From positions 14,601 through 78,600 of the forward strand of contig JAGKXC010000001.1 of assembly GCA_021151535.1 (NCBI GenBank): a stretch of DNA of 64,000 nucleotides. Reading direction: 5' to 3'. Made by a program: the position numbers and the translations under genes. The DNA comes from Sphingobacteriia bacterium. GTDB taxonomy: Bacteria; Bacteroidota; Bacteroidia; NS11-12g; UBA955. The notes below the pieces were generated by a model. It was not told where the DNA came from, did no database searches, and saw only the letters and a list, made by a program, of their open reading frames with translations. Of this stretch, positions 1-64,000 are shown piece by piece; the first letter of the stretch is position 1; each line of letters begins with the position of its first letter.

Positions 1-916
1 CTATTCCCATTCCAAAAGCAATAGTTGCCACAATTACATGACAATCTTCCATCAAAAATGCATCCTGATGTTGTGCCCTTACCTTAGAATCCAATCCCGC
101 ATGATAGGCCAATGCTTTGATGCCGTTCATGTTCAACATCTCCGCTATTTCTTCTACCTTTTTTCGCGATAAACAATAAATTATTCCCGATTTACCAGTT
201 CTTGCCTTGATAAATGAAATAATCTCCTTATGCACAATGTCCTTGCGTCCTTTTGGGCGAACCTGATAAAATAAATTCGAACGATTAAAAGAGCTTTTAA
301 ACAATTTTGCATCAGACATACCCAAATTCTTCTGAACATCCTGTTGCACCTTGGGTGTTGCGGTAGCAGTTAATGCAATCAATGGAACATCATCAATGGC
401 TTTTACCATTTGTTTTATACGGCGATATTCCGGTCTAAAATCATGACCCCATTCCGATATACAGTGAGCTTCATCAACTGCAACAAAAGAAATTTTAATC
501 TTCTTTAGTAAATCAATGGTTTCATCCTTTTTTAACGTTTCAGGAGCTACATACAACAGCTTTGTTTCACCAGATAAAATATCATTGGTAACTTGAGTTA
601 ATTCCGTTTTACTCAATGAACTATTAAGAAAATGCGCCAATGAACTACTCTGTGCGAATCCCCTGATGTTATCTACTTGATTTTTCATCAAAGCAATCAA
701 TGGAGAAATAACAATCGCCGTTCCCTCCATCATTACCGCAGGCAATTGGTAGCACATGCTTTTACCAGCGCCAGTTGGCATAATTACAAAGCAATCTTCG
801 CCTGATAAAATGCTATTGACTACATCCTCTTGGTTACCTTTAAAACCATCAAATCCAAAGAATTCCTTCAATACTCGTTTGGGGTCATAGACCACCGATG
901 CAACTTGGAGCGCCAT
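1..916 (-). CDS. recQ: ATP-dependent DNA helicase RecQ, N-terminal part (gene continues past window start; C-terminus not in window)
   Basis: Reverse-strand translation from ATG (rc) at ~914-916: MALQVASVVYDPKRVLKEFFGFDGFKGNQEDVVNSILSGEDCFVIMPTGAGKSMCYQLPA...DEAHCISEWGHDFRPEY...TATATPKV... Walker A (PTGAGKS) and DEAH box (DEAH) are typical of the RecQ family. The ORF is open to position 1. Confidence 0.8.
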   Translation of the reverse strand, partial: MALQVASVVYDPKRVLKEFFGFDGFKGNQEDVVNSILSGEDCFVIMPTGAGKSMCYQLPAVMMEGTAIVISPLIALMKNQVDNIRGFAQSSSLAHFLNSSLSKTELTQVTNDILSGETKLLYVAPETLKKDETIDLLKKIKISFVAVDEAHCISEWGHDFRPEYRRIKQMVKAIDDVPLIALTATATPKVQQDVQKNLGMSDAKLFKSSFNRSNLFYQVRPKGRKDIVHKEIISFIKARTGKSGIIYCLSRKKVEEIAEMLNMNGIKALAYHAGLDSKVRAQHQDAFLMEDCHVIVATIAFGMGI

Positions 917-1028
917 TACAGTTTTTAGAAATGTTATTAAGTGAGTTAAGTAGTGCTAAAGCGATGTGTGAAATTAATGAAAATTTAACGATTCTAAAAC
1001 CATTCAGTAGAAAAAATAGTAACCTTTC

Positions 1029-2042
1029 GTGCCATTTTTAATTATTTTGCACCAAAATCTACACAGCGTGTCAGAAAACACCCTCAATCATATCATTCAA
1101 CTTGGAAAATCCGCTATCAACGGCGAATTAAATTCCTTGAATAATTTAACCAATTTTATCAATGAAGACTTTGCAAACTGCATCAATGAAATTTTGCAAT
1201 CGCAAGCCAGAGTGATCATTACAGGTATTGGAAAAAGTGCAATTATCGCCCAAAAAATCGTCGCAACCATGAATTCAACCGGCCAACCCGCTCTATTCAT
1301 GCATGCAGCTGATGCTATTCATGGCGATTTGGGTATGATTCAAAAAAATGATACCGTAATCGTGATTTCAAAAAGCGGCAATACCCCCGAAATAAAAAGT
1401 TTAATCCCATTGATTAAACAATTCGGGAATTCCATCATCGCCATTGTTGGAAACACAGATTCATTCTTGGCTAAAAACAGCAAATTTATCCTCAATACAA
1501 CCATTGACCGTGAAGCTTGCCCCAACAACCTCGCCCCTACCACCTCCACAACTGCACAGTTATTAATGGGCGATGCACTTTCTATCGCCTTATTAGAAAT
1601 GCGCAATTTCTCAGCCAACGATTTTTCTAAATTTCATCCCGGCGGAGCCCTGGGTAAGCAATTATATTTACAATGCGAACATATTGCCCAAAATAATCCT
1701 AAACCTTTCGTAACATTAAATACTCCTTGGAAAGAAGTAATATTTAATATCTCCCAAAACCGCCTAGGTGCCACTGCAGTTGTAAATGATCAAAATTCAA
1801 TCATCGGAATCGTTACAGATGGCGATGTACGAAGAATGTTGGAAAATAATAACAACCTTGCAAATCTATGTGCTGAGCAAATCATGAGCCCATCACCCAC
1901 CACTTTGGATGCAGAAACTATGGCCATCGAAGCCGCCCAACTTATGCAAACAAAGAAAATTACTCAAATACCTATTACAAAAAACAATTTATACTTCGGC
2001 TTTGTACATTTGCACGACCTTTATCGCGAAGGAATTTTATGA
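1029..2042 (+). CDS. kdsD: KpsF/GutQ-family sugar isomerase (arabinose-5-phosphate isomerase, SIS domain + tandem CBS). GTG start at 1029 is uncertain; an alternative GTG lies near 1064.
   Basis: SIS motif GIGKSAIIAQKIVATMNSTGQPALFMHAADAIHGDLGMI and C-terminal CBS pair (ATAVVNDQNSIIGIVTDGDVRR ... TQIPITKNNLYFGFVHLHDL). Length is about 320-337 aa, as for KdsD. Confidence 0.7.
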   Translation: MPFLIILHQNLHSVSENTLNHIIQLGKSAINGELNSLNNLTNFINEDFANCINEILQSQARVIITGIGKSAIIAQKIVATMNSTGQPALFMHAADAIHGDLGMIQKNDTVIVISKSGNTPEIKSLIPLIKQFGNSIIAIVGNTDSFLAKNSKFILNTTIDREACPNNLAPTTSTTAQLLMGDALSIALLEMRNFSANDFSKFHPGGALGKQLYLQCEHIAQNNPKPFVTLNTPWKEVIFNISQNRLGATAVVNDQNSIIGIVTDGDVRRMLENNNNLANLCAEQIMSPSPTTLDAETMAIEAAQLMQTKKITQIPITKNNLYFGFVHLHDLYREGIL

Positions 2043-3121
2043 CCCAAAATAAAAATCATTATGTAATCATCATGGCTGGAGGTATCGGATCTCGCTTTTG
2101 GCCGGTGAGTAAAAAATCCTTCCCTAAGCAATTCATTGATATTTTAGGAACTGGCGAATCCCTTATAAAACAAACATTTAATCGATTTACTCACTTAGTA
2201 CCAGAAGAAAATATCTTTATAGTAACCAATAAAGATTACGCAGAATTGGTTCAGGAACATATCCCACAGATTAAAACTTCCAGAATCATTTTAGAACCTT
2301 CAGCAAAAAACACAGCGCCTTGTATTGCTTTGGCTAATTTGCATATCAAATCAATCAATCCTGAAGCAACCATCCTTGTGGCTCCTAGCGATCATCTAAT
2401 ATTGAGCGAAATAAAATTTATCCAAACTGCAAAAGTTGCAATTTCATTTGCAGAATCTAATCCATCTCTTCTAACACTTGGAATTAAACCAACAAGACCA
2501 GACACTGGATACGGTTATATTCAATTTAATAAAACTGAATTACAAGATGGCATCTATAAAGTAAAAACCTTCACAGAAAAACCAACCCTAGATATCGCCA
2601 TAAGCTTCCTTGAAAGCAAAGAATTTCTTTGGAATGCAGGCATCTTCGTTTGGTCATTGAAATCCATTTCTAATAGTATTGAACAACACCTACCAGAAAT
2701 TCACCAATTGTTTGCAGAACTAGATGTGAATGCACCAAATTATCATGTTGAATTAGAAAAATCATACGCACAATGCCCTTCTATTTCTATCGATTATGGA
2801 ATCATGGAAAAAGACGATTTTGTTTGTGTACTTCCTTCTGAATTTGGTTGGAGCGATTTAGGAACTTGGAAATCACTTTGGGATGTGTCTGATAAAGACC
2901 CATACCAAAATGCCCTCATTGGTAAAAATACCCACGCATTTGATTCCAAAAACTCCTTGGTATTCAACGATACAGACAAACTCGTTGTTATTTCAGGTGT
3001 TGATAATCTTGTAGTTGTGGAATCTCAAAATGTACTTTTGGTAATCAACAATGAAAAAGAACAAGAAGTTAAAACTGTAGTTGGAGCAATTAAAGATCAA
3101 TACAAAGGAAAATACGATTGA
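2039..3121 (+). CDS. mannose-1-phosphate guanylyltransferase (GDP-mannose pyrophosphorylase, nucleotidyltransferase fold)
   Basis: N-terminus MTQNKNHYVIIMAGGIGSRFWPVSKKSFPKQF has the GGxGxRxxP sugar-nucleotidyltransferase motif. 360 aa. The start overlaps the upstream stop (ATGA at 2039-2042), suggesting translational coupling. Confidence 0.7.
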   Translation: MTQNKNHYVIIMAGGIGSRFWPVSKKSFPKQFIDILGTGESLIKQTFNRFTHLVPEENIFIVTNKDYAELVQEHIPQIKTSRIILEPSAKNTAPCIALANLHIKSINPEATILVAPSDHLILSEIKFIQTAKVAISFAESNPSLLTLGIKPTRPDTGYGYIQFNKTELQDGIYKVKTFTEKPTLDIAISFLESKEFLWNAGIFVWSLKSISNSIEQHLPEIHQLFAELDVNAPNYHVELEKSYAQCPSISIDYGIMEKDDFVCVLPSEFGWSDLGTWKSLWDVSDKDPYQNALIGKNTHAFDSKNSLVFNDTDKLVVISGVDNLVVVESQNVLLVINNEKEQEVKTVVGAIKDQYKGKYD

Positions 3122-3171
3122 TTTTGTAGGATTTTTTTGAAATCTTTGGTAATTTTTTTTATTTTTGTATT

Positions 3172-3189
3172 GTTATCGAATTCGATAAC
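3172..3189. repeat. 18-bp perfect palindrome GTTATCGAATTCGATAAC (contains an EcoRI site) in the intergenic region upstream of the DMT transporter gene; candidate operator
   Basis: Read directly from the sequence; its reverse complement is identical. The surrounding region is a T-rich spacer. Confidence 0.35.
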
Positions 3190-3224
3190 GCCAACTGTTA
3201 CGCGCTTTTATATACCAACATCCT

Positions 3225-3256
3225 GGCCGTGCCAAAAGCGCGGCCTTGATTTTTTA
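3225..3256 (+). terminator. Rho-independent terminator after the guanylyltransferase gene
   Basis: GGCCGTGC-caaaa-GCGCGGCC stem (8 bp with one G-U) followed by TTGATTTTTT. Confidence 0.5.
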
Positions 3257-3287
3257 AAGCCAATCCACTTCAAACCCATTTGTAATT

Positions 3288-4235
3288 ATGTCTAACCGAG
3301 CAAAAGCCCTCTTAGCACTTCACATTGCCGTATTTCTTTGGGGATTCACTGCTATTCTCGGAAAACTAATTTCCTATGGCTCAATCACCCTTGTTTGGCA
3401 CCGCATGCTTCTAACAGGGGCAATTTATTTACTCATTCCTGCCGTTTGGAAAAGCTTAAAAGGAATTACCCCAAAAACAATCATCACATTCGCATTAATC
3501 GGATTGGTAGTTTGTGCTCATTGGTTAACTTTTTATGGATCAATCAAATTGGGAAATTCCGTTTCCATTACTCTGGCTTGCTTAGGCTCAGCCTCATTCT
3601 TTGCTTCAATCATTGAACCTTTAGTTTTGAAACAACCTTTTTCAAAACGCGACATGGGAATCGGGCTTTTTGTAATCCTCGGAATTCTGCTGATTTACTA
3701 TTCATCCCAATTCTCAAATTCTAAAAATAATCTTCAAAACACCTCTTTAACCAACGCCATTTTAACCGGATTACTTAGCGCCGCCCTGGCAGCAATCTTT
3801 ACTTCCCTTAACAAAAAGTATATTACAACCGCACATCCCCTTGCAATTTCAACCATTGAGATGATTTCAGGTGCTCTGGCACTAACCTTGATAATTCCTG
3901 TTTATCTACCAGAAATTCCTGCTTTTCCATCCTTAGATTTCACAGCACTCAATGCAAATAATTTCATGAGCGGACCTTGGGATATCATTTGGATCCTGAT
4001 CCTAGCCGTTCTGTGCACCAATTTAACTTTTTATCTTGGCACTTATGCGCTTAACCATTTAAGTGCATTTACAAGCAATTTAACAGTAAATCTGGAGCCC
4101 ATTTATGGCATAATATTAGGTGCCGTAATTTTCAACGAAAACAAAGAATTGAATACCGATTTCTACCTAGGTACATCCATGATTCTTCTGGCGATATTCA
4201 CCCAAGCTTACTTAAGCACTAAGAAAAATAAATAG
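3288..4235 (+). CDS. DMT-superfamily (EamA-like) permease, about 10 TM helices
   Basis: 315 aa, hydrophobic throughout, with two repeated 5-TM halves (HIAVFLWGFTAILGK... / AISTIEMISGALALTLIIPV...) typical of EamA/RhaT transporters. Confidence 0.55.
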   Translation: MSNRAKALLALHIAVFLWGFTAILGKLISYGSITLVWHRMLLTGAIYLLIPAVWKSLKGITPKTIITFALIGLVVCAHWLTFYGSIKLGNSVSITLACLGSASFFASIIEPLVLKQPFSKRDMGIGLFVILGILLIYYSSQFSNSKNNLQNTSLTNAILTGLLSAALAAIFTSLNKKYITTAHPLAISTIEMISGALALTLIIPVYLPEIPAFPSLDFTALNANNFMSGPWDIIWILILAVLCTNLTFYLGTYALNHLSAFTSNLTVNLEPIYGIILGAVIFNENKELNTDFYLGTSMILLAIFTQAYLSTKKNK

Positions 4236-4265
4236 ATCAGGGAGCAATTATCGCCTCCCACAATT

Positions 4266-5744
4266 TTAATATGCCTTGGCAAATACTACCCTGCCAGCAC
4301 TTGGCTTGCCAGTTAATACACAAACACCCGCCTCTTCCTTACGGTCTAATGGAATACAACGAATGGTTGCTTTGGTCATCTCCTTGATCTTCTCCTCCGT
4401 TTCGCCCGTTCCATCCCAATGTGCCATTGCAAATCCTTCTTTCACCTGAATTACATCCAAAAACTCCTCCCAAGAATTCACCTCAAACACCTTCTCATTT
4501 CTCCATTCTTGTGCCCTGTTAAACAAGTTGCTTTGAATATCATCTAGCAAATTCGATACATAGTCTATCACCCCATCCATCGCTACCACATTTTTTTCTT
4601 TTGTATCTCTTCTGGCGATTTCTATCGTTCCGTTTTCTAAATCTCTATTTCCAACAGCAAGCCTTACTGGTACACCTTTCAGTTCCCATTCAGCAAATTT
4701 AAACCCTGGCTTCAACGTGTCTCTATGATCAAATTTCACCGTAATTCCCAACTTCTTCCAAGCCTGTATAAATGGAGCCATGGCTGCCTCTATTTTTTGC
4801 AAATCTTCCTCCGTTTTGAATACAGGTACTATCACTACATGAATGGGTGCCAACTTAGGTGGTAAAACCAATCCCTCATCATCAGAATGAACCATAATTA
4901 ATGCTCCCATCAATCGGGTTGAAACACCCCAACTTGTTGCCCATACATGCTCCAACTTGCCTTCTTTACTCTGGAATTTAACGTCAAATGCCTTTGCAAA
5001 ATTCTGACCTAAAAAGTGTGAAGTTCCCATCTGTAACGCCTTTCCATCTTGCATCATCCCCTCAATACAATAGGTATCATCAGCACCTGCAAATCGCTCG
5101 TTCTCTGTCTTTACACCTTTAATAACAGGAATCGCCATGAAATTTTCTGCAAACTCCGCATACACTTCCAACATTTTCACAGTTTCCTCAATCGCTTCCG
5201 CCTTTGTAGCATGAGCTGTATGTCCTTCCTGCCACAAAAATTCTGCAGTTCTTAAGAACAATCTTGTTCTCATCTCCCACCTCACAACATTCGCCCATTG
5301 GTTAATCAAAATTGGCAAATCTCTGTAACTCTGAATCCAGTTTCTATAGGTATTCCAAATAATAGCTTCACTCGTAGGTCGTACCACCAGTTCCTCTTCC
5401 AATTTGGAATCAGGATCCGCCATCAACGTACCTGGCTTATCAGGATTAGCCTTCAAACGGTAATGCGTTACAACAGCACACTCCTTAGCAAATCCTTCCG
5501 CATTCTTCTCTTCCTTCTCAAATAAACTTTTTGGTACAAACAATGGAAAATAGGCATTGGTATGTCCTGTTTCTTTAAACATATCATCCAATTGGCGTTG
5601 AATCTTCTCCCAAATTGCATATCCATAAGGCTTTATTACCATGCATCCTTTAACTGCACTATGTTCAGCCAGGTCCGCATTTTTAACCAATTGATTATAC
5701 CATTCGCTATAATTTTCCGATCTTTTTACTTTTTCAAAAGCCAT
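4266..5744 (-). CDS. proS: proline--tRNA ligase (archaeal/eukaryote-like class II ProRS, the type usual in Bacteroidota)
   Basis: [49 protein letters not shown]...; class II motifs present; C-terminal ...VFAKAY. Start taken at the MAFEK Met (5744) rather than the track start 5762 because a TAnnTTTG -7 motif sits at ~5760-5767. Confidence 0.85.
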
Positions 5745-5759
5745 AATCCTATTTAAAAA

Positions 5760-5767
5760 CAAAAATA
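5760..5767 (-). promoter_or_regulatory. candidate Bacteroidota sigma-A -7 element (TATTTTTG on minus strand) for proS
   Basis: Reverse complement of caaaaata; 15 nt upstream of the proposed proS ATG. Confidence 0.3.
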
Positions 5768-5771
5768 AGCA

Positions 5772-5806
5772 TAAAAAAAGAGTCCCAACCTATCGATTGG
5801 GACTCT
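5772..5806 (-). terminator. Rho-independent terminator for nrdJ (hairpin plus T-run on minus strand)
   Basis: AGAGTCCCAA-cctatcga-TTGGGACTCT 10-bp perfect stem at ~5779-5806. On the minus strand it is followed by TTTTTTTA (plus-strand 5771-5778). Confidence 0.55.
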
Positions 5807-5835
5807 TTATAATGTTTAATGTTAAATGACTATTA

Positions 5836-8800
5836 TTAACTACAACCTAAACTATTACCGCAATTCAAACACTTATAACATGTGCCAGATCTAACAGTAA
5901 TATGTCCACAACCATTACAAGCCGGAGCATCAGTTTGTACTTCCTTCAAATAATCTTGCATGTCTTTTTTAGATTGCAATGGCTCATCCATGGAAACTAC
6001 GGGTTGAGCAGCAGCTTTCGTTGGTTGAGGCGCCAAACTTACCAATGGCACAAACTCACTAACAACTGGTGGTTCTACTTTATCCGTTGAACGCATTTCA
6101 GAAGGCTTAACTTGAACCAAATCATCTCTTCTCAAATATTCAAATCCTAACAATCTGAAGATGTAGTCTACAATTGAAGTTGCATTCTTGATATTTGGAT
6201 GACCCTCAACCATTCCGCTTGGCTCGAAACGTGTAAATGCAAACTTATCTACAAACTCTTCCAAAGGAACACCATACTGCAAACCTACAGAAACTGCAAT
6301 AGAGAAACAGTTCATCAAACTTCTGAAACTCGCTCCCTCTTTGTGCATATCAATGAAGATTTCACCCAATGTTCCGTCATCATATTCACCCGTTCTTACA
6401 AAGATTGTCTGCCCTCCAACTCTACCCTTTTGAGTAAACCCATTTCTGCGATTTGGTAAACGCTTCTTTTCTACAATATTTGATAACTGACGCTTGAACT
6501 TAGTATCTGTGCTCTCATTCAAGATTCTCTTCGCAGCTTCTAATACGATCTCAGGAGTTAACTCTTCAGCAATTTTAACAACTGAAGATCCTGATACCGC
6601 TTTATCTGTTGAAGCTGAAGCAGATTCTTCCTTATCATCAGCACTTTCAGATTTATTACTTAAAGGCTGACTCAATTTACAACCATCTCTGTACAACGCA
6701 TTCGCTTTCAAGCCCAATTTCCAACTCATTTCGTAGCAAGATTTAATATCATCAACAGTAGCCTCATTTGGCAAGTTGATGGTCTTACTAATCGCACCAG
6801 AAATAAATGGTTGTGCAGCACCCATCATGCGAATATGAGCATGTGCATGGATATAACGCTCACCCTTGTTACCACAACGGTTGGCGCAATCAAATACCGG
6901 ATAGTGTTCCTCTTTCAAGAATGGAGCACCCTCAATTGTCATTGTGCCTGCCACATAATCATTTGTTTCATTAATTTGCTCGCGAGTAAAGCCCAACGCT
7001 TGCAACATATTAAACTTAGGACTGTTGTACTGTTCTGCAGTAAAGCCCAAACGCTGCATAGTTTCTTCACCCAAAGTATATTGGTTGAATACAAATCCAA
7101 TTTCAAATGCCATTGGAGCTTCTTTCTCAATTTTCGCCAAATCTGCCTCATTGAAACCCTTTGCTGTCAATGATTCATGGTTGATATGAGGTGCGCCAAC
7201 GAAAGTCTGATAACCTTTTGCGTAGTTAACAATTGCATCTATCTCTTCTTGAGGATAACCCAAGTTTTTCAATGCCAATGGAACAGTGTTGTTTACAATC
7301 TTGAAGTATCCACCACCAGACAATTTCTTGTACTTAACCAAAGCAAAATCAGGCTCAATACCTGTAGTATCGCAATCCATCAACAAACCAATGGTTCCTG
7401 TTGGCGCAATTACCGTAGATTGTGCATTTCTAAATCCATATTTTTCACCCCACTGTACAGCCTTATCCCATGAGTTACAAGCAGCTTTCAATAGGTAATC
7501 AGGACAGAATTTTTCATTCAAACATACAGGTGAAATACCCAAACCTTCAAATGCCAATGGTGTATTATAAGCAGCATAACGGTGATTGCGAATTACACGC
7601 ATCATATGCTTTTTATTCTTTTCATACATGCGGAATGGACCCTTAACAGCAGCCATCTCAGCTGATGTAGCGTAAGCAGTACCCGTTAAAATCGCCGTAA
7701 CCGCACCACAAATCGCTGTAGCCTCTTCACTGTCGTAAGGAATACCCGCACTCATTAATACAGAACCTAAGTTCGCATATCCCAATCCCAATGTGCGATA
7801 GTCATAACTCAACTGCGCAACTTCTTTACTTGGGAACTGAGCCATCAAAACAGAAATTTCCAATACAGCCGTCCAAAGTCTTGAAGCATATTCCAATGCA
7901 TCAACATCAAATGTGCAAGCATCTTCACTGAAGAATTTACGCAAATTCAACGATGCCAAATTACAAGCTGTGTTATCTAAGAACATATACTCGCTGCAAG
8001 GATTAGAAGCATTAATTCTTCCTCCCTCAGGACAAGTATGCCATTCGTTGATGGTATCATCGTACTGAACACCAGGATCAGCACAAGCCCATGCAGCATC
8101 GCCAATTGCATCCCAAACTTGTTGAGAAGGCAATGATTTCATTACTTGACCGTTAGAACGGGCGATGAAATCCCAATCTTCACCTTTCTCTAATTTCTCA
8201 AAAAATCTATGAGGAATACGAACTGAGTTGTTACTGTTCTGTCCAGATACAGTTGCATATGCCTCACCTTCGTAATCACTCGCATAACCAGCTTGAATCA
8301 AAGCCGCTACCTTTCTTTCTTCATCCTTCTTCCAGTTGATAAACTCCATGGCTTCAGGGTGATCTAAATCCAAACAAACCATCTTAGCCGCTCTACGTGT
8401 GGTACCTCCACTCTTGATAGCTCCCGCAGCGCGGTCACCAATCTTCAAGAAACTCATCAAACCACTACTTGTTCCTCCACCACTTAGCTTTTCACCCGCT
8501 CCACGTACACCACTAAAGTTAGTTCCAACTCCTGAACCATATTTGAAAATTCTCGCCTCTCTTACCCACAAATCCATAATACCACCCTCGTTTACCAAAT
8601 CATCATCAACACTCAAAATAAAACAAGCATGTGGCTGTGGACGCTCATACGCAGAAGTACTCTTCATCAACTTCTCTGTATCAGGATCTACAAAATAATG
8701 ACCCTGTGGCTTACCTGTAATGGCATAACTACTATACAAACCCGTATTAAACCATTGTGGTGAATTAGGTGCAGCTTCCTGATTCAACATCGAATAAACC

Positions 8801-9165
8801 AACTCGTCATAAAACACTTGCGCGTCTGCCGCAGTCTCAAAATAACCATAACGCTCTCCCCAACCTCTCCAGCAATCTGCCAATCTATGAACAACCTGCT
8901 TTACAGATGTCTCACTTCCCAAACTTCCATCCGGTTGTGGTACACCCGCCTTCCTGAAATATTTCTGTGCCATGATATCCGTAGCAACCTGACTCCATCC
9001 CTTGGGAACCTCTACGTTCTTCATCTCAAATACAATACTTCCATCTGGCTTCTTAATTACAGACGTTCTGTAGTCGTACTCAAATAAATCATAAGGACTA
9101 ACTCCATCAACGGTGCGATGGCGATTGAAATTCAATCCTTTTGTGTTAACAGTTTGCTTGCTCAT
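5836..9165 (-). CDS. nrdJ: adenosylcobalamin-dependent ribonucleoside-diphosphate reductase (class II RNR) with C-terminal Cys-rich zinc ribbon
   Basis: 1109 aa. N-terminus [43 protein letters not shown]...; catalytic-core motifs ([16 protein letters not shown], thiyl-radical Cys region); C-terminus [27 protein letters not shown]. Confidence 0.85.
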
Positions 9166-9495
9166 GGGTTTGTTATTTCTTTGTTAAGTGTTGGTTTTTT
9201 TGAACCGCTTCTTCAACGGTGAACAACAAAACTATTTCATATAGATGTCACTTTCATAAACGTCTTATCCACACAATTTATCAAAACCCACGTCCCTATT
9301 GGTTTTTCGATGTTGAAAAACAAAATTGTGTTTTTAATCAATTGAAAATCAATAACTTAAATCTATCTGTCAGAAAATCACACACATACGAGTGACATGT
9401 TTTATAGACACTCACTTTCACTCACTAAGCAAAGCCCTAGTATTATCAATACTTCCCACAACTTCCAAAAATTTATTATTATTTTGCAACTAATA

Positions 9496-10233
9496 ATGAT
9501 TCTCAACAAACTAGAAAATATCGCCCTGGAAAATCAAAAAATCTTGGTGGTATTATGTGACCCTGATAACCATCCAGATACCATTAAAAAACATGTATCT
9601 TCCGCTATTCAAAATGGCATCCAATGGTTTTTAGTTGGAGGTAGCCTTATTTCTCAAGGAAATACACAACATACTGTTGAACTTATTAAATCCCTCGGCG
9701 CCAAATATGTTATTCTCTTCCCTGGTTCTGACATGCAAGTAGTGCCAAACGCCGATGCAATACTCTTCATGAGCCTCATCTCTGGTAGAAACCCTGAATA
9801 CCTAATCGCAAAACAAACCGCAGCAGCCCCATTCGTTCACAAATACCAATTAGAACCCATCCCTACCGGATATATGCTCGTGGAAAGCGGAAAACTTACG
9901 TCAGCACAATATATCTCTGGTACACTACCACTTCCAAACGACAAACCCGATATCGCCGCCGCAACAGCCTTAGCCGGCAAAATGCTTGGTATGAAACTGT
10001 TTTACCTAGATGCAGGTAGCGGTGCCCAATTCACCATACCCGGAAAAATTATCCAAGCCGTCAAAAAATCAACCCAAGCCATCGTTTTCGTCGGCGGCGG
10101 CATTAGAACACCTTCAGCCGCAATGAATGCCTGGAACAATGGTGCCAACGCTGTGGTTGTAGGTAACGGTGTTTTTGAAGATGAAAATCTAGTTCACAAT
10201 ATCTTGCATACAATGCAAATTCCACAACAATAA
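9496..10233 (+). CDS. geranylgeranylglyceryl/heptaprenylglyceryl phosphate synthase family protein (PcrB/GGGPS TIM barrel)
   Basis: MILNKLENIALENQKILVVLCDPDNH...WFLVGGSLISQGN...LFYLDAGSGA...VFVGGGIRTPSAAMNAWNNGANAVVVGNGVFED matches GGGPS/PcrB signature regions. The upstream in-frame extension from 9397 (MFYRHSLS...) has no family support, so the start is placed at the Met at 9496. Confidence 0.65.
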   Translation: MILNKLENIALENQKILVVLCDPDNHPDTIKKHVSSAIQNGIQWFLVGGSLISQGNTQHTVELIKSLGAKYVILFPGSDMQVVPNADAILFMSLISGRNPEYLIAKQTAAAPFVHKYQLEPIPTGYMLVESGKLTSAQYISGTLPLPNDKPDIAAATALAGKMLGMKLFYLDAGSGAQFTIPGKIIQAVKKSTQAIVFVGGGIRTPSAAMNAWNNGANAVVVGNGVFEDENLVHNILHTMQIPQQ

Positions 10234-10303
10234 TTTCTGCTTTTCCCCCACTTCTTCCAACCCATTATCGATATTCGCCCCCTCATTCCATATTCATCCC
10301 ATC

Positions 10304-10891
10304 ATGCTGTTGCCATCTTATAACCTTATCCTGCAATCTAATCTCACCAGAGCCGAAATTGAACAGCGATTAAAATCTGTTACTTACCTTTCAGATGCCA
10401 ATTTCACCAAGCAACAAAATCATAATTATTTGTTCTATGGTGATATCTCCAATCAAGATTTTGAATTAGAAAATATCAAAGAAAATTCCCCACTTACACC
10501 CTTTATCAGCGGTGATATTGTTGGAATAGAAAATAACACCTTCATAAAAATCAAACTCTCCGAATGGAAACACAATCGTATCGCCATTCTTTACTTAATC
10601 ATGCTGCTACTGTCTACTATCCTTTTTATTCAAGAATGGCTAAAACAGTATTTATGGTACCAAGAAATATTTAAAAAACCCGGCTACCTCCAATACGAAT
10701 ATTCTCATAAAATATATCCAGAAAATCCCATTGCATGGTTCGTTGCCATCGCATTGATTATCAGTATGTATCTATACAAAAAGAAAGTAAGTTCCTTTGA
10801 AAAAAAGATCCAAGAAACAAATACTTTTTTACAAGACCACCTGCAAGCAAACATTATCACAACCAAAGAATTACCCTTGGTTTTTCACTAA
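10304..10891 (+). CDS. hypothetical membrane protein (2 predicted TM helices)
   Basis: 195 aa ORF. TM segments IAILYLIMLLLSTILFI and IAWFVAIALIISMYLY. No recognisable family. Confidence 0.35.
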   Translation: MLLPSYNLILQSNLTRAEIEQRLKSVTYLSDANFTKQQNHNYLFYGDISNQDFELENIKENSPLTPFISGDIVGIENNTFIKIKLSEWKHNRIAILYLIMLLLSTILFIQEWLKQYLWYQEIFKKPGYLQYEYSHKIYPENPIAWFVAIALIISMYLYKKKVSSFEKKIQETNTFLQDHLQANIITTKELPLVFH

Positions 10892-10992
10892 TTCCAATAA
10901 CTAAATCCTTGGCACAATTGCCAATCCAAAAACAAACACCTGTTATTGTTAAGTGCAACTTCTGATACACCCTACATCCAAAATTAACTATA

Positions 10993-11703
10993 TTAAGACT
11001 TCTTGAAAATCGCCAAGATATTCTTCTCCCAACTGCCATTCGGCGTTTCTATAATCTCGCCAATGGATTCAAATTCTTGATCATTGCCTTTCTTCGTAAC
11101 TTGAAAAATAATATGAGGTACGCGGGTTACCTCCATCTCAATCCCAGGATCTATAAACTTCTTCTCCCTGTCTACCCTAAAATAATCAATATTGCCAGGA
11201 TAATCCGCCTCATCCAATACCCTGCAAACTGCTGGAACCCCAGCCTTCGTGTCTGAACACCAATTTCCACCTACCATCACAACACGCATCTTCCTTCCGT
11301 TTTTCTCTAACTTCTTAAAAATTCGCCCAAGTTGATCCGCTTCATCCTCGCCACATATATAATCTTCATAATCAAACATGAAGTTACCTAAAAAAACTTT
11401 CACATCCGCCATCCTAGCCGAATCTATTTTCTCCTTCTCAACATCGCCCTTATCCTCATTCACCATCCCAACAGTTAAATTTTGTTGCTTCATCAACGAT
11501 TCCTTTAACATCATCATACACGGCGCTATACCCCACAAATCCTCCGTTGTCCAGTTATTCCCAAACAAAAAATATGTATTCGTATCCATAGTGAAATTAC
11601 TATTACTTGCCTTATGCCTCGCAAACATCGCTTTATCGTGGCGACCTCCTACTCCACAACCGATTAGCAAAATCCCTGCAACCAAAATTTTTGCAATTTT
11701 CAT
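10993..11703 (-). CDS. lipoprotein, putative thioredoxin-fold protein
   Basis: Signal peptide plus lipobox MKIAKILVAGILLIGCG. Region VVMVGGNWCSDTKAGVPAV resembles a thioredoxin-like CxxT/S active-site context. Family assignment is tentative. Confidence 0.4.
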   Translation of the reverse strand: MKIAKILVAGILLIGCGVGGRHDKAMFARHKASNSNFTMDTNTYFLFGNNWTTEDLWGIAPCMMMLKESLMKQQNLTVGMVNEDKGDVEKEKIDSARMADVKVFLGNFMFDYEDYICGEDEADQLGRIFKKLEKNGRKMRVVMVGGNWCSDTKAGVPAVCRVLDEADYPGNIDYFRVDREKKFIDPGIEMEVTRVPHIIFQVTKKGNDQEFESIGEIIETPNGSWEKNILAIFKKS

Positions 11704-11747
11704 ACAGCCAATTTATAACCAATTTTCTTTTTCACCATAATTAAAAT

Positions 11748-11755
11748 TACCTTTG
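11748..11755 (+). promoter_or_regulatory. candidate -7 element TACCTTTG (TAnnTTTG) upstream of the polyprenyl synthase gene
   Basis: 10 nt upstream of ATG 11766. The miaB -7 motif has the same spacing. Confidence 0.25.
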
Positions 11756-11765
11756 CTAAATAGTC

Positions 11766-12746
11766 ATGTCGGTTTCGTTAAACGAGATAAAAAAACCCAT
11801 CGAAAAGGAATTAGCCGCCTTTGAAATCATGTTCAGACAGAGCATGAAAACAAAGGTACCCTTGCTCGATACCATCATGACCTATATCGTAAAAAGAAAA
11901 GGCAAACAAATTCGCCCTCTTTTTGTGATGTTAAGCGCTCAACTTTTCGGTGATATCAATATCCGAACCTACCGCGGAGCCTCCATGGTAGAATTGCTTC
12001 ATACAGCAACATTGGTACATGATGATGTTGTAGACGATTCCTACGAACGCCGTGGATTCTTCTCAATCAATGCCCTCTGGAAAAATAAAATCGCCGTTTT
12101 AGTGGGCGATTTCTTGCTGTCTAAAGGTTTGCTTTTAGCCGTTGAACACCGCGATTTTGATCTTCTCGAAATCCTTTCCAACTCGGTAAAAGAAATGAGT
12201 GAAGGTGAACTCCTTCAACTAGAAAGAGCACGCTTCATGAACGCTACCGAAGAGGTTTACTTCGAAATCATCAAAAAGAAAACTGCCTCTCTAATATCCT
12301 CATGCTGCGAAATCGGTGCTGCTTCCACCACAAAAGATCCAGATCTTCAAAAGAAAATGCGCCTATTCGGCGAACAAATTGGCATAGCTTTCCAAATTCG
12401 TGATGATCTTTTTGATTTTGGCGATAATAAATCCGGAAAACCAGCTGGCCTAGATATCAAAGAACACAAACTCACGCTGCCCATTATCTACGCTTTCTCC
12501 AAAGCAGATAAAAAAGATGTGAAAAGAGTGAAGAAACTCATTCGCTCTAACAAAATAAGTGACGCTGAAAAAATCCAACAAGTTGTTGAATTTATCACCG
12601 TACATGGAGGCATGAGCTACGCAAAAGAAAAAATGAATGAATGCAGAGATAAAGCATTCGAAATTCTTGAAAGTATACAAGCCCCAAAAGACCAAAAACA
12701 AGTTTTACAATATTTGGTTAACTACGTGATCGATCGCACAGTGTAA
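11766..12746 (+). CDS. polyprenyl diphosphate synthase (trans-isoprenyl diphosphate synthase, IspB-like)
   Basis: First DDxxD motif LVHDDVVDD and second motif FQIRDDLFDF. 326 aa. Confidence 0.8.
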   Translation: MSVSLNEIKKPIEKELAAFEIMFRQSMKTKVPLLDTIMTYIVKRKGKQIRPLFVMLSAQLFGDINIRTYRGASMVELLHTATLVHDDVVDDSYERRGFFSINALWKNKIAVLVGDFLLSKGLLLAVEHRDFDLLEILSNSVKEMSEGELLQLERARFMNATEEVYFEIIKKKTASLISSCCEIGAASTTKDPDLQKKMRLFGEQIGIAFQIRDDLFDFGDNKSGKPAGLDIKEHKLTLPIIYAFSKADKKDVKRVKKLIRSNKISDAEKIQQVVEFITVHGGMSYAKEKMNECRDKAFEILESIQAPKDQKQVLQYLVNYVIDRTV

Positions 12747-12770
12747 TCCAAACCATTAATCTTCAATGCC

Positions 12771-13262
12771 ATGAAAGTAAATATCCAAAATCACGAAATT
12801 CAATTAGAAAAAATCGACGGTAATTGGTCAGCACCAATCCTACAATCTTTGGAAATTTTGGCAAAAGAAAACAAATACATCCTGCTGCAAACCCAAAATA
12901 AAACTGTTGAAATTCAATGCACCAACTTCGATGCATCTACCAAAACAGTTACCCTACTTTACAACAATCAAAAGTACAACGCAAAAATTACTGAGCCCCT
13001 AGATGAATTGCTAAAGTCAATGGGCCTCGAAAATGCTTTAACACCCAAAGTTTCCGAAGTAAAAGCGCCAATGCCAGGTCTTGTAATTAATATTTTAGTT
13101 GCACCAGGCGATGTAGTTGAAGCCAATCAAAAACTCATAACCCTGGAAGCCATGAAAATGGAAAATGCTATCAAATCTCCAGCAGCCGGCACTGTCGCAT
13201 CCATTGAAGTAAAACCCGGTGAAGCAGTTGATAAAAATCAAGTTTTACTTAGATTTGAATAA
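12771..13262 (+). CDS. biotin/lipoyl-attachment domain protein (biotin carboxyl carrier-like)
   Basis: C-terminal hammerhead domain with EAMKMENAIKSPAAGTVASIEVKPGEAV (AMKM biotinylation motif). Confidence 0.6.
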   Translation: MKVNIQNHEIQLEKIDGNWSAPILQSLEILAKENKYILLQTQNKTVEIQCTNFDASTKTVTLLYNNQKYNAKITEPLDELLKSMGLENALTPKVSEVKAPMPGLVINILVAPGDVVEANQKLITLEAMKMENAIKSPAAGTVASIEVKPGEAVDKNQVLLRFE

Positions 13263-13282
13263 TTCAACCTAAGTTCACAAGA

Positions 13283-14839
13283 TTGGCTCACCAACCCACC
13301 ATATCCACTTCATTTACCTCCAAAATTTCTAAATTTTATTTAAACAATACCTTGTTTTCATGGGTATGGATAGCCTATACAATTCTTGGCCTTCTCAATC
13401 TTACACATCTTCCAATCGCATGGACGGATGAAATACAACACCTCGACCCAGTTTTCAATTACTTCAAATTCGGTAAATACGCCTCAAAAATATGGCCAAA
13501 CCCCAATGCTAATAACCATTTTCTGAGCTATCCTCCTTTAATCGGCAACCTATTGATTTCTTGGCTAACCATCTTCCCAAAAACTATTTTCTTCGCCCGA
13601 CTTCCCTTCCTCATCTTCCACCTCGCCACGATATTTCTGCTCTATCGTTATCTCAAAAACAATCTCAACCTTTTCAAAACCATCGCCCTACTCCTTACCT
13701 GCCTTTTTATTTTCGATAAATCCGTATTTGAAATCTCCAGATCTGGCAGAGTTGAAACCCTAATCAACTTCCTACTCATCCTTTATTTTTCAAATCTTCA
13801 TAAAAAAGACAGTTACTTACCCATATTCGCACTGTCTCTACTCGCATTATCTCATTTATATATCTGGCCCCTTGTACTAATTGGTATTGATCGTTTTATC
13901 TCACAAAAACAATATAAAAATCCCCTACAAATTACAATTTTCTTCATCCCCATCCTGTTAACTTTTGCTCTACTTCAGCCCAATCTCATTGATCTCAAAA
14001 CACAACTACTATTTCAAACTGCCAAACATCAATCATCCGGATTACATGCAATTTTAGACTTCTTCTGGTTAAAGTTTTGGCCTTATTATCTCGAACAACC
14101 CATCGTTCCATTTCTATACATTTCTGCAATTTTTCTGGCGATAAAACAACTGTACCGTACACCAAACAAAGAAAAATCTTCGTCAATTGCCGCTTATTTT
14201 ATCATTCTCATCCTATCTCAAGCAATTCTTCTCACACCCCAAATGCGCTACCATAGCGTGCATATGCTGTTTTCCATTCTCATCCTCGCTAAAGAAATAG
14301 AACAGGTTCAAAAACAAACAACCGCCAAGCAAACACATAAACTCTTCTTTCTATTTACCAACCAAAAAAGTTGGGTTAAATCCATATTGTTTGCCACTTG
14401 CCTTTTACTTTTTTCAATTGGATTTTTGGCCCGCCATACCATCGCCCTATTACAATACTCCGAAAGAAATCCCGAAATTATTCAATCACTTTTAAACAAA
14501 CATCAACCAAAAAATCAATGGGTAATCTTTGGCGAACCCATCGCCGATTATTGTATTGCCACCAATAAAAATGCAGAATTTGGTTTGGAATTCTATCCCG
14601 AACATTGGCAATTTCAACCCAATAAAACCTATTTTTTATTGCATAGAACCAAACCCAATGCATTGCCATTTTTAGAAATTATCGATAGTACAACATCGCC
14701 ACAGCCCTTACCAAAACTATTAAAACCGATGGGGAAAGCCCACACGTATCATGGCCTCTATTTATACAAAATCAATAACCAAACTGCTTGGAACCTATTC
14801 TTCTCTAAAGAAAATCTTCAAAAAATCACCGGAAAATAA
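13283..14839 (+). CDS. polytopic membrane protein, GT-C fold glycosyltransferase-like (ArnT/PMT family 39/83-like). TTG start is uncertain.
   Basis: 518 aa with at least 10 hydrophobic helices in the N-terminal two thirds and a soluble C-terminal domain. Its architecture is like that of the two other GT-C candidates (39655..41520, 52418..53995). Confidence 0.4.
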   Translation: MAHQPTISTSFTSKISKFYLNNTLFSWVWIAYTILGLLNLTHLPIAWTDEIQHLDPVFNYFKFGKYASKIWPNPNANNHFLSYPPLIGNLLISWLTIFPKTIFFARLPFLIFHLATIFLLYRYLKNNLNLFKTIALLLTCLFIFDKSVFEISRSGRVETLINFLLILYFSNLHKKDSYLPIFALSLLALSHLYIWPLVLIGIDRFISQKQYKNPLQITIFFIPILLTFALLQPNLIDLKTQLLFQTAKHQSSGLHAILDFFWLKFWPYYLEQPIVPFLYISAIFLAIKQLYRTPNKEKSSSIAAYFIILILSQAILLTPQMRYHSVHMLFSILILAKEIEQVQKQTTAKQTHKLFFLFTNQKSWVKSILFATCLLLFSIGFLARHTIALLQYSERNPEIIQSLLNKHQPKNQWVIFGEPIADYCIATNKNAEFGLEFYPEHWQFQPNKTYFLLHRTKPNALPFLEIIDSTTSPQPLPKLLKPMGKAHTYHGLYLYKINNQTAWNLFFSKENLQKITGK

Positions 14840-14843
14840 CATA

Positions 14844-16139
14844 CTACCGCAAAGCCGTAGCCGTATTCTTCAATCCATAAGCTATCAATTCGTCATAGCC
14901 CAAGTTGGGGTTCTTATGGTATATCAATGTCATGTAGTTGTTTTCCGTTTCTGCATGATTACCTTCTAATTCCATAAAACTCAATTTCTGTGTCTCAGGA
15001 TCCAAAACACCATACAAGTAGTTATAATAACCCTGTTTTAACGGCAATACAGCCTCATAAACCATAGCATCAGGATTCCAATAAAGTTTATGCGATTCCA
15101 ATATCCGCCAATCACTAATTTCACCATAGATATAAACAGGATTTGGAAATTCTCTTTCAGCCTTCAATGAAAAATGAACATAACAATAATCACTTTCCAA
15201 TATCACACCAGCCGGCAAAGGAATATCCTTGTTATCATATAACACCTTGCCATTGATATCAGCCCAATTGAAATATCGCTCCATTCCCCGGCTTTTATCC
15301 TGTACCAGCCAAACATGTTTCTGATTGGCGATATTCATTCGCTTGCTAACGCCCGACATAGCCATCCGCAAACTTCTTAAATCAAAAAATCTAAATTGAT
15401 TTATCCCCTCAAACTGATTGCCCAACTGCTGATTATACTGAAATGTTTGTCCAAAAAACACATTGGGTTTCATGTCAAAATTCGCATAATCCCATTCACC
15501 ATTTCGCAAAACCACAGTTTTTAAGTCTTGCAAAGGATTAGGCATGTAATAATCTCCATTAACAACAAAGGTCATATTCACTTGTTGATGCGTTACACGC
15601 AAATCAACTTGCTTAGATTGGTATAACTCCATATCCACTCTGCCCTTAATATCCAAAATCATCATCCTACGTGATAAAACGATATCTTTTTCATCAAAAT
15701 TCCGATACACAACCAAAATGTAATTTCCACTTACCTTCGGCATCATATTTTCCGTGGGTAAATCCACCTTGTAATGGGTGTAATTGGTTAAAGTTCCACT
15801 CGAAAACCCAACATCATCTATATTTTCATATCCTTGACCATCTAAAAATTGGGTCTTAACCAAACCCTGTGTAGGTCTCCAATATGCGTCACAATGAATC
15901 AATGTAAATTGATAAAAATCGCGCTCCGTCTTGATCTGATCAAATTCCAATGTTAACTTTTTATCAGATCCCAACATATATAACGGGAAATTAAATCCGC
16001 TTTCCGTTTGAACAAAACGAACAGATTTTACATTGTCTTCATAAATCGCATTTGCATATCGCAGTGTGCTATCCGTTGATGCCAATGCTACCTGAGTCAT
16101 GCACATCAATCCTAGCCATATCGCGAAATTTCTATTCAT
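14844..16139 (-). CDS. secreted hypothetical protein; possibly DUF5103 / T9SS plug-protein family
   Basis: Signal peptide MNRNFAIWLGLMCMTQVALAS. Family recollection is weak and unverified; annotated as hypothetical. Confidence 0.4.
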   Translation of the reverse strand: MNRNFAIWLGLMCMTQVALASTDSTLRYANAIYEDNVKSVRFVQTESGFNFPLYMLGSDKKLTLEFDQIKTERDFYQFTLIHCDAYWRPTQGLVKTQFLDGQGYENIDDVGFSSGTLTNYTHYKVDLPTENMMPKVSGNYILVVYRNFDEKDIVLSRRMMILDIKGRVDMELYQSKQVDLRVTHQQVNMTFVVNGDYYMPNPLQDLKTVVLRNGEWDYANFDMKPNVFFGQTFQYNQQLGNQFEGINQFRFFDLRSLRMAMSGVSKRMNIANQKHVWLVQDKSRGMERYFNWADINGKVLYDNKDIPLPAGVILESDYCYVHFSLKAEREFPNPVYIYGEISDWRILESHKLYWNPDAMVYEAVLPLKQGYYNYLYGVLDPETQKLSFMELEGNHAETENNYMTLIYHKNPNLGYDELIAYGLKNTATALR

Positions 16140-16224
16140 AATTCCAAACATATAAAACTTAATACAGTTTTCAACGATTAATCGCCGAATCCAACAAATA
16201 TCTTTATCAATTTTAGGTTCTTAA

Positions 16225-18153
16225 TTACTCTTGAAGTATCAACCACTCCTCAAACATCGCATCATGTTGCTGCTGCAACTGCTTGATTTCCAAATCCAAT
16301 GCCTCATACTGCGCCGTAAAAGAATTCACTTTTTCAAAGTCAGAAACTACCTCTTCAGAATGCAATTTGGCTTCAATTTCGTGAAGCCGATCTTTTAAAT
16401 CGTTGATCTTTAATTCCAATTTTTCCAACTCCTCTTCCATCTTTTTTAACTGGTTCTTAGATACCAATTTCCCAGCTTCGTTATCTGATTTTTCAGCTAC
16501 TATGGGATCAGAATTCTTTCTTTCCGTGCGATGCTGCGCTGCGGTAACTACAGGTGCCGGACGGTTTGCCATCCATTCTTGATATTCATCATAAGTGCCC
16601 TGATATTCCCTAATAATGCCATCCTCAATCCACCAAATCTTATTAGCAACCCTCGAAATAAAAGTCCTGTCGTGCGATACAAACAAAACACTTCCAGCAT
16701 AATCAATAAGCGATTCTGCCAACACCGAAGTACTAAACATATCCAAGTGGTTCGTAGGTTCGTCTAACAACAAAAAATTCGATTGTGTAATCAATGTTTT
16801 TGCCAATGCCAACCTCGATTTTTCACCCCCACTCAAAACTTTTACCTTCTTAAAAACTTCCTCTCCCGTAAATAAAAAACAACCTAAAACAGTCCTCAAT
16901 TCACGTTCTGTATACTCCCCACTCACCCTACCAATTTCATTTAACAAATCATTCTTCAAATCCAACGCTTCCAATTGATGCTGAGCAAAAAAAGCAGATT
17001 CAACATTCCACCCCAATTGTGCTTCTCCCTCAAATTTCTCAGAACCATGAATCATTCTCAACAAAGTGGATTTACCCTTTCCATTAGCACCCACCAATGC
17101 AATCTTATCACCCCTTAGAATCTGACCTTGTGTACCTTTAAAAATCTCTAAATCTCCATACGATTTCCAAACATTTTTAAGATCTACTATGGTTTTTCCT
17201 GGAGTAACACGGATGTTAAATTTAATATCAAACTCTCTTTTTTCATCCTTTAACACCTCAATCTTATCAATTCTTTCAATCATCTTCACCCTACTCTGAA
17301 CCGCCTTTGATTTACTTGCCTTGTAACGAAACCTTTGGATGAAACGCATCTGCTGCCTAATAAAATCTTGCTGATTATCATATCGCCTTTGCATCATTTC
17401 ATCACGCTCCTCTTTCTGCTCCAAATATTCGGTGAAATTACCCTTGTAATGAAACAACTGTTGATGTGCTACCTCAGCTATGCGATTTACTGTTTTATCT
17501 AAGAAAAATCGATCGTGTGACACAATAACATAGGTTCCCTGATAATCACTCAAATAATCTTCTAACCATTCAATTGTTGGCAAATCCAAGTGGTTGGTAG
17601 GCTCGTCTAACAACAACAAATCCGGAGCCTGTAACAACAATTTCGCCAACATCGCCCGCATTCTCCATCCCCCGGAAAACTCGCGCAAACTCTTACTTAG
17701 TTGCTCAGTTGTAAAACCCAACCCTTCTAAAATCTTATCCGCCTGAGCATGCCAATCATAACCACCCAATGCCCCAAACTGTTCTTGACAATCACTCAAG
17801 CGTTGCAAGGTTTTATCATCATATTCTGTTTCAATCTTTTCCAACAAATGATGGATCTCTTTATCCAACTTTGTTAAATCCTCACGCCCGCCCAAAACAA
17901 CATCACGAACCGATTCCCCAATATCCAAACTCAATAAATCCTGATTTAAAAATCCAATTTTCAAATCTCCAGATCTACTCATTTTTCCCTCACGCAAATC
18001 AAAATCACCACTGATTACGCGCAAAAGCGTAGACTTTCCAGTACCATTTAATCCAACTAATCCAATTTTTTCATTGGGTTTGATATGCCAATTGGCATTT
18101 CGATATAAGTACCTTCCGGCAAATTCAAACGAAAAATCAACTAAAGCTAACAC
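16225..18153 (-). CDS. ABC-F family ATPase (tandem ABC domains, no TM domain)
   Basis: Two Walker A motifs (GLVGLNGTGKST, ALVGANGKGKST), two signature motifs (FSGGWRMR, LSGGEKSR) and a C-terminal coiled-coil tail. 642 aa. Confidence 0.85.
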   Translation of the reverse strand: MLALVDFSFEFAGRYLYRNANWHIKPNEKIGLVGLNGTGKSTLLRVISGDFDLREGKMSRSGDLKIGFLNQDLLSLDIGESVRDVVLGGREDLTKLDKEIHHLLEKIETEYDDKTLQRLSDCQEQFGALGGYDWHAQADKILEGLGFTTEQLSKSLREFSGGWRMRAMLAKLLLQAPDLLLLDEPTNHLDLPTIEWLEDYLSDYQGTYVIVSHDRFFLDKTVNRIAEVAHQQLFHYKGNFTEYLEQKEERDEMMQRRYDNQQDFIRQQMRFIQRFRYKASKSKAVQSRVKMIERIDKIEVLKDEKREFDIKFNIRVTPGKTIVDLKNVWKSYGDLEIFKGTQGQILRGDKIALVGANGKGKSTLLRMIHGSEKFEGEAQLGWNVESAFFAQHQLEALDLKNDLLNEIGRVSGEYTERELRTVLGCFLFTGEEVFKKVKVLSGGEKSRLALAKTLITQSNFLLLDEPTNHLDMFSTSVLAESLIDYAGSVLFVSHDRTFISRVANKIWWIEDGIIREYQGTYDEYQEWMANRPAPVVTAAQHRTERKNSDPIVAEKSDNEAGKLVSKNQLKKMEEELEKLELKINDLKDRLHEIEAKLHSEEVVSDFEKVNSFTAQYEALDLEIKQLQQQHDAMFEEWLILQE

Positions 18154-18162
18154 AATGCAAAT

Positions 18163-18693
18163 TTACCCCTTGTTTGTGATGCTCTTCCACTTCATTACAA
18201 AATCATTCATGAAATATCCATCTCCAATATCAAAATCTGCAACCCTATCAATCACAAAACCCAATTTAAAATAAAAATTAATAGGCTTATAATTCATCCT
18301 ATTTACCTGTAATTGAATCTCTTGCACATCACTTAATTCATTTAATAAAGCAGAAAAAGTGGCTGTTCCTACACCCTTGTTATGTTGATCTAAATCCACA
18401 TAAAATTTATTGATAAAGTATTTTCCCTTGTCCATCGCTGTAACAGCTATAAAACCTGAATCCATCATGTCCGTTTTAATAAAAAAAAACACCTGACCTT
18501 CTGCCATCTGCTTCTCAAGTGCATCGAATGAATAAAATCGCTCCAACATATACTCAACCTGCCGCTCACCAATAATCTCAGGATAGTGAGCCCACCAAAT
18601 TTTATGTGCCAATTGTTGGATTAATCCAATTTCACCATGTTTCGCTCTAATTATTTGCAAATTCACATACCAAATTTCAGTTTTTTGCGCCAA
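18163..18693 (-). CDS. GNAT family N-acetyltransferase
   Basis: 176 aa. Acetyl-CoA-binding region FINKFYVDLDQHNKGVGTATFSALLNE. Confidence 0.7.
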   Translation of the reverse strand: MAQKTEIWYVNLQIIRAKHGEIGLIQQLAHKIWWAHYPEIIGERQVEYMLERFYSFDALEKQMAEGQVFFFIKTDMMDSGFIAVTAMDKGKYFINKFYVDLDQHNKGVGTATFSALLNELSDVQEIQLQVNRMNYKPINFYFKLGFVIDRVADFDIGDGYFMNDFVMKWKSITNKG

Positions 18694-18727
18694 CTTTGAA
18701 CCAAAATCCTAGAAAATTTCTTCAATC

Positions 18728-19432
18728 ATGTTACAGTTAAATCAGATCACCATTGGCTTCAAACGAAGCCAGCCCTTGGTTTCTGATATTTCCTGTTCAT
18801 TCGATAGCGGAAAATTAGTAGTACTTATTGGCAGCAATGGAAGTGGGAAATCTGCACTTTTGAAAACCATTTCCGGTCTAATCCCTACAATTTCTGGCGA
18901 TATAATTATCAGCAATCAAAACATCCACAAAATCGAAGCTCACCACAGAGCTTCTCTCGTAAGCATCATGCTTGCAACACCCCCAACAATCCAGAATTTT
19001 ACTGTAGAAGAAATCATTCATACCGGTTTGCAACGATTTCTTAGACCTTTCCAAAAAATCGAATCTAAACACCAACAAAAAATCCAAGAAGCGCTTGAAA
19101 TAACTGGACTCAATGAATTAAAATCAGCCATATTTGGAAAGCTTTCAGATGGACAAAAACAAAAGGTAATGCTCGCAAGATGCCTGGCTCAGGATTCTAA
19201 AATAATTTTATTAGACGAACCACTGGCTTTCCTTGATTTTCCTTCTAGAATCTCCTTCCTCGAAACATTAAAATCTACAGCAAATCTCCACAACAAAACC
19301 ATTTTGTTTTCAAGCCACGACCTTCAAATATCTGCCAAATTTGCAGACGAAGCCATTGGTATTAAAAATAGCCAATTTTATCATTATCTACCTGAACAAT
19401 TCTCAGAGATTAACCACTTCTTTGAACATTAA
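18728..19432 (+). CDS. ABC transporter ATP-binding protein (stand-alone ATPase; no permease gene adjacent)
   Basis: Walker A GSNGSGKSA, signature LSDGQKQKV, Walker B ILLDEP. Confidence 0.7.
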   Translation: MLQLNQITIGFKRSQPLVSDISCSFDSGKLVVLIGSNGSGKSALLKTISGLIPTISGDIIISNQNIHKIEAHHRASLVSIMLATPPTIQNFTVEEIIHTGLQRFLRPFQKIESKHQQKIQEALEITGLNELKSAIFGKLSDGQKQKVMLARCLAQDSKIILLDEPLAFLDFPSRISFLETLKSTANLHNKTILFSSHDLQISAKFADEAIGIKNSQFYHYLPEQFSEINHFFEH

Positions 19433-19446
19433 TTCCGTCAGCAAAA

Positions 19447-20202
19447 TTGAAAATTAGACCGCCATTCAAAATGAAAGAATTTGAGGTCTTTCAAGATTTA
19501 GCAGCATTACCTGTTACCACAGATGCGTGTTTATTCGGATCCTGGGTGGAAAATCAACTTTCTAATTACTTATCTGAAACCCCCGCAGCTAAAATACTAG
19601 ATATTGGTACTGGTACCGGTTTGCTTAGCTTCATGTTGGCACAAAAACATCACAATTGTAAAATCATTGGATTAGATATTCATCAACCTTCTATAACTAA
19701 TGCCAATCAATCATTAGCCGTCAACCGCCAGAATTATTACAAATACTACAATGTTGAATTTTTAAACCAAGACTTTATTATTTCAAAACAGTTTCAAAAA
19801 AACGAATTCAATGTTATCATTTCCAACCCACCTTTCTTTCAAAATCAATTAGAGTCTTCCAATAAAACACGCAATATAGCCCGTCATTCAAACGAATTAA
19901 CTCCAGAATTACTTATTTCCAAATCAGCCGAATTGCTAAAAGATAATGGCCAACTCTTTTTATTATACCCAAAATCTGAATGTAACTCGATCATGAATTT
20001 ATTAAATAAACATTTTACTGTAAATCAATTAGTTGAAACAAAACCTACACCCAGTAAAAATCCAAATTTGGTGTTTATTCATGCAGAAAAAACTGCGTTA
20101 AAGAATAAATTTAAATCATTTGAATTTTGTGTTTATCAAGAACCAGGCATTTTATCCAATAATGCGATATCCTATTTAAAAGACTATTATATAACACTTT
20201 AG
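19447..20202 (+). CDS. tRNA1(Val) (adenine37-N6)-methyltransferase-like SAM-dependent methyltransferase (YfiC/TrmN6 family)
   Basis: SAM-binding motif ILDIGTGTGLLSF, amino-methyltransferase motif ISNPPFF, and DACLFGSW near the N-terminus. Confidence 0.6.
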   Translation: MKIRPPFKMKEFEVFQDLAALPVTTDACLFGSWVENQLSNYLSETPAAKILDIGTGTGLLSFMLAQKHHNCKIIGLDIHQPSITNANQSLAVNRQNYYKYYNVEFLNQDFIISKQFQKNEFNVIISNPPFFQNQLESSNKTRNIARHSNELTPELLISKSAELLKDNGQLFLLYPKSECNSIMNLLNKHFTVNQLVETKPTPSKNPNLVFIHAEKTALKNKFKSFEFCVYQEPGILSNNAISYLKDYYITL

Positions 20203-20260
20203 AAATAATCAATTTCAAATTGGCATTGATTATTAACTCACCAAGTTGTAATTTCGTTTC

Positions 20261-20479
20261 ATGTATTGGATCAAGTACGCAGTAGAAAAATCTTTATTTG
20301 GGGTTTGTAGTTACTTGGGAGAGTTAATGGGTATTTCAACCAAAAGTATAAGATTATCATTTGTTTATCTTAGTTTCTTCACTTTGGGATCGCCCGTTAT
20401 TTTCTATTTCATCATGGCTTTCTGGATGAATATCAAAAGATATAGCCAAGAAAGAAGAACCCGTATTTGGGATCTTTAA
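20261..20479 (+). CDS. PspC-domain small membrane protein
   Basis: 72 aa; GVCSYLGELMGISTKSIRLSFVYLSFFTLGSPVIFYFIMAFW resembles the PspC domain (GVCGGLA...). Confidence 0.5.
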   Translation: MYWIKYAVEKSLFGVCSYLGELMGISTKSIRLSFVYLSFFTLGSPVIFYFIMAFWMNIKRYSQERRTRIWDL

Positions 20480-20516
20480 TTGGCAGAAAAATAAGGCAAA
20501 ACGCCCTTTCCCCTTA

Positions 20517-22316
20517 CTAGAAATTACTGCTTATTGTAAATCTAACACCGCTGAAAGCAGGCTCAACACGACAAATACCACCAGAACAGTTTACACCCTG
20601 TTGTTGCTTTAGGTAACTCAATGTAAACACAGTGTTCTTCTCAATATACCCGATAAAGAATGTAGGATAATGCAACACCCTATCAGCAATTACGCCCTTC
20701 ATTACATCATATCGATGTGGTTGTACATTCACCATATCACCAACCGCAACACTTAAGTTCTTTTTGATATAAAATTCCACCATCATATTGGCGAAGGAAC
20801 CCTGATCTTTCGGTGTGTTTAAATATTGAGCCTCAATTCTTAAGCTTCTACCTTCTTCCATTCTGTGAAGCCATTCAAAAAATGGTGTGATCGTCTTAAC
20901 AACTTGGTATTCAGGCTCTTGCTCGTATCTTGCTTGGTTATAATAAACCCTCTGAATACCCCATTTAATTTTATCATGTTGAGCCGTAGTATGCAAAAAC
21001 TCCAAATACATTTCATGATAAAGTTTCTCTGCTTGCATCACGCCAGCTGCATTCATCTTGCCATTACTCGCCAAACTTTGTACATAACTACCATTAGCGG
21101 TAATTTGCAGCCCTTTCATCGGTTTAATCTCTAACTCAGCTTGCAATCCATCTTCGCCCAATGCTTGACCAGGAGCATTGTAACGAGCCAATAAACGATA
21201 TGTGTTCTGCCTAGTTAATGAAGGCAAATAAGAAATCAATCCATTCAACAAAGTTTCTGTGGGCGATGTTCTAAATGAAAACTGGTCTACGTGCCTAGCT
21301 TGTACATTGATTCCAATAGACGCCTGTCTTGACTTCTCCCATGCCTTTCTTTCCTTAGCAGACATTTCCCTTTCAACTCCGCCTTCTGTCACTTTCGGTG
21401 CGTTTTCGGTACTCAACCACTTTATACCGCTTTTCCCCCAACTCAAAGAAGAATAAAGCACCTTACCAGGCTTTAAAACATACTTGTTTTCAAATCCCAA
21501 AACAGCCTCCGGCGTTTTGTAATTACCCTCAACATTCCAAGAAAAATCGCCAATACTGTATGTGAAATAACCATTAAATCCATAAACATTGTATTTCGGA
21601 TAAAAACGTTCAGCCAAATCATATCCATTGATATTGCTAACCAAAATATCCATTGTGGCCCTATCCAAAGTTCTGTTCACAGCAGATGCTCCCACTTGTA
21701 CATCGCCAAATTTCGCCCCCTTCCCCAAATCAAATCCGCCCTCTAAATTCAATCCACTCATCACTTGCTTGCTATATCCAAAACGGTTCTTAATGTTTCC
21801 TTTTTGATTTCCTGCAAATCCTTTTAACGTCCAACGATCACCCAACTTATACTTCAATCGAATTCCTTGCATGGCATAATCAATGCCAATCATACGCTGT
21901 TCGTAACTCCTAAATAAAATACCCGATCCAAATTGATCATAAAATGAACCTACAGTAATATCCAATCTATCAATCACTTTATTGGCTTGCCAAAATCCAA
22001 TGCCATGATCTGTATAAGCATCCTGAGGATCCAACAAAGGACTGTTATTAAAAGCATCATATCGCATAATAAACTGATAACCCTTAATCCTATATTGCAT
22101 GAATAACCACGCGTCTGCACTCGCCCTATTTTCACGATATACCTTGGTACTAGCACCTATACTATCATCGCGCAAATATTTTTGATAGTTCATTAATAAG
22201 TTACCACTAAACTGACCCTTTTCCTCTGAATTACTAGTAGTTTGAGCTCGCGCACCAGCAATAATTGCCGTAAGCATTACAATCGAAAGCAATTGACGAA
22301 TATTCATCTCCTGCAA
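20517..22316 (-). CDS. outer-membrane beta-barrel protein of unknown function (putative porin-like)
   Basis: Signal peptide [23 protein letters not shown]. Alternating amphipathic beta-strand pattern and C-terminal ...FTISSNF aromatic terminus. Confidence 0.45.
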
Positions 22317-22333
22317 AGAAACAAAAAACCCCG

Positions 22334-22341
22334 TATTTTTG
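22334..22341 (+). promoter_or_regulatory. candidate -7 element TATTTTTG for miaB
   Basis: TAnnTTTG 10 nt upstream of ATG 22352. Confidence 0.3.
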
Positions 22342-22351
22342 TAGTTCTATT

Positions 22352-23758
22352 ATGGCAGAAGTATCAAATACACCCTCATCATCTAGAAAAATGTACATCG
22401 AAAGCTATGGTTGTGCAATGAATTTTTCTGATTCTGAAATCATCGCCTCTATCATGAGCGAACATGGTTTCACTGCCACCAAAGATGAATTGGATGCAGA
22501 TGTTATCTTCCTCAATACTTGCGCAATCAGAGACAATGCCGAACAGAGAATTCGCGAAAGATTAAAACAACTTCGTTCCAATAAAAGACAAAATTCCGAC
22601 CTAATCATCGGCGTTTTGGGCTGTATGGCAGAACGTTTAAAAGATAAATTACTTGAAGAAGAAAAACTTGTAGACGTAGTTGCAGGACCCGATTCATACA
22701 GAGAATTACCCAAATTAGTAGCCGAAGTAGATGAAGGTGGCCGGGCGATTAATGTTCTACTTTCTAGAGAAGAAACCTACGGTGATTTAAATCCAGTTAG
22801 ACTAAATTCCAACGGAGTTACCGCCTTCATTTCTATCATGAGAGGCTGCGATAACATGTGTAGCTTCTGCGTTGTACCATTCACTCGTGGAAGAGAACGC
22901 TCAAGAGATCCGCAATCCATTGTAAAAGAAGCAGTAGACCTACAAAATGCTGGATATAAAGAAATTACACTATTAGGCCAAAATGTAAACTCATATTTGT
23001 GGTTTGGGGGCGGGGCGAAAAAGGATTTTAAATCACTTACTGATGAAGAAAAAGCTTCTTCGGTTGATTTCGCCGATTTACTAGAACTTTGCGCTAATGC
23101 AGTTCCGAACTTGCGCATTCGATATAGCACATCACACCCAAGAGACATTAACGAAAAAGTTGTTAGGGTAATGGCTCAATATCCAAACTTGTGCAATTAT
23201 ATTCACCTACCTGCTCAGTCCGGAAATACAAGAGTATTGGATATCATGAGCAGAAATTACACCAGAGAATGGTACATGGATAAAATTACCATGATCCGAT
23301 CAATCATTCCAGATTGTGGTATTTCTTGCGATATCATCGCCGGATTCTGCACAGAAACTGAAGAAGAACATAAAGACACGCTTACACTTATTGAAGAATG
23401 CAAATTCGACTTTAGTTACATGTACAAATACAGCGAAAGGCCCGGAACTCCTGCAGCCAAAAAACTAACAGATGATATCCCAGAAGATGTAAAAGGTAGA
23501 CGTTTGGCAGAAATTATCACTGTACAAAACAGAGTCTCAAAAGAAAACAACCAAGCCTACATTGGCAAAACTGTGAAAGTTCTAGTTGAAGCAGCGAGTA
23601 AAAAAAGTAAAAATGATTGGATGGGCAGAAACGATCAAAATATCGTAACAGTATTCCCATGTGAACATTATCAAAAAGGCGACTTGGTTGAAGTACTAAT
23701 CGAAAGAATCACAACCACTACCTTAATCGGTAAGGCAATAGGAAAAACAACCATTTAA
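22352..23758 (+). CDS. miaB: tRNA-2-methylthio-N6-dimethylallyladenosine synthase (radical SAM methylthiotransferase)
   Basis: MTTase N-terminal Cys triad ([10 protein letters not shown]...FLNTCAIR...LGCMA), radical [14 protein letters not shown], and C-terminal TRAM domain. Confidence 0.85.
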
Positions 23759-23793
23759 GATGGTTGTTCAAAATACTGTCGCTACAAAAAATC

Positions 23794-24759
23794 TTATTTT
23801 TTTGCCGAATACATTGGCTTCAAATTAGCCAACATATCTGCTGTCATTGAATCCAAATCGTATGCAGGTTTCCAACCCCAATCTTCTTGGGCTCTTGAAT
23901 CATCAATTACAGCTGGCCAACTATCTGCTATCGCCTGGCGATAATCTGGCTCATAAGATATCGTAAAACCATCCACTTGCTTTTCAATGGCAGCCGCAAT
24001 TTCTTCTGGTGCAAAACTCATTCCAGCCAAATTATAACTGGTTCTGATTTTAATTTGTTCTGCCGGAGCATGCATGATATCCAATGTTGCCTTAAGTGCA
24101 TCAGGCATATAAAGCATAGGCAAGGTAGTCCCAGGCTTCAAGAAACAATCGTGATGACCTTTGGTTAATGCATCGTGGTAAATAGCTACAGCATAATCAG
24201 TAGTTCCACCTCCAGGAGCACTCTTATAACCAATTAAACCTGGATACCTTAAACTGCGGGTATCAATTCCCCAACGATTATAATAATACTGAGTATATAA
24301 TTCTCCTGCCAATTTGGAAATACCATAAATAGTTGTTGGATCCATAGTTCCATACTGAGGCGTATTAAATCTTTCAGTATTTGGCCCAAATGCCGCAATA
24401 CTAGAAGGCCAATAAATTTTATGGATAATTCCTGTATCTCTTGCTGCATTTAACACATGGAACAATCCCTCCATATTCAACTTCCAACCAAATTCTGGAT
24501 TCTTCTCAGCAGTTGCACTCAAAAGTGCAGCAAGATGATAAACTTGTGTTGGCTTATATTTATTGATTATCTCACCCAATCGGTTAACATCCAAAATATC
24601 TAAATCTTCAAAAATCCCAGTAGAAAAAACTTCATGCTCAGATTTTTTGATATCACTGGCAATTACATTTCCTTCACCATAAATCCCTCTTAAAGAATCA
24701 ACTAACTCTGTGCCCAACTGTCCGCAAGCACCAATCACCAAAACTTTTTCGTTCGTCAT
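23794..24759 (-). CDS. NAD-dependent epimerase/dehydratase family protein, likely L-threonine 3-dehydrogenase-like
   Basis: Rossmann motif VLVIGACGQLGTEL and catalytic YxxxK (YGISKLA). Start taken at MTNEK; the 13-codon upstream extension is unsupported. Confidence 0.6.
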   Translation of the reverse strand: MTNEKVLVIGACGQLGTELVDSLRGIYGEGNVIASDIKKSEHEVFSTGIFEDLDILDVNRLGEIINKYKPTQVYHLAALLSATAEKNPEFGWKLNMEGLFHVLNAARDTGIIHKIYWPSSIAAFGPNTERFNTPQYGTMDPTTIYGISKLAGELYTQYYYNRWGIDTRSLRYPGLIGYKSAPGGGTTDYAVAIYHDALTKGHHDCFLKPGTTLPMLYMPDALKATLDIMHAPAEQIKIRTSYNLAGMSFAPEEIAAAIEKQVDGFTISYEPDYRQAIADSWPAVIDDSRAQEDWGWKPAYDLDSMTADMLANLKPMYSAKK

Positions 24760-24865
24760 ATCAATCGCAAATTTTGCGGAGTAATTCCATATTACCAAAC
24801 AGAATTATTCGTTTCGATGAAATAAGTGCATTTTTTTTGAATTTATTAAGCAACTTTGCTGTATC

Positions 24866-25894
24866 GTGTTAGCATCAACCCAAAATAATATTATTCACTT
24901 CGGCGTTGTAGGTCACGGACATATTGGCAAGCGCCATGCCCATCTAATTCAACAAAATCAACATTGTAAACTACTGGGCATTTGTGACAATAATCCAAAC
25001 CAACTAATTGATATACAAAAAGATATTTCCACTTTCGACACGCTTGAAAAATTGATTTTTTCCAAACCAGAAATTGATATTATCTCTATTGCAACTCCAA
25101 ACGGATTACACGCAGAACATGCAATTTTTGCCCTTGAGAATAAAAAACATGTGGTAATTGAAAAACCCATGGCACTTTCTAGTTTAGAATGCGACAACAT
25201 TATTAATGCTGCTGAAAAGCATAACAAGAAAATCTTTTGTGTTATGCAAAATCGATTTTCACCAACCGCCCAATGGCTTAAACAAACCATTGAAAACAAA
25301 CACTTAGGTGAAATTTATCAAGTAATTGTACAATGCTATTGGAACAGAGACCACAGATACTATACCCCAAATCATTGGCACGGAACTAAGCATCTTGACG
25401 GTGGAGTTTTATTTACACAATTTTCTCATTTCATAGACATGATTTACTGGCTATTTGGCGATTTATCCCTTACTTATAGTGCGCAACATAATTTCAATCA
25501 CCATTCAATAACCGAATTCCCAGACTCAGGAATGTTCAATTTCTCCTTTCAGAAAAATGGGAAAGGCACATTTATTTACTCAACTTCACTATTTCAAGAA
25601 AATTTTGAAAGTAGTATTACAATCATTGGCGAAAAAGGCACGGTTAAAGTAGGTGGACAGTACATGAATGAAATCAGTTATTGTAATATTGAAAATCATC
25701 CAAAACCAGTTTTACCTGAATCGCCAGCTCCCAATAATTATGGTGCATACCAAGGATCTGCCGCAAACCACTCATTTGTATTTCAAGAAGTTATAAATAC
25801 ATTATTAGAAAATAAACCCATTTTTACTACAGCTTCAGACGGTAAGAAAGTTGTAGAAATTATTGAATCAGCAAACCTAAATTCAAGTTATTGA
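24866..25894 (+). CDS. Gfo/Idh/MocA family oxidoreductase
   Basis: N-terminal NAD(P)-binding motif HFGVVGHGHIGKRH and EKP motif (VVIEKPMAL). Confidence 0.75.
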   Translation: MLASTQNNIIHFGVVGHGHIGKRHAHLIQQNQHCKLLGICDNNPNQLIDIQKDISTFDTLEKLIFSKPEIDIISIATPNGLHAEHAIFALENKKHVVIEKPMALSSLECDNIINAAEKHNKKIFCVMQNRFSPTAQWLKQTIENKHLGEIYQVIVQCYWNRDHRYYTPNHWHGTKHLDGGVLFTQFSHFIDMIYWLFGDLSLTYSAQHNFNHHSITEFPDSGMFNFSFQKNGKGTFIYSTSLFQENFESSITIIGEKGTVKVGGQYMNEISYCNIENHPKPVLPESPAPNNYGAYQGSAANHSFVFQEVINTLLENKPIFTTASDGKKVVEIIESANLNSSY

Positions 25895-25998
25895 TTTTCA
25901 CCATATTGTAGAAAAAAATATTTTTCAAACTTTTTTGGGGGGAATCGGTTTTTCTAGTGTAATAACCAAGATTTTACCTTTCCGGAAAAAGGCAAATT

Positions 25999-27060
25999 AT
26001 GAAAGAACAATTGGAATCTAATTTACTAACCAAGTACGCAGCTGGATTAATGACCCCTGAAGAGTTGAGAAAACTTGAAGAGTGGTTAAAGAAAAACCCA
26101 CAGTACGTGCCAACTTTGGCAATCATTCAAAAACAAGTTTCCGCCATGCTTCAACCTTCTAATCTTAACTTTTAAACCATGAGCAGCGATTTACACAATG
26201 ATCCAGAATTCAAAGAAATTTGGGATCTAGCCAGCAATTATCAATATAAATTCGACAGCCAAAATGATTTGGCTTTTAATAAATTTATGGCCGAAAATAA
26301 CAAACCTACATTGAAAGTTGAAAAAAACTATTCGAAGTGGTTAAGCGTTGCTGCAGCGGCGATTTTGCTTTTGGCCAGTGTTGTTGTTATTTCCAAATAC
26401 AACAAATCTGAAACCCTCCTTTCTTGCGGAAATAATCAAGTAGTCAACAATATTCAAACTTTAACCTTAGAAGACGGCACTGTAATTACTCTTAATAACA
26501 ATGCTAAAATCAAGTGGGAACTTTACGACAAATCCAGAAAAGTTAGTCTAGTAGGTAGAGCGCATTTTGAAGTTGCAAAAGATGCGAACAGACCATTTAC
26601 AATAAATACCAATCAAACCCAAGTAACTGTTTTAGGCACTGGCTTTGATGTTGTTGGTTACCCAAATAAACCAACTGAGGTAATTGTGAATCATGGCAAA
26701 GTTGAAGTAGCAAGTATAGTAAATAACAAAAAAGCAGCCACCTCTATTTTAACCAAAAACATGAAAGCCATGGTGAATAGCAATGAAATAAGTGTAAATA
26801 AAAATTATAACGCAGAAGCAATCTCTTGGGCAACCGGCGAAATCAAATTCAACGGCACTCCGTATAACGATGTAATTTCTGCACTTGAAGAATATTATCA
26901 AGTTGAAATTGAAAATATTCCAGTTCCAAATTCTCAAATCGGCTTAATTATCGGAAACCCAAAATTTACAGGCAAATTCAATAAAGAAACAGACGCCGCA
27001 ATGGCTTGTAAAATCGTTTCAAAAGCACTTAATCTGAATTTGGAAATTCAACAAAACTAA
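25999..27060 (+). pseudogene. FecR-family transmembrane anti-sigma factor interrupted by a single in-frame TAA (26173-26175). Either a disrupted gene or read-through, and possibly a sequencing error.
   Basis: ORF 25999..26175 (59 aa, below the track threshold): MKEQLESNLLTKYAAGLMTPEELRKLEEWLKKNPQYVPTLAIIQKQVSAMLQPSNLNF* carries the canonical FecR N-terminal (TPEE...WL) motif. ORF 26179..27060 continues in the same reading frame with a TM helix and FecR domain. Confidence 0.55.
26179..27060 (+). CDS. FecR-domain protein (TM helix + periplasmic FecR domain); C-terminal portion of the interrupted anti-sigma factor
   Basis: WLSVAAAAILLLASVVVISKY TM helix, then LEDGTVITLNNNAKIKWE...VSLVGRAHFEVAKDANRPFTINTNQTQVTVLGTGFDVV, typical of FecR (PF04773). 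Confidence 0.7.
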   Translation: MSSDLHNDPEFKEIWDLASNYQYKFDSQNDLAFNKFMAENNKPTLKVEKNYSKWLSVAAAAILLLASVVVISKYNKSETLLSCGNNQVVNNIQTLTLEDGTVITLNNNAKIKWELYDKSRKVSLVGRAHFEVAKDANRPFTINTNQTQVTVLGTGFDVVGYPNKPTEVIVNHGKVEVASIVNNKKAATSILTKNMKAMVNSNEISVNKNYNAEAISWATGEIKFNGTPYNDVISALEEYYQVEIENIPVPNSQIGLIIGNPKFTGKFNKETDAAMACKIVSKALNLNLEIQQN

Positions 27061-27116
27061 TTTTATTAAGATTTTTGCATTCCTAATGCAAAAACTTATA
27101 TCAAATTTATCAAAAT

Positions 27117-27150
27117 AAACCCACGTTAAACAACATTTGGCGTGGGTTTT
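27117..27150 (+). terminator. candidate terminator hairpin after the FecR gene. An AT-rich hairpin TTTTTGCATTcctaATGCAAAAA lies just upstream at ~27072-27094.
   Basis: AAACCCACG-(15 nt loop)-CGTGGGTTT 9-bp stem followed by a T-rich stretch. Confidence 0.4.
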
Positions 27151-27190
27151 GCGTCTTATTCATGCCCTTAAAACATTAACTTAATTTCGA

Positions 27191-27198
27191 TAACTTTG
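27191..27198 (+). promoter_or_regulatory. candidate -7 element TAACTTTG upstream of the T9SS cargo gene
   Basis: TAnnTTTG 18 nt upstream of ATG 27217. Confidence 0.3.
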
Positions 27199-27216
27199 TT
27201 AAAGGATTAACCCATC

Positions 27217-30200
27217 ATGAAAAGAATTCTATTGATATTATTACTGCTTTGTAATGCATACGATGCATTCGGGCAAAATGAATCAATAGACAATTTCTTT
27301 ATTCCCAATAAAAATCAATGGGGAGAAAACGATCCATCAATCGCAAGAGTTGAAATTCCTCAAGGAATGATTTACATCCATTCCAATAAATTGAGATTTT
27401 ATTTAACCAATCCTGAAGATGCTCACAAAAAACATCTTTCTCACCATTTCAAAGGAAAAGATACCCAATTTACTGTACAGCATGAAGTTTTTGATATATT
27501 CTTCGGTGATTCTACATCAGAATCAAACCGTTTTCAATTTCAAAATTTTGCTCCATTCTATTATAACTTTTTCCTTTCTAATAACCCCAAAAACCAAATT
27601 ACTAAGCTTTATCCCTGTCGTGAATTAATTATCCTAAATGTTTATCCTCAAATTGATGTTAAACTCTACTTTAACAACCAAAAATTAGAATTAGATTGGA
27701 TTTTGAAAAAAGGGGCAAATCCAAACCACATTAATATCTCCATTCCCAAGGAAATAAAATCACAACTCATCAATAATAACATTGAGATTACATCGCATTT
27801 TAGCCAATTTATAATTCAAAAACCCATCGCATACCAATCAAAAAAATCATTCAAATCCATAAACTGCCGATACGTAAAACAAAAAAACAATTTGTATGGA
27901 TTTAAAATTGGCTCTTACGATACCACCCAAAACCTAATTATAGATCCAATTCTGGTTTTCTCCACTTATAGTGGCTCAAAAGCAGATAATTTTGGATTCA
28001 CCGCCACTTACGATACGTCTGGCTGCTTATATGCCGGTGGTATTGTAGATGCGTCAACCAGAACTTATCCAGTAACTACTGGCGCATTCCAAACAACCTA
28101 TGGTGGTTCTGGAGCCGGTAATCCACCCGTAGGTCTGGCTTGTGATATTTCAATTTCTAAATATTCCCCTGATGGGCTAACGTTACTTTACGCCACATAC
28201 TTAGGTGGATCAGACGATGAATACCCCCATAGCCTAATCGTAAATCCAAAAAATCAATTGGTGATTTTTGGCACTACTTTGTCCTTAGATTTTCCAATAA
28301 AATCCGATACTACTTACCAAAAAACTCATAGCGGTGATTATGATATCTTCATTGATATCCTTAGCCAAGATGGCTCCAAATTGATAGCCGGCACATTCAT
28401 GGGTGGTAACGATGTAGACGGATTCCAAAGTGATAATTTCTCTAGCGAACTTATTTACAATTATGCCGATAATTATCGGGGCGATATAGCAACAGACCAA
28501 TTCGGTAATATTTATATCGCAACTTGCACCAGAAGTACCGATTTCCCCGTTTCACCAGGAGCTTACCAAAAAAAAATATCTGGTGAAACTGATGCCGTTG
28601 TTTTTAGTCTTTCTCCTAACCTTAGAACTTTGCGATGGGCTAGCCTTTATGGTGGCTTATTAGATGATGCCGCCTATTCCATTAAAATTGATGATTCCTC
28701 TAGAGTTTTCGTTGGTGGAGGTACACGATCAGCCAATTTCCCAATTCAAGGTAATACATACCAGAAAACAGCAAGTAGCAATAATGTAGACGGATTTATT
28801 ATTCGCATAGACCAAAACACTGGAGCATACCAGCTTGGAACCTACTGGGGTACATCAATGTACGACCAAATCTATTTTATCGATTTAGACGCAAATAATA
28901 ACGTTTATTTTACAGGTCAAACCGAAGGTTCAGTTAACAGAACTATTGGTACATACGGGAAAGACAATACTTCCCAATTTATTGGTAAATTCAATCTCAA
29001 TCTTTCTAAGATTGAATTCATAACAACATTTGGTTATAGAACCAACGGTATTCCCGAATTATCTCCTTCCGCTTTCATGGTAGATGAATGCTATAACATT
29101 TATTTCAGTGGCTGGGGTTGTGATATCGGTGTTGGAAATGCAGGTACTACTTTTAACCTCCCCGTAACCGCAGATGCTCACCAAAAAACAACGGATAGAA
29201 ATGATTTTTACCTCATCGTTTTAGGCAAAAATGCCAACAACCTTAAATATGCCTCCTATTTTGGTGGAAATAAATCAGAAGATCATGTAGATGGAGGAAC
29301 TTCAAGATTCGATAATCGTGGAATTATTTACCAAAGTGTTTGTGCCAGCTGCCCAAATAGACCCCCTGGCCTAAACGATTTCCCAACCTCTCCCGCAAAT
29401 GTAGCCTTCAAAAATAACGTAAGTATACGTTGCTCAAATGCTAGTTTTAAACTCGATTTTCGCCTGGGTTACAGCATCGATGCACTTTTTGCTTCTACTC
29501 CAAAACGCTTCTGCCTAGAATCACCCGTTAACTTCCAACCCTTTAGGTTCTTCCCAAAAGCAACCTATACATGGTATTTCGGCGATGGAGATTCGAGTAA
29601 TTCCTACGCTCCTACACACACATACAAAGACACAGGTAAATTTATCGTTAAACTAATAGTTGTTGATTCCTTAAGTTGTAACGCAAGAGCAGTTTATCAA
29701 GATACAATTCAAGGATTTCCTAATCCTATCGCCAAATTAAAATATACAGACGAACCCTGCGAACCAGGAATCAAGCTTCAAGCAACCACTAAATATGCCG
29801 ATTCGATTACGTGGATTCTCGATTATCAGCATGATACCATTACCAAATCCTCCTCCACAACCGAAATAAATTATCAATATCCATTGGGCGTATATTGGCC
29901 AAAAATTATTACTAAAAACAATCAATCAGGCTGTAAAAGTATAGATAGTATAGAACTCCATGCCAATACAGATAGTACCTTAGACGTTTTAATTGCCAAT
30001 GTATTTACCCCTAATAATGATGGGAAAAACGACTGCTTTAGAATTTTTGGCATTTCCAATAAATGCGATGAAGCTGAAGTATTTATCTTCAATAGGTGGG
30101 GAGAAAGAATCTATTACAGCAAAGATCTTGATAATTGCTGGAACGGAAAGGTAAATAACATAGGTCCCGAATTGCCATCCGGAACCTATTTTTATCAGTT

Positions 30201-30270
30201 ACACTTAATCAAAACCAGGAATGCCAAACTACCAGAATGGCTTGAAGGTACAATTAATTTATTGCGATAA
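27217..30270 (+). CDS. large secreted T9SS cargo protein: signal peptide, SBBP beta-propeller repeats, PKD domain, type-B (gliding-motility-associated) C-terminal sorting domain
   Basis: Signal peptide MKRILLILLLLCNAYDAFGQ. Repeated DxxGNIY.../FP.T.GAYQ SBBP-like units (e.g. DQFGNIYIATCTRSTDFPVSPGAYQKKISG). PKD signature YTWYFGDGDSSNSYAPTHTYKDTGKFIVKLIV. C-terminal NVFTPNNDGKNDCFRIFG...FNRWGERIY...SGTYFYQLHL, the T9SS type-B CTD. Confidence 0.75.
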   Translation: MKRILLILLLLCNAYDAFGQNESIDNFFIPNKNQWGENDPSIARVEIPQGMIYIHSNKLRFYLTNPEDAHKKHLSHHFKGKDTQFTVQHEVFDIFFGDSTSESNRFQFQNFAPFYYNFFLSNNPKNQITKLYPCRELIILNVYPQIDVKLYFNNQKLELDWILKKGANPNHINISIPKEIKSQLINNNIEITSHFSQFIIQKPIAYQSKKSFKSINCRYVKQKNNLYGFKIGSYDTTQNLIIDPILVFSTYSGSKADNFGFTATYDTSGCLYAGGIVDASTRTYPVTTGAFQTTYGGSGAGNPPVGLACDISISKYSPDGLTLLYATYLGGSDDEYPHSLIVNPKNQLVIFGTTLSLDFPIKSDTTYQKTHSGDYDIFIDILSQDGSKLIAGTFMGGNDVDGFQSDNFSSELIYNYADNYRGDIATDQFGNIYIATCTRSTDFPVSPGAYQKKISGETDAVVFSLSPNLRTLRWASLYGGLLDDAAYSIKIDDSSRVFVGGGTRSANFPIQGNTYQKTASSNNVDGFIIRIDQNTGAYQLGTYWGTSMYDQIYFIDLDANNNVYFTGQTEGSVNRTIGTYGKDNTSQFIGKFNLNLSKIEFITTFGYRTNGIPELSPSAFMVDECYNIYFSGWGCDIGVGNAGTTFNLPVTADAHQKTTDRNDFYLIVLGKNANNLKYASYFGGNKSEDHVDGGTSRFDNRGIIYQSVCASCPNRPPGLNDFPTSPANVAFKNNVSIRCSNASFKLDFRLGYSIDALFASTPKRFCLESPVNFQPFRFFPKATYTWYFGDGDSSNSYAPTHTYKDTGKFIVKLIVVDSLSCNARAVYQDTIQGFPNPIAKLKYTDEPCEPGIKLQATTKYADSITWILDYQHDTITKSSSTTEINYQYPLGVYWPKIITKNNQSGCKSIDSIELHANTDSTLDVLIANVFTPNNDGKNDCFRIFGISNKCDEAEVFIFNRWGERIYYSKDLDNCWNGKVNNIGPELPSGTYFYQLHLIKTRNAKLPEWLEGTINLLR

Positions 30271-30272
30271 AT

Positions 30273-31157
30273 TTATCCTATACTGCTAACTTCTACATCT
30301 CCACAAATCTTCTTCACTAAACCTTGTAATACTTTACCAGGACCTACTTCTGTAAACACGGTTGCACCATCATTACTCATTGCCAAAACACTTTGGGTCC
30401 ATTTTACAGGTGCAGTTAATTGCGCAACCAAATTCTTCTTAATCTCCATCGGATTAGTTACTGCTGAAGCAGTAACATTTTGGTAGATCGCACAAGTTGG
30501 AACCCTAAACTCAGTTGCCTCAATAGCAGTTGCCAATTTCTCCCTGGCAGGCTCCATCAACGGACTATGAAAAGCACCTCCAACAGGTAAAATTAAAGCT
30601 CTTTTTGCACCAGCTATCTTCATTGCCTCACATGTCAATTCAACAGCAGAATATTCACCCGAAATTACCAATTGGCCAGGGCAATTATAATTGGCTGGAA
30701 CAACAATTCCTCCTTGCTCTCCGCAAACCTTTTCTACAACAGAATCTTCTAAACCTAATACTGCTGCCATTGTGCCCTTCGCTAATTCACAAGCTTCTTG
30801 CATTGCCATTGCACGTTGATATACCAACTTTAATCCATCTTCAAATGAAATAGCACCTGCGGCAACCAATGCGCTAAACTCACCCAAACTATGGCCAGCA
30901 ACCATATCAGCTTGCATCTCATCACCCATCTCCTTTGCTCTGATTACTGAATGCAAGAAAATAGAAGGCTGAGTTACGTTTGTTGCACGCAAATCCTCCT
31001 CTGTACCGTTAAACATCAAATCAGTTATTCTAAATCCCAAAATTTCATTTGCGGCTTCGAATAAGGCTTTTGCAGTTGAGCTATTATCATACAACTCCTT
31101 GGCCATTCCAGGGAACTGACTTCCCTGTCCTGGGAAAACATAGGCTTTCTTTGTCAT
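30273..31157 (-). CDS. fabD: ACP S-malonyltransferase
   Basis: MTKKAYVFPGQGSQFPGM...GHSLGEFSALVAAGA (GHSLG active-site Ser). Confidence 0.85.
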   Translation of the reverse strand: MTKKAYVFPGQGSQFPGMAKELYDNSSTAKALFEAANEILGFRITDLMFNGTEEDLRATNVTQPSIFLHSVIRAKEMGDEMQADMVAGHSLGEFSALVAAGAISFEDGLKLVYQRAMAMQEACELAKGTMAAVLGLEDSVVEKVCGEQGGIVVPANYNCPGQLVISGEYSAVELTCEAMKIAGAKRALILPVGGAFHSPLMEPAREKLATAIEATEFRVPTCAIYQNVTASAVTNPMEIKKNLVAQLTAPVKWTQSVLAMSNDGATVFTEVGPGKVLQGLVKKICGDVEVSSIG

Positions 31158-31173
31158 GGTGCACAAAATTAAC

Positions 31174-31204
31174 CATAAAAAAAGCCAACTTTTTCAGTTG
31201 GCTT
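31174..31204 (-). terminator. Rho-independent terminator downstream of the isc operon (minus strand)
   Basis: AAGCCAACT-ttttc-AGTTGGCTT 9-bp stem; on the minus strand followed by TTTTTTTTAT. Confidence 0.5.
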
Positions 31205-31259
31205 CCACAGTTTTAAAAGTGTATAATTATCATGGCAATAATGCCAAAATACAAAATCT

Positions 31260-31616
31260 CTATATCGCAAAACTCTCACCGCAACCGCAAGTTCGCGACG
31301 CGTTAGGATTGATGAAATTGAATCCTTTTCCGTTTAATCCATCTGAGAAGTCAAGCTCTGTTCCACACAAATAAAGAAAACTCTTCATGTCACATACAAT
31401 CTTCAAACGATTATCGCCAAATTGCATGTCTCCTGTCTTCTCTTCATTATCAAAATCCAACTCATAAGTTAATCCTGAACAACCGCCGCCTTTTACACCT
31501 ACCCGCAAGAAATAATCAGGTGCGCCAATATTGGCTTCCCTCATCAAATCGTAAACTTTGTCTAATGCCTTATCCGTAATGGTGATTTCATCGCCTTTGG
31601 CCATCATAGTCGACAA
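31260..31616 (-). CDS. iscA: HesB/IscA-family iron-sulfur cluster insertion protein
   Basis: 118 aa. ...RVGVKGGGCSGLTYELDFD... and C-terminal CGCGESF conserved Cys triad. Confidence 0.75.
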   Translation of the reverse strand: MSTMMAKGDEITITDKALDKVYDLMREANIGAPDYFLRVGVKGGGCSGLTYELDFDNEEKTGDMQFGDNRLKIVCDMKSFLYLCGTELDFSDGLNGKGFNFINPNASRTCGCGESFAI

Positions 31617-31619
31617 ATA

Positions 31620-32036
31620 TTAATGGTGAGACTTTTCAGCTTCTAATGGCTCTAAACCATTCTTTACTCTGTAATCGTTAATTGCTGCTCTAATAGCATC
31701 TTCCGCCAATACAGAACAGTGAATCTTAACAGGTGGCAATGCCAATTCCTCAACAATTTCCATATTGTCGATGGCCAAAGCCTCATCTACTGTTTTCCCT
31801 TTTAACCACTCAGTGGCCAAAGATGATGATGCAATTGCAGAACCACATCCAAAAGTTTTAAACTTCGCGTCTTCAATTACACCCGTAGCATCATTAACTT
31901 GGATTTGTAAACGCATTACATCACCGCACTCAGGTGCACCTACCAAACCCGTTCCTACATTGCTACTCGCTTTATCTAAAGTACCAATGTTTCTTGGGTT
32001 ACTGTAATGATCAATTACTTTATCTGAATATGCCAT
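31620..32036 (-). CDS. iscU: Fe-S cluster assembly scaffold IscU/NifU
   Basis: MAYSDKVIDHYSNPRNIGTLDKASSNVGTGLVGAPECGDVMRLQI...HCSVLAEDAI (three conserved Cys, LPPVK motif). Confidence 0.85.
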   Translation of the reverse strand: MAYSDKVIDHYSNPRNIGTLDKASSNVGTGLVGAPECGDVMRLQIQVNDATGVIEDAKFKTFGCGSAIASSSLATEWLKGKTVDEALAIDNMEIVEELALPPVKIHCSVLAEDAIRAAINDYRVKNGLEPLEAEKSHH

Positions 32037-32121
32037 TTTTTTATCTCCTTATTCTATTACAAATTTACAATTTAGATTCTTTCTAAACAATACATTGTTC
32101 TCTATTACTCAAATTACCAGT

Positions 32122-33336
32122 TTAATGTTCAGACCATTCTATTGATTTCAAATCAATTCCTTCCTTAAACATCTCCCACAAAGGACTCATATCTCTCAAT
32201 TTATTTACAGCTTCACTAACCAAATTAATGGTATAATCTATCTCTTCCTCTGTAGTGAATTTACTCAATCCGAAACGCAAACTGCTGTGAGCCAATTCAT
32301 CATCCAATCCCAAACTCTTCAATACATAGCTAGGCTCCAATGAAGCACTCGTGCATGCGCTTCCGCTTGAAACTGCTATGTCTTTAATCCCCATCATCAA
32401 TCCTTCGCCCTCAACATATTTGAAACTAATGTTGCAAGTATGCGGCAATCGATGCTCAACACTACCATTTACATAACTCTCCTCTAATTTCAACAATGCC
32501 TTCTCCAATTTATCGCGCATTCCTCCCAAACGCTTAGCGTCTGTTTCCATTTCTTGTAAAGCAATCTCACACGCCTTGCCAAATCCCACAATACCAGGAA
32601 CATTCAAGGTACCACTCCTCATGCCTCTTTCATGACCTCCACCATCTATCTGCGCTGTAACTTTTACCCGTGGATTTTTCCTTCTAACATATAATGCTCC
32701 AACACCCTTTGGTCCGTACATTTTATGAGCCGTAAAACTCATTAAATCAATGTTATCGCGCGTTACATCTACAGATACTTTTCCTACCGCTTGGGTAGCA
32801 TCTGTATGAAATAATACCCCCTTAGACTTACAAAGTTTACCAATAGCCTCTATGGGTTGAATTACACCCAATTCATTATTAGCAAACATTACAGATACCA
32901 AAATAGTATTTGGCTTAATTGCCGCCTCAATTTCTTCAGCTGTAATTAATCCATCAGATCCTACAGACAAATACGTAACCTCAGCTCCCAATTTCTCCAA
33001 ATGTTTACAAGTATCCAAAACGGCTTTGTGCTCTGTAGAAACAGTAATTATATGATTACCCTTGGCTGCATACATTTCATAAACACCCTTAATCGCCAAA
33101 TTATTACTTTCTGTAGCACCACTTGTAAAAATAATCTCCTTCTCAGAGGCACCAACCAGTTTTGCAACTTGCTCCCTAGCATAATCCACAGCCTCCTCAG
33201 CCTTCCAACCGAAAGAGTGATTCTTTGAAGCAGCGTTTCCAAAGTCTTCCAAAAAATAAGGTCTCATTGCCTCAAATACCCTTGGATCCATAGGGGTAGT
33301 GGCATTACTGTCTAGGTATATAGGTAGCTTAACCAT
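32122..33336 (-). CDS. iscS: cysteine desulfurase IscS (class V aminotransferase)
   Basis: [28 protein letters not shown]...; PLP Lys in [11 protein letters not shown]; active-site Cys in [17 protein letters not shown]. Confidence 0.85.
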
Positions 33337-33442
33337 ATCAATATTCTTCTATTTAGATAGTTTCTAAACTACAAAATTAACGTATTAAATTGGATTTGGT
33401 TTTACATTGTTTTAATTCCTTAAAAATTGTTGTTTTGTAACC

Positions 33443-33847
33443 ATGAGTATCAATAAAATCGAACATATTGGAATTGCCGTTTCTAACCTCGACGCCTCCG
33501 AAAAGTTATTTTCACAACTACTTGGTTGTGAACCATATAAAAGAGAAGAAGTTGCTTCAGAAGGAGTAATTACCTCGTTTTTTTTATTGGGCGATATAAA
33601 AATTGAACTCCTAGCAGCCACCAATGAAAATTCACCCATCGCCAAATTCATCGAAAAAAAAGGTGAAGGAATTCACCATATCGCATTCGATACCGCCAAC
33701 ATCACAAACACCCTAAGTGAAAAATCTCAACAAGGTTTTCAATTAATCAACGCAACACCAAAAGACGGCGCCGATAACAAACAAATCGCATTTCTACATC
33801 CCAAATCAACCAACTCAGTTCTAGTAGAACTCTGCCAAGACAAATAA
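33443..33847 (+). CDS. methylmalonyl-CoA epimerase (VOC/glyoxalase fold)
   Basis: 134 aa. MSINKIEHIGIAVSNLDASEKLF...GEGIHHIAFDTANI..., as for MCE. Confidence 0.7.
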   Translation: MSINKIEHIGIAVSNLDASEKLFSQLLGCEPYKREEVASEGVITSFFLLGDIKIELLAATNENSPIAKFIEKKGEGIHHIAFDTANITNTLSEKSQQGFQLINATPKDGADNKQIAFLHPKSTNSVLVELCQDK

Positions 33848-33848
33848 C

Positions 33849-34478
33849 CTACCCCGCAAAACGTTGATATAACATCAACGCCCCCAATATCAAAAATACA
33901 AATCCAAATACCCGATGGAATCGCTCCATCATGCGCGTATTTAATTTGTGCTTTACCCTGCCCGCTCCCCATGCAATGGCAATTTCAGTTAAAAACACAG
34001 AAGCTACCGCAGATATACCAAACACCCACTTATTCAAAATGTCAAAATGAATCGCCGGTGGCAACGTAAATAATCCTATCCACCATGTTAAATTTGCAGG
34101 ATTTGCCAAATTAATCGCAAAAGCCTTCATCCACAATTGCCAACCCGTCATTTTCGCAATGCGATTTTCAGCCTCGTCATGAACTTCCTTCTGCTTCTGA
34201 AATAAATATAAAATCCCAATCACAAAAAAAACTATGGCACCAAAAATCAACCATACTTGCTTATATTTTAACAACCACTCTTCTATATATTCCGAAAATT
34301 TCAAAGACAGTATCACAAACAATATATCGCCAGAAATTACACCCAAAGCCAAAGGTAATCCCTTTTTTATCCCACCAATAAATCCGGCTTGAATAAGTAG
34401 AAAAAAAACCACCCCAAGTGCTGTACTCATCGCAAATCCAGCCAAAAGCCCATACAAAACCGCAAAAATCACTTCCAT
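33849..34478 (-). CDS. LysE/RhtB-family amino-acid exporter
   Basis: 209 aa, 6 TM helices. N-terminal MEVIFAVLYGLLAGFAMSTALGVVFFLLIQAGFIGGIKKGLPLALGVISGD matches the LysE family. Confidence 0.6.
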   Translation of the reverse strand: MEVIFAVLYGLLAGFAMSTALGVVFFLLIQAGFIGGIKKGLPLALGVISGDILFVILSLKFSEYIEEWLLKYKQVWLIFGAIVFFVIGILYLFQKQKEVHDEAENRIAKMTGWQLWMKAFAINLANPANLTWWIGLFTLPPAIHFDILNKWVFGISAVASVFLTEIAIAWGAGRVKHKLNTRMMERFHRVFGFVFLILGALMLYQRFAG

Positions 34479-34679
34479 TTTCTATTACTTTTTTGTCAAT
34501 TCGTAACAAATATAATCCCGTTTACACCTTTTTTGGGTTTTCTTCACTTTTACCCTCATTTAAAAAAATCAACAAAATCAACCTTCCCGGAAACATACCA
34601 AAAAGTATGTGAAAAAGTTGGGGAAGAAGCGTTTTCTTAATTCTAAATAACACTTTCCTTACTTACTAAATTTGAATCA

Positions 34680-36140
34680 ATGAGTTTTTTCTCCTCCGAC
34701 TGGGACGACGACGAAGATGATGAAATCTTCCAAGGCGATGTAGATGCGTTAGTGAATGATTTTGAAAGCAAGTTTCGTGAGCAATTTTCTGCAAGAGAAT
34801 ATCTTGAATTATTCAGGCATTACGCTTCACAGTTTCCTACACAAACTGGGCAATTACGCGTAGATCAGCATATAAAAAATATTTTAGATGCCGCTATCGC
34901 TCAATATCCCTATATGCCCATTTTTACATTGCATATGTGTGAATGGTTAATTAGGGATTCAAAATTAAACAGAGCCAAAGCTTACATCGATAAAGCATTA
35001 AAATTCAATCCTTTTGAGCCAGCTTTGGGTTTTATGCAAGCCCTTATTTACAGTCTTCAAGGCAATGAAAACAATGCGCTCGAAAAACTTTCACAAATTC
35101 TTCAAAACATCGGAGAAGAAGAATCATTAATAGAAGAATTCCTGGAAATAGCTTTATACCATGAACAATTTAAATTGGCAATGCCTATTCTGGAAAAAGC
35201 ATTGGATGCGGGTGCAGATGTAAGCAATATCATTGAAAAATATATCGAAAAAGCAGAAGAAAATGGCCTTATTGCAGCCTTGATCCCCATGATTGAAAGA
35301 ATTATCGATCAAGACCCTTATTCTGCCGAAGCATGGTATGTCTTGGGTTCCGCGTGGATGAATCAAAGCAACCATGAAAAAGGTTTGAAAGCATTGGATT
35401 ATGCTGTTACCATTAATGAAAATTTCGCAGATGCCTGGATGGCTTTTCTAGAATGCCAATACGAATTAGGCCAATATGAAGAATTCATAAAAACTTATCT
35501 CTCCTTACAAGATAAATTTCATAAATCTGCTTTCGATGAAGTTTATGGACTCCTGGCTTGGAGTTATTACGAATCGGGCGATACTAAAACATGTCGTTCT
35601 ATTTATAAAGATATACTCAAGAAACAACCCCATGACGCTGAGGCTTGGTACTCTATGGGTTTAACATGGCATTATGAAGAAAATTACTCAGCCGCCATAC
35701 CCTATCTCGAAAAAGCCTATGACATTGATAGATTCGAACCCGACTACGGAATGGTGCTTGCTTCTGCCTATTTTGGCGCACAATTAATCGATAAATGGGA
35801 ACCTTTGTACACTACATTAACACTGGAACATCCAAAAAATCCCGAATTGTGGCTAGATTATATTACTGCACTTCATGAATCTGGCGAAGCTGAAAAAGCG
35901 CTAGATGTTATTGAAAAAGCGCTCACCAACAACCCACAGCATCCCGGTCTTTTATATCGATTTGCAGCACTTTGCTACCTAAACGGACAACAAAATGCTG
36001 CTTCTCTAGTTTTAGAAAGAGCATTGGAATTAAACCCCAATGAACACATACAATTGTTTACCTTTGCACCAGAATTGAAGAAATCTACTTTAATTCTTTC
36101 AATTATTTCAAAATTCACATCACCAAGAACTGGATCATGA
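34680..36140 (+). CDS. tetratricopeptide-repeat protein with highly acidic N-terminus
   Basis: MSFFSSDWDDDEDDEIFQGDVDAL... followed by multiple W/AxxYxxLG TPR-like units (AEAWYVLGSAWMNQ, AEAWYSMGLTWHYE). Confidence 0.6.
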   Translation: MSFFSSDWDDDEDDEIFQGDVDALVNDFESKFREQFSAREYLELFRHYASQFPTQTGQLRVDQHIKNILDAAIAQYPYMPIFTLHMCEWLIRDSKLNRAKAYIDKALKFNPFEPALGFMQALIYSLQGNENNALEKLSQILQNIGEEESLIEEFLEIALYHEQFKLAMPILEKALDAGADVSNIIEKYIEKAEENGLIAALIPMIERIIDQDPYSAEAWYVLGSAWMNQSNHEKGLKALDYAVTINENFADAWMAFLECQYELGQYEEFIKTYLSLQDKFHKSAFDEVYGLLAWSYYESGDTKTCRSIYKDILKKQPHDAEAWYSMGLTWHYEENYSAAIPYLEKAYDIDRFEPDYGMVLASAYFGAQLIDKWEPLYTTLTLEHPKNPELWLDYITALHESGEAEKALDVIEKALTNNPQHPGLLYRFAALCYLNGQQNAASLVLERALELNPNEHIQLFTFAPELKKSTLILSIISKFTSPRTGS

Positions 36141-36907
36141 ACTCAGCACTATTCAACCTAAAAGATCTTCCAAACCGAACCTCAAAACCAAGAAACAATG
36201 GTTTAACCATGGTTATGGATAAAGGACTCAGTTTAAGAGAAGTTGAAAATTTCTTAGAAATTGGTTCGGAATACGTGGATATTGTGAAATTAGGATTCGG
36301 AACAAGTTTCTTTACTCCAAACCTCAAAGAAAAAATTAAATTATACCTAAATGCAGGGGTGCCCGTTTATTTAGGTGGAACTCTATTTGAAGCTTATATC
36401 GCAAGAAATCAATTCGAAGATTATATCAATCTATTAGATAAGTTAGAACTTACTCATGCAGAAGTTTCCGACGGTAGTTTGGATATGGATCACAATGTAA
36501 AATGTGATTATATCAACAAATTGTCTCAAAGATTTACCGTGTTTTCAGAAGTTGGAAGCAAAGATGCTGAAAAGATTATCCCACCCTACGAATGGATCGA
36601 GCAAATGGAAACCGAATTGGCTGCAGGTGCATCCAAAGTCATCGCAGAAGCCAGAGAAAGCGGCACTGTTGGTATCTTCAGAGGTTCAGGTGAGGTTCGT
36701 TCAGGTTTGGTAGCTGAAATTATCAGAAAAATCCCCCAAGACAACGTTCTTTGGGAAGCTCCAAAAAAAGAACAACAAGTTTGGTTTATTCAACTTTATG
36801 GCACAAATGTTAATCTTGGTAACATCGCACCAAACGAATTATTACCTTTAGAAACATTAAGATATGGATTGCGTGGCGATTCATTCCATTTCTTCTTGAA
36901 TAAATAA
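36137..36907 (+). CDS. phosphosulfolactate synthase (ComA) family protein, (2R)-phospho-3-sulfolactate synthase-like TIM barrel
   Basis: 256 aa. KPRNNGLTMVMDKGLSLREVENFLEIGSEYVDIVKLGFGTSF...YLGGTLFE...EVSDGS matches the ComA family. ATGA overlap with the upstream TPR gene. Confidence 0.55.
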   Translation: MNSALFNLKDLPNRTSKPRNNGLTMVMDKGLSLREVENFLEIGSEYVDIVKLGFGTSFFTPNLKEKIKLYLNAGVPVYLGGTLFEAYIARNQFEDYINLLDKLELTHAEVSDGSLDMDHNVKCDYINKLSQRFTVFSEVGSKDAEKIIPPYEWIEQMETELAAGASKVIAEARESGTVGIFRGSGEVRSGLVAEIIRKIPQDNVLWEAPKKEQQVWFIQLYGTNVNLGNIAPNELLPLETLRYGLRGDSFHFFLNK

Positions 36908-36954
36908 TTTCAAGTACAAAACTGATCAAAGTTCATTATTAAGTTAATTGAACG

Positions 36955-38097
36955 CTATTTTACCGCTACTACCTGTTTTTTCGCCTTCTTCCAGAAAGCA
37001 AAAAAAGAATTCTGTAACATCATTTTAGGCGTTAACCAGTCCCTTTTATCATATCCAACCCCCGAAACGCCATTCACAATGGGGTGCTCCTTTGTAATTA
37101 CTTCAAATCCAGCATTTACAAAGTCCTCTAATTCGCCCCAATAAAAACGTATATTAGGCACTTGCCGGGCTAAATCCATTGCAAATTTTAAAGGCCCTTC
37201 ACCAATTGGATGTGCCTCAAAAAAAAACTTATTAAGCAAAAATACCCGCCTACCAGTTTCCTCTTCATTCCTCCATCTTGGATCCAAATGATAATAATGA
37301 TATATAAAAACCTTCTCACCCGATTCAAAACCCAATTCATTCACAGATTCCACGAACCACAACCTAATAGTCTCCAAAGGCAAATTAAATTGTACCATTT
37401 CACCTTTCTCCAAATTTTCTATCCTGCGATCTTTATTCATCAATTCTTCATACGTACAATCTAAATAAGTTCCAACATCTTTGGTTCCCATGTACTTATT
37501 TATATTCTCTTGATTACAGAAATACAATTTATTAGAATTGGTCCCTGCCACCCACTGCCAACTTAAATGATTGCTCGCCAAATCCCCATCTAACAAATAA
37601 TAATACATCCAATCTGCAGCCATTTTCCATGAATATCCCCACAAATTACAAATTACCGAAGCCAAATACATACGCAAATGATTATGTATGTAACCGTATT
37701 TGTAAAGTTGATTTAAACCATTGTCAAGCGCAGAAATGCCCATTTCCCCTTTCAAAACACTAACTGGCATCCTTCCCTCAGTTCCTAACCTCAAACGCTC
37801 CTGATTATTACGCAAACTCAAAAATATCCCATCGCCATGCCATTGCCACAAATGTTGCCAATATTCCCTCCAAGCCAACTCCTGATAAAATCGCTCATGC
37901 CCCTCTTCATACCCAAATTTTTCAATACAGTAATCACGTACTTCCTTTACCGTAATAACCCCCCTAGAAATATAGGGCGATAAATAGGTTACAGAACCCC
38001 AAATAAAATTCCGCGTCTTGCTGTATTTCACCACATCAATCCCCTCAACTCTACTCCAAATCGCCTCAAATTCAACAGGAAATTCTATCTTACTCAT
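36955..38097 (-). CDS. photolyase/cryptochrome FAD-binding-domain protein lacking the N-terminal alpha/beta domain
   Basis: ELAWREYWQ... and GISALDNGLNQLYKYGYIHNHLRMYLASVICNLWGYSWKMAADWMYYYLLDGDLASNHLSWQWVAGT correspond to the photolyase FAD-binding helical domain (TGxP..DAxMRQL..GWMHNRxR..ASF...DADxAxNxxxWQW). 380 aa. Confidence 0.6.
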   Translation of the reverse strand: MSKIEFPVEFEAIWSRVEGIDVVKYSKTRNFIWGSVTYLSPYISRGVITVKEVRDYCIEKFGYEEGHERFYQELAWREYWQHLWQWHGDGIFLSLRNNQERLRLGTEGRMPVSVLKGEMGISALDNGLNQLYKYGYIHNHLRMYLASVICNLWGYSWKMAADWMYYYLLDGDLASNHLSWQWVAGTNSNKLYFCNQENINKYMGTKDVGTYLDCTYEELMNKDRRIENLEKGEMVQFNLPLETIRLWFVESVNELGFESGEKVFIYHYYHLDPRWRNEEETGRRVFLLNKFFFEAHPIGEGPLKFAMDLARQVPNIRFYWGELEDFVNAGFEVITKEHPIVNGVSGVGYDKRDWLTPKMMLQNSFFAFWKKAKKQVVAVK

Positions 38098-39596
38098 ATT
38101 ACTTGATCCAATGATTTTAAATACCTATCTGCTGTTTCTAAAATTGTAGTTTGAATTTTCTCGTCCCGTGAGTCCCAATTGTTCAATAACATCCTCATCC
38201 GAATATTCCCCTCAAATACTTGGCGATGCTTTACCATAAATCGCCAAAATAACGCATCCCAAATCTGTTGCCAATCCTCACCTTTTTTAAACCATCCCAT
38301 CTTCATCAAATAATTTGAACCCGAGATATAAGGCTTCGTTGTCATTAATCCACCATCCGCAAATGTAATCATCCCATAAACATTGGGTACCATTACCCAA
38401 TCATAAGCATCTACATACAACTCCATAAACCATCGATAAACCTCATCCGGATCAAACTCGCACAACAACATAAAATTACCCAATATCATCAACCGCTCAA
38501 TATGATGGTTATATCCCGTTCTTAATACCTTTTTGATTGCCAAATCTACAGGCAAAATACCTGTTTCCCCCCTGTAGAATGAATTTGGAATCTTTCGATT
38601 AAATCCCCAAAAATTCCGCGTACGTTGAAATCTCCCCTTCTCTTCATATACATGTCTTACAAACTCCCTCCAACCCAAAATCTGACGCACAAATCCCTCA
38701 ATGGAAGCCAATGGAATTTCAAAACGTAATCCATACTCCTCCGCCCTATCAATCACGTATTTGGGCGAAATCAAACCTACATTCATATACATCGATAACC
38801 CAGAATGGAATAAAAAATCATCTCCCGTATCAAAAGATATTGCATCTTCATATGGGCCAAAATCCGCAAACCTTTCCTTCAAAAACAATTCAAACCAAGC
38901 TTTCACATCTCCTGTGGAAGTTGCATAATTTTTACCATTCTGAATCATCGATAAACTACCTGGATTATCACCAAACTTAGACGAAACGTAAGTTATGGCC
39001 TCAGAGCAAAAATCATCCGCTTCACAGAATTTAATCAACGGTATCTGAAAACCTTTTGGTAATCTTTTTCGATTTTCTACATCAAATGACAATTTACCAC
39101 CCAAAAAATCACCATTCTCACCAATTAAAATACCACGCTTCTTCCTAAAAAACTGGTAATAATCTGTTTGAAAATATCGCCTCCTGCCACGTTGAAATTC
39201 CGCGTTTTCATTCTGAGTTTGGATAAATAAAGGCGAATCATGCCATTCTACAGAAACACCCAATACCTGAATTGTTTTCTTTAGCCTTCTTTTTAACCAA
39301 TCATCAACAGGATCGATCAAGATCCAGTGATATTCAACAAATCTGTTGAAAAAACTGACATCCCTAATATCTGAACCCGCATCGCCCGAAGAAATATAAG
39401 ATACAGCTATTCCCTTATTCCTGAGTGATTCATAATATCTTCTCATCGTAACCCGATGAAAATGGAGCTTTATTTTATGAAATTGAAACTGCCTAAAAAA
39501 GAGAAACTCCTCTATCAGAATTACTTCATCACACTGCTCAATTACAGCAATATCACCAAATAATTGATGCGGAAATAAAAATAATACCCTCTTCAA
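38094..39596 (-). CDS. cryptochrome/photolyase-family protein, deoxyribodipyrimidine photolyase-related (DPRP/COG3046-like); no FeS-cluster Cys quartet
   Basis: N-terminus MKRVLFLFPHQLF (compare the DPRP start M..LVLILGDQL). C-terminal GYNHHIERLMILGNFMLLCEFDPDEVYRWFMELYVDAYDWVMVPNVYGM. Only 4 Cys in total, none in the C-terminal region. ATGA overlap with the downstream FAD-domain gene. Confidence 0.6.
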   Translation of the reverse strand: MKRVLFLFPHQLFGDIAVIEQCDEVILIEEFLFFRQFQFHKIKLHFHRVTMRRYYESLRNKGIAVSYISSGDAGSDIRDVSFFNRFVEYHWILIDPVDDWLKRRLKKTIQVLGVSVEWHDSPLFIQTQNENAEFQRGRRRYFQTDYYQFFRKKRGILIGENGDFLGGKLSFDVENRKRLPKGFQIPLIKFCEADDFCSEAITYVSSKFGDNPGSLSMIQNGKNYATSTGDVKAWFELFLKERFADFGPYEDAISFDTGDDFLFHSGLSMYMNVGLISPKYVIDRAEEYGLRFEIPLASIEGFVRQILGWREFVRHVYEEKGRFQRTRNFWGFNRKIPNSFYRGETGILPVDLAIKKVLRTGYNHHIERLMILGNFMLLCEFDPDEVYRWFMELYVDAYDWVMVPNVYGMITFADGGLMTTKPYISGSNYLMKMGWFKKGEDWQQIWDALFWRFMVKHRQVFEGNIRMRMLLNNWDSRDEKIQTTILETADRYLKSLDQVI

Positions 39597-39654
39597 TTTT
39601 GCCCTTTAGAAATACCCTACGTATTTACCTAAAAAGCAACAAATAATACAGCGA

Positions 39655-41520
39655 TTAGTTTGCTAAATTTGCTTGAAAACAGTACAATTTCCAATGGTGA
39701 TCACCCGAATTCCACATTCTTACCTCATTGTCTTTTACCTCTGTCATATACTGTTTCACCACCCATTCTATCGTGCCGCCATTGGGCCAATCCGCTATGT
39801 TATCAAATAAAATAATCCAAGCAATTCTTCTACCCTTGTTGTATTTCAACTGCCAATAATATTCTTGAAATAATTCTTCCTTGAATTTCGCTTCAGAAGG
39901 CCCCAAACGCTTCCAATCTAAAAACTGCTTCTCTTGCTTCAACTTGTGATGAATTACATCTTGAATTGTACCCGAATCGAAATCCGGAGCCAATCGAATC
40001 CCCTTTTTCCCAAGCATTAACAATCCAGTATTGGGCGATGGATCTCCAACAATCAAAACCTCTGTTGTATCCGCCGCATCCAAACGATTGATCATCCTAG
40101 AAATCGACCTCAATTCTTGGGTATCATCAATCGCATTCTGGCAAAAATAATGGCCCTTCTTAAAACTATAATTCAGCATTTTAGAAGCCGAACCCATTAA
40201 AATAAATGGATATACAAACAAGCCAATTAAACTCAATACACCAACCACTCCACGAAACATGAATCTACCATAAATTTGGTCGATATAGATGGTAAGAATC
40301 GCTAAAAAAATCCAGGGCCAAAAAACCAAATAGTAATAATCATGAAAGCGGAATTGTTTGGCAAATAGCACAAAAAAACAAACTGTACCCAAAGCAACCA
40401 AAACACTCAATTGCTCCCATTTTTGCCAACCCTCTCTGCGATTTTTTTTCATAACATAAACCCAACCAATAAATATTCCTAAGATTAGAGTTGTTGGATA
40501 AAGCCTATCCTTCCAACTGTTCCAAGAAAAATCAATTACATCTTTAAAAACCGACCAAGATTCAGCGGGATTCACTTGTTGCAGAAAATGCACATTCCAC
40601 GTTTGCTTCGTTAACCAGCCCGCATAATAATACCAGCCACCGATTAAACTCAAAACCAACCCAACCAATGCAATATTCACAACACTACCCAATAATCCAA
40701 CAAATGCATCGCCCTTCACAACTTCACTTTCATCTTCAATAACCAAATAATCGCCATCTTGAGAATGCTGAAAAACCGGTTTTTTAGGCTTCCGCAAGAC
40801 AACAATTTGCCATAGATCCAAAAGCAGCATCGCAATAAAAGCAACCAACATGCTCACCTTCAACAATCCAGCAAACAAACTACTCAACAGCAATAAATTC
40901 CGATAATACTTAGCAGATTTTTCATTCTCTTCTACATTTATCAATGCTCTCAATTTTTCGCCCAATCCTCCACGCAAGAATTCCAATCGAAACCAGGCAT
41001 AAATACCCATAAATACAAAACCCAATGCCGCCGCATCAGCCAAAAAACTCCAAGTATAAAACACAAAAACCGGCGATAAAAACAACAATGAAAGGATAAA
41101 CCATCTGCTTATAAATCCAACCCGCATCCAAGCCAGTAATTTGTACAAACTCCAAATTCCCGCACTCAAAATGGTGCCAACCAAAAACCGGTGAACAAAA
41201 AAACTAAACCCAAATACCCTCCCAAAAATCCCACTTAAATAAGCCAAGATTGGAAACTCCATACCCGCAATTCCCTCAGCCGCCCTATTCTCCATCACCC
41301 TTGGCAAGAAAAAATCCCAGGTCTCGTGAAAAAAGTTCCATCCCACACAAGCTCGATCCGCCTGAGCTCCCTGATGCATCCCATATGGCTCCAGCATCCA
41401 ATAATCGCCCCAACCCAAACCCAATTGAATCAATATCCAAATAATCCAAAACCGAGTCCATGACTCACGCCTCTGAAGAGGCAAATTCATGGAATTTAAT
41501 CCTCCAACAAAATTAATCAT
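39655..41520 (-). CDS. GT-C fold membrane glycosyltransferase (ArnT / protein-O-mannosyltransferase-like, family 39/83)
   Basis: 621 aa with at least 11 TM helices in the N-terminal ~420 aa and a soluble C-terminal domain. The start overlaps the stop of the upstream GT2 polyprenol-phosphate glycosyltransferase by 4 bp. Confidence 0.5.
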   Translation of the reverse strand: MINFVGGLNSMNLPLQRRESWTRFWIIWILIQLGLGWGDYWMLEPYGMHQGAQADRACVGWNFFHETWDFFLPRVMENRAAEGIAGMEFPILAYLSGIFGRVFGFSFFVHRFLVGTILSAGIWSLYKLLAWMRVGFISRWFILSLLFLSPVFVFYTWSFLADAAALGFVFMGIYAWFRLEFLRGGLGEKLRALINVEENEKSAKYYRNLLLLSSLFAGLLKVSMLVAFIAMLLLDLWQIVVLRKPKKPVFQHSQDGDYLVIEDESEVVKGDAFVGLLGSVVNIALVGLVLSLIGGWYYYAGWLTKQTWNVHFLQQVNPAESWSVFKDVIDFSWNSWKDRLYPTTLILGIFIGWVYVMKKNRREGWQKWEQLSVLVALGTVCFFVLFAKQFRFHDYYYLVFWPWIFLAILTIYIDQIYGRFMFRGVVGVLSLIGLFVYPFILMGSASKMLNYSFKKGHYFCQNAIDDTQELRSISRMINRLDAADTTEVLIVGDPSPNTGLLMLGKKGIRLAPDFDSGTIQDVIHHKLKQEKQFLDWKRLGPSEAKFKEELFQEYYWQLKYNKGRRIAWIILFDNIADWPNGGTIEWVVKQYMTEVKDNEVRMWNSGDHHWKLYCFQANLAN

Positions 41521-42476
41521 CCCAATGGATCTTCTATGTTACTCTCTCGGATAATATAAGTGGGTCTATTCTTTACATTCTCACTTACCCTACCCAAATA
41601 TTCACCCAACATCCCAATGCCAACCAACTGAACACCACCCAAAAACAAGATCGAAATCTGCAGAGACGTCCAACCCTGAATGGTATAACCAAAGAACTTC
41701 TGATAAATACTATACAATATCATTAAAAAAGCCACAATTGAAACAAGAAAACCCATCATTGTAGCCAATTTCAATGGCCAGTTGCTAAAACTCACAATTC
41801 CATCCATCGCAAACTTCATCATCTTCGAATAACTAAACTTCGTTTCTCCACCCATTCTTTCCTCCCTATCATACTCTACCGCTACATGGTTAAATCCAAT
41901 CCATGCAATCTGCCCACGCAAATATTTATCCCTTTCCGGCATCAACTTCAATACCCTTTGAACCTTCCTATGTATCAACCGGAAATCTCCCGTATCAATG
42001 GGAATCTCCACACTCGTCATCTTCGCCAATAACCGGTAAAAAAGCTTCGCAGTAATCTTCTTCATCAGTGTTTCTCCGCTGCGCGATTTGCGCTTCGCAT
42101 ACACTACCTCAAACCCCTCCAATGATTTTTCATATAACGCTGGAATCAATTCCGGTGGATCTTGCCCATCGCCATCCATGATAATAATCCTTTCCCCTAT
42201 TGCATTCTCAATACCCGCAGTAATCGCTATCTGATGACCGAAATTCCTAGAAAAATCAATATATTTCACCGATTTGTTCTCATCCGCCAACCCCAAAATC
42301 ATCGCCATCGATGCATCCCGCGAACCATCATTCACAAATACAATTTCATACGCAATACCCATCTGCTGCATCACATCCACTATCCTTTGATACAACTTTC
42401 TAATATTCATCTCCTCATTATAAATCGGAACAACCACCGATAACAAAACAGAAGATTGATTTTTGGTTTCAGCCAT
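41517..42476 (-). CDS. GT2 polyprenol-phosphate glycosyltransferase (ArnC/GtrB/DPM1-like), cytoplasmic GT-A domain + 2 C-terminal TM helices
   Basis: LLSVVVPIYNEE...EIVFVNDGSRD...IIMDGDGQDPP (DxD); C-terminal TM segments WPLKLATMMGFLVSIVAFLMILY and SLQISILFLGGVQLVGIGMLGEY. Confidence 0.75.
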   Translation of the reverse strand: MAETKNQSSVLLSVVVPIYNEEMNIRKLYQRIVDVMQQMGIAYEIVFVNDGSRDASMAMILGLADENKSVKYIDFSRNFGHQIAITAGIENAIGERIIIMDGDGQDPPELIPALYEKSLEGFEVVYAKRKSRSGETLMKKITAKLFYRLLAKMTSVEIPIDTGDFRLIHRKVQRVLKLMPERDKYLRGQIAWIGFNHVAVEYDREERMGGETKFSYSKMMKFAMDGIVSFSNWPLKLATMMGFLVSIVAFLMILYSIYQKFFGYTIQGWTSLQISILFLGGVQLVGIGMLGEYLGRVSENVKNRPTYIIRESNIEDPLG

Positions 42477-42530
42477 GTTTCAAAAATATACAATCTTTAC
42501 TTTGTAACTTTGTATTCTAATATCATTCCT

Positions 42531-42932
42531 ATGAAAAAGTTACTTTCCTTTGGTTTTGTTATGTTGTTAACCACCTTTGCCATGGTTTCAACTACCAATT
42601 GCCAACAATCAACTAGCCATGATGGACCAATTTCTGTTGAAGAATTCGATAAAATTATCGGCGGCGATAAATTAGTAATGGTTGATTTTTATACCACTTG
42701 GTGCGGCCCCTGCAAAAGAATGGCCCCTTTTATCCAGCAAATTAAAGAACAACACAGCAACACGGTTATAGTGTTAAAAGTTGATGCCGAAGCACAAATG
42801 AATATTGCTGATCGCTATCGTTTGGAAGGTTACCCAACCGTAATTTTCTTTAAGAAAGGTCAGGTTATCGGGCGATCCCTCGGTTACACCGATTACGACG
42901 GTTTAATGAACCTCGTGAACAAGTTCAAATAA
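42531..42932 (+). CDS. secreted/periplasmic thioredoxin
   Basis: Signal peptide MKKLLSFGFVMLLTTFAMVSTTNC; active site FYTTWCGPCKRMAP. Start moved from the track's 42456 to 42531 because 42456 overlaps the divergent GT2 gene start. Confidence 0.8.
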   Translation: MKKLLSFGFVMLLTTFAMVSTTNCQQSTSHDGPISVEEFDKIIGGDKLVMVDFYTTWCGPCKRMAPFIQQIKEQHSNTVIVLKVDAEAQMNIADRYRLEGYPTVIFFKKGQVIGRSLGYTDYDGLMNLVNKFK

Positions 42933-42960
42933 GTTAATCCCTTCCCACCTATCATATTCA

Positions 42961-42988
42961 AACGCCAGTATCCACTGGCGTTTTTTGT
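42961..42988 (+). terminator. Rho-independent terminator after the thioredoxin gene
   Basis: AACGCCAGT-atcc-ACTGGCGTT 9-bp stem followed by TTTTTTG. Confidence 0.6.
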
Positions 42989-44563
42989 TTAAAAAGATAT
43001 TCCAGCAGATAATTTCAATCCAAGTCCATGAAAAACATTTGGAGCTAATAATGCCTCCACACCGTTGGCTTGAACGTGTAATTGCAGCATTTTTCCATCT
43101 TCATGGAGCTTATACAATCGCCAACCCAAATTGATATCAAACTTATCCCAGCCGCCGATAGAAAATCCCGCAGTAATTCTATTGAAATTCACTCGCATAT
43201 GCTCTCTATAAACACTTTTCTCCGTTCTCCTTATATCAAAGGCCTCGCTGATAATCCTACTAAAAAACGATGCCGGAATTTCAGGTTGTAAACTAATTCT
43301 TGGCATGTATCCTGTTGCATTTATGTATTGAAAACCAAATGGACCCATGTCAATACCCAATTGAAAAGGCATGAGCAAAAATCCAGATCTCCGTTGATCC
43401 AAATTGCCAATATCCTCTTTAACACGATCAACTTCTGAACTGATCCAGTTCGTTTGTTGCAGCTTTGTTGGCGTAATCAAAACCTGCTCAATAGAAACAG
43501 GCTGAACAGCCTTTAATCCTGCAGGTTTAAAGCCCTTACCATTAGCATCCCAAATATACCCTCGGCTACTCACCAACGCATCTTTTAAATAAAACACCCC
43601 AAAATCCTTTAAATCAAACTTGATTACCTGCTTTAACTGGCGATAATATGATCTAGAAAAAAGGTTATAATTACTAAACGACAAACCCATAACCGCGCCA
43701 CTGCTATTTTCATCCATCCTTACCCAGTTATATCGCCCGTTTACAGAAAGTGAATCTGCCAGCGATGAAGTATATACCTTCACAACCTCAGTTTTTAAAC
43801 GCTGAAAACCCGTTAATCTACCCACAAAAACACCCATCTCAATAAACGCAATATTATAATTCCACAATCCATAGGATTCTCGTTTCGTTCTTTCATGGGA
43901 AGATCCATAATAGGTTTCTCTGTTTATTGAAAGCAAAAAATCCAATCGCTCAGCCAAATATTGATCTACCTTATTGCTTCCCACATTCAACAACTCCCCG
44001 CGATAATATCCATTGCCCATAAACATCAATTTATAAGCATCTGGCGATATTTTTCCATTCAACAACCCACCTATACTTCCCACAACAGACCAATAATTGA
44101 TTGTAGAAATGCGAATTTTAGATAGTCCAGTTGCCGAAATAAACGCCGTATCATTTACAATTTCATCGTCTTCTCTCATTTTCTCCAACAGCGATTTATC
44201 TTTCACGTTTGAGGCAATCAACTTCGGTTCTCTAACTACCGAAGAAAATGAAAATCCAAAATTCTGATATAAACCAAATCGGCATTGACCCGTTCCAAAT
44301 CGATTGGCAGTATTACTCAATACTTCCTTGTCCATCCCACCGCCAAAAGCCAATTTATTGAATATATGTTGCGGTAAAATGTTACTTCCCGTCTGCAGAT
44401 TTGAAGTAAAAAAACCATAATACTGCTTCTTCTCTGGCTTCGTTTCAGAAACAGAATCTACCATCACACTATCAGATAAAACATCCTGTGCCATGGAAAT
44501 TCCAACATTACCAATCGCCAGTAAAAATACAATCCACTTACTTTTCATCTTTTCCTGCTCCAA
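42989..44563 (-). CDS. outer-membrane protein of unknown function (beta-barrel-like, C-terminal Phe)
   Basis: Signal peptide MKSKWIVFLLAIGNVGISMAQD. 524 aa, alternating beta pattern, C-terminus ...LKLSAGISF. Confidence 0.45.
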   Translation of the reverse strand: MEQEKMKSKWIVFLLAIGNVGISMAQDVLSDSVMVDSVSETKPEKKQYYGFFTSNLQTGSNILPQHIFNKLAFGGGMDKEVLSNTANRFGTGQCRFGLYQNFGFSFSSVVREPKLIASNVKDKSLLEKMREDDEIVNDTAFISATGLSKIRISTINYWSVVGSIGGLLNGKISPDAYKLMFMGNGYYRGELLNVGSNKVDQYLAERLDFLLSINRETYYGSSHERTKRESYGLWNYNIAFIEMGVFVGRLTGFQRLKTEVVKVYTSSLADSLSVNGRYNWVRMDENSSGAVMGLSFSNYNLFSRSYYRQLKQVIKFDLKDFGVFYLKDALVSSRGYIWDANGKGFKPAGLKAVQPVSIEQVLITPTKLQQTNWISSEVDRVKEDIGNLDQRRSGFLLMPFQLGIDMGPFGFQYINATGYMPRISLQPEIPASFFSRIISEAFDIRRTEKSVYREHMRVNFNRITAGFSIGGWDKFDINLGWRLYKLHEDGKMLQLHVQANGVEALLAPNVFHGLGLKLSAGISF

Positions 44564-44565
44564 AA

Positions 44566-46644
44566 TTATTTGCCAATTTTCACCTGATAATCAACCTCAA
44601 TAGCCGTATTCATCTTTAACTGATAAACACTGTTCATCGTTTTCATCAATCCATCACTATTCAAAGTAGCTTGTATGGCAATAAACTTTGCTTGCTGCAA
44701 AGCCCAAATCTTCTCTCTGGGCAACGCAATACTAAAATTAGATTTCACAGTTTCTACCGGACTTCCATTAGGCAAAGTAATCCCTGGCTCAATGGCATTC
44801 AAACCTCCAACCACATCCAAACTCGTTAAATAACCCATCCCAGCATCTAATAAATCCAATTTCAACCCTGCTCCAAATGGAAACCCATTTTCTACTTCTA
44901 TCAAAATATTAGCGCCCCTAATTCTACTCAAATCACCCAACTTCTCCAACGATAAACTCTGGGTATCCCTTAAATTTAAATGATTAAATAACAATGAATA
45001 AGGCGCCTCTATCTTAAGTATTACTTCAACTTTACTGTTGTCAAAAACAAAATCTTTCCAATTGTTCACATTCCCATTTGGACTGGTTTCAATATCTAAG
45101 TTATAATGCAACAACTGCGGCAAATTCTCAATAAAGGTTCGAATATTTGAATTACTAGAATCTAATGCAATAATGGTCTCTGTGTAGGCATCACGCTTAA
45201 AAGGTGGTGAGGTAACAAATAAATCCTGCCCCAAAACAGTTGCGCCCAAGGCTTGTGAATTCTTGGTAAATACATTTTCCCCTACCAACTTATTCAACCT
45301 TATTCTGCCATCACCGCCAATACTATTTCTCAAAATTAAACTCACCTTAAAATCTTTCAATTTCATGTCAGCATCCAAACCCTTGAATAAATCAAAACCA
45401 GCAACTTGCTCGCCTGTTTGGTTCAAATTCTGACCCATATATCCAATCGCATAATCCGGATACATACCCTCCAATCGGTAATCAATTCGAATACTATCAT
45501 TCAAACCCACCTCTACTTTCCTACCAGAGCTATCCATTGTTACCAGTAAAACCTGGTGGAAAGTGTTTACAGTATCCTTTACGTTCGGATCCTTTCCTCT
45601 AAAGTCAATAACATAATCAGTTAGATCAAACAGCTCATCTTTGGTGGAAATATTCCCCTTAGTTGCACCAGGTAGTTTCACAATTGATTCCAACACCTTG
45701 CCATCCTTTTCAGCCGATGGAATTTTAAAGAACATCGTCATATCCTCCTCAATCGTGCTCACCAGATGAATGCGAATATGACCTCTTTTACACTTAAAAT
45801 ATTTCACCTGCGCACCGCCCATATAAACGGGCAATCCTTCATCTTGGTCTATTACAGTTTGAGTTGGAAACGCAGCTATAGCATGCCTTGGTCTCAATTT
45901 TCTAACGGCCAATTCAACATCCACTCCTTTACTTGCATCAATCAAAACAGGCCCAACACTCGCCTCAGTTATCAACCTTTTAATTGTACCACGCAATCCC
46001 TTAGTTACCGTTTTGTCGCGCAAATCAATCTGCTTCGTTACCGTAGCTTCAACCGCAATATCCATAAATGAATCCAACGCCACCACCGAATTATCCGAAG
46101 CATTCGTTAATTCAAAAACCAACAATTTCACTTTCACCGGCAAATGATTGCTCAACGAAATATCCATCAACCCGCTATCCAATGTAGCCGTTTCAAAAAA
46201 TGCACTGGCATCAATATCCACGGGCGATAAATTTGATTGATCTTGCGCTGGAACATTGGTAGTCTGTCCATTCAACAACTTGAATATGGGATTTATCTCA
46301 CCCAAAGTTACCGAACGCGTTATTTTCTGATCATTCAACTTCAGCCTTTTCAATGTAAAAAATGCCGAGATACCTGTATCATAAGCCCTCACATTCTCCA
46401 TCTGATAACGGTACACCAGATTTTCATACATCAGTTCATAAGAACTATCAATCAAATTTGATTTGAAGTGCGTGGTATCAATATCGCCCAATTTTAAAGA
46501 AGTTTTAAATAATGGCGATACAATACGATTCTCCCATGATGTTGCTTCCCTACTGCATGAAGCAATCACAAATAATACAATTGTTAGTGTACCAAAAATT
46601 AAGCGATTTTTCATCCTTGCTTGCAAGTTAATCCCAACGTGCAA
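44566..46644 (-). CDS. large lipoprotein of unknown function; true start probably MKNRLIF at ~46614
   Basis: Lipobox ...LFVIASCSREATS. 692 aa, no recognisable catalytic motifs. Its stop lies 2 nt before the start of the downstream OMP gene. Confidence 0.45.
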   Translation of the reverse strand: MHVGINLQARMKNRLIFGTLTIVLFVIASCSREATSWENRIVSPLFKTSLKLGDIDTTHFKSNLIDSSYELMYENLVYRYQMENVRAYDTGISAFFTLKRLKLNDQKITRSVTLGEINPIFKLLNGQTTNVPAQDQSNLSPVDIDASAFFETATLDSGLMDISLSNHLPVKVKLLVFELTNASDNSVVALDSFMDIAVEATVTKQIDLRDKTVTKGLRGTIKRLITEASVGPVLIDASKGVDVELAVRKLRPRHAIAAFPTQTVIDQDEGLPVYMGGAQVKYFKCKRGHIRIHLVSTIEEDMTMFFKIPSAEKDGKVLESIVKLPGATKGNISTKDELFDLTDYVIDFRGKDPNVKDTVNTFHQVLLVTMDSSGRKVEVGLNDSIRIDYRLEGMYPDYAIGYMGQNLNQTGEQVAGFDLFKGLDADMKLKDFKVSLILRNSIGGDGRIRLNKLVGENVFTKNSQALGATVLGQDLFVTSPPFKRDAYTETIIALDSSNSNIRTFIENLPQLLHYNLDIETSPNGNVNNWKDFVFDNSKVEVILKIEAPYSLLFNHLNLRDTQSLSLEKLGDLSRIRGANILIEVENGFPFGAGLKLDLLDAGMGYLTSLDVVGGLNAIEPGITLPNGSPVETVKSNFSIALPREKIWALQQAKFIAIQATLNSDGLMKTMNSVYQLKMNTAIEVDYQVKIGK

Positions 46645-46659
46645 GATTCACAAATTCAC

Positions 46660-47172
46660 TTATAAAATATGCTCAAAATACTGACTGATATTGATTTTGA
46701 AAAATCCAACCAATCCAAATATTAATACCCCCCAACAAAGAACAGAAATCACCATCATCTTCCAAGCCGATCTCCTATCTAATCCAAACCCAATCAACAA
46801 CAAGCAAGCCACCGGTAAACTTATCAATACAGGACCTAACAAAGCGATCACACTCAATCCACCTGACATTTTCACTTTCACAATAAATCGATTTTGCCAT
46901 GTAAATTTTCTTTGTTTTTTTGAACCAGACTTCAATTTATCTGACATATCTGGCAAAAACTTTACAGAAAACCATTTTTGCAACTTATTCCAACCCAATA
47001 ACAACATCTCACCCCAAAAAATCCAAGCAGTAACACCCAAAACCCCTCCCAACGTGGTAAACAAAAATCCTTTCACAGGATCATTGGCAAATGCGAACAT
47101 GGCCATACCAACCCCAAAAATGTATTTGAATGAAGATAACAATACAATTCCTGAAATTTCGTACCATTCCAT
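46660..47172 (-). CDS. small polytopic membrane protein (4 predicted TM helices), unknown function
   Basis: 170 aa; hydrophobic helices GIVLLSSFKYIFGVGMAMFAF, LFTTLGGVLGVTAWIFWG, LSVIALLGPVLISLPVACLLLIGF, MMVISVLCWGVLIFGLVGFF. Confidence 0.4.
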   Translation of the reverse strand: MEWYEISGIVLLSSFKYIFGVGMAMFAFANDPVKGFLFTTLGGVLGVTAWIFWGEMLLLGWNKLQKWFSVKFLPDMSDKLKSGSKKQRKFTWQNRFIVKVKMSGGLSVIALLGPVLISLPVACLLLIGFGLDRRSAWKMMVISVLCWGVLIFGLVGFFKINISQYFEHIL

Positions 47173-47362
47173 ACCGTGAAGAAATGAAATTTTGTTCGTT
47201 TTCGTGCAAAAAATATTCCAGCCATTCAGAATTTAACGCAACTTTGTATCTACATATCGAAATTCCATCCCGGAATTTACCCAAATGAGCAATTCAAAGT
47301 CAAAATTCAACCAAATTCCAATTTCATTTGTTAAAGCAAATTTTGGATTGAATGCCTTGAGC

Positions 47363-49447
47363 ATGGGTTGTAAAACTATGTTTCTATTGCTGTGTTGTTT
47401 TTATTTCAATCAATCCTTTGGCCAAATGCCATTAGAGGCAAGTAAGTTCAAGGAATTAGCAGATTCCCAATCACCAGGAAAAACAAAATCCGATTCCATA
47501 AGCGCCGTCAAAAAGAAAACCAATAAACCCAAAACCTACCCAACTGCACAACCATTCCAATTGTCGATTTTAAACAACAAACAAAGGTTCCTCTCAGATA
47601 CTTCCAATCTTTATTGCCATCTTTACGACCCCAACTATCTCAATAATCAAGCTTGGGTAAATTTAGGTGAACCTGCCGGTCCCACGAAAGTGCTTGGTAA
47701 TTTCAGTCTTAATCCCGGATTTAACATAGGACTGAACCCTATGGGATCATTAAAGAAAACCAACCAAAACTTCAAATTTTATCAAGTTCAAGCACCGCTT
47801 ACATTGATGCGATATACACAAGGAACTGGTTCAAGTTTCGCGTTCAATGCCCTACATACTCAAAACCTATCACCTACATGGAACATTACATTAGACTACC
47901 AAAGTATAATAAATGAAAATATGTTTCTCGGAGCTGGTTTAAACTCAACTTCACGAAACACATTCCTTGGCTCAAATTTCACGTCACCCAATGGAAAATT
48001 CCACCAAGTTGTATTATTTGGTTGGAATAGACTAAGAAGAAATGAAAATGGAGGAATAAAACCCGCAGACTTTTATCAATATGCTCAAGTAGCAGATTCC
48101 ACACAATTTGGTCAAAGAACTTTTAACTACTATTCACCTTATTTAACTACTCCAGCCAAATCATTCTTTGGAAATAACCAGCATAGCATCGCTCACCAAT
48201 ACGCGTTAACAAAAAACATCAATATCACCCAATTCTCAACCTTTGAGAAAACAAGATTTCAATATGCAGATACCAAAAGAGATACAAACTTCTATGGCAA
48301 AAATTATTTCCAATACGCTGCAAAAACCAACGACTCTTCTGTGTGGATCAATCAAAACCACTTGTTAGGAACACAATTAGTATTTCAACAAGACTCAATT
48401 AAAAACAATATTATCAGTATAAATTATGCAATCAATAAAGCCACATACCAATCACTATTGCCAATGTGGATCGATTCATTATTGCCCAAAAACTTTTATT
48501 CAAACGGAATTCAATTTCATTGGTTAAATAGCAATTACCAACCCAATAAAATCTCATATCAACTTTTTGGTAATTATACACTAAACGGCAATGGTAAAAC
48601 CGCCCATCATATAAAAGCAGAATTCTGGATTCAAGACATTATCAAAAATCCATTGCCTAAACCCAATCAAACTTACTCATTACAACCAAAATTATCTTTA
48701 AAATTAGAACGAAACTTGCAACTTCCAACCTTATTTGATCAGCAATTCGCTTCTAACCATTTCTTCTACAACAACAACTTCAGTAACCTAACCGGAATTC
48801 AAAATGTGGAAATAACCGCTAACAGAATTACTTTGCTTCAATCCAAAAAGATGAGCATGGAATCTCCAAAAATGCTTACCGAATTAAACTTTAATGCGGA
48901 ATTAGGCCAATGGATAAACCCAGTACTTTCTATCGATGGTGTTCAACCATTACAGTATAATTTCATTTCAAATTACTCAAAAATTACTGCCCAATTCCAC
49001 CAACGAATTAATCATTTCCATTTATACCAAAATATTACATACCATAAATTTAAGGAGAATTACTTAAATCCTTTGTTTAATATGGGTGTTCCCAAAATTT
49101 ACAGCAAAACATCCCTGTTTTTCCAATACTACCTGTTCAACAAAGCCATGTTGGCCAAAACCGGCATCGATATTTGGTACACTTCAGAATTCACACCCAT
49201 GCAGTATCGCCCAGATGCCGCAACTTTCTACTACAATACGTTACAACCTTTTAAATCCGGCAACTACGCCCAAATTGATTGGTATGTATCAGCAAGAATA
49301 CAAACTGCAGATATCTATTTCAAAATAGAACATGCAAATGAACTATACCATATCCCAGGTTTTAACACCAGATATGATTATGTGCTCTACCATCCAATCC
49401 AACCCTATCGTGTTAGATTTGGTTTGCAGTGGAAATTCTATAATTAG
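47363..49447 (+). CDS. outer-membrane protein of unknown function (putative porin-like); start uncertain (47285/47363/47378)
   Basis: Signal peptide MGCKTMFLLLCCFYFNQSFGQ. 690-720 aa, rich in N/Y/Q/F beta-strand-like segments, C-terminal ...RFGLQWKFYN. Confidence 0.45.
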   Translation: MGCKTMFLLLCCFYFNQSFGQMPLEASKFKELADSQSPGKTKSDSISAVKKKTNKPKTYPTAQPFQLSILNNKQRFLSDTSNLYCHLYDPNYLNNQAWVNLGEPAGPTKVLGNFSLNPGFNIGLNPMGSLKKTNQNFKFYQVQAPLTLMRYTQGTGSSFAFNALHTQNLSPTWNITLDYQSIINENMFLGAGLNSTSRNTFLGSNFTSPNGKFHQVVLFGWNRLRRNENGGIKPADFYQYAQVADSTQFGQRTFNYYSPYLTTPAKSFFGNNQHSIAHQYALTKNINITQFSTFEKTRFQYADTKRDTNFYGKNYFQYAAKTNDSSVWINQNHLLGTQLVFQQDSIKNNIISINYAINKATYQSLLPMWIDSLLPKNFYSNGIQFHWLNSNYQPNKISYQLFGNYTLNGNGKTAHHIKAEFWIQDIIKNPLPKPNQTYSLQPKLSLKLERNLQLPTLFDQQFASNHFFYNNNFSNLTGIQNVEITANRITLLQSKKMSMESPKMLTELNFNAELGQWINPVLSIDGVQPLQYNFISNYSKITAQFHQRINHFHLYQNITYHKFKENYLNPLFNMGVPKIYSKTSLFFQYYLFNKAMLAKTGIDIWYTSEFTPMQYRPDAATFYYNTLQPFKSGNYAQIDWYVSARIQTADIYFKIEHANELYHIPGFNTRYDYVLYHPIQPYRVRFGLQWKFYN

Positions 49448-52320
49448 TGAGCATCTAACCAGCTCTTACCAGATCCAGATTCCACCAAAACAGGTACCGT
49501 TAATTGCATCGCCCCTTCCATTAATTCCTTAATCTTAGGAGCCACAATATCCAATTCTTGTTTCGGCACGTCAAAAACCAATTCGTCATGCACCTGCAAC
49601 AACATTTTGGTCTTCAATTCAGATTCATTCAACCATTTCTGCACCTGAATCATAGCTACCTTAATCATATCAGCCGCACTGCCTTGTATCGGTGCATTGA
49701 TGGCGTTGCGCTCAGCAAATCCGCGCATAACCGCATTGCGTGAATGTATATCCCTCACGTACCTTCTCCTTCCCAATATCGTTTCTACATAGCCATTCTC
49801 TTGCGCCTTCCTTACCGCCTCATCCATGTAATCCCTGATTCCAGGAAATTGCTTGAAATAGTTATCGATGATTTCCTTTGCTTCACCACGACTAATTCCA
49901 ACTCGCTGGCTTAATCCAAAAGCAGAAATGCCATAAATAATTCCAAAATTCACCGTCTTGGCCTTTCTCCTCATCTCCTTGTCAACCTCTTCCATCGGCA
50001 CTCCCCAAACCTTTGCCGCCGTTGCTGTATGAATATCATAACCCTGTTGAAAAGCCTCTTTCATCCCTTCATCACCGGAAATATGAGCAATAATGCGCAA
50101 TTCAATCTGACTGTAATCCGCACTCAACAATACATGTTCATCTGTAGCTGCAATAAATGCCTTGCGAATTTCCCTACCCAACTCTGTCCGTATAGGGATA
50201 TTCTGTAAGTTAGGATTTTGGGAACTCAATCGCCCAGTAGCGGCAACCGCCTGATTAAAATGCGTATGAATCCTACCCGTTTGCGAATCTACCATCAATG
50301 GCAATGCATCCACATAAGTAGATTTCAGCTTCTGAAGCGCCCTAAAATCCAAAATGTGCTGGATAATCGGATGTTTGCCTTGCAAACTCTGCAATGTCTC
50401 CTCGTCTGTTTGATATTGCCCAGTCTTTGTTTTCTTTGGCTTATCCAACAAATTCAAGTGCTCAAACAAAACTTTTCCTACTTGTTGGGGCGATGAAATA
50501 TTAAAATCAAAACCCGCAGCAGCAAAAATCTGATCCTGAACATTTTTCATCTGCTCAGACAAATCAGCACTGTAAAGATTTAAAAAATCAACGTCAACCC
50601 GGATTCCTTCACGCTCAATCTCTTCCAAAACTGAAACCAATGGCATTTCCACTTCCTCAAATAACTTTTTCACGCCGCGCTCATCTAACATTCCATCAAA
50701 TATCTCATACAATTGATAGGTAACATCTGCGTCTTCCGCAGCATACTCCGAAATTTTCTCAATGGCAACATCGCGCATATTCAACTGCCCCTTGCCCTTC
50801 TTTCCAATTAATGTTTCAATGGAAATTGGAGAATATTGCAAGTAAGATTCACTCAACACCTGCATGTTGTGGCGCTTATCCGGCTCCAACAAATAATGAG
50901 CAATCATAGTATCAAAATGAGGTCCATTAACAGAGATACCATAGTTTTTCAATACAGCCAAATCATACTTGATATTCTGCGCTATCTTCAACTGCCTCCC
51001 CGCAAAAATCCCCTCAAATTGTTTTACCAATTGCAAAGCCGCTTCCCTTTCTGCCGGCACCGGAACGTACCAAGCCGTAAAACTCGCTGTACTAAAAGAA
51101 AGTCCAACCAAGTCAGCATGCAACGACTCAATATCGGTAGTCTCTGTATCAAAACAGAATTTATCACTTTGCTCTAATTCCTTAATTAAAACAGCAATCT
51201 CTTCCTCATTTTGCGCAATTTTATAAACGTGATCAACATCCGCAATGGTTTTCTTAATTCCACCTTCCTCTTCCTCCTCTTCATCGCCAAAAGTTAAATC
51301 TCCTTGATGGATATCCGAATTTGTAACTGCTGCCGGCGCATCAAATAATGAACTTTGAAGGGGATTAACGGGCGATGCTTTTGAAGCCGTTTTACGAGCC
51401 GCCACTGGTGCTGTTTCCACTGCACTCACACTTTCTGCGCCCGCAGCCGAACCCAAAACACGTTTAGCTAATGTTCTAAATTCTAATTCCTCAAATACCT
51501 CACCCAACTTCTCCGTATCTATTGGATCCAATTGCAAAGCAACCAAATCCAAATCTATGGGAACCTGTGTATCAATGGTTGCCAACCATTTGCTAACCTT
51601 AGCCTGCTCTGCAAAATTGATTACATTCTCCTGCTGCTTACCTTTCAATTTATCCGCATTGGCCAATAATCCTTCAACACTGCCATATTCAGCAACCAAC
51701 TTTTTTGCTGTTTTTTCACCAATTCCAGGAATTCCAGGAATATTATCAGCCGCATCGCCCCATAAACCCAAAATATCGATCACTTGTGATACATCCGTAA
51801 TCTCCCATTTCTTTAAAATTTCCTCTACACCCAAAATCTCATCAGGAGAACCCATCCTTCCAGGCTTGTATATCTTTACCCTATCCCTTACCAATTGACC
51901 AAAATCCTTATCCGGCGTCATCATGTAAACCTCATAATCCAAATCACCCGCCTTCCAAGCCAATGTACCAATAATATCATCGGCTTCGTATCCATCCATA
52001 CGAATTACAGGAATATTGAACCCCTCTATAATTTTAAAAATGTAAGGCAAACTCTTCACCAAATCCTCCGGCATCTCTTCCCTGTGTGCCTTATAAGCTT
52101 CAAACTCTTTATGTCGAATCGTTGGAGCTGAAGTATCAAAAACCACAGCAATATGCGTTGGCTTTTGCTTGTTTAATATATCCAACAACGTATTCGTAAA
52201 TCCAAACATCGCGCTGGCATTCAAACCCTTACTAGTAATCCTTGGATTCTGACTAAAGGCAAAAAAAGCCCTGTAAATCAGAGCCATCCCATCCAATAAA
52301 AACAACTTTCCTTTACTCAT
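49444..52320 (-). CDS. polA: DNA polymerase I (5'-3' exonuclease, 3'-5' exonuclease and polymerase domains)
   Basis: MSKGKLFLLDGMALIYRAFFAF... (5' nuclease); DYSQIELR (motif A); QVHDELVFD (motif C). 958 aa. Confidence 0.9.
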   Translation of the reverse strand: MSKGKLFLLDGMALIYRAFFAFSQNPRITSKGLNASAMFGFTNTLLDILNKQKPTHIAVVFDTSAPTIRHKEFEAYKAHREEMPEDLVKSLPYIFKIIEGFNIPVIRMDGYEADDIIGTLAWKAGDLDYEVYMMTPDKDFGQLVRDRVKIYKPGRMGSPDEILGVEEILKKWEITDVSQVIDILGLWGDAADNIPGIPGIGEKTAKKLVAEYGSVEGLLANADKLKGKQQENVINFAEQAKVSKWLATIDTQVPIDLDLVALQLDPIDTEKLGEVFEELEFRTLAKRVLGSAAGAESVSAVETAPVAARKTASKASPVNPLQSSLFDAPAAVTNSDIHQGDLTFGDEEEEEEGGIKKTIADVDHVYKIAQNEEEIAVLIKELEQSDKFCFDTETTDIESLHADLVGLSFSTASFTAWYVPVPAEREAALQLVKQFEGIFAGRQLKIAQNIKYDLAVLKNYGISVNGPHFDTMIAHYLLEPDKRHNMQVLSESYLQYSPISIETLIGKKGKGQLNMRDVAIEKISEYAAEDADVTYQLYEIFDGMLDERGVKKLFEEVEMPLVSVLEEIEREGIRVDVDFLNLYSADLSEQMKNVQDQIFAAAGFDFNISSPQQVGKVLFEHLNLLDKPKKTKTGQYQTDEETLQSLQGKHPIIQHILDFRALQKLKSTYVDALPLMVDSQTGRIHTHFNQAVAATGRLSSQNPNLQNIPIRTELGREIRKAFIAATDEHVLLSADYSQIELRIIAHISGDEGMKEAFQQGYDIHTATAAKVWGVPMEEVDKEMRRKAKTVNFGIIYGISAFGLSQRVGISRGEAKEIIDNYFKQFPGIRDYMDEAVRKAQENGYVETILGRRRYVRDIHSRNAVMRGFAERNAINAPIQGSAADMIKVAMIQVQKWLNESELKTKMLLQVHDELVFDVPKQELDIVAPKIKELMEGAMQLTVPVLVESGSGKSWLDAH

Positions 52321-52417
52321 AAAGTTCTGGCAATTTACAACATAAACAGCACTGATGAAGCATCTGCATCCCTAATTTAAACGTATAATTGCACATCTTT
52401 TACTTTTCAGCAAAATC

Positions 52418-53995
52418 ATGGAAAATTCACCCAGAAAACCCATACCGGCATTAGCCATACTGCTGATCATTTACACACTGTTATCTCTTATCGGAATTAC
52501 CAATCCACCAGTGGAAATTGGACATAACTGGCGACAAACTGTTACCGCCATGATGGCCCGAAACTTCTACACCCATAATACTACTTTTCTTTACCCAGAA
52601 GTAGACATGACCGGTAACAAATCAGGAATTATTGGTGCTGAATTTCCATTATTCCCCCAACTTATAGCGTACGCCGATCAACTTTTTGGTTTCCAACATT
52701 GGTACGGAAGATTAATAAATTTAATCATTTCAATTTTCGGGGCGATCGCTTTTTACACGTCAACAAAGCAGTTGTTTTCAAAAAAAATTGCCTTCAATGC
52801 TACAGCCATTTTACTCTGTTCTATTTGGTTTTCTTTCGCCCGTAAAATAATGCCAGATACATTCTCCATATCCTTCGCCTTGATAGGCAACTACTTCCTT
52901 CTTCAATGGCTATCGCCAAATTTACAACAGGTAAAAACAACAGAATTTAAATCGCCATTCAACCCCAATTATCCCGCTTCAAATCCCATTGTAGAAAGCA
53001 TAAATACACCCTCAAAGAAACTATCTCTTGCCCCATTCCATATTTTGGGCTTCATCTTTTTTTCTTCTCTGGCGATTTTAACAAAGCTACCCGCATTACT
53101 TTGGCTTACTCCTGCTGCTTGTTTTGTTATGTATGGTAACGCACCACGCAAAATCAAATTCTCTATCATAATAGCCTCCATTTTAATTATTATCCCAGTA
53201 ATTCTATGGTACTACATTTGGGTACCAGAACTCAATAAACACTTTCAATTATTTTATCCAAAATCCATATTAGAAGGTTGGGTTGAATTCCTGCCATTCT
53301 GGAAAATGGCATTAGAAAGATTTTACTTTACGGCCCTTTACTCTTTTGTTGCTTTGATTTTTCTAATTCTAGGAATTTACTTTTTTATCAAAAAACAATC
53401 ATTCAAAAGAAATATATCCTTGTTCATTACGCTACTTGTTTTCGTAGTTTTCATTATAAAAACAGGAAGTGTTTTCCCTCAACATAATTATTATGTAATA
53501 CCATTCGTTCCTATCATGGCTATTGTTACAGGAATTGGAATTACAGAATTTATACAACAAATTTCTAAAAAAGAAAAGCCAATTTTCAAATACATAATAC
53601 TGATTATTATTGGTACTGAAGCCATTCTTAATCAGCAACATGAGTTGTTCATTAAACCCAGTGAACTATACAAATTGCAATTAGAAAAAATCGGTAAATC
53701 TATTCCTAAAAATAACCTAGTAATAAGCAATTCTGGAATCAATCCACAGGAAATTTACCTGCTCAATCGCAGAGGTTGGGTTGTGTTCTCAAATCAACTT
53801 TGCAAACCTCAATTCATTGATAGTCTATATCACTGCGGGGCAAAATACATCCTTATAAATAAGAATCTTCAAGAAAATTCAGACGTTGAAAGCTGTTTAA
53901 ACAATCAACAAAATACAGCTTATCATTACATCCAAAAGTACGAATCCAAAGACTATCGCCTAATTGCTATTTCTTCTTCTCAAAGCCCAAACTGA
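52418..53995 (+). CDS. GT-C fold membrane glycosyltransferase (ArnT/PMT-like family 39)
   Basis: 525 aa, at least 11 TM helices then a soluble C-terminal domain. N-terminal loop HNWRQTVTAMMARNF...GAEFPLFPQL is similar to the first periplasmic loop of ArnT/PMT enzymes. Confidence 0.5.
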   Translation: MENSPRKPIPALAILLIIYTLLSLIGITNPPVEIGHNWRQTVTAMMARNFYTHNTTFLYPEVDMTGNKSGIIGAEFPLFPQLIAYADQLFGFQHWYGRLINLIISIFGAIAFYTSTKQLFSKKIAFNATAILLCSIWFSFARKIMPDTFSISFALIGNYFLLQWLSPNLQQVKTTEFKSPFNPNYPASNPIVESINTPSKKLSLAPFHILGFIFFSSLAILTKLPALLWLTPAACFVMYGNAPRKIKFSIIIASILIIIPVILWYYIWVPELNKHFQLFYPKSILEGWVEFLPFWKMALERFYFTALYSFVALIFLILGIYFFIKKQSFKRNISLFITLLVFVVFIIKTGSVFPQHNYYVIPFVPIMAIVTGIGITEFIQQISKKEKPIFKYIILIIIGTEAILNQQHELFIKPSELYKLQLEKIGKSIPKNNLVISNSGINPQEIYLLNRRGWVVFSNQLCKPQFIDSLYHCGAKYILINKNLQENSDVESCLNNQQNTAYHYIQKYESKDYRLIAISSSQSPN

Positions 53996-54524
53996 TTCCA
54001 TTTATACAATAGCGCAAACCCGTTGGCTGCTCATAACCATCGTTAAAAACATGCCCCAAATGACCGCCACATCTCGCACACACAACCTCAGTTCTTACCA
54101 TGTTGTGTGATAAATCAACTATTTCTTTTACCCGATCTTTTTCAATTGGTTGAAAGAAACTTGGCCATCCACAACCAGCATCAAATTTTGTTTCACTATG
54201 AAACAATTCCAAACCACATCCTTTACAAACGTAAGTTCCCGAATCCCACTGTTGCTCGTAATCACTCGAAAATGGTCTTTCGGTACCTTTTTTTCTCAAT
54301 ACTTGAAATGCTGCTGGGCCTAGTTCCTCTAACCACTCTTCATCTGTTTTATTTACTTCAAATTGTTGCATACTTGTTCTCAATTTTGTTCTCTCAATCA
54401 TTCGATGCTGAACCTCTCTGGAGGTATCATTTTTACACATCAACTCAACATTAGTATATCCTGACAATACTATCAAAAATATTGAAACAATAACCATCAT
54501 TACAAAAAGTGAAATTCTCTTCAT
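53967..54524 (-). CDS. msrB: peptide-methionine (R)-S-oxide reductase MsrB, secreted
   Basis: Signal peptide MKRISLFVMMVIVSIFLIVLSGYT. CKGCGLELF...CGWPSF...CARCGGHLGHVF (two CxxC zinc sites plus the catalytic region). The 3' end overlaps the convergent GT-C gene by ~29 nt. Confidence 0.8.
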   Translation of the reverse strand: MKRISLFVMMVIVSIFLIVLSGYTNVELMCKNDTSREVQHRMIERTKLRTSMQQFEVNKTDEEWLEELGPAAFQVLRKKGTERPFSSDYEQQWDSGTYVCKGCGLELFHSETKFDAGCGWPSFFQPIEKDRVKEIVDLSHNMVRTEVVCARCGGHLGHVFNDGYEQPTGLRYCINGISLGFEKKK

Positions 54525-54586
54525 TTTTTATCGATTTAAACAAAGTAAACAATCCAAATCAAAAAGAGTTGTAATATCGCATTCGA

Positions 54587-55270
54587 ATGAACTTCTTTGC
54601 ACACTTTTTACTCGACCATGAGCCTTCTTCACCCATTTTTAATGCAGCCTTGATTGCACCCGATATTATCAGAAGCTTCAGCCCAGATAACAAAAGATTT
54701 AATTGGGAAAACATTTATAACAATCCCAACGCTTCACCTATGTTAAAAGAATTTTCAAGGGGTTGTTTACAACATATCCAAAGAGATAAGCAATTTCATG
54801 AATCCCAAATGTTCCATGAAATTTATGCAATTTGTAGAAATGAATGGAGCCAAACATCCAAAGAAATTGGCTTAGAAAGGTTTTGGTTTTCACTTCATGT
54901 AACAGTTGAAATGATTATAGACAAAATATTTATATCAAATAATTTAGAAAAATTAATTGAATTCTATTTTACCATGTCTAATCATGAAAAAACGTATATA
55001 GAAATTTTAAAAGAATTACAATACCAGAACATCGAGATATTTCAATATCGCTATCAAAGATTTTGCGAAAGTGCTTACCTTTTCCATTATCAGCAGCCAG
55101 AAAAAATAGCCTATGCACTACATAGAATCCACAAAAGTTTAGGTATTCCTACTCCTTGGCATGATCAACAAATTGAACCAATCAAAGCATTGGTTCAATT
55201 TACAGAATCCGCTATCTTACAGCATCGGGAATTCCAAAATAACTTTCAACCCTTACTTAGAACTAAATAA
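54587..55270 (+). CDS. putative acyl carrier protein phosphodiesterase (AcpH-like)
   Basis: N-terminus MNFFAHFLLDHEPSSPIFNAALIAPDI resembles the AcpH start (MNFLAHLHLA...). 227 aa. Assignment is tentative. Confidence 0.4.
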   Translation: MNFFAHFLLDHEPSSPIFNAALIAPDIIRSFSPDNKRFNWENIYNNPNASPMLKEFSRGCLQHIQRDKQFHESQMFHEIYAICRNEWSQTSKEIGLERFWFSLHVTVEMIIDKIFISNNLEKLIEFYFTMSNHEKTYIEILKELQYQNIEIFQYRYQRFCESAYLFHYQQPEKIAYALHRIHKSLGIPTPWHDQQIEPIKALVQFTESAILQHREFQNNFQPLLRTK

Positions 55271-56261
55271 AATTCTTGAGAAAAACATCGCCAAAAAGCG
55301 AAAATACAATCAGTGCCATCAACAGCACATTTACCATGTCTTTCCACCACGAAACACGTTCATCATTAAAGAAACTTGATAAAAACACCGTGAGTGGAAA
55401 ACCCATTAGCAAGTAAAAAGATTCCATTTCCTTCCAATGCAACAAAAGCATAAACAAGGAATAAACAAAAAACATGGCCATCAGGGTAATACTGCGCCTT
55501 ACATCGGTATTGTTCTTATAGTAATTGCCCAATTGTCTCAACAATCCAAATACTGCAACCAAAAGAAAAATACCAAAAATCACGTAACTATAATTGGGTA
55601 ACAACCCCATTTTAACAATATTCTTCAGTGAATCATTCATATTGGTAACAACATCCACTGGCTCATTATGCAAACGAAAAATGTAATTGATCGAACTTAC
55701 AAAGTAATACGGCAAACCCAAGCCAAAAACGATCGCCAAAACATCCTTTACAACAATAGTTTTGTACACCAAAACGGCAATTACCAAAAAAACAATGATC
55801 CATAAATGGTCAGGAACAACCAATAGACTTAAGCCAAAAAACAAACCCGCATAAAACAACACTTGCGTATTATATCCCTCCCTCAATCGAATCATCAATC
55901 GAAGTCCAGCAAAAGCAAATAAATTCCCAATCTGAAATTCCGACAACAAAAAATTCCCCATAAAAAGAGAATTGATCAACAAAAAGAAATAAGCTCCCAT
56001 GTAGCCTCCGCCCTGCACCAATCCCGTATGAACACATGTTTCACTGATAATCAAGGCTTGTAAAACAACCAAACCAAAAGAAATCACAAACGACAACCAA
56101 GTGAATTGATTAACATAGTAAACCATCCCTGTAATAATCGTATTTCCACCGGTGTAAGGCGATGGATGCATAAACACAATAGCAAATATTCTAACTGCCA
56201 AAGCCAGCAAAAACACCAAAATGGCAATTCCCAAATTATTTTTTTGCAACCTTTCAATCAT
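55263..56261 (-). CDS. polytopic membrane protein (about 9 TM helices), unknown function
   Basis: 332 aa, hydrophobic throughout. Its start overlaps the upstream gene's stop by 8 nt. Confidence 0.4.
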   Translation of the reverse strand: MIERLQKNNLGIAILVFLLALAVRIFAIVFMHPSPYTGGNTIITGMVYYVNQFTWLSFVISFGLVVLQALIISETCVHTGLVQGGGYMGAYFFLLINSLFMGNFLLSEFQIGNLFAFAGLRLMIRLREGYNTQVLFYAGLFFGLSLLVVPDHLWIIVFLVIAVLVYKTIVVKDVLAIVFGLGLPYYFVSSINYIFRLHNEPVDVVTNMNDSLKNIVKMGLLPNYSYVIFGIFLLVAVFGLLRQLGNYYKNNTDVRRSITLMAMFFVYSLFMLLLHWKEMESFYLLMGFPLTVFLSSFFNDERVSWWKDMVNVLLMALIVFSLFGDVFLKNFI

Positions 56262-57783
56262 CTCCCAAAACTTGCATCCAATACCATTCTTTATTTCGAA
56301 TCAAAGGTACAGTAAACAAACAGTATTCTGTTTGTTTACCTTCTTCAGGAATAATTTCACCCATAATATTTTCCTGTTTAAATAACCATCCCCTATCTAC
56401 CGTTAAATCGGCTCCTACCTTAACATGCATGATGCGGTTACTTTCCAATTCATTATCGTTATATAAAAAATTCAACGCACCACCACATACATAAACCCCA
56501 TACCCAAATAAATAAATATTGTTGCTAGAAGAAACTTGATTCTTACGAATTACTATTACAGAATCATACCTGAATGCGTTATTTTGAAATGGCAGCCCCA
56601 AGAAACTCAAAGCAATGTCGCCAAAATGAAAATACTGTCGCGTAGTATTTTGAGGAACCCCATTCACATAATAAGTTTCCATTTGACGGGTGATGTAATA
56701 TTGCTCGCCAACCAAAACCCATCCACCATTGTCTAATGGAATTAATTCCCTAGTTTCAAAATATTGGGGCTTGTCTGTTCTCTTTGGATTTACGATGCCA
56801 GTTAACTGTTTTGTTTCTATCTCATTAAACCAATGGATAAATCTACAAGTATCTTTACTTTTATCAAATGACTCAACAAAACAACCATCCAAACCCTTAG
56901 ATTCAACTGCCTGAAAATAACCAGCAAAATAAAATTGCTGATTACTTGGATGGCAAACCACAATAACATCTCTTACATTTTCAACTGCCTGAACTGTTCC
57001 AGTGCCGATGCTTGGTTGGCTATTCTCACCTAAAATATTCTTGCCATGTATCCATACAAATGCTTCACTAACACCAATATTTTTACCATTAAATAATGAC
57101 GACTTTTCTAATCTATTTTCATCAAAATACAAACACATCACTTCACCCATATTGTTAACCTCAATTGCTTTCCATTGCAATTCGGTAACACTCATTTTAG
57201 ATGGCAAGAATCCATCTTTATATCCCCATTTTCCAGAAATATCCCCAACAATAATTCCAATTTTAGGCGATGCTTGAAATCCGCGATTTCCAGAGTTAAA
57301 CATAATTGCTAACGTCCACAATTTTCTATTGATTGCATAATCACAAACTACATCTTTCTCGCTAATTTCACCCCAATCAAAACTACCTAATCGTTTGATC
57401 TCCACATCAGCCGTTAAACCTAATTCCTGCTTCGTTAACAAAACCTCAACCATACCCCGCTTACCTCGAATTACAGAAATCCAAAAAATGCCTGAATCCG
57501 TAGAAAATACTTTTAAAACCCATTCCCTCGAAGCCGTTTTGATTTCTTTGCTTTTAACATATCCCAATTGCTCATCATATTGCTCAATAGTAAATCCAGT
57601 TTCTAATTGATAATTGCCAAAGTCTATTGTGTACAATTGATCATTAACATGACCTATTGGCTTGTGGAATTGACTTTTGCGATGATTTAATTGCGATTTG
57701 TTTGAAATAAAAACTGATTGACCCCAAGATTGATTGGTTAAAACAATTGTCAACAACAATATCCGTTGGGTCCATTGATACAT
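56254..57783 (-). CDS. secreted protein of unknown function
   Basis: Signal peptide MYQWTQRILLLTIVLTNQSWGQ. 509 aa. No recognisable family. Confidence 0.4.
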   Translation of the reverse strand: MYQWTQRILLLTIVLTNQSWGQSVFISNKSQLNHRKSQFHKPIGHVNDQLYTIDFGNYQLETGFTIEQYDEQLGYVKSKEIKTASREWVLKVFSTDSGIFWISVIRGKRGMVEVLLTKQELGLTADVEIKRLGSFDWGEISEKDVVCDYAINRKLWTLAIMFNSGNRGFQASPKIGIIVGDISGKWGYKDGFLPSKMSVTELQWKAIEVNNMGEVMCLYFDENRLEKSSLFNGKNIGVSEAFVWIHGKNILGENSQPSIGTGTVQAVENVRDVIVVCHPSNQQFYFAGYFQAVESKGLDGCFVESFDKSKDTCRFIHWFNEIETKQLTGIVNPKRTDKPQYFETRELIPLDNGGWVLVGEQYYITRQMETYYVNGVPQNTTRQYFHFGDIALSFLGLPFQNNAFRYDSVIVIRKNQVSSSNNIYLFGYGVYVCGGALNFLYNDNELESNRIMHVKVGADLTVDRGWLFKQENIMGEIIPEEGKQTEYCLFTVPLIRNKEWYWMQVLGDD

Positions 57784-57857
57784 AACTCCAAATTTCCCTT
57801 ATTCGCCTATAAATCCCAAACGCAAATTGTACTTTTGCATTCTATTTTCATAATTCA

Positions 57858-59027
57858 TTGAAATCTCCTGATAAACAAATCGAAAAAGCTATTTTAGTTG
57901 GAGTTGAAACTCCCAAATCAATCTATCCATTAGAAGAAACTCTTGATGAATTAGAACAATTGATCCAAACTAGTGGCGCTGTAACAAACAAACGTTTTAC
58001 CCAAAAACTTGAACACCCCCATCCTAAAACCTATATCGGAAAAGGTAAATTAGAGGAAATTCAAAAATACACCAGTTCACATGAAATTGATATTGCAGTG
58101 TTCGACGATGAATTATCGCCAGCACAAATTCGCAATATTGAAACTGAATTGCAAAATGTAAAGGTGTTAACAAGAACAAACCTCATTTTAGACATTTTTG
58201 CGAATAACGCAAAAACAGCTCAAGCCAAAACCCAAGTTGAATTGGCACAAAGTATTTTTTTACTTCCGCGATTAACGGGTATGTGGACCCACCTTTCCAA
58301 ACAAAAAGGGGGTATTGGTATGAAGGGACCAGGGGAAACAGAAATTGAAACAGATAGAAGAGCCCTGAGAAACCGAATCGCATTATTACGTGAAAAATTA
58401 CAAGCCATAGAAAAAACAGGATATACCCAACGTAAATCTCGAGAAAATATTTATAAAGTTGCGTTAGTTGGATATACCAATGTTGGTAAAAGTACCATCA
58501 TGAATCTACTCTCAAGATCCGATGTTTTGGTTGAAAACAAACTATTTGCAACATTAGATTCTACGGTAAGGAAAGTTGTTTTTAGCGATCCAGATGATCC
58601 AGCAATCATGGTTCCTTTTCTACTGTCTGATACAGTAGGATTTATCCGTAAACTGCCAACGATGTTAGTTGAAAGCTTTAAAAGTACCCTGGCAGAAACA
58701 ATGGAAACCGACCTTTTGGTACATGTAGTAGATATCTCTAACCCCAATTTTGAACGTCAAATGATGGCAGTAAAAGAAATTTTACATGAAATTGGTGGTT
58801 CAAATAAGCCAGAATTGGTGGTTTTCAATAAAGTAGATGCTTTTGAAGGGCATGAAGATGATTTCTTCGTAGGTACAACAGGATTATCAATAGATCAATT
58901 TGAAAAGAGTTGGATTGCTAAAGAAAATGCACCTGCTGTATTCATTTCTGCAACCAAGCAAGAGAATATTCAAAAACTTCGTAATACTTTGGTTTCACTA
59001 CTAACAAAAAAGACCGCAAACCCATAA
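57858..59027 (+). CDS. hflX: GTPase HflX (TTG start per ORF track)
   Basis: N-terminal HflX domain EKAILVGV...; G domain VALVGYTNVGKSTIMN (G1), DTVGF (G3), NKVD (G4). Confidence 0.85.
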   Translation: MKSPDKQIEKAILVGVETPKSIYPLEETLDELEQLIQTSGAVTNKRFTQKLEHPHPKTYIGKGKLEEIQKYTSSHEIDIAVFDDELSPAQIRNIETELQNVKVLTRTNLILDIFANNAKTAQAKTQVELAQSIFLLPRLTGMWTHLSKQKGGIGMKGPGETEIETDRRALRNRIALLREKLQAIEKTGYTQRKSRENIYKVALVGYTNVGKSTIMNLLSRSDVLVENKLFATLDSTVRKVVFSDPDDPAIMVPFLLSDTVGFIRKLPTMLVESFKSTLAETMETDLLVHVVDISNPNFERQMMAVKEILHEIGGSNKPELVVFNKVDAFEGHEDDFFVGTTGLSIDQFEKSWIAKENAPAVFISATKQENIQKLRNTLVSLLTKKTANP

Positions 59028-59041
59028 GCTTGCGGTCTTGA
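59012..59041. terminator. 10-bp-stem hairpin AAGACCGCAA-acccataagc-TTGCGGTCTT overlapping the hflX stop. On the minus strand it is followed by a T-run, so it is a likely terminator for the DUF2795 gene and possibly bidirectional. Coordinates approximate (+/-2).
   Basis: Read directly from the sequence. Confidence 0.4.
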
Positions 59042-59069
59042 AAGATCATAGAATCCCTACAAAAGAGAA

Positions 59070-59336
59070 TTACAATTCGTCTTCGTTGAAGAAGTAATCA
59101 TCGTCTGTTGGATAATCACTCCAAATTTCTTCGATGCTTTCGTAAGGTTCGCCATCATCTTCTAATTCTTGAAGATTCTCGATAACTTCTAAAGGTGCAC
59201 CTGAACGAATTGCATAATCAATTAATTCGTCTTTGGTGGCTGGCCATGGAGCGTCATCAAGATAACTTACCAATTCTAATGTCCAGTACATATCTCTAAC
59301 TAATTTCTTTCCCGCGAAAATATATTTTTCATTCAA
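59070..59336 (-). CDS. DUF2795-like small acidic protein
   Basis: 88 aa; MNEKYIFAGKKLVRDMYWTLELVSYLDDAPWPATKDELIDYAIRSGAPLEVIENLQELEDDGEPYESIEEIW... Confidence 0.45.
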   Translation of the reverse strand: MNEKYIFAGKKLVRDMYWTLELVSYLDDAPWPATKDELIDYAIRSGAPLEVIENLQELEDDGEPYESIEEIWSDYPTDDDYFFNEDEL

Positions 59337-59365
59337 AAAAACAAGACCATTTTTGTAATAACATT

Positions 59366-60031
59366 ATGCACACTGATTGGCACGACCCTATAAATGAATA
59401 TTGCTTCAATCAAAGCAGCCCTGAAAACCCATTTTTACAGGCAATTCATAGCTTTACTTGGAAGAATATGTTGAACCCCAGAATGTTAAGTGAACACATT
59501 CAAGGAAGCTTATTATCGCATTTAGTTGCGATCATGAAACCCCAAAACATTCTGGAAATAGGCACATTTACTGGATATAGTACCGCATGTCTGCTTCAGA
59601 ACCTTCCAAAAAATGCTTCGCTTCATACAATCGAAGCCCATCAAGAAACCCTTTTTAAAACCAGAGAATTTTGGAAATCACATAAAAAAGAACATTTGGT
59701 ACAATGGCACGAAGGTGAAGCCTTGGAAATTTTGCCTAACTTCAAAATAAATTTCAATCTAATCTTTGTAGATGCCGATAAGGCCAATTATAAACACTAT
59801 CTCAATGCTTGTTTGCCATTATTATCAGAAAATGGAATTATTCTATTCGATAACACTTTGTGGAGTAAGCGCGTTGTAAATGAAATTGATATACTAAAAG
59901 ATAAAGATACACGCAACATGCATGAATTCAATCAATACGCATGTAATCTACCAGGTGTTACAACAACAATCTTACCAATTAGAGATGGATTAACAATGGT
60001 TAGAAAACAAAATGAATCACCGTTATTTTGA
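59366..60031 (+). CDS. class I SAM-dependent O-methyltransferase (family 3, caffeoyl-CoA OMT-like)
   Basis: NILEIGTFTGYSTACL (motif I) and IFVDADKANYKHYL. Confidence 0.7.
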   Translation: MHTDWHDPINEYCFNQSSPENPFLQAIHSFTWKNMLNPRMLSEHIQGSLLSHLVAIMKPQNILEIGTFTGYSTACLLQNLPKNASLHTIEAHQETLFKTREFWKSHKKEHLVQWHEGEALEILPNFKINFNLIFVDADKANYKHYLNACLPLLSENGIILFDNTLWSKRVVNEIDILKDKDTRNMHEFNQYACNLPGVTTTILPIRDGLTMVRKQNESPLF

Positions 60032-60042
60032 TCTATAGGAAA

Positions 60043-60498
60043 CTATTTTTCATTCCTAATTTCATCCAACATATCACTTAAAATACTAAAATCTATTTTA
60101 GCATTATCTGATATCTGATCAAAATGACTCAAAACAATTGGATCTAATTCCTCCAATAATGCCAATCCTTTTTCAGTAATTGCAATATTCATTTTTCTGC
60201 GATTACTTTCACATATGGCTCGCTCAATGTATCCCATTTTCAACATTCGATCACATAAACGAGTTAAATCAGGATTTTTATCCAACATTACATCCTTGAT
60301 TTCCTTTGGATTAGCATTTTCTGGATATTTTCCCCTCAGAATTCTCAAAACATTGTATTGTTGACTGGTAATACCATAATTGCGAATCAAATCTTTCATC
60401 TTTGTCTGCAACCATCCTGCAGTATAGATAATGTTCAAGTAGGCTTTTTGAACATCCGATTCAAACTTTTTTTGTTTTATGGCTTCCTCTATTTTCAC
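60043..60498 (-). CDS. MarR-family transcriptional regulator
   Basis: 151 aa. Winged HTH region ITSQQYNVLRILRGKYPENANPKEIKDVMLDKNPDLTRLCDRMLKMGYIER. Confidence 0.75.
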   Translation of the reverse strand: MKIEEAIKQKKFESDVQKAYLNIIYTAGWLQTKMKDLIRNYGITSQQYNVLRILRGKYPENANPKEIKDVMLDKNPDLTRLCDRMLKMGYIERAICESNRRKMNIAITEKGLALLEELDPIVLSHFDQISDNAKIDFSILSDMLDEIRNEK

Positions 60499-60633
60499 TT
60501 TTCTCCAATTAAATACACTGCAAAATAAGCCAAAATATCAAACAAATGAAAAAATAACATCATCTATCCTGCCCTATTTTACTTTTATTATAAACCTTAT
60601 CAATGTCATTTCAACCCATCCAAACAAACCATT

Positions 60634-60658
60634 AAATTTGCATCGGAATGCAAAATTT
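60634..60658. promoter_or_regulatory. imperfect inverted repeat AAATTTGCAT-cgga-ATGCAAAATTT spanning the kynU start codon; candidate MarR operator or translational hairpin
   Basis: Read directly; the ATG of kynU (60648) lies in the right arm. Confidence 0.3.
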
Positions 60659-61958
60659 TGAACTTACCCAAGAATTCGCGGCTAACCTCGATAATAATGA
60701 TTCTTTGAAATCTTTTAAAGACCATTTTATCATTCCACCCGGTAAAAACAATGAACCAGCCATATACTTATGTGGTAATTCATTAGGATTACAGCCCAAA
60801 TCAGCAAAATCTGCATTAGAATCAGAATTAGAAGATTGGGCTCAATGGGGAGTTGAAGGCCATTTTCACGGAAAAAAACCATGGTTTCACTACCATAAAT
60901 TCCTTACCAAACATGCAGCAGCCATAGCAGGTGGTAAAGAACACGAGGTGGTGGTAATGAATCACCTAACTGTTAACCTCCATGTATTGATGTTTAGTTT
61001 TTATCGCCCTACAAAAAAATTTAACCCCGAAACCAACTCATTCGAACCACAGCGATATAAAATCATCATGGAAGCAGGCGCATTTCCAAGCGACATGTAT
61101 GCCGTTCAATCTCAAGTTGAAAGTCAGGGCTTTGATTATGACGATGCTGTAATTGAATTACATCCAAGACAAGGAGAATATACTTTACGCTTAGAAGATA
61201 TTCTTAAAGCAATAGATGATGCTGGAGATCAACTAGCATTAAGTTTTTTTAGTGGTGTACAATATTATACTGGACAACTTTTTAATATTCCTGAAATCAC
61301 CAAAGCAGCGCATAATGTAGGAGCCATTGCCGGTTTCGACCTAGCGCATGCCGCAGGAAATGTACCCTTGAATTTACATGAATGGAATGTTGACTTTGCC
61401 GCTTGGTGCTCTTACAAATATTTAAATTCAGGACCAGGTAATGTATCCGGTGTATTCATTCATGAGAAACATGGTTTAAATCCAGAAACGCCAAGAATGG
61501 CAGGCTGGTGGGGACATAAAGAAGACGTGAGATTCTTGATGAAAAGAGGATACGTACCCGAACCTGGTGCTGCTGGATGGCAAATGTCTAATGCTCCTGT
61601 TTTTGGTATGGCCGTGCATTTGGCCAGTTTGGAAATCTTCGAAAAAGCAGGTGGTGTTCCAACTCTCCGTAAAAAAAGTGAGCTACTAACAGCTTACCTT
61701 GAATTTGCAATTCATGAAGCGATGAAACATAATTCAAAACTTCAATTTAATATTATCACGCCCGCAAATGCCTCTGAAAGAGGCTGCCAATTAAGCTTAC
61801 TTACCGACCATAACGGCAAAGCATTATTTGATTATTTAATGAATCATAATGTTATTGGCGATTGGCGCGAACCCAATGTAATTCGTTTAGCTCCAGTGCC
61901 GCTCTATAACAGCTTCTCAGATATTTATCACCTATACGAATTACTCGTTAGCTTTTAA
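60648..61958 (+). CDS. kynU: kynureninase (PLP-dependent, aminotransferase class V fold)
   Basis: 436 aa. ...PAIYLCGNSLGLQPKSA...WAQWGVEGHF... and PLP Lys region AAWCSYKYLNSGPG are typical of kynureninase. Confidence 0.8.
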   Translation: MQNFELTQEFAANLDNNDSLKSFKDHFIIPPGKNNEPAIYLCGNSLGLQPKSAKSALESELEDWAQWGVEGHFHGKKPWFHYHKFLTKHAAAIAGGKEHEVVVMNHLTVNLHVLMFSFYRPTKKFNPETNSFEPQRYKIIMEAGAFPSDMYAVQSQVESQGFDYDDAVIELHPRQGEYTLRLEDILKAIDDAGDQLALSFFSGVQYYTGQLFNIPEITKAAHNVGAIAGFDLAHAAGNVPLNLHEWNVDFAAWCSYKYLNSGPGNVSGVFIHEKHGLNPETPRMAGWWGHKEDVRFLMKRGYVPEPGAAGWQMSNAPVFGMAVHLASLEIFEKAGGVPTLRKKSELLTAYLEFAIHEAMKHNSKLQFNIITPANASERGCQLSLLTDHNGKALFDYLMNHNVIGDWREPNVIRLAPVPLYNSFSDIYHLYELLVSF

Positions 61959-61975
61959 ATAAAATGATTTTTAAC

Positions 61976-62008
61976 AAAAAAGGCCTTCAATATGAAGGCC
62001 TTTTTTGT
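61976..62008. terminator. bidirectional Rho-independent terminator between convergent kynU and the LuxR-type regulator
   Basis: AAAAA-AGGCCTTCA-ata-TGAAGGCCT-TTTTTT, a 9-bp GC-rich stem flanked by an A-run and a T-run. Confidence 0.6.
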
Positions 62009-63891
62009 TATTTCAACTCCTCCCAACGGATGTTATTATCTACACCCAATACCTTTCTAATCTTAGACCTAACATTATGAATGTATTGTGGAGTTACACC
62101 TACTAAATTGCTAATATCCTTAGATTTAAAACCTTCTACAGATAAAATAAAAATTCTTCGTTCTGTTAAGTTTAAATCTTTTACAACTGGGTATTTACTT
62201 AACAAATCATCATTTTCCTTGATTAACACATCTGCTACCTGTGGATTAGTACCCGCATCTACTCTACCCAAAGCTTCTAACTCCTTTCTTAATTGATCTA
62301 AATCCTCCTTATCAGCATAATTCATGTTTCTCAATCGCTTGCCCAATTCAGTAGTTTTTTCCATTAGCATGTGAGTTAATGAAACAATCCTGTCATTTAA
62401 TTCCCTTTCCTTCTTTAAGAATCTCTGCTCTTCTTCTTGTTGGGTTAATTGAACTTGAATCAATTCTAACGATTTCTCTCTTTTTCTATTTAACAGCCAT
62501 AATACTGAAACCGTTAATGTTAGAATAATCATCACAGAAATGAGAATTATTGTTACAAATTTATTTCGCAAAGATTTCCTCTCTAGTTCCAATGTTAGTT
62601 CTTTAAGGTTATCACTTTTGCGCATTAATTCCATTCTCTCATTAAAATCTGCGCGCTTTATCGAATCGGTTAACAAAGAATATTCCCTACCAAATTCAAG
62701 AGAATTGGAAAACATCGTACTTGCAAATCCAAAGTTGCCTGTTCCTTGATAAATTTTACCATAAATTTCATATAAATTACTCTTCGAATAAGGATTTTGC
62801 TTGAAGTTTTCCTCATTCCATTTCTCCCATTTATGCAAAGAGTCTAAGTTGAAAAATCGAGGATTGTGGTCAATAATTACTGAAAAATGCTCAAACAACT
62901 CGGAAAAAGCTTGTGTGAAATTTTCATAAACCCAATTCATATGAAGTTGTACATATTCCTCCATTAATGGAAACTTATTGGGCTGTCTGGCCAAATCATT
63001 CAAAACTAAATTCATTTTGTTTACAGCAAAATATGGATCCATCTCATTATCAGGTACATGAGCCAACAACGTGTTTGCATCGTTCCATCGTTTTTGAGCT
63101 TGCAAAAGATTTACCCTATTTAATGTAGTTAATTGTCTCTCGTATTCATTTTGCGGATGATTCAACAATGAATCATATTTTTTCCATTCATCCAAAGTAG
63201 ATAAAGGTCCGTTTTCCGTTGATTTAATTGAAATAATATTATTCACCAAAACACCATTCTTTATGTTTGCCTTCTCTCCGGCAACAACGGCATCTTGAAA
63301 ATACCTTGAGGCAGTACCAAACATGGAATTATTAAAATACAACGTACCCAAATTGGTAGCATACATATTAATATTAGCATAATCATTATGAGATTTTGCA
63401 TAATCGTATCCCATCTTCATGTAGTTTATAGCTTCACTCAAATTTCCTTTGTGATAATATGCTAGTGAAATAGGTGAATAATATAAACAGGGCGAAATAT
63501 CATCAAACTGCTTTCCTAATTCCATCGCAGTTTTCCCATGGATTAATGCTGAATCATATTTAAACTTATATATTTTATTAAATGACTCATTTACATTGAA
63601 ATACAATAAAACACGATCATTATTTTCCTTCTCACCCCTTACTAAAACTAATTTTAGCAACTTATTGTATTCTTTTTCTTTATCCTTCATCATCGATAAT
63701 CGATGAAGCTCTCTGAAAGCGGGCATCTCATATTTTCCTACTTTCATATCTTTGATTTGATTCCACAAACTATCCGCATTATCAGATCGTTCAATTTTTG
63801 GATTTTCACTGCCATCACCTCTGAGAATAAAAAGTAATAAACTCGCGATAATCACAAGTCCAGTAAGGAGAAATAATTTGTTTCTTTTCAT
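62008..63891 (-). CDS. membrane-anchored TPR-like sensor / LuxR-type HTH transcriptional regulator
   Basis: N-terminal signal/TM LFLLTGLVIIASLLLFI; internal TM FVTIILISVMIILTLTVSVLWLL; coiled-coil; C-terminal LTERRIFILSVEGFKSKDISNLVGVTPQYIHNVRSKIRKVLGV (LuxR/GerE HTH). Confidence 0.6.
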   Translation of the reverse strand: MKRNKLFLLTGLVIIASLLLFILRGDGSENPKIERSDNADSLWNQIKDMKVGKYEMPAFRELHRLSMMKDKEKEYNKLLKLVLVRGEKENNDRVLLYFNVNESFNKIYKFKYDSALIHGKTAMELGKQFDDISPCLYYSPISLAYYHKGNLSEAINYMKMGYDYAKSHNDYANINMYATNLGTLYFNNSMFGTASRYFQDAVVAGEKANIKNGVLVNNIISIKSTENGPLSTLDEWKKYDSLLNHPQNEYERQLTTLNRVNLLQAQKRWNDANTLLAHVPDNEMDPYFAVNKMNLVLNDLARQPNKFPLMEEYVQLHMNWVYENFTQAFSELFEHFSVIIDHNPRFFNLDSLHKWEKWNEENFKQNPYSKSNLYEIYGKIYQGTGNFGFASTMFSNSLEFGREYSLLTDSIKRADFNERMELMRKSDNLKELTLELERKSLRNKFVTIILISVMIILTLTVSVLWLLNRKREKSLELIQVQLTQQEEEQRFLKKERELNDRIVSLTHMLMEKTTELGKRLRNMNYADKEDLDQLRKELEALGRVDAGTNPQVADVLIKENDDLLSKYPVVKDLNLTERRIFILSVEGFKSKDISNLVGVTPQYIHNVRSKIRKVLGVDNNIRWEELK

Positions 63892-64000
63892 ATAATTTCA
63901 ACTAACTAATCCCTAATGTTAGAAAAATGTTAGATTCCGAGTTCTACAAACCCTATACCAAAAAACAATAAAAATTCTACAATTCAAACATTTCATTCAA

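Follow-up and report, generated by a model that had tools for sequence, protein, structure and literature searches.

FecR-type regulators are the textbook case of one transmembrane protein that inhibits its ECF sigma factor and then, after proteolysis, activates it. Self-cleavage at Gly-Thr and regulated proteolysis (Prc/RseP) are characteristic of such proteins. The switching of the N-terminal piece of FecR, about 50 residues long, between anti-sigma and pro-sigma activity is still debated. In the NepR and CnrY systems, the task of sensing falls to another protein (CnrX, PhyR). Bacteroidota genomes commonly encode many ECF sigma paralogs. In class I anti-sigma factors, a bundle of three helices (H1-H3) contacts sigma region 4, while region 2 is bound by helix 4, to which the bundle is connected through a flexible linker (PMC7406223). 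Residues 9-59 of FecR bind and activate FecI, proteolysis normally frees a pro-sigma peptide of about 50 residues, and the engineered or proteolytic fragments FecR1-58 and FecR1-85 have constitutive pro-sigma activity (PMC9249621). Gly-Thr self-cleavage is documented at G181/T182 of FecR and at G191/T192 of FoxR (PMC9249621). In IutY of Pseudomonas putida, the sigma and anti-sigma factors are fused in one polypeptide (PMC5411451, PMC9249621). Additionally, a T9SS cargo protein takes part in the PorA-PorXY-SigP signaling that ends at an ECF sigma factor (PMC7712824, PMC12152298).

The locus described here (Table 1) lies in a window of 64 kb, the whole stretch of DNA that was analyzed. It shares with FecR, FoxR, PupR, and the FecR-like anti-sigma factors of Bacteroidota the motif hhKYhxGxxxxEExxxLxxW, a single transmembrane (TM) helix, and the periplasmic FecR and FecR_C domains; an LGT motif is also present, a candidate counterpart of the Gly-Thr self-cleavage site of these proteins. 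Unlike in these proteins, the N-terminus that binds the sigma factor is encoded by a gene of its own and has an additional helix-3-like segment, and the window lineage has a T9SS cargo gene instead of an adjacent gene for a sigma factor or a TonB-dependent transducer. As in IutY, modules of cell-surface signaling have been naturally re-partitioned, but by fission of the anti-sigma factor rather than by its fusion to the sigma factor. Searches of a paper library for a split FecR, for DUF7948, or for a link between FecR and T9SS gave nothing relevant, and no description of a FecR-type regulator split into two proteins was found in that library.

Table 1. Features of the locus, in window positions; residue numbers are those of ORF2.
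Feature	Position	Strand	Description
Upstream gene	24866-25894		GFO_IDH_MocA (Pfam)
Promoter-like element	25913-25960	+	T/A-rich tract, TTGGGGG (25935-25941), 15-nt spacer, GTGT (25957-25960)
Palindrome CCTTTCCGGAAAAAGG	25977-25992	+	6 nt before ORF1 ATG; sub-clade-specific
ORF1	25999-26175	+	58 aa plus TAA at 26173-26175
Junction TAA-ACC-ATG	26173-26181	+	ORF1 stop, 3-nt spacer ACC (26176-26178), ORF2 start
ORF2	26179-27060	+	293 aa, own ATG at 26179, same frame as ORF1
ORF2 cytoplasmic helices	aa 9-19, aa 24-40		DPEFKEIWDLA (aa 9-19)
ORF2 TM helix	26332-26400 (aa 52-74)	+	AF2
ORF2 periplasmic part	aa 80-290		FecR beta domain (aa 80-228), FecR_C domain (aa 229-290)
L152-G153-T154 codons	26632-26640	+	Candidate Gly-Thr self-cleavage site in VLGTGFD
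Two hairpins after ORF2	27072-27094 and 27117-27149	+	MFE -33.9 kcal/mol, z=-4.9
TAnnTTTG box TAACTTTG	27191-27198	+	19 nt before cargo ATG
Cargo gene	27217-30270	+	1017 aa; DUF7948, SBBP, PKD, CHU_C

Two Adjacent Genes and the Stop Codon between Them

ORF1 and ORF2 form a close-coupled bicistron. An ORF1 homolog ending in a stop codon was found in all 48 orthologous loci that have the short form of FecR (47 with TAA, one with TGA), down to an ORF2 identity of 31%. In 47 clade loci, including the window, the gap between the two ORFs ranges from -14 to +7 nt, some of the pairs overlapping, and the relative frames 0, 1, and 2 occur in 14, 21, and 12 loci, respectively; the gap reaches +27 nt in loci L083 and L090. 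The junction of the window recurs unchanged in assemblies made independently from different samples (L081 and L082; ENA ERZ3460577 and JGI 3300023179), with one mismatch in 1180 nt. The exact ORF1 and ORF2 proteins are recorded separately in NCBI, JGI, ENA, and Logan (entries P0143 and P0001, respectively), although a look-up of the exact ORF2 protein through its window coordinates gave no entry. No uninterrupted fusion of ORF1 and ORF2 was found among close relatives in exhaustive searches of 5.8 billion and 1.84 billion sequences. When joined and aligned with canonical FecR, the two ORFs have about 31 extra residues at the junction, so that joining them does not rebuild a canonical protein.

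ORF1 itself shows a coding signature and is under purifying selection. Differences at its three codon positions amount to 0.25/0.12/0.51, and invariant residues are encoded by many synonymous codons. Among the orthologs, ORF1 is better conserved than ORF2, with a mean identity of 69% versus 42%. Because the stop codon is present in all 48 orthologs, frames and overlaps vary, and independent assemblies agree, the stop codon is not damage. The same universal stop and varied gaps and frames, together with the coding signature of ORF1 and the lack of a fused close relative, show that the split is ancient and under selection.

A preliminary description of this DNA had reported the coordinates, the TAA codon, the shared frame, the domains, and the neighboring genes correctly in every respect. 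It had implied one interrupted gene and offered three readings of the stop codon: nonsense disruption, sequencing error, and read-through. None of these agrees with the orthologs, in which the ORFs are normally separate genes, their functions being related rather than unrelated. Programmed read-through or frameshifting, by which a full-length FecR would be added to two separate products, could draw on the 14 of 47 loci where the ORFs are in frame with merely 1-2 codons between them, but this share of about one third is the chance expectation. No single mechanism would suit overlapping as well as spaced ORFs (-14 to +27 nt) in all three relative frames; codons lying between the stop and the ATG show no conservation, and ORF2 always has its own ATG at a homologous position. 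Neither a conserved in-frame or fixed-shift relation nor a conserved stop context was found, and recoding is thus very improbable. Even less credible is a recent nonsense mutation that turned a once-intact FecR gene into a pseudogene: the ORFs of the window do share a frame and are parted only by TAA plus one codon, but the stop is universal in the clade, the ORFs are out of frame or overlapping in two thirds of the loci, both are under purifying selection, the joined product is too long, and intact fused relatives are absent. A pseudogene would be expected to combine a stop restricted to its lineage with intact orthologs outside it and with relaxed constraint, and this combination was not found. 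A sequencing or assembly error at 26173, with the in-frame arrangement as the one point in its favor, can be dismissed, since the independent assemblies concur and the separate database records agree with them, which makes a sense codon at this position very unlikely.

Products of ORF1 and ORF2

The assignment of ORF1 to the N-terminal motif of anti-sigma factors, made in the preliminary description from the sequence alone, was confirmed by profile methods, as was that of ORF2 to a TM helix with a FecR domain by Pfam and AF2. With hhalign, ORF1 matches columns 25-68 of the canonical FecR N-terminus (probability 94.6%, E=7e-8), and two NCBIfam models for anti-sigma N-termini match it with E=1.7e-5 and 3.5e-3. 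Profile methods were needed for this identification: Pfam gave only sub-threshold hits for ORF1 alone (DUF4880, E=0.28), and a PDB sequence search with the ORF1 profile gave nothing meaningful. AF2 predicts helices at residues 2-14, 20-32, and 34-50, with pLDDT 85-91. ORF1 homologs form 142 clusters; all of the 120 listed are 55-95 aa long and none is fused, while the credible matches in an exhaustive search are 44-94 aa long. ORF1 is thus predicted to be a stand-alone cytoplasmic three-helix protein, homologous to the sigma-binding N-terminus of FecR-type regulators.

Of the parts of a class I anti-sigma factor, the H1-H3 bundle is found in ORF1, as judged by the AF2 helices and by the homology to FecR and NCBIfam N-termini. 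Helix 4 is not on the same chain, as ORF1 stops after helix 3, and a helix-4-like segment (NDxAWxKF) sits on ORF2. The conserved Trp positions are likewise distributed, with one on ORF1 and the 'IW' and 'AW' positions on ORF2. The sigma-binding N-terminus and the sensor, which FecR-type regulators have on one polypeptide, are encoded by separate genes in all 48 orthologs. Relative to the canonical proteins, the third helix of ORF1 looks like an insertion or duplication. Similarity between this helix and the first helix of ORF2 (NPQF versus DPEF) suggests a duplication, for which hhalign gave no statistical support (E=0.32).

ORF1 has the same size (58 aa) as the FecR1-58 fragment and corresponds to its N-proximal part, by which sigma region 4 is bound. 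Owing to the single Trp and the extra helix 3, it can be mapped onto E. coli FecR 1-58 only approximately. Unlike the N-terminal fragments of FecR, ORF1 is a gene of its own, conserved in the lineage, with a single conserved Trp position. If ORF1 functions in the manner of the N-terminal FecR fragment, its release, unlike that in FecR, FoxR, and PupR, would need no regulated proteolysis. In its mode of action, ORF1 can be compared with the class II proteins NepR and CnrY, which are also small and helical (about 60 aa), and it could likewise bind an ECF sigma factor while not itself a membrane sensor; no sequence relationship to them was found, however, and the N-terminus of a class I FecR-type protein is clearly the origin of ORF1.

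ORF2 has a Pfam FecR domain (E=5e-17) and a FecR_C match (E=1.6e-4) of 22.1 bits, just under the cut-off of 24.4. In the AF2 model (pLDDT 81), beta and alpha/beta domains follow the TM helix. Thus, ORF2 has the layout typical of FecR-type proteins, in which a single TM helix precedes the periplasmic FecR domain and the C-terminal (FecR_C/STN-binding) domain. Its periplasmic part matches PDB 4M0N (E=6e-33) and PupR 6OVK (E=1.5e-8) in sequence, and its fold matches 4M0N and PupR in Foldseek (probability 1.00, TM 0.68-0.72). The segment V151-D157 (VLGTGFD) is invariant in 17 diverse clade members, and L152-G153-T154 within it is a candidate Gly-Thr self-cleavage site. About 65 ORF2 homologs of 281-315 aa have a common start point and lack the LLxKYxxG motif. 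The N-terminus of ORF2 aligns to columns 62-97 of canonical FecR (E=2e-4). In an AF2 model of fused ORF1 and ORF2, the cytoplasmic helices of ORF2 have a confidence of only 52-66, so that packing of the two proteins is neither supported nor opposed. In a high-GC sublineage (loci L046, L047, and L049), ORF1 was lost and ORF2 was kept; thus, ORF1 is dispensable there for the role of ORF2.

Sigma Factors, Upstream Element, and Proposed Regulation

No ECF sigma gene was found in the 64-kb window or adjacent to the pair in the 48 short-form clade loci with a profile that recovers the sigma gene in 24 canonical FecR loci. In other lineages, the gene order sigma factor, ORF1-like gene, and short FecR was found (L087, L090, L110-L112, and L113), a FecI-like ECF sigma gene being adjacent in L087, L090, L110, and L113. 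In L113, the split pair is followed by a gene for a TonB-dependent receptor. These relatives, located behind a TIGR02985-type sigma gene and, in L113, before a TonB-dependent receptor, resemble the loci of Bacteroidota that encode an ECF sigma factor, an anti-sigma factor, and a SusC-like protein.

A TIGR02985-type ECF sigma gene, located through synteny with recQ, adjoins recQ 1.35 kb past the left edge of the window and about 27.4 kb from the pair; in window coordinates it spans -1849 to -1352 on the minus strand. No anti-sigma gene is adjacent to it. This sigma factor and the pair-linked ones tested (L087 and L090) all pass the TIGR02985 model, and it is 39-43% identical to the sigma factors encoded beside split pairs. 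It is the likely partner of the window pair, as a candidate only, given this level of identity, the absence of the exact upstream motif, and the many paralogous ECF sigma factors. A metagenome scan with the sigma alignment returned only canonical unsplit relatives and did not recover the unlinked sigma gene. The preliminary description had called the anti-sigma gene an orphan. Its statements that the window has no sigma gene, adjacent or otherwise, and that no TonB-dependent receptor follows the pair are both correct, but the word overstates the case, since an unpartnered sigma gene lies just outside the window and sigma-linked pairs exist elsewhere.

The upstream element TTGGGGG-N15-GTGT, in which the variable 15-nt spacer starts from the fifth G, occurs once in the window, and 38 nt separate its end from the ORF1 ATG. 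In 44 unique instances, GGGGG and TGT are invariant, and the spacer varies in sequence at a fixed length. The element precedes ORF1 in nearly every context examined, L088 having a weaker version only; it is also kept in loci without ORF1, as well as in unrelated contexts and sigma-linked loci (L085, L086, L087, L090, L110, and L113). We infer that it is a promoter; it could instead be an operator or the promoter of another sigma factor. To our knowledge, it is unlike the well-known consensus sequences of ECF promoters, and a generic sigma-70 promoter scan of the locus was uninformative. The element overlaps the stop codon of the sigma gene in L087 and L090, which might point to a relic of the C-terminus of a deleted sigma gene; this origin was discarded for the general case, as the element of L110 and L113 is confined to the spacer between the sigma gene and ORF1. 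No second copy was found in the window and none upstream of the sigma gene beside recQ, so that no regulon could be defined. A riboswitch or leader as the reason for the conserved upstream DNA was dropped, since Rfam gave nothing above gathering scores over the locus. The palindrome between the element and ORF1 was found in the window and in L005-L008, L011, L014, L015, L031, and L043; in other sub-clades, it is absent or different.

We consider it probable, with some reserve, that ORF1 and ORF2 are both genuine genes, transcribed together and probably coupled in translation, and that they encode a naturally split FecR-type sigma regulator acting in the following way. ORF1, a free cytoplasmic protein matching the sigma-binding part of FecR (helices 1-3), would bind region 4 of a TIGR02985-type ECF sigma factor. 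ORF2 would be the inner-membrane half, in which a second helix-3-like segment and one resembling helix 4 are followed by a single TM helix and, in the periplasm, by a signaling domain of the FecR/PupR type; its cytoplasmic helices would supply the rest of the inhibitory contact and anchor the complex in the membrane. Upon a periplasmic signal, ORF2 would be removed or rearranged, as in the regulated proteolysis of FecR and FoxR, and the sigma factor would be freed, possibly with ORF1 still bound in the role of a 'pro-sigma' cofactor, comparable to FecR 1-58. Once free, the sigma factor would transcribe from TTGGGGG-N15-GTGT upstream of ORF1, giving feedback on the pair, and in other lineages may also drive the gene for a downstream TonB-dependent transducer. 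In the genome of the window, the sigma factor of this scheme would likely be the unpartnered one encoded beside recQ. The gene structure, conservation, homologies, folds, synteny, conserved motif, and sigma adjacency in relatives were observed, while the binding, the proteolysis, the promoter role of the motif, the identity of the sigma factor, and the nature of the signal are inferred.

Alternatively, ORF1 alone might be a complete soluble anti-sigma factor, comparable to NepR or short class II proteins, which ORF2 sequesters or releases on a periplasmic signal without ever touching the sigma factor. This partner switch would fit the confident prediction of ORF1 as a lone three-helix unit and its very strong conservation, as well as the short length and higher variability of the cytoplasmic part of ORF2, with its repeat expansion in one sublineage; moreover, anti-sigma domains of fewer than 50 aa are recognized as a separate class (PMC7406223). 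However, ORF2 retains the segments homologous to canonical helices 3 and 4, and in class I proteins it is this part that touches sigma region 2. Loci without ORF1 retain both ORF2 and the promoter-like motif, which is hard to explain if ORF2 merely holds ORF1. We regard this alternative as unlikely, though it is the strongest of those considered.

Cargo Gene and Meaning of the Split

At the position of the two hairpins after ORF2, many orthologous loci have GC-rich hairpins followed by T-runs. The two hairpins resemble terminators, and the ORF1-ORF2 transcript probably ends at them. A TAnnTTTG box, the sigma-A-type -7 box of Bacteroidota, precedes the cargo start by 13-20 nt in nearly all loci for which this start was located, and persists even in loci with a spacer of only 25 nt. 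The cargo protein contains CHU_C (E=4.8e-22) and the T9SS type B sorting domain TIGR04131 (59.5 bits versus a cut-off of 35), and its N-terminus, MKRILLILLLLCNAYDAFGQ, looks like a signal peptide by eye; it thus has both the C-terminal sorting domain and the N-terminal signal peptide of a T9SS type B cargo. No Plug, STN, or TonB_dep_Rec domains were detected in it with Pfam.

The cargo gene is located directly downstream of the pair in every clade locus whose contig reaches far enough, as well as in L083, and is found near the pair in the unrelated context of L088. The pair occurs without it in L086, L090, and L110, and a TonB-dependent receptor takes its place in L113. Housekeeping neighbors around the pair are as conserved as the cargo gene, so its adjacency may be plain synteny. 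Thus, the preliminary description was right in placing a T9SS cargo gene 3' of the pair, beyond two hairpins and a TAnnTTTG box. Its further idea of a pairing between the anti-sigma module and the cargo gene holds for the conserved adjacency; a functional association is possible and unproven, since at least three other contexts lack the cargo gene, and its promoter is a separate one of the housekeeping type.

Two readings give the cargo protein a role. By the first, which we consider doubtful, the split would create a new signaling logic: ORF1 would be a permanently free pro-sigma cofactor whose access to the sigma factor is gated by the cytoplasmic helices of ORF2 without intramembrane proteolysis, with ORF2 sensing the DUF7948/SBBP T9SS cargo as it crosses the periplasm. 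If this were true, an ECF sigma response would be coupled to T9SS secretion load or surface display in a freshwater Bacteroidota lineage, in which the FecR domain of ORF2 would no longer listen to a TonB-dependent transducer. By the second, somewhat less probable still, the pair would have been exapted in the window lineage to serve the cargo, for example as a periplasmic or membrane scaffold or as a secretion-load sensor, with no control of a sigma factor and with a new partner for ORF1. The absence of an adjacent sigma gene from about 50 orthologous loci and the constant adjacency of the cargo gene in the window lineage, with its reappearance in L088, are consistent with such exaptation. PorA, acting through PorXY on SigP, is a precedent for T9SS cargo as a signaling ligand (PMC7712824, PMC12152298), but for the speculative cargo link only, as that system uses a two-component system instead of a FecR-like protein and has no homology to the window pair. 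Against exaptation, the adjacency lies inside a conserved block of housekeeping genes, a separate TAnnTTTG box and, in many cases, a terminator precede the cargo gene, some pairs (L086, L090, and L110) lack this gene and that of L113 has a TonB-dependent receptor instead, no STN-like signaling domain is detectable in the cargo protein, and the genome holds a sigma factor of the same family without an anti-sigma factor of its own.

ORF1 is below the usual ORF-length cut-offs and has no Pfam family above threshold, so annotation pipelines may miss or misname it. The short FecR proteins will be mistaken for whole anti-sigma factors, or a pseudogene may be annotated at the locus. The split family comprises at least 142 sequence clusters in several Bacteroidota lineages, and its contexts include an adjacent sigma gene or none, and a downstream TonB-dependent receptor, a T9SS cargo gene, or neither. 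TTGGGGG-N15-GTGT, as a candidate for the promoter of an ECF regulon, is directly testable. As a natural family with the N-terminal piece of FecR as a gene of its own, these pairs offer a ready-made system in which the anti-sigma and pro-sigma functions can be separated genetically and biochemically.

The boundary between ORF1 and ORF2

The locus comprises ORF1, which encodes a cytoplasmic piece, and ORF2, which encodes a short FecR membrane sensor. The same-frame arrangement of the two (see table) agrees with the preliminary description, which had read them as one FecR-type anti-sigma gene split by an in-frame TAA. The gene upstream of ORF1 encodes a GFO/IDH/MocA oxidoreductase (GFO). The downstream gene (the cargo) encodes a 1017-aa protein in which DUF7948, SBBP, PKD, and CHU_C were identified and which also scores above the cut-off of the T9SS type B sorting model; both the hairpin pair and the box previously noted ahead of this gene are present. 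Additionally, the ORF1 ATG is preceded, at a distance of 6 nt, by a palindrome with a perfect core, CCTTTCCGGAAAAAGG, which is kept only in the sub-clade of the window (L005-L008, L011, L014, L015, L031, and L043) and could be an operator or a translation-affecting hairpin.

Features of the split FecR locus and its surroundings
Feature	Position	Strand	Remarks
165-aa ECF sigma gene	-1849..-1352 (L106:562-1059)	minus	outside the window; directly downstream of recQ
recQ	1-916	minus	cut by the window edge
DUF6029 protein gene	20517-22316	minus	599-aa predicted outer-membrane protein (E=8e-102)
TTGGGGG-N15-GTGT element	25935-25960		upstream of ORF1
Palindrome CCTTTCCGGAAAAAGG	25977-25992
ORF1	25999-26175	plus	58 aa; TAA stop at 26173-26175
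ORF2	26179-27060	plus	293 aa; ATG at 26179, same frame as ORF1; ACC spacer between TAA and ATG
Two hairpins after ORF2	27072-27094 and 27117-27149		fold z=-4.9
TAACTTTG	27191-27198		between hairpins and cargo gene
Cargo gene	27217-30270		1017 aa

A query joining ORF1 and ORF2 retrieved ~65 homologs with identities from 100% down to about 30%, all of 281-315 aa and covering the ORF2 portion only. In the alignment of these short homologs with canonical, unsplit FecR, every start falls just past the canonical N-terminal motif; ORF1 contributes this motif together with ~31 residues that have no canonical counterpart. Of 80 genomic loci retrieved, 48 are orthologs of the window locus with the short FecR form, their source being almost entirely uncultured freshwater Bacteroidota MAGs. 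An ORF1 homolog of 57-65 aa was found immediately upstream in all 48 loci, always terminated by a stop codon (TAA in 47, TGA in 1). The distance from this stop to the ORF2 ATG varies from -14 to +7 nt in 47 loci, window included, and the relative frames 0, +1, and +2 occur in 14, 21, and 12 of them, respectively; the in-frame layout of the window is therefore a one-in-three chance outcome. The junction itself is identical in two independent metagenome assemblies (1 mismatch in 1180 nt).

The stop separates two genes and does not represent damage to one. A single recoding mechanism, such as the proposed read-through, is excluded by the occurrence of all three frames and by the variable gaps. 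A nonsense mutation is likewise excluded, by the stops in 48 of 48 orthologs and the three frames, and a sequencing error by the comparative loci and the two assemblies. All three explanations offered in the preliminary description are therefore rejected.

ORF1 encodes a genuine protein. Its nucleotide differences amount to 0.25, 0.12, and 0.51 at codon positions 1, 2, and 3, and many synonymous codons lie behind the invariant residues, an invariant Ser being encoded by both TCN and AGC. Mean pairwise identity is 69% for ORF1 vs. 42% for ORF2. Profile-based searching of 5.8 billion proteins gave 142 clusters; the 120 listed matches are all of 55-95 aa, and none of these 120 is fused to a FecR domain. 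When 1.84 billion representatives were searched exhaustively with HMMER, the credible relatives had only 44-94 aa. The latter search also found P0261, a 417-aa protein with four tandem units resembling the anti-sigma N-terminus (FELVSAYLDGEVTAAERRQVEEWL...) followed by a TM-like segment; this is an anti-sigma domain expanded by repeats.

Domain content of the two products

In profile-profile comparison, ORF1 residues 3-47 match columns 25-68 of the canonical FecR N-terminus (probability 94.6%, E=7e-8), and the ORF2 N-terminus matches columns 62-97 (E=2e-4). On its own, ORF1 also hits two NCBIfam anti-sigma models over their first ~45 positions (E=1.7e-5 and 3.5e-3). Its AlphaFold2 model has helices at 2-14, 20-32, and 34-50, with pLDDT 85-91 over residues 11-40. 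The third helix (NPQF...) resembles an additional or duplicated helix 3; profile-profile comparison gave no statistical support for the duplication (E=0.32). In class I anti-sigma domains, a bundle of helices 1-3 contacts sigma region 4, and helix 4, reached via a flexible linker, binds sigma region 2 (PMC7406223).

For ORF2, Pfam reports FecR (E=5e-17) and FecR_C (E=1.6e-4). The AlphaFold2 model (pLDDT 81) starts with two short cytoplasmic helices and a TM helix at aa 52-74, after which come the FecR domain, rich in beta strands, and a C-terminal domain of alpha/beta type. In both sequence and fold, the periplasmic part resembles 4M0N, a putative anti-sigma factor from Parabacteroides (E=6e-33), and 6OVK, the cell-surface signalling domain of PupR. 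The VLGTGFD motif is invariant within the clade, and we assume that its Gly-Thr bond is at the position equivalent to the Gly-Thr self-cleavage site of FecR and FoxR (PMC9249621).

Residues 9-59 of E. coli FecR bind and activate FecI, and FecR1-58 suffices for FecI binding; an N-terminal pro-sigma peptide of about 50 residues is normally freed by a proteolytic cascade (PMC9249621). Given the homology of ORF1 and these fragment data (PMC9249621), ORF1 is probably the gene-encoded counterpart of that fragment, although the mapping is limited by the conserved 'IW' and 'AW' positions, which are on ORF2.

Upstream element and candidate sigma factor

Upstream of ORF1, the short-form clade has an element consisting of a T-rich tract, TTGGGGG, a 15-nt variable spacer (14 nt in L001-L004), and (G/T)TGT, with its end 27-45 nt upstream of the ORF1 start codon. 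Each locus has a single copy, as does the window; spacer and flanks are free to vary in the 44 unique instances that fit the search pattern. Two conserved boxes at a fixed distance look like an alternative-sigma promoter, and the cognate ECF sigma may use the element as its promoter. It is still present in unrelated contexts (L085, L086), in sigma-linked loci, where it lies in the sigma-ORF1 spacer (L110, L113) or over the sigma stop codon (L087, L090), and in a high-GC sublineage that has lost ORF1.

This sublineage (~50% GC) keeps the same synteny (L046:5497-7037, L047:5401-7034, L049:4328-6051, and the truncated L048). Its FecR-like protein reaches 513-574 aa because it contains several tandem copies of the helix-4-like cytoplasmic segment (HPEAASNDAAWERMKAAIQ). 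Canonical unsplit sigma-FecR-TonB-receptor loci of marine Bacteroidota (L091-L096) have a related element exactly at the sigma stop, made up of TAAGGGTA, about 14 nt, and TTGT; a promoter at the border between sigma and anti-sigma genes may thus be a general trait of the sigma family.

Wherever the contig permits, more divergent ORF1-like genes of other lineages are also followed by a short FecR gene. An ECF sigma gene is located immediately upstream of the split pair in L087, L090, L110-L112, and L113. In L113, a TonB-dependent receptor with CarbopepD_reg and Plug domains and an N-terminal extension follows the pair, making this a classical cell-surface-signalling layout with a split regulator; here the element would drive ORF1, FecR, and receptor jointly. 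The sigmas of L087:392-964 and L090:9377-9964 carry a ~30-residue hydrophobic C-terminal tail past region 4, ending ...LLLFTSEIIFNIHWG and ...LLLIAPHLENAWGSLGG, whose last codons overlap the TTGGGGG box; other family members, of 165-170 aa, are without it.

A profile that recovers the sigma in 24 canonical FecR loci detects no ECF sigma in the 64 kb window, as previously described, but the claim that the regulator is an orphan was overstated. Contig L106, which shares its sample of origin with the contig that bears the identical ORF1-ORF2 pair, matches window positions 1-7099 with 0 mismatches, reaches 2411 nt beyond the left edge, and carries a 165-aa ECF sigma between recQ and a tRNA-ligase gene; no anti-sigma gene lies beside this sigma on L106. 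This sigma is 39-43% identical to the split-pair sigmas of L087, L090, and L110, and, like those of L087 and L090, passes the curated subfamily model TIGR02985 (148-158 bits vs. the 126.4 cut-off). P0291, of the same family, directly follows recQ in the order EamA-ManC-SIS-RecQ-sigma, mirroring the left end of the window. Behind the closest sigma relatives found in marine metagenomes lie a FecR-like gene of ~305 aa that is not split and a TonB-dependent receptor. The recQ-linked sigma, 27.4 kb from ORF1, is the obvious candidate partner, a pairing that we infer.

The T9SS cargo and known regulators

The proposed pairing with a T9SS substrate holds as far as adjacency: the block DUF6029 outer-membrane protein-MiaB-epimerase-(GFO)-ORF1-FecR-cargo-FabD is conserved lineage-wide. 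Five loci retain the ORF1-FecR-cargo trio without GFO, and relatives of the cargo gene are found close to the pair in L083, with rearranged flanks, and in L088, in an unrelated context. Against a functional link, the housekeeping neighbours are equally well conserved, a separate TAnnTTTG box precedes the cargo gene in nearly all cases, often with a terminator-like hairpin ahead, and the pair occurs without cargo (L086, L090, L110) or with a TonB-dependent receptor (L113). A Pfam domain search detected no STN-like domain in the cargo protein. A T9SS cargo serves as signalling ligand in PorA-PorXY-SigP, which provides a precedent; the link is possible but unproven. The DUF6029 protein, whose gene most orthologous loci retain in this syntenic block, has no NCBIfam match. 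In L086, which lacks the cargo, the DNA behind the FecR gene (2400-3000) contains two copies of a sequence at least 200 nt long (…TCTTTTTTGGCATTGACCCAAAAAAGAAAC…), spaced about 400 nt from each other; gene calling yields only tiny ORFs over the surrounding 2.2 kb, and the sequence may be a repeat element.

The split module would work like a FecR-type regulator and clearly descends from one, but it is not a single polypeptide and, in the lineage of the window, has neither sigma nor transducer adjacent. Small separate anti-sigma proteins are known in the NepR and CnrY systems, which it resembles in mode of action; no homology to either was found. IutY, a sigma/anti-sigma fusion, is its mirror image. 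Split FecR is absent from the available parts of the ECF reclassification paper and the class I anti-sigma survey, and full-text literature searches found no description of it. The locus encodes a FecR-type sigma regulator that is naturally split between the two cistrons of a conserved pair and preceded by a conserved promoter-like element of its own. Such pairs are a likely cause of annotation errors and are relevant to research on ECF sigma signalling.

Follow-up and report, generated by a model that had tools for sequence, protein, structure and literature searches.

The window, i.e., the whole 64,000-nucleotide stretch of DNA that was analysed, contains four minus-strand genes packed at 36955-42476 in its open reading frame (ORF) listing. 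Four genes packed this closely on one strand are nothing unusual in bacteria. The GT2 and GT-C genes overlap by 4 bp at 41517-41520, the DPRP and NewPHL genes overlap by 4 bp at 38094-38097, and a 58-nt gap (39597-39654) separates GT-C from DPRP. The gene positions, both overlaps, and the gap given in the original prediction all match the ORF coordinates. The features of the locus are listed below.

36955..38097, minus strand: predicted NewPHL/SPL-class photolyase, 380 aa, FAD/catalytic domain first and alpha/beta Z-domain at the C-terminus
38094..39596, minus strand: predicted DPRP-type prokaryotic (6-4) photolyase homologue, 500 aa, subgroup-M-like (PF04244, PhrB match)
39638..39660, minus strand: palindrome AACTA-N13-TTGTT, a 9/10 match to AACAA-N13-TTGTT (comparison of DPRP upstream regions)
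39655..41520, minus strand: predicted GT-C fold membrane glycosyltransferase, 621 aa, of an unclassified, fast-evolving family
41517..42476, minus strand: predicted GtrB/ArnC/PgfS-type GT2 (polyprenyl-phosphate glycosyltransferase), 319 aa (PF00535, GtrB structure match)
42477..42530, no strand assigned: divergent GT2/thioredoxin intergenic region, 54 nt, candidate promoter region
42531..42932, plus strand: exported thioredoxin, divergent from GT2 (PF00085, signal segment)

The four families first guessed for these genes (GT2, GT-C, DPRP, and FAD-domain photolyase-like) proved correct in profile, PDB-sequence, and structure matches. The 319-aa protein is assigned by sequence to the GtrB/ArnC-type GT2 enzymes. 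A profile search places PF00535 at residues 13-172 (E 2.3e-29), and the protein matches the Synechocystis GtrB structure 5ekp over its full length (E 5e-94, residues 7-310) and ArnC 9hwj with E 3.5e-42. The DxD motif is present as DGD within MDGDGQD, and two transmembrane (TM) helices seen as hydrophobic segments at 233-262 and 271-294 form the C-terminal membrane anchor. The match to NCBIfam PgfS scores 282 bits, under the equivalog cut-off of 500, and thus no specific orthology is claimed.

The 621-aa protein is composed of approximately 10 TM helices followed by a C-terminal soluble domain of ~170 aa, and the fold of its model is that of GT-C. The AlphaFold model (pLDDT 82) matches GT-C enzymes only, with moderate TM-scores of 0.45-0.56, and its N-terminal membrane domain is polytopic with a GT-C core fold. 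The best structural matches are Pmt4/Pmt2, ALG12, and ArnT, which use polyprenyl-monophosphate sugar donors. The structural-homology search originally suggested for finding the acceptor returned GT-C enzymes but did not identify the acceptor. Residues D55, E77, and E88, invariant in 25 members of the family, are located after TM1 (21-35) and before the helices that follow; these acidic residues of the first extracytoplasmic loop may have a catalytic role. At the sequence level, searches of Pfam and NCBIfam at E <= 0.001 and of PDB sequences at E <= 10 found no match, and a precomputed PF13231 match exists in only 5 of the 35 GT-C homologue clusters. Assignment to ArnT (GT83) or PMT (GT39) proper was rejected because neither PF02366/PF13231 nor NCBIfam ArnT matches, and the protein is thus filed as GT-C fold, unclassified family. 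This family is confined to ~35 clusters of uncultured Bacteroidota.

The thioredoxin matches PF00085 (E 1e-25) and has an N-terminal hydrophobic signal segment. The gene, which had been predicted to lie divergently upstream of GT2, is real: it is called as 133 aa in relatives, where the calls begin at the ATG equivalent to 42531. A terminator-like hairpin is located by this gene at 42960-42983. The Bacteroidetes -7 box has the consensus TAnnTTTG. Within the 42477..42530 intergenic region, TAACTTTG fits this box and is oriented toward the thioredoxin gene, while TATTTTTG is oriented toward GT2. This region is likely the promoter region of the glycosylation module.

The 500-aa protein is predicted to be a DPRP-type (6-4) photolyase homologue that does not possess the Fe-S cysteines. 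It begins with TTG where aligned homologues begin with ATG. PF04244 (E 1.4e-42) and the FAD domain PF03441 (E 1.6e-6) are both detected, residues 7-498 match PhrB 4dja (E 1.6e-67), and full-length matches to PhrB, CryB, and Vibrio (6-4) photolyases have E-values of ~1e-67. The His-His pair, in 'ayaHHiqrlm', aligns with the HH of PhrB. At the four [4Fe-4S] cysteine positions the protein has P, K, E, and Q, and its Cys-x2-Cys loop contains a deletion; all four cysteines are likewise missing in 56 of the 59 Bacteroidota DPRPs adjoining NewPHL. With all four cluster cysteines gone, the protein is strictly speaking no FeS-BCP and was grouped with the cluster-free type. A cysteine-free subgroup M of the prokaryotic (6-4) photolyase group has been described (PMC9178010).

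The 380-aa protein is best described from its sequence as a NewPHL/SPL 'inverted' CPD photolyase, and its activity is predicted. NewPHL was named by Emmerich et al. 2020 (PMC7736829) and is the same as SPL, short photolyase-like, of Xu et al. 2021 (PMC8476157). The FAD domain is at the N-terminus, where the FAD_binding_7 match is restricted to residues 6-193, and no N-terminal alpha/beta antenna domain is present. The CPD-binding set consists of E73, W76, N139, M143, and W182 (E. coli E274, W277, N341, M345, and W384), and the FAD-binding set of R142, D170, and N176 (E. coli R344, D372, and N378). W157 and W180 of the Trp triad are kept (E. coli W359 and W382), and the first Trp (W306) is lost, in agreement with the description of this class (PMC8476157). 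All ten of these residues are invariant across 50 homologues. The positions of E. coli A377 and G381 are both Ser. The Z-domain is alpha/beta, about 150-190 aa, with a conserved SFFxFW. CPD repair specific for single-stranded DNA was demonstrated for the D. shibae and M. mesophilicum proteins, which belong to another subgroup than the window's protein (PMC7736829).

When 36500-43200 was scanned for terminators and sigma-70 promoters, site counts were at shuffle level, and the 58-nt gap yielded no terminator-like site and no sigma-70 promoter. The gap also holds no exact TAnnTTTG box, and no standard Bacteroidetes -33/-7 promoter was identified in it. As the gap is short and has no terminator-like hairpin, transcription from the GT2 promoter may run on into the photolyase genes. 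The Rfam scan of the whole window gave no matches. The GC content is flat across the region and thus shows no sign of a recently acquired island, and only short chance repeats were found in 36000-43300 when searching for repeats that mark an inversion or insertion.

The gap does contain a palindrome. The window copy lies 41 nt before the DPRP start and shares bases of its left arm with the GT-C stop codon. Among 44 non-identical regions upstream of DPRP, window included, AACAA-N13-TTGTT is exact in 27 and has no more than one mismatch in 39. The background is 53 exact sites in 2.17 Mb. Despite diverged spacers, the window and loci L080 and L079 have kept the arms. Upstream of GT2, no exact copy is observed in 59 loci, which is background level, as is also the case upstream of the thioredoxin, GT-C, ComA, TPR, and p692 genes. 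Other exact copies precede genes for SDR, DUF3050, AlkB-like oxygenase, DUF2071, DUF2867, aldehyde dehydrogenase, MsrB, and, in one locus (L122), rhodopsin. Two exact copies elsewhere in the window, at 23746-23768 (a convergent-gene hairpin) and 15564-15586 (intragenic), are probably due to chance given these positions. The upstream region of the window's MsrB gene has AACAA and TTGTA at the wrong spacing.

Judged by its conservation, the palindrome most likely serves a light/UV/photo-oxidative-stress regulon, either as an operator or as an alternative-sigma promoter. A Bacteroidetes SOS box was considered and rejected, as the palindrome does not match the LexA motifs GGA-N5-TCC and CTAA-N5-TTAG; photolyase is unmentioned in the source of these motifs (PMC8565304). 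Neither a described Bacteroidota light regulon nor the AACAA-N13-TTGTT motif was found in the literature searched, which included a review. Recurrent neighbours of 76 NewPHL loci are DUF2805, thioesterase, flavin reductase, SDR, acyltransferases, rhodopsin, Blh, DUF2867, DCC1-like protein, and DHFR, with the rhodopsin and Blh clusters recurring in 11 loci each. No transcription or sigma factor is among them.

Gene neighbourhoods were compared across 66 orthologue-level GT-C loci, with counts restricted to loci with enough flanking sequence. GT2 is directly upstream of GT-C in 59/59 loci, which supports the proposal that the pair forms a two-step lipid-carrier glycosylation module. The thioredoxin gene is divergently upstream of GT2 in 55/55. 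Downstream of GT-C, p524/p692 is observed in 35 of 53 loci. A photolyase (DPRP/NewPHL) occupies this side in only four of the 53 species-level loci and is absent in 49, and profile-HMM searches of flanks of up to 10 kb on each side detected no photolyase-superfamily ORF around any other GT-C locus. From the NewPHL side, DPRP is upstream on the same strand in 47 of 65 loci with enough upstream sequence (within 150 nt in 22), whereas GT-C is nearby in only 3 of 80, all three in the window's clade. Elsewhere, the photolyase pair usually stands in contexts unrelated to this one. The frequent pairing agrees with the 85% co-occurrence of DPRP-type proteins with SPL (PMC8476157).

In a neighbour-joining tree of GT2 from the 66 loci, an exclusive clade unites the photolyase-linked loci with two truncated contigs whose left side is inverted in the same way, and thus the arrangement arose once. 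The window order is the common order after an inversion of thioredoxin-GT2-GT-C and an insertion of NewPHL-DPRP beside ComA. At least seven distinct loci of the clade have kept this arrangement. Within the clade, gene order has been retained while identity has fallen to 40% for GT-C and 54% for DPRP, and ComA-TPR-LysE in the flank has kept its order equally well. Weak selection would explain this persistence of order despite divergence as well as inertia does.

These observations are best explained, with a probability of roughly 0.85, by two separate conserved gene units that became adjacent through a single ancient rearrangement in a small clade of uncultured freshwater Bacteroidota. The divergent exported thioredoxin, GT2, and GT-C would make up unit 1. 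Judging from the families, the GtrB-like GT2 would charge undecaprenyl phosphate with a sugar taken from a nucleotide-sugar on the cytoplasmic face and, after flipping, GT-C would pass the sugar on to a periplasmic acceptor. The neighbours scanned include no GtrA or ArnE/F-type flippase. Unit 2 would be a photoreactivation operon of the Fe-S-free DPRP-type (6-4) photolyase and the NewPHL/SPL CPD photolyase, a pairing that in this proposal covers both main UV lesions, with its own palindromic signal AACAA-N13-TTGTT just upstream of DPRP. The thioredoxin-GT2-GT-C block would have been inverted and the photolyase pair would have landed at the breakpoint by ComA, the adjacency being inherited by descent since then. 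As the adjacency stems from one rearrangement in one lineage, it most likely does not represent a new light-controlled glycosylation system.

The original prediction had raised light-responsive control of envelope glycosylation through the photolyase linkage. In its full form, the four genes would be one functional operon in the clade, with DPRP and/or NewPHL as photoreceptors. The shared strand, the gap with no terminator-like site, and the retention in the clade loci are consistent with such an operon, and CryB of R. sphaeroides, a member of the DPRP family, has reported regulatory roles (PMC9178010). However, the linkage has a single origin and is missing from 49 of the 53 informative loci, the photolyase pair resides mostly in other contexts and has its own conserved palindrome that does not precede GT2, thioredoxin, or GT-C, and both flavoproteins keep repair-type active-site residues. 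A single light-controlled operon is thus unlikely, and recurrent co-localisation of the two pairs across lineages is contradicted by the same counts. Coincidental adjacency, the other reading offered originally, is favoured by the rarity of the link, its confinement to one clade, and the photolyase pair's own palindrome. Adjacency in this genome only, the outcome that was to count against the linkage, does not hold literally, since a small clade shares the arrangement; that sharing reflects one evolutionary event rather than recurrence.

Mild selection for the adjacency is quite unlikely. Here, both units would be of use in sunlit surface water and would profit from shared read-through expression, with no strict coupling. 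The record titles place the loci in surface freshwater and lake metagenomes, gene order is stable despite strong sequence divergence, and light-related genes recur beside the photolyase pair (rhodopsin in L122, and the rhodopsin and Blh clusters noted above). Yet inertia is sufficient, as ComA-TPR-LysE is retained equally well, and the link was not re-created independently in other lineages. It is very unlikely that the palindrome over the GT-C stop codon is bound by a light/UV-responsive regulator that affects both DPRP-NewPHL and the end of the GT2-GT-C transcript by read-through or a roadblock. If true, a glycosylation step and photorepair would be co-regulated by light, as a lineage-specific rewiring and not a widespread system. 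The missing sequence-level family assignment and the only moderate TM-scores would allow the 621-aa protein to be a structural look-alike, e.g., a transporter or polymerase, in which case unit 1 would not be a lipid-carrier glycosylation module; this is highly improbable.

Under the preferred reading of two units joined once, the locus holds no new system. Tight same-strand packing can suggest an operon, and comparative genomics splits this one into two units. One centres on a GT-C family that is invisible to Pfam and NCBIfam and that, in freshwater Bacteroidota, always comes with an exported thioredoxin and a GtrB-like GT2. The other has NewPHL behind a cluster-free DPRP, a photoreactivation pair that is common in Bacteroidota. 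The palindrome is the most interesting by-product of the locus analysis. Its presence before photolyase, rhodopsin, MsrB, SDR, and AlkB-like genes could make a Bacteroidota light/UV-stress regulon testable.

SigmaE-ChrR is a singlet-oxygen/light regulon of alpha-proteobacteria that includes photolyase genes. Like regulons of this type, the palindrome is an upstream element common to photolyase, SDR, MsrB, aldehyde dehydrogenase, AlkB-like, and rhodopsin genes. The element here is AAC-N17-GTT, palindromic as AACAA-N13-TTGTT, and no regulator was found for it. The DPRP resembles FeS-BCP/CryPro in its PF04244 and FAD domains, PhrB similarity, and His-His pair. Unlike FeS-BCP, it does not possess the four [4Fe-4S] cysteines and resembles subgroup M (PMC9178010); relative to PhrB, the DPRP of the window's clade has Tyr for Trp342 and Phe for Tyr391 (approximate numbering). 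The 380-aa protein is similar to NewPHL/SPL subgroup Ba, with the catalytic domain first, conserved residues, a reduced triad, and a Z-domain. It differs from the described members in that the Z-domain motif is SFF and not GFF, and its gene is translationally coupled to DPRP by the 4-bp overlap. A term search of PMC7736829 found no mention of an operon or neighbouring genes. GtrB/GtrV, ArnC/ArnT, CsbB/YfhO, and PgfS/PgfM, like the pair here, combine a GT2 polyprenyl-phosphate sugar synthase with a GT-C transferase; in the window, the genes of the two are adjacent and translationally coupled. Unlike those systems, the GT-C protein here belongs to no curated family, and the constant divergent exported thioredoxin is not a feature of known GT2/GT-C systems.

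The minus-strand run at 36955-42476 is composed of four genes in the ORF map:

36955-38097, minus strand: NewPHL gene, 380 aa
38094-39596, minus strand: DPRP gene, 500 aa
39655-41520, minus strand: GT-C gene, 621 aa
41517-42476, minus strand: GT2 gene, 319 aa

The map agrees exactly with the two 4-bp overlaps and the 58-nt gap (39597-39654) of the original prediction, and the identities given there for the four ORFs are correct, for GT-C at the level of the fold. The 500-aa ORF begins with TTG, which aligns with the ATG start of its homologues. A consensus scan found no terminator-like hairpin in the gap, GC content is flat throughout the region, and the whole window has no Rfam matches. ERZ3460577, ERZ27247967, and SRR7812697 also include contigs of this organism. 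Read-through from GT-C into the photolyase pair is possible.

The linkage of the two gene pairs was followed in two sets of homologous loci (L numbers). A GT-C alignment scan with one genome per species gave 78 loci, and two further relatives were added by contig look-ups. Ten window proteins were run by tblastn against these loci, and counts were made on 66 orthologue-level loci. The dominant layout is LysE(-) TPR(+) ComA(+) trx(-) GT2(+) GT-C(+) p524(-) p692(-), where trx is a thioredoxin gene and p524 and p692 encode 524-aa and 692-aa proteins. Among loci with enough sequence, GT2 is directly upstream of GT-C in 59/59, a divergent thioredoxin is present in 55/55, and p524/p692 are convergent and downstream of GT-C in 35/53. 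DPRP/NewPHL are downstream of GT-C in 4 of 53 (L001, L043, L079, and L080). Profile-HMM searches, sensitive enough that DPRP and NewPHL cross-detected one another, picked up no ORF of the photolyase superfamily in the remaining GT-C loci. A metagenome scan with a NewPHL alignment gave 80 loci. The upstream sequence is long enough in 65 of these, and in 47 of the 65 DPRP is upstream on the same strand (at a distance of ≤150 nt in 22 of them), and GT2/GT-C are present in only 3/80, all from the window's clade. From these GT-C-based and NewPHL-based counts, GT2-GT-C (with trx) and DPRP-NewPHL are therefore each recurrent units, and the union of both is not. In these loci, co-localization of the two pairs is confined to one clade.

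The window order is LysE(-) TPR(+) ComA(+) NewPHL(-) DPRP(-) GT-C(-) GT2(-) trx(+) p524(-) p692(-). It differs from the common layout in two respects: the trx-GT2-GT-C block is inverted, and the photolyase pair has been inserted at the breakpoint on the ComA side. The photolyase-linked arrangement arose once, because the linked loci form one exclusive clade in a neighbor-joining tree of GT2 from the 66 loci; this clade also takes in two truncated contigs sharing the inverted left side. In the closest relative (L080/L081), GT2 and trx share 98% identity with those of the window, DPRP 79%, and NewPHL 76%. The photolyase genes, as GT-C and p524, are either much faster-evolving than their neighbors or exchanged by recombination. 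Two modules, each of a known kind, have come to lie side by side in a single lineage-specific event, and light-controlled envelope glycosylation as a new system, one of the two readings offered in the original prediction, is not supported.

The 500-aa protein is a DPRP-type homologue of prokaryotic (6-4) photolyases (PF04244; PhrB 4dja, E 1.6e-67). The His-His pair is retained, and all four [4Fe-4S]-ligating cysteines of PhrB are absent. The same cysteines are all missing from 56/59 Bacteroidota DPRP-type homologues that adjoin NewPHL (window 38094-39596; L085-L158). Only the DPRPs of L128, L139, and L156 retain them, and there DPRP sits downstream of NewPHL. Cluster-free members have already been described as subgroup M, e.g., PromaPL (PMC9178010), and the sequences of the cysteine-free Bacteroidota DPRPs are consistent with this subgroup. 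The 380-aa protein fits the NewPHL/SPL class (as in PMC7736829 and PMC8476157). Its photolyase catalytic domain begins at the N-terminus, the residues with which E. coli photolyase binds CPD and FAD are conserved, only the last two residues of the Trp triad are retained, and the C-terminal alpha/beta domain resembles USP-like folds. Repair-type residues are retained in both proteins. Between them, a (6-4) photolyase homologue and a NewPHL CPD photolyase would deal with both main UV photoproducts. NewPHL is also encoded by Lacibacter sediminis, a Bacteroidota species. Genes for rhodopsin and beta-carotene dioxygenase (Blh) lie repeatedly within 8 kb of DPRP/NewPHL (L122:5914-6657, L132:6749-7666, and 11 NewPHL loci).

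Alignment of DPRP upstream sequences gave a palindrome, AACAA-N13-TTGTT, often GAACAAT-N11-ATTGTTTA, that ends 8-41 nt ahead of the DPRP start codon. Of 44 non-identical upstream regions, 27 have it in exact form and 39 with ≤1 mismatch. It occurs across Bacteroidota, in L001, L043, L079, L080, L082-L086, and L089-L158 (e.g., L086:2355-2377 and L089:2508-2530). As background, the 2.17 Mb of all loci contain 53 exact sites, approximately half of which are the DPRP sites themselves. The window carries a variant copy in the gap:

39660-39638, minus strand: AACTA-N13-TTGTT, whose left arm overlaps the stop codon of GT-C

The window, L080, and L079 share the same arms despite divergent spacers, and the exact form is found in the sister subclade. 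Upstream of GT2, trx, GT-C, ComA, TPR, and p692, no exact copies were found and matches are at background level. The remaining exact copies are almost all intergenic and face a divergent SDR gene and genes for DUF3050, an AlkB-like oxygenase, DUF2071, DUF2867, a rhodopsin (that of L122), an aldehyde dehydrogenase, MsrB, and an AP-endonuclease-like protein. Judged by these annotations, the palindrome-bearing genes resemble a regulon for light, UV, and photo-oxidative stress.

The palindrome could serve as an operator for a dimeric factor; its core is in keeping with the T-N11-A pattern of the LysR type, and the extension of the arms is symmetrical. No regulator gene was found among the recurrent neighbors. 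Alternatively, it could function as a promoter of the ECF-sigma-like kind (AAC, 17 nt, GTT). Under either reading, the photolyase pair brings its own signal, not shared by the glycosylation genes. The palindrome matches neither of the two Bacteroidetes LexA boxes, and no description of it was found in the literature searched. A second, weaker copy, AAC[TC]A-N13-TTGTT, overlaps the end of DPRP 2-12 nt before the NewPHL start codon in 18/69 regions, well above background, in the L086-L146 group (e.g., L101, L097, and L114); it could be an internal promoter or second operator. The element upstream of the photolyase genes merits study in its own right.

Several neighbors accompany the glycosyltransferase module. 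ComA, a phosphosulfolactate synthase-type gene (36137-36907, plus strand; PF02679, E 3e-92), is coupled to the TPR gene (34680-36140, plus strand) and is a conserved neighbor of the module in most loci. Speculatively, this sulfonate-pathway enzyme may be linked to sulfonolipid precursors in Bacteroidota. The minus-strand p524 (42989-44563) and p692 (44566-46644) are also conserved neighbors in most loci. Each encodes a protein with a signal sequence, and neither protein matches any Pfam or NCBIfam entry. The 692-aa protein has a Cys soon after the signal segment and may, as a guess, be a lipoprotein (47-85% identity across loci); the fast-evolving 524-aa protein (20-42% in most loci) ends in Phe and could, equally as a guess, be an outer-membrane barrel. 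A second GT-C-like membrane protein (52418-53995, plus strand; PF13231 PMT_2, E 1e-7) shares 24% identity with the 621-aa protein over 144 residues and has no adjoining GT2. Its gene is convergent with an MsrB gene (53967-54524, minus strand) and overlaps it slightly; upstream of this MsrB gene the palindrome is absent at the correct spacing.

The 319-aa protein is a GT2 (PF00535) with a full-length match to the GtrB structure from Synechocystis (E 5e-94) and a match to ArnC with E 3.5e-42. With two hydrophobic helices at the C-terminus, its predicted architecture is that of polyprenyl-phosphate-sugar-making enzymes. The 621-aa protein has no match in Pfam, NCBIfam, or PDB sequences, and only 35 clusters of homologues were found, all from uncultured Bacteroidota. 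An alignment of 25 sequences gave a confident AlphaFold model (pLDDT 82, pTM 0.86), and all family members have the Asp D55 in the first loop past TM1. The GT-C call is therefore right at the fold level. By sequence, the protein does not belong to the ArnT or PMT families, and its acceptor is not readable from the fold. GT-C is evolving far more rapidly than its partner: in the same relatives, identity is 40% for GT-C and 77-79% for GT2. By family mechanism, GT2 would make an undecaprenyl-phosphate sugar at the cytoplasmic face and, after flipping, GT-C would pass the sugar to a periplasmic-face acceptor.

The exported thioredoxin (window 42531-42932; L002-L064) divergently adjoins GT2/GT-C in all 55 orthologous loci and moved together with them (39655-42476) through the inversion, which suggests that trx, GT2, and GT-C form a three-gene functional unit. 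Its constancy hints, speculatively, at a periplasmic and possibly cysteine-containing target. In this the unit differs from known GtrB/GT-C systems, of which an exported thioredoxin partner is not a feature.

Follow-up and report, generated by a model that had tools for sequence, protein, structure and literature searches.

The 64,000-nt stretch of Bacteroidota DNA analysed here (the window) contains three adjacent minus-strand genes whose predicted products are an inner-membrane protein, a large lipoprotein and an outer-membrane protein. What do these genes encode together, and do they specify a machine spanning the envelope, as suggested by an earlier note made from the sequence?

Three closely spaced envelope genes are conserved across an aquatic clade

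All three open reading frames are present, at 46660-47172 (170 aa; TM170), 44566-46644 (692 aa; the lipoprotein) and 42989-44563 (524 aa; OMP524). The 692- and 524-aa lengths are both counted from the TTG starts of the longest ORFs; homologues and public gene calls favour later ATG starts (Table 1). With these starts, the intergenic gaps become 45 nt between TM170 and the lipoprotein gene and 17 nt between the lipoprotein and barrel genes, so the short spacing noted earlier stands while its values of 15 and 2 nt do not. Gaps of 45 and 17 nt are still operon-like, and no terminator-like site was found at either internal junction. The transcription unit probably ends at a hairpin within the 56-nt convergent gap between a thioredoxin gene (+) and OMP524 (-), with a good T-run on the + strand but a weaker one on the - strand. 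Promoters for TM170 and the Porin_10 gene presumably sit in the divergent region between them, within which the exact Bacteroidota -7 motif was not found.

The order of this triad is kept in more than 100 independent loci of a clade of uncultured, aquatic Bacteroidota. Given this conservation, and more than 160 homologues that match the lipoprotein over its full length, the triad consists of real genes rather than chance ORFs, in line with the earlier reading of three genuine, tightly linked envelope genes. The barrel gene directly follows the lipoprotein gene in 110/110 clade loci with room for it, and the two genes mostly overlap (median gap -17 nt, 55 loci). TM170 lies upstream of and co-oriented with the lipoprotein gene at ~132/134 loci with room, with looser spacing (median gap 55 nt, range -32 to 186 nt).

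The composition proposed for the set also held: an inner-membrane protein with four hydrophobic segments, a lipoprotein with a valid lipobox and an outer-membrane protein ending in Phe. So did the lack of any match to T9SS, Gld, Sus, Lpt, Bam or Lol components, as Pfam and NCBIfam searches were negative for all three proteins, as were profile searches of PDB sequences, BAM and T9SS complexes included. PADLOC and PHROGs models (anti-phage defence, phage proteins) gave zero matches for the module.

Table 1. Coordinates of the triad, its sequence features and neighbouring genes in the window
Feature	Coordinates	Strand	Description
M621	39655-41520	-	621-aa GT-C-like membrane protein; possible functional context
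GT2 gene	41517-42476	-	PgfS/ArnC-like polyprenyl-phosphate glycosyltransferase; possible functional context
Hairpin	42960..42983	.	10-bp, GC-rich, 6 nt past OMP524 stop codon
OMP524	42989..44548	-	519 aa, outer-membrane β-barrel; ATG 44548 (longest ORF from TTG 44563)
DUF4621-like C-terminal region	44599..45219	-	~residues 466-672; least conserved part of lipoprotein
Lipoprotein	44566..46614	-	682 aa; ATG 46614, backed by homologues (longest ORF from TTG 46644)
Most conserved lipoprotein core	45415..46377	-	~residues 80-400; invariant columns, block conservation 0.65-0.85
Signal peptide II and lipobox	46555..46614	-	…VIAS before C20; MKNRLIFGTLTIVLFVIAS then C
TM170	46660..47172	-	170-aa inner-membrane protein; from ORF, hydropathy, family alignment
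Divergent intergenic region	47173..47377	.	TM170 to Porin_10 gene; presumed promoters
Porin_10 (PF14121) gene	47378..49447	+	Outer-membrane protein; Pfam E 4e-42; diverges from TM170

OMP524 is related to DUF5723 through an intermediate

OMP524 carries a signal peptide, its C-terminus reads ...LSAGISF, and its predicted fold is an outer-membrane β-barrel; signal peptide and barrel fold are both expected of DUF5723 proteins. The barrel would have 14-16 strands, a count that, like the domain boundaries of both this protein and the lipoprotein, was taken from secondary-structure strings only. Neither OMP524 nor 22 members of its family match Pfam DUF5723 (PF18990) at E <= 0.1, and direct comparison with the Parabacteroides distasonis DUF5723 protein is weak (E 0.013). 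The barrel protein of a Chitinophagales locus (L069), itself PF18990 at E 2e-29, is matched by the OMP524 family profile with an hhalign probability of 98.7% (E 2.9e-16, 362 columns) and by hmmsearch at E 1.2e-24. By way of this intermediate, OMP524 appears to be a divergent member of DUF5723.

At the level of structure, the closest folds are FadL- and autotransporter-type barrels. The long strands of OMP524 probably project outward, as has likewise been described for a DUF5723 model (bioRxiv 10.1101/2025.01.03.631275). A profile search of PDB sequences found no similarity of OMP524 to BamG, FadL or PorV. In P. gingivalis, a DUF5723 protein occurs in outer membrane vesicles (PMC12937337).

The lipoprotein combines a conserved core with a DUF4621-like end

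The lipoprotein is predicted to be all-β, a string of jelly-roll/β-sandwich domains that resemble carbohydrate-binding modules. In the structure prediction and Foldseek search that the earlier note had recommended, and which also gave the barrel folds above, its best match is the DUF4621 protein 4h3w (E 8e-11), with others to PNGase F, CBM6/35 and the Bacteroides surface glycan-binding protein B. Profile comparison locates the sequence likeness to DUF4621 in the C-terminal region alone, where the match of the lipoprotein profile is marginal (E 1.5e-4, probability 51%) and that of a C-terminal sub-profile weak (E 2.1e-5, probability 77%); residues 1-460 show no similarity. The Pfam DUF4621 HMM (PF15414) is matched neither by the window lipoprotein nor by its L069 homologue. 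The C-terminal third thus seems related to DUF4621 by fold and, marginally, by sequence. The failure to name a family for these products, recorded previously, holds for characterised families but not beyond them, given a divergent DUF5723 barrel and a DUF4621-related lipoprotein end.

Conservation is concentrated elsewhere in the chain. The core at ~80-400, whose motifs include NLSPVDIDASAFFETATLD and DFRGKNPDVKDTVNTFHQ, showed no relative outside its own family, no match to DUF4621 and no internal duplication. Over the whole lipoprotein, identity is 48-73% across the clade where that of PolA is 60-77%; together with the lack of genes for Sus components, TonB-dependent transporters or glycoside hydrolases nearby, these values suggest a housekeeping character.

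Surface export of lipoproteins in Bacteroidota follows a rule known from published Capnocytophaga and Bacteroides work, empirical in nature, in which a run of D/E residues after the Cys acts as the export signal. This acidic signal is missing across 51 orthologues of the window lipoprotein. Its post-Cys residues are instead basic (C-[KSQ]-R-[EK]-…-W-D, with K/S/Q at +2 and R at +3), and 96% of the 51 have R or K at +3. Because the acidic signal is absent and the residues in its place are basic, the lipoprotein probably faces the periplasm, insofar as the empirical rule applies.

A lipoprotein-barrel pair recurs in other Bacteroidota, lacking TM170

In P. distasonis, a DUF4621 lipoprotein gene lies directly upstream of a DUF5723 gene (UNS60_RS15870/RS15865), followed by a GT87 gene, with all three co-oriented. 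In L069, the lipoprotein homologue overlaps the DUF5723 gene. The lipoprotein gene therefore immediately precedes the barrel gene, in the same orientation, in the window, in all 110 clade loci, in L069 and in P. distasonis, and a glycosyltransferase of the polyprenyl-phosphate-sugar type adjoins both the Bacteroidales DUF4621 (PF15414)-DUF5723 (PF18990) pair and that of the window. With 4h3w, the crystal structure of BDI_1231 (DUF4621), the likeness of the window lipoprotein lies in its C-terminal domains, in fold and weakly in sequence. There are also clear differences. At 682 aa, the window lipoprotein is double the length of DUF4621 proteins (~350 aa), its core at 80-400 has no counterpart in them, and both proteins of the window fall below the Pfam thresholds of their families. 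In the window's clade, moreover, the pair is accompanied by TM170 and the divergent Porin_10 gene, both extra to the Bacteroidales arrangement. Taken together, these comparisons indicate that the window pair is a larger and divergent form of the Bacteroidota DUF4621-DUF5723 pair, of uncharacterised function, and that the core of the locus is an old lipoprotein-barrel pair of the phylum. Literature on either DUF family is essentially nil.

TM170 appears to be a clade-specific addition to this core, as it is absent at Chitinophagales-type loci (L069, L146) and in P. distasonis. Its hydropathy profile has a strongly basic central loop, and its family alignment shows the motif FSKKNRxLVxLKxxGGLxLxAFLxPxILSIPVGC and conserved prolines inside the hydrophobic segments. 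Among TM170 orthologues, sub-threshold Pfam matches were to VTT_dom (PF09335; 3/19, best E 0.0019) and PF06695 (3/19, best E 0.0057), both of the DedA superfamily (bioRxiv 10.1101/2020.12.18.423352). Minimal members of that superfamily, such as YqaA of E. coli and the 'small multidrug export' proteins of PF06695, are of similar size (140-170 aa) and share with TM170 the four segments with conserved prolines, but neither [F/Y]xxx[R/K] nor GxxxVxxxx[F/Y], the motifs of DedA proteins, was found in TM170. An hhalign comparison with YqaA was not significant (E 0.21, probability 0.3%), and a profile search of PDB sequences gave no match. A DedA-like resemblance is accordingly unproven.

Glycosyltransferases adjoin the pair in three lineages

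The second outer-membrane protein gene described as diverging from the triad is confirmed as Porin_10; its start is called at 47285, 47363 or 47378 (+), with the end at 49447, and its synteny with the triad holds across the whole clade. On the other side, the GT2/M621 block adjoins the barrel gene across the clade in either orientation; M621 matches a PMT_2 protein of the window (BLASTP E 1e-6). Where the Trx-GT2-M621 block is inverted, the breakpoint coincides precisely with the barrel gene's end, leaving the triad intact. A GT2 gene also lies near the pair in L069, as GT87 does in P. distasonis. Glycosyltransferases beside the pair in three lineages hint at envelope glycoconjugate or lipid handling, though with three enzyme types in three arrangements the association could be coincidence. 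Genes for Sus components, TonB-dependent transporters, glycoside hydrolases, a regulator, an ATPase or any other energy-coupling component were not found near the triad.

Interpretation

That the three genes are mere neighbours in a slowly rearranging lineage, sharing no function, would fit the general stability of gene order in the clade, where polA, Porin_10 and the GT2/GT-C block are syntenic too. We regard this as highly improbable. The lipoprotein and barrel genes overlap at most loci, the pair recurs in Chitinophagales and Bacteroidales amid otherwise unrelated genes, and the inversion described above spared the triad; for the pair, these observations appear already to have largely refuted it. 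The trans-envelope machine of the earlier note, by comparison, is not established. In its fullest form, TM170 would be a DedA-like flippase for lipid or polyprenyl phosphate, the lipoprotein a bridge and the barrel an exit, together moving a lipid or lipid-linked glycan. The conserved co-orientation of the triad is consistent with such a transporter, as are the size and prolines of TM170, the DedA-superfamily domains as its sole recurrent Pfam signals, a β-sandwich chain long enough to span the periplasm, the FadL-like barrel fold and the adjacent polyprenyl-phosphate GT2 and GT-C-like protein. However, every DedA-type match is sub-threshold, the spacing from TM170 to the lipoprotein gene differs widely among loci, no energy-coupling component is encoded nearby, and Chitinophagales-type and Parabacteroides loci lack TM170, so the pair works without it. 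We consider this transporter unlikely.

A surface-exposed lipoprotein that binds a glycan or other ligand while tethered to the barrel, in the manner of SusD-SusC, BtuG-BtuB or BamH-BamG, is in our view quite improbable as well. Barrels paired with surface lipoproteins are typical of Bacteroidota, and such a role in uptake or surface interaction would suit the likeness of the lipoprotein to glycan-binding folds, the probably outward-projecting strands of the barrel and the vesicle location of the P. gingivalis DUF5723 protein. Against it stand the missing acidic export signal with basic +2 and +3 residues in nearly all orthologues, surroundings devoid of polysaccharide-utilisation-locus features, conservation of the lipoprotein core well above that typical of binding proteins exposed at the surface, and the lack of sequence similarity between OMP524 and BamG, FadL or PorV.

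We favour instead, with about even confidence for and against, a two-partner outer-membrane module with a housekeeping envelope role, derived from the DUF4621-DUF5723 pair. Its core would be a large β-sandwich lipoprotein and a 14-16-stranded DUF5723-family barrel, made from genes that are probably translationally coupled and most likely docking together at the outer membrane. In the aquatic clade, the lipoprotein would have grown at its N-terminal end by ~400 residues, as β-sandwich domains of very high conservation, and a TM170 gene would have been recruited upstream. Facing the periplasm, the lipoprotein might extend from the barrel in the direction of the inner membrane. Because glycosyltransferase neighbours recur, the barrel is FadL/autotransporter-like and the jelly rolls are CBM-like, the most likely task of the module is to handle some component of the envelope that is hydrophobic or glycosylated (a glycolipid, polyprenyl-linked glycan or lipoprotein, for example), and nutrient uptake is an unlikely role. 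A bolder extension, which we hold to be a long shot, is a phylum-wide and hitherto unrecognised outer-membrane complex of a DUF4621-like lipoprotein and a DUF5723 barrel acting downstream of GT2/GT-C polyprenyl-phosphate-sugar glycosyltransferases to modify, receive or export a glycolipid or glycoprotein of the outer membrane; in the aquatic clade it would have turned into a full trans-envelope system through recruitment of a minimal DedA-like protein of the inner membrane that flips or recycles the polyprenyl-phosphate carrier.

Among the closest known systems is BamG-BamH of the Bacteroidota BAM complex (PDB 9n2d), in which a FadL-type barrel holds a surface lipoprotein (PMC12611786). The FadL/TodX channels for hydrophobic substrates and PorV resemble OMP524 at the level of fold only, with no sequence match, and unlike OMP524 have no large lipoprotein encoded alongside them. 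Exopolysaccharide export by BcsB-BcsC and PgaB-PgaA likewise combines a barrel in the outer membrane with a periplasmic protein of several jelly rolls, and BcsB and PgaA/BcsC are among the weaker fold matches of the module, with low, generic scores. The processive synthase, TPR scaffold and c-di-GMP module of synthase-dependent export are absent at the window locus, however, and the GT2 there belongs to the polyprenyl-phosphate type.

Partnerships of a barrel with a lipoprotein underlie the architecture of the outer membrane in Bacteroidota; SusCD, T9SS and the recently described BamG/H are examples, and every newly understood pair has altered the view of this envelope. Two DUF families, one of them (DUF4621) with a solved structure, now appear linked as one conserved gene pair, with polyprenyl-phosphate-dependent glycosylation as a candidate functional context and a doubled, highly conserved lipoprotein version universal in an abundant, uncultured aquatic clade. 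Orthologues in the genetically tractable Parabacteroides and Porphyromonas offer a testable handle. Should this prove merely another accessory OMP-lipoprotein pair, the result would mainly be better annotation; if the module does take part in the biogenesis of outer-membrane glycolipids or lipoproteins, it would be important to the envelope biology of gut and environmental Bacteroidota.

Gene models and signals at the locus

All three minus-strand ORFs of the earlier note are present exactly where it had placed them, but the start codons and spacings it assigned require adjustment. Both homologues and public gene calls point to ATG start codons a little further downstream for the lipoprotein and the outer-membrane protein, which widens the intergenic gaps to 45 and 17 nt, from 15 and 2 nt. 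As for the products, the small protein, TM170, contains four hydrophobic segments with a very basic loop between them; the lipoprotein has a valid lipobox at its N-terminus (MKNRLIFGTLTIVLFVIAS followed by C); and OMP524, the outer-membrane barrel, carries a signal peptide and terminates in ...AGISF. The porin-like gene said to diverge from the set encodes a Pfam Porin_10 protein (E 4e-42).

Terminator-like sites were looked for at both internal junctions and none was found, and a 10-bp hairpin lies just 3′ of the OMP524 stop codon, within the convergent gap to a thioredoxin gene. Promoter scans were uninformative, with σ70-type sites occurring at chance level and the exact TAnnTTTG motif absent from the divergent intergenic region, and an Rfam search of the window returned no regulatory RNAs. 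A defence or phage origin of the three genes was rejected, as PADLOC and PHROGs searches were both negative.

Coordinates of the features discussed (in the window unless another locus is named)
Feature	Position	Strand	Description
Strand compositional bias	1-64000		Very strong; independent of gene direction
Photolyase/cryptochrome-related gene pair	36955-39596	-	Adjacent, coding regions overlapping by 4 nt; one DPRP + FAD_binding_7, the other FAD_binding_7
Trx-GT2-M621 block	39655-42932		Thioredoxin, GT2 and M621 genes
M621	39655-41520	-	621-aa GT-C-like membrane protein
GT2	41517-42476	-	PgfS/ArnC-like polyprenyl-phosphate glycosyltransferase
OMP524	42989-44548	-	Outer-membrane barrel; start at 44548, 519 aa
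Lipoprotein	44566-46614	-	Start at 46614, 682 aa
TM170	46660-47172	-	170-aa inner-membrane protein
Porin_10 protein	47285-49447	+	Asn 11.0%, Gln 7.4%, Tyr 6.5%; very few Val, Glu, Asp
Second flanking GT-C-type gene	52418-53995	+	Glycosyltransferase-like
254-aa signal-peptide protein (P. distasonis locus L158)	6592-7356	+	Directly upstream of the gene pair, same strand

Conservation and synteny across the clade

Full-length homologues of the lipoprotein number more than 160, at 48-95% identity; none has a name or a Pfam domain. Word-based searches recovered few homologues of OMP524 and TM170 because both evolve fast; an exhaustive phmmer search gave 28 OMP524 representatives. Across the clade, identity ranges from 60-77% for PolA and 48-73% for the lipoprotein to 30-48% for TM170 and 20-31% for OMP524. 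A scan of species-representative genomes yielded 72 loci, all from metagenome-assembled genomes (MAGs) of uncultured, mostly freshwater Bacteroidota, and a metagenome scan added 79, which mostly re-sampled the same clade and included only two Chitinophagales-like loci, L077 and L146.

Using profile HMMs, we found the lipoprotein gene followed on its own strand by an OMP524-family gene in every locus with room for one (110/110), and preceded by a TM170-family gene in ~132 of 134 loci with room, the only true exceptions being the two Chitinophagales-type loci. The barrel gene overlaps or directly adjoins the lipoprotein gene (median gap -17 nt over 55 loci), which suggests translational coupling, while the gap between the TM170 and lipoprotein genes is looser (median 55 nt, range -32 to 186 nt). 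Compared across L003-L072, most relatives have the neighbouring Trx-GT2-M621 block in the opposite orientation to the window, with the three genes left intact and the breakpoint precisely at the barrel gene's 3′ end; the closest relatives of the window, L001 and L002, share its orientation.

Organism labels are unreliable on many public MAG records bearing this clearly Bacteroidota locus, which are titled Rhizobium sp., Bifidobacterium sp., Sphingomonadales, Methylophilaceae, Chitinophaga pinensis or Chryseobacterium gleum (L005, L024, L029, L033, L041, L046-L048, L054, L057, L063, L066, L068 and L072).

Probable relationship of the lipoprotein and barrel to DUF4621 and DUF5723

The top Foldseek match of the lipoprotein is 4h3w (E 7.7e-11, probability 1.0), the crystal structure of a DUF4621 member (PF15414) from Parabacteroides distasonis, which was also the top match, at a non-significant level, in a sequence-profile search of the PDB. 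Profile alignment with hhalign gave E 1.5e-4 against the full DUF4621 sequence and E 2.1e-5 (probability 77%) for the C-terminal sub-profile of the lipoprotein. The DUF4621-like part is confined to this C-terminal third, which is also the least conserved region of the protein; residues 80-400, the most conserved, have no detectable relatives. An internal duplication producing two DUF4621-like halves was rejected, with every hhalign E at least 0.026.

Pfam and NCBIfam scans covering the three proteins and many orthologues gave no hit above threshold, the OMP524 family included. A distant locus of Chitinophagales type, L069, however, has a 444-aa DUF5723 gene (PF18990, E 2e-29) overlapping the gene for a lipoprotein homologue (30% identity), and the OMP524 family profile aligns with this DUF5723 protein over nearly the full length (hhalign probability 98.7%, E 2.9e-16; hmmsearch E 1.2e-24). 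On this profile evidence, OMP524 is a divergent DUF5723 protein. A published DUF5723 model shows a 16-stranded barrel whose strands extend on the extracellular side (bioRxiv 10.1101/2025.01.03.631275), and a P. gingivalis member was found in outer membrane vesicles (PMC12937337). A viral-contig scan found no more DUF5723 loci.

Other barrels compared with OMP524 were BrkA, FadL, F. johnsoniae BamG, PorV and CymA (listed values 15.2, 14.9, 13.5, 13.1 and 12.9, respectively), none of which has a sequence relationship to it, and neither OMP524 nor TM170 has a sequence-profile match in the PDB. Identity with BamG/BamH was rejected: the likeness is confined to the fold, where autotransporter and FadL barrels match at least as well, sequence matches are lacking, and the bam genes are unlinked. 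A catalytic reading of E498 and H507 (GxES…HGxG) was also discarded, as these residues are not conserved in the alignment with the L069 protein. Three other proteins, P0136 (1511 aa), P0148 (904 aa) and P0150 (1241 aa), each match OMP524 at approximately residues 249-318 in six to nine repeats, which may reflect a shared β-hairpin motif or composition.

Queried by tblastn with the DUF5723 protein of L069, an annotated plasmid collection gave a match in one P. distasonis record; the same collection has no relatives of the window lipoprotein. In the P. distasonis record, four co-oriented genes follow one another. The first encodes a small β-protein with a signal peptide and the second a DUF4621 lipoprotein (lipobox LAAC, Pfam E 5e-229); after 36 nt comes DUF5723 (E 4e-116), and after a further 142 nt a GT87 glycosyltransferase (E 1e-38). 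The two families had been reached independently, the lipoprotein through its fold and the barrel through its profile, and their pairing in Bacteroidales makes the family assignment much more secure and indicates that the pair is old within the phylum. The first protein of the P. distasonis series occupies the slot held by TM170 in the aquatic clade. This β-rich protein terminates in ...GRIF and matches no Pfam family, and is thus probably a small outer-membrane barrel.

TM170 is a clade-specific addition

The TM170 family shares the motif FSKKNRxLVxLKxxGGLxLxAFLxPxILSIPVGC (alignment A3). Its sole recurrent Pfam signals are weak ones to VTT_dom and PF06695 (3/19 members each, best E 0.002 and 0.006), both of which belong to the DedA superfamily (bioRxiv 10.1101/2020.12.18.423352). 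An hhalign comparison with E. coli YqaA was not significant (E 0.21), and we retain the possible DedA assignment only as a lead. L069, L146 and P. distasonis lack the gene, and TM170 is treated as an addition specific to the clade, of uncertain family.

Neighbouring genes

Glycosyltransferases lie beside the pair in three lineages and three arrangements: the PgfS/ArnC-like GT2 with M621 in the window clade, a GT2 of the same type in L069, and GT87 in P. distasonis. This recurrence is suggestive of a functional link but not proof. The N-terminal region of M621 is common to the window's PMT_2-family GT-C protein (BLASTP E 1e-6); of the two GT-C-type genes that flank the region, one is a PMT_2 member and the other a paralogue without a Pfam match, and one is coupled to the polyprenyl-phosphate GT2 by a 4-nt overlap.

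The Porin_10 gene is kept divergent beside TM170 throughout the clade. Across the window, third-codon-position GC skew in long ORFs is -0.44 on the plus strand and +0.49 on the minus strand, leaving the plus strand rich in C over its whole length. Each 2-kb bin has a negative bulk GC skew (-0.04 to -0.43) and the sign never changes over the 64 kb; the bias far exceeds ordinary replication skew.

A conserved outer-membrane pair with an added inner-membrane protein

Together, these data establish a conserved and probably co-translated lipoprotein-barrel pair, most likely a homologue of the DUF4621-DUF5723 pair; in the window clade the lipoprotein is larger and a gene for an inner-membrane protein has been added. 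Surface lipoproteins of this phylum carry an acidic export signal. After the lipidated Cys, the window family instead follows C-[KSQ]-R-[EK]-P/A-x-S-W-D, with R or K at +3 in 96% of 51 orthologues, a stretch unlike that signal, and a periplasm-facing lipoprotein is therefore more likely. A surface glycan-binding lipoprotein is disfavoured, since the export signal is missing and the context of a polysaccharide-utilisation locus is lacking; no Sus, TonB-dependent, glycoside hydrolase, T9SS or ATPase genes were found near the three genes. It is possible that the set constitutes a full trans-envelope system, a reading that the wider distribution of the pair does not support. On our reading, the lipoprotein and barrel would form a complex at the outer membrane in which the lipoprotein faces the periplasm, and its task would be envelope housekeeping, plausibly the handling of a component that is glycosylated or linked to a lipid.

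The earlier note's finding was real and correctly described, though its statement that no family could be named is half overturned: DUF4621 and DUF5723 can now be named, yet both are without known function, and literature searches on DUF5723, DUF4621, Porin_10 and Q7MT24 found no functional data. The three genes are a new, enlarged, three-gene version of a known, uncharacterised Bacteroidota outer-membrane gene pair, and their value lies in joining two DUFs and a solved structure in one testable module.
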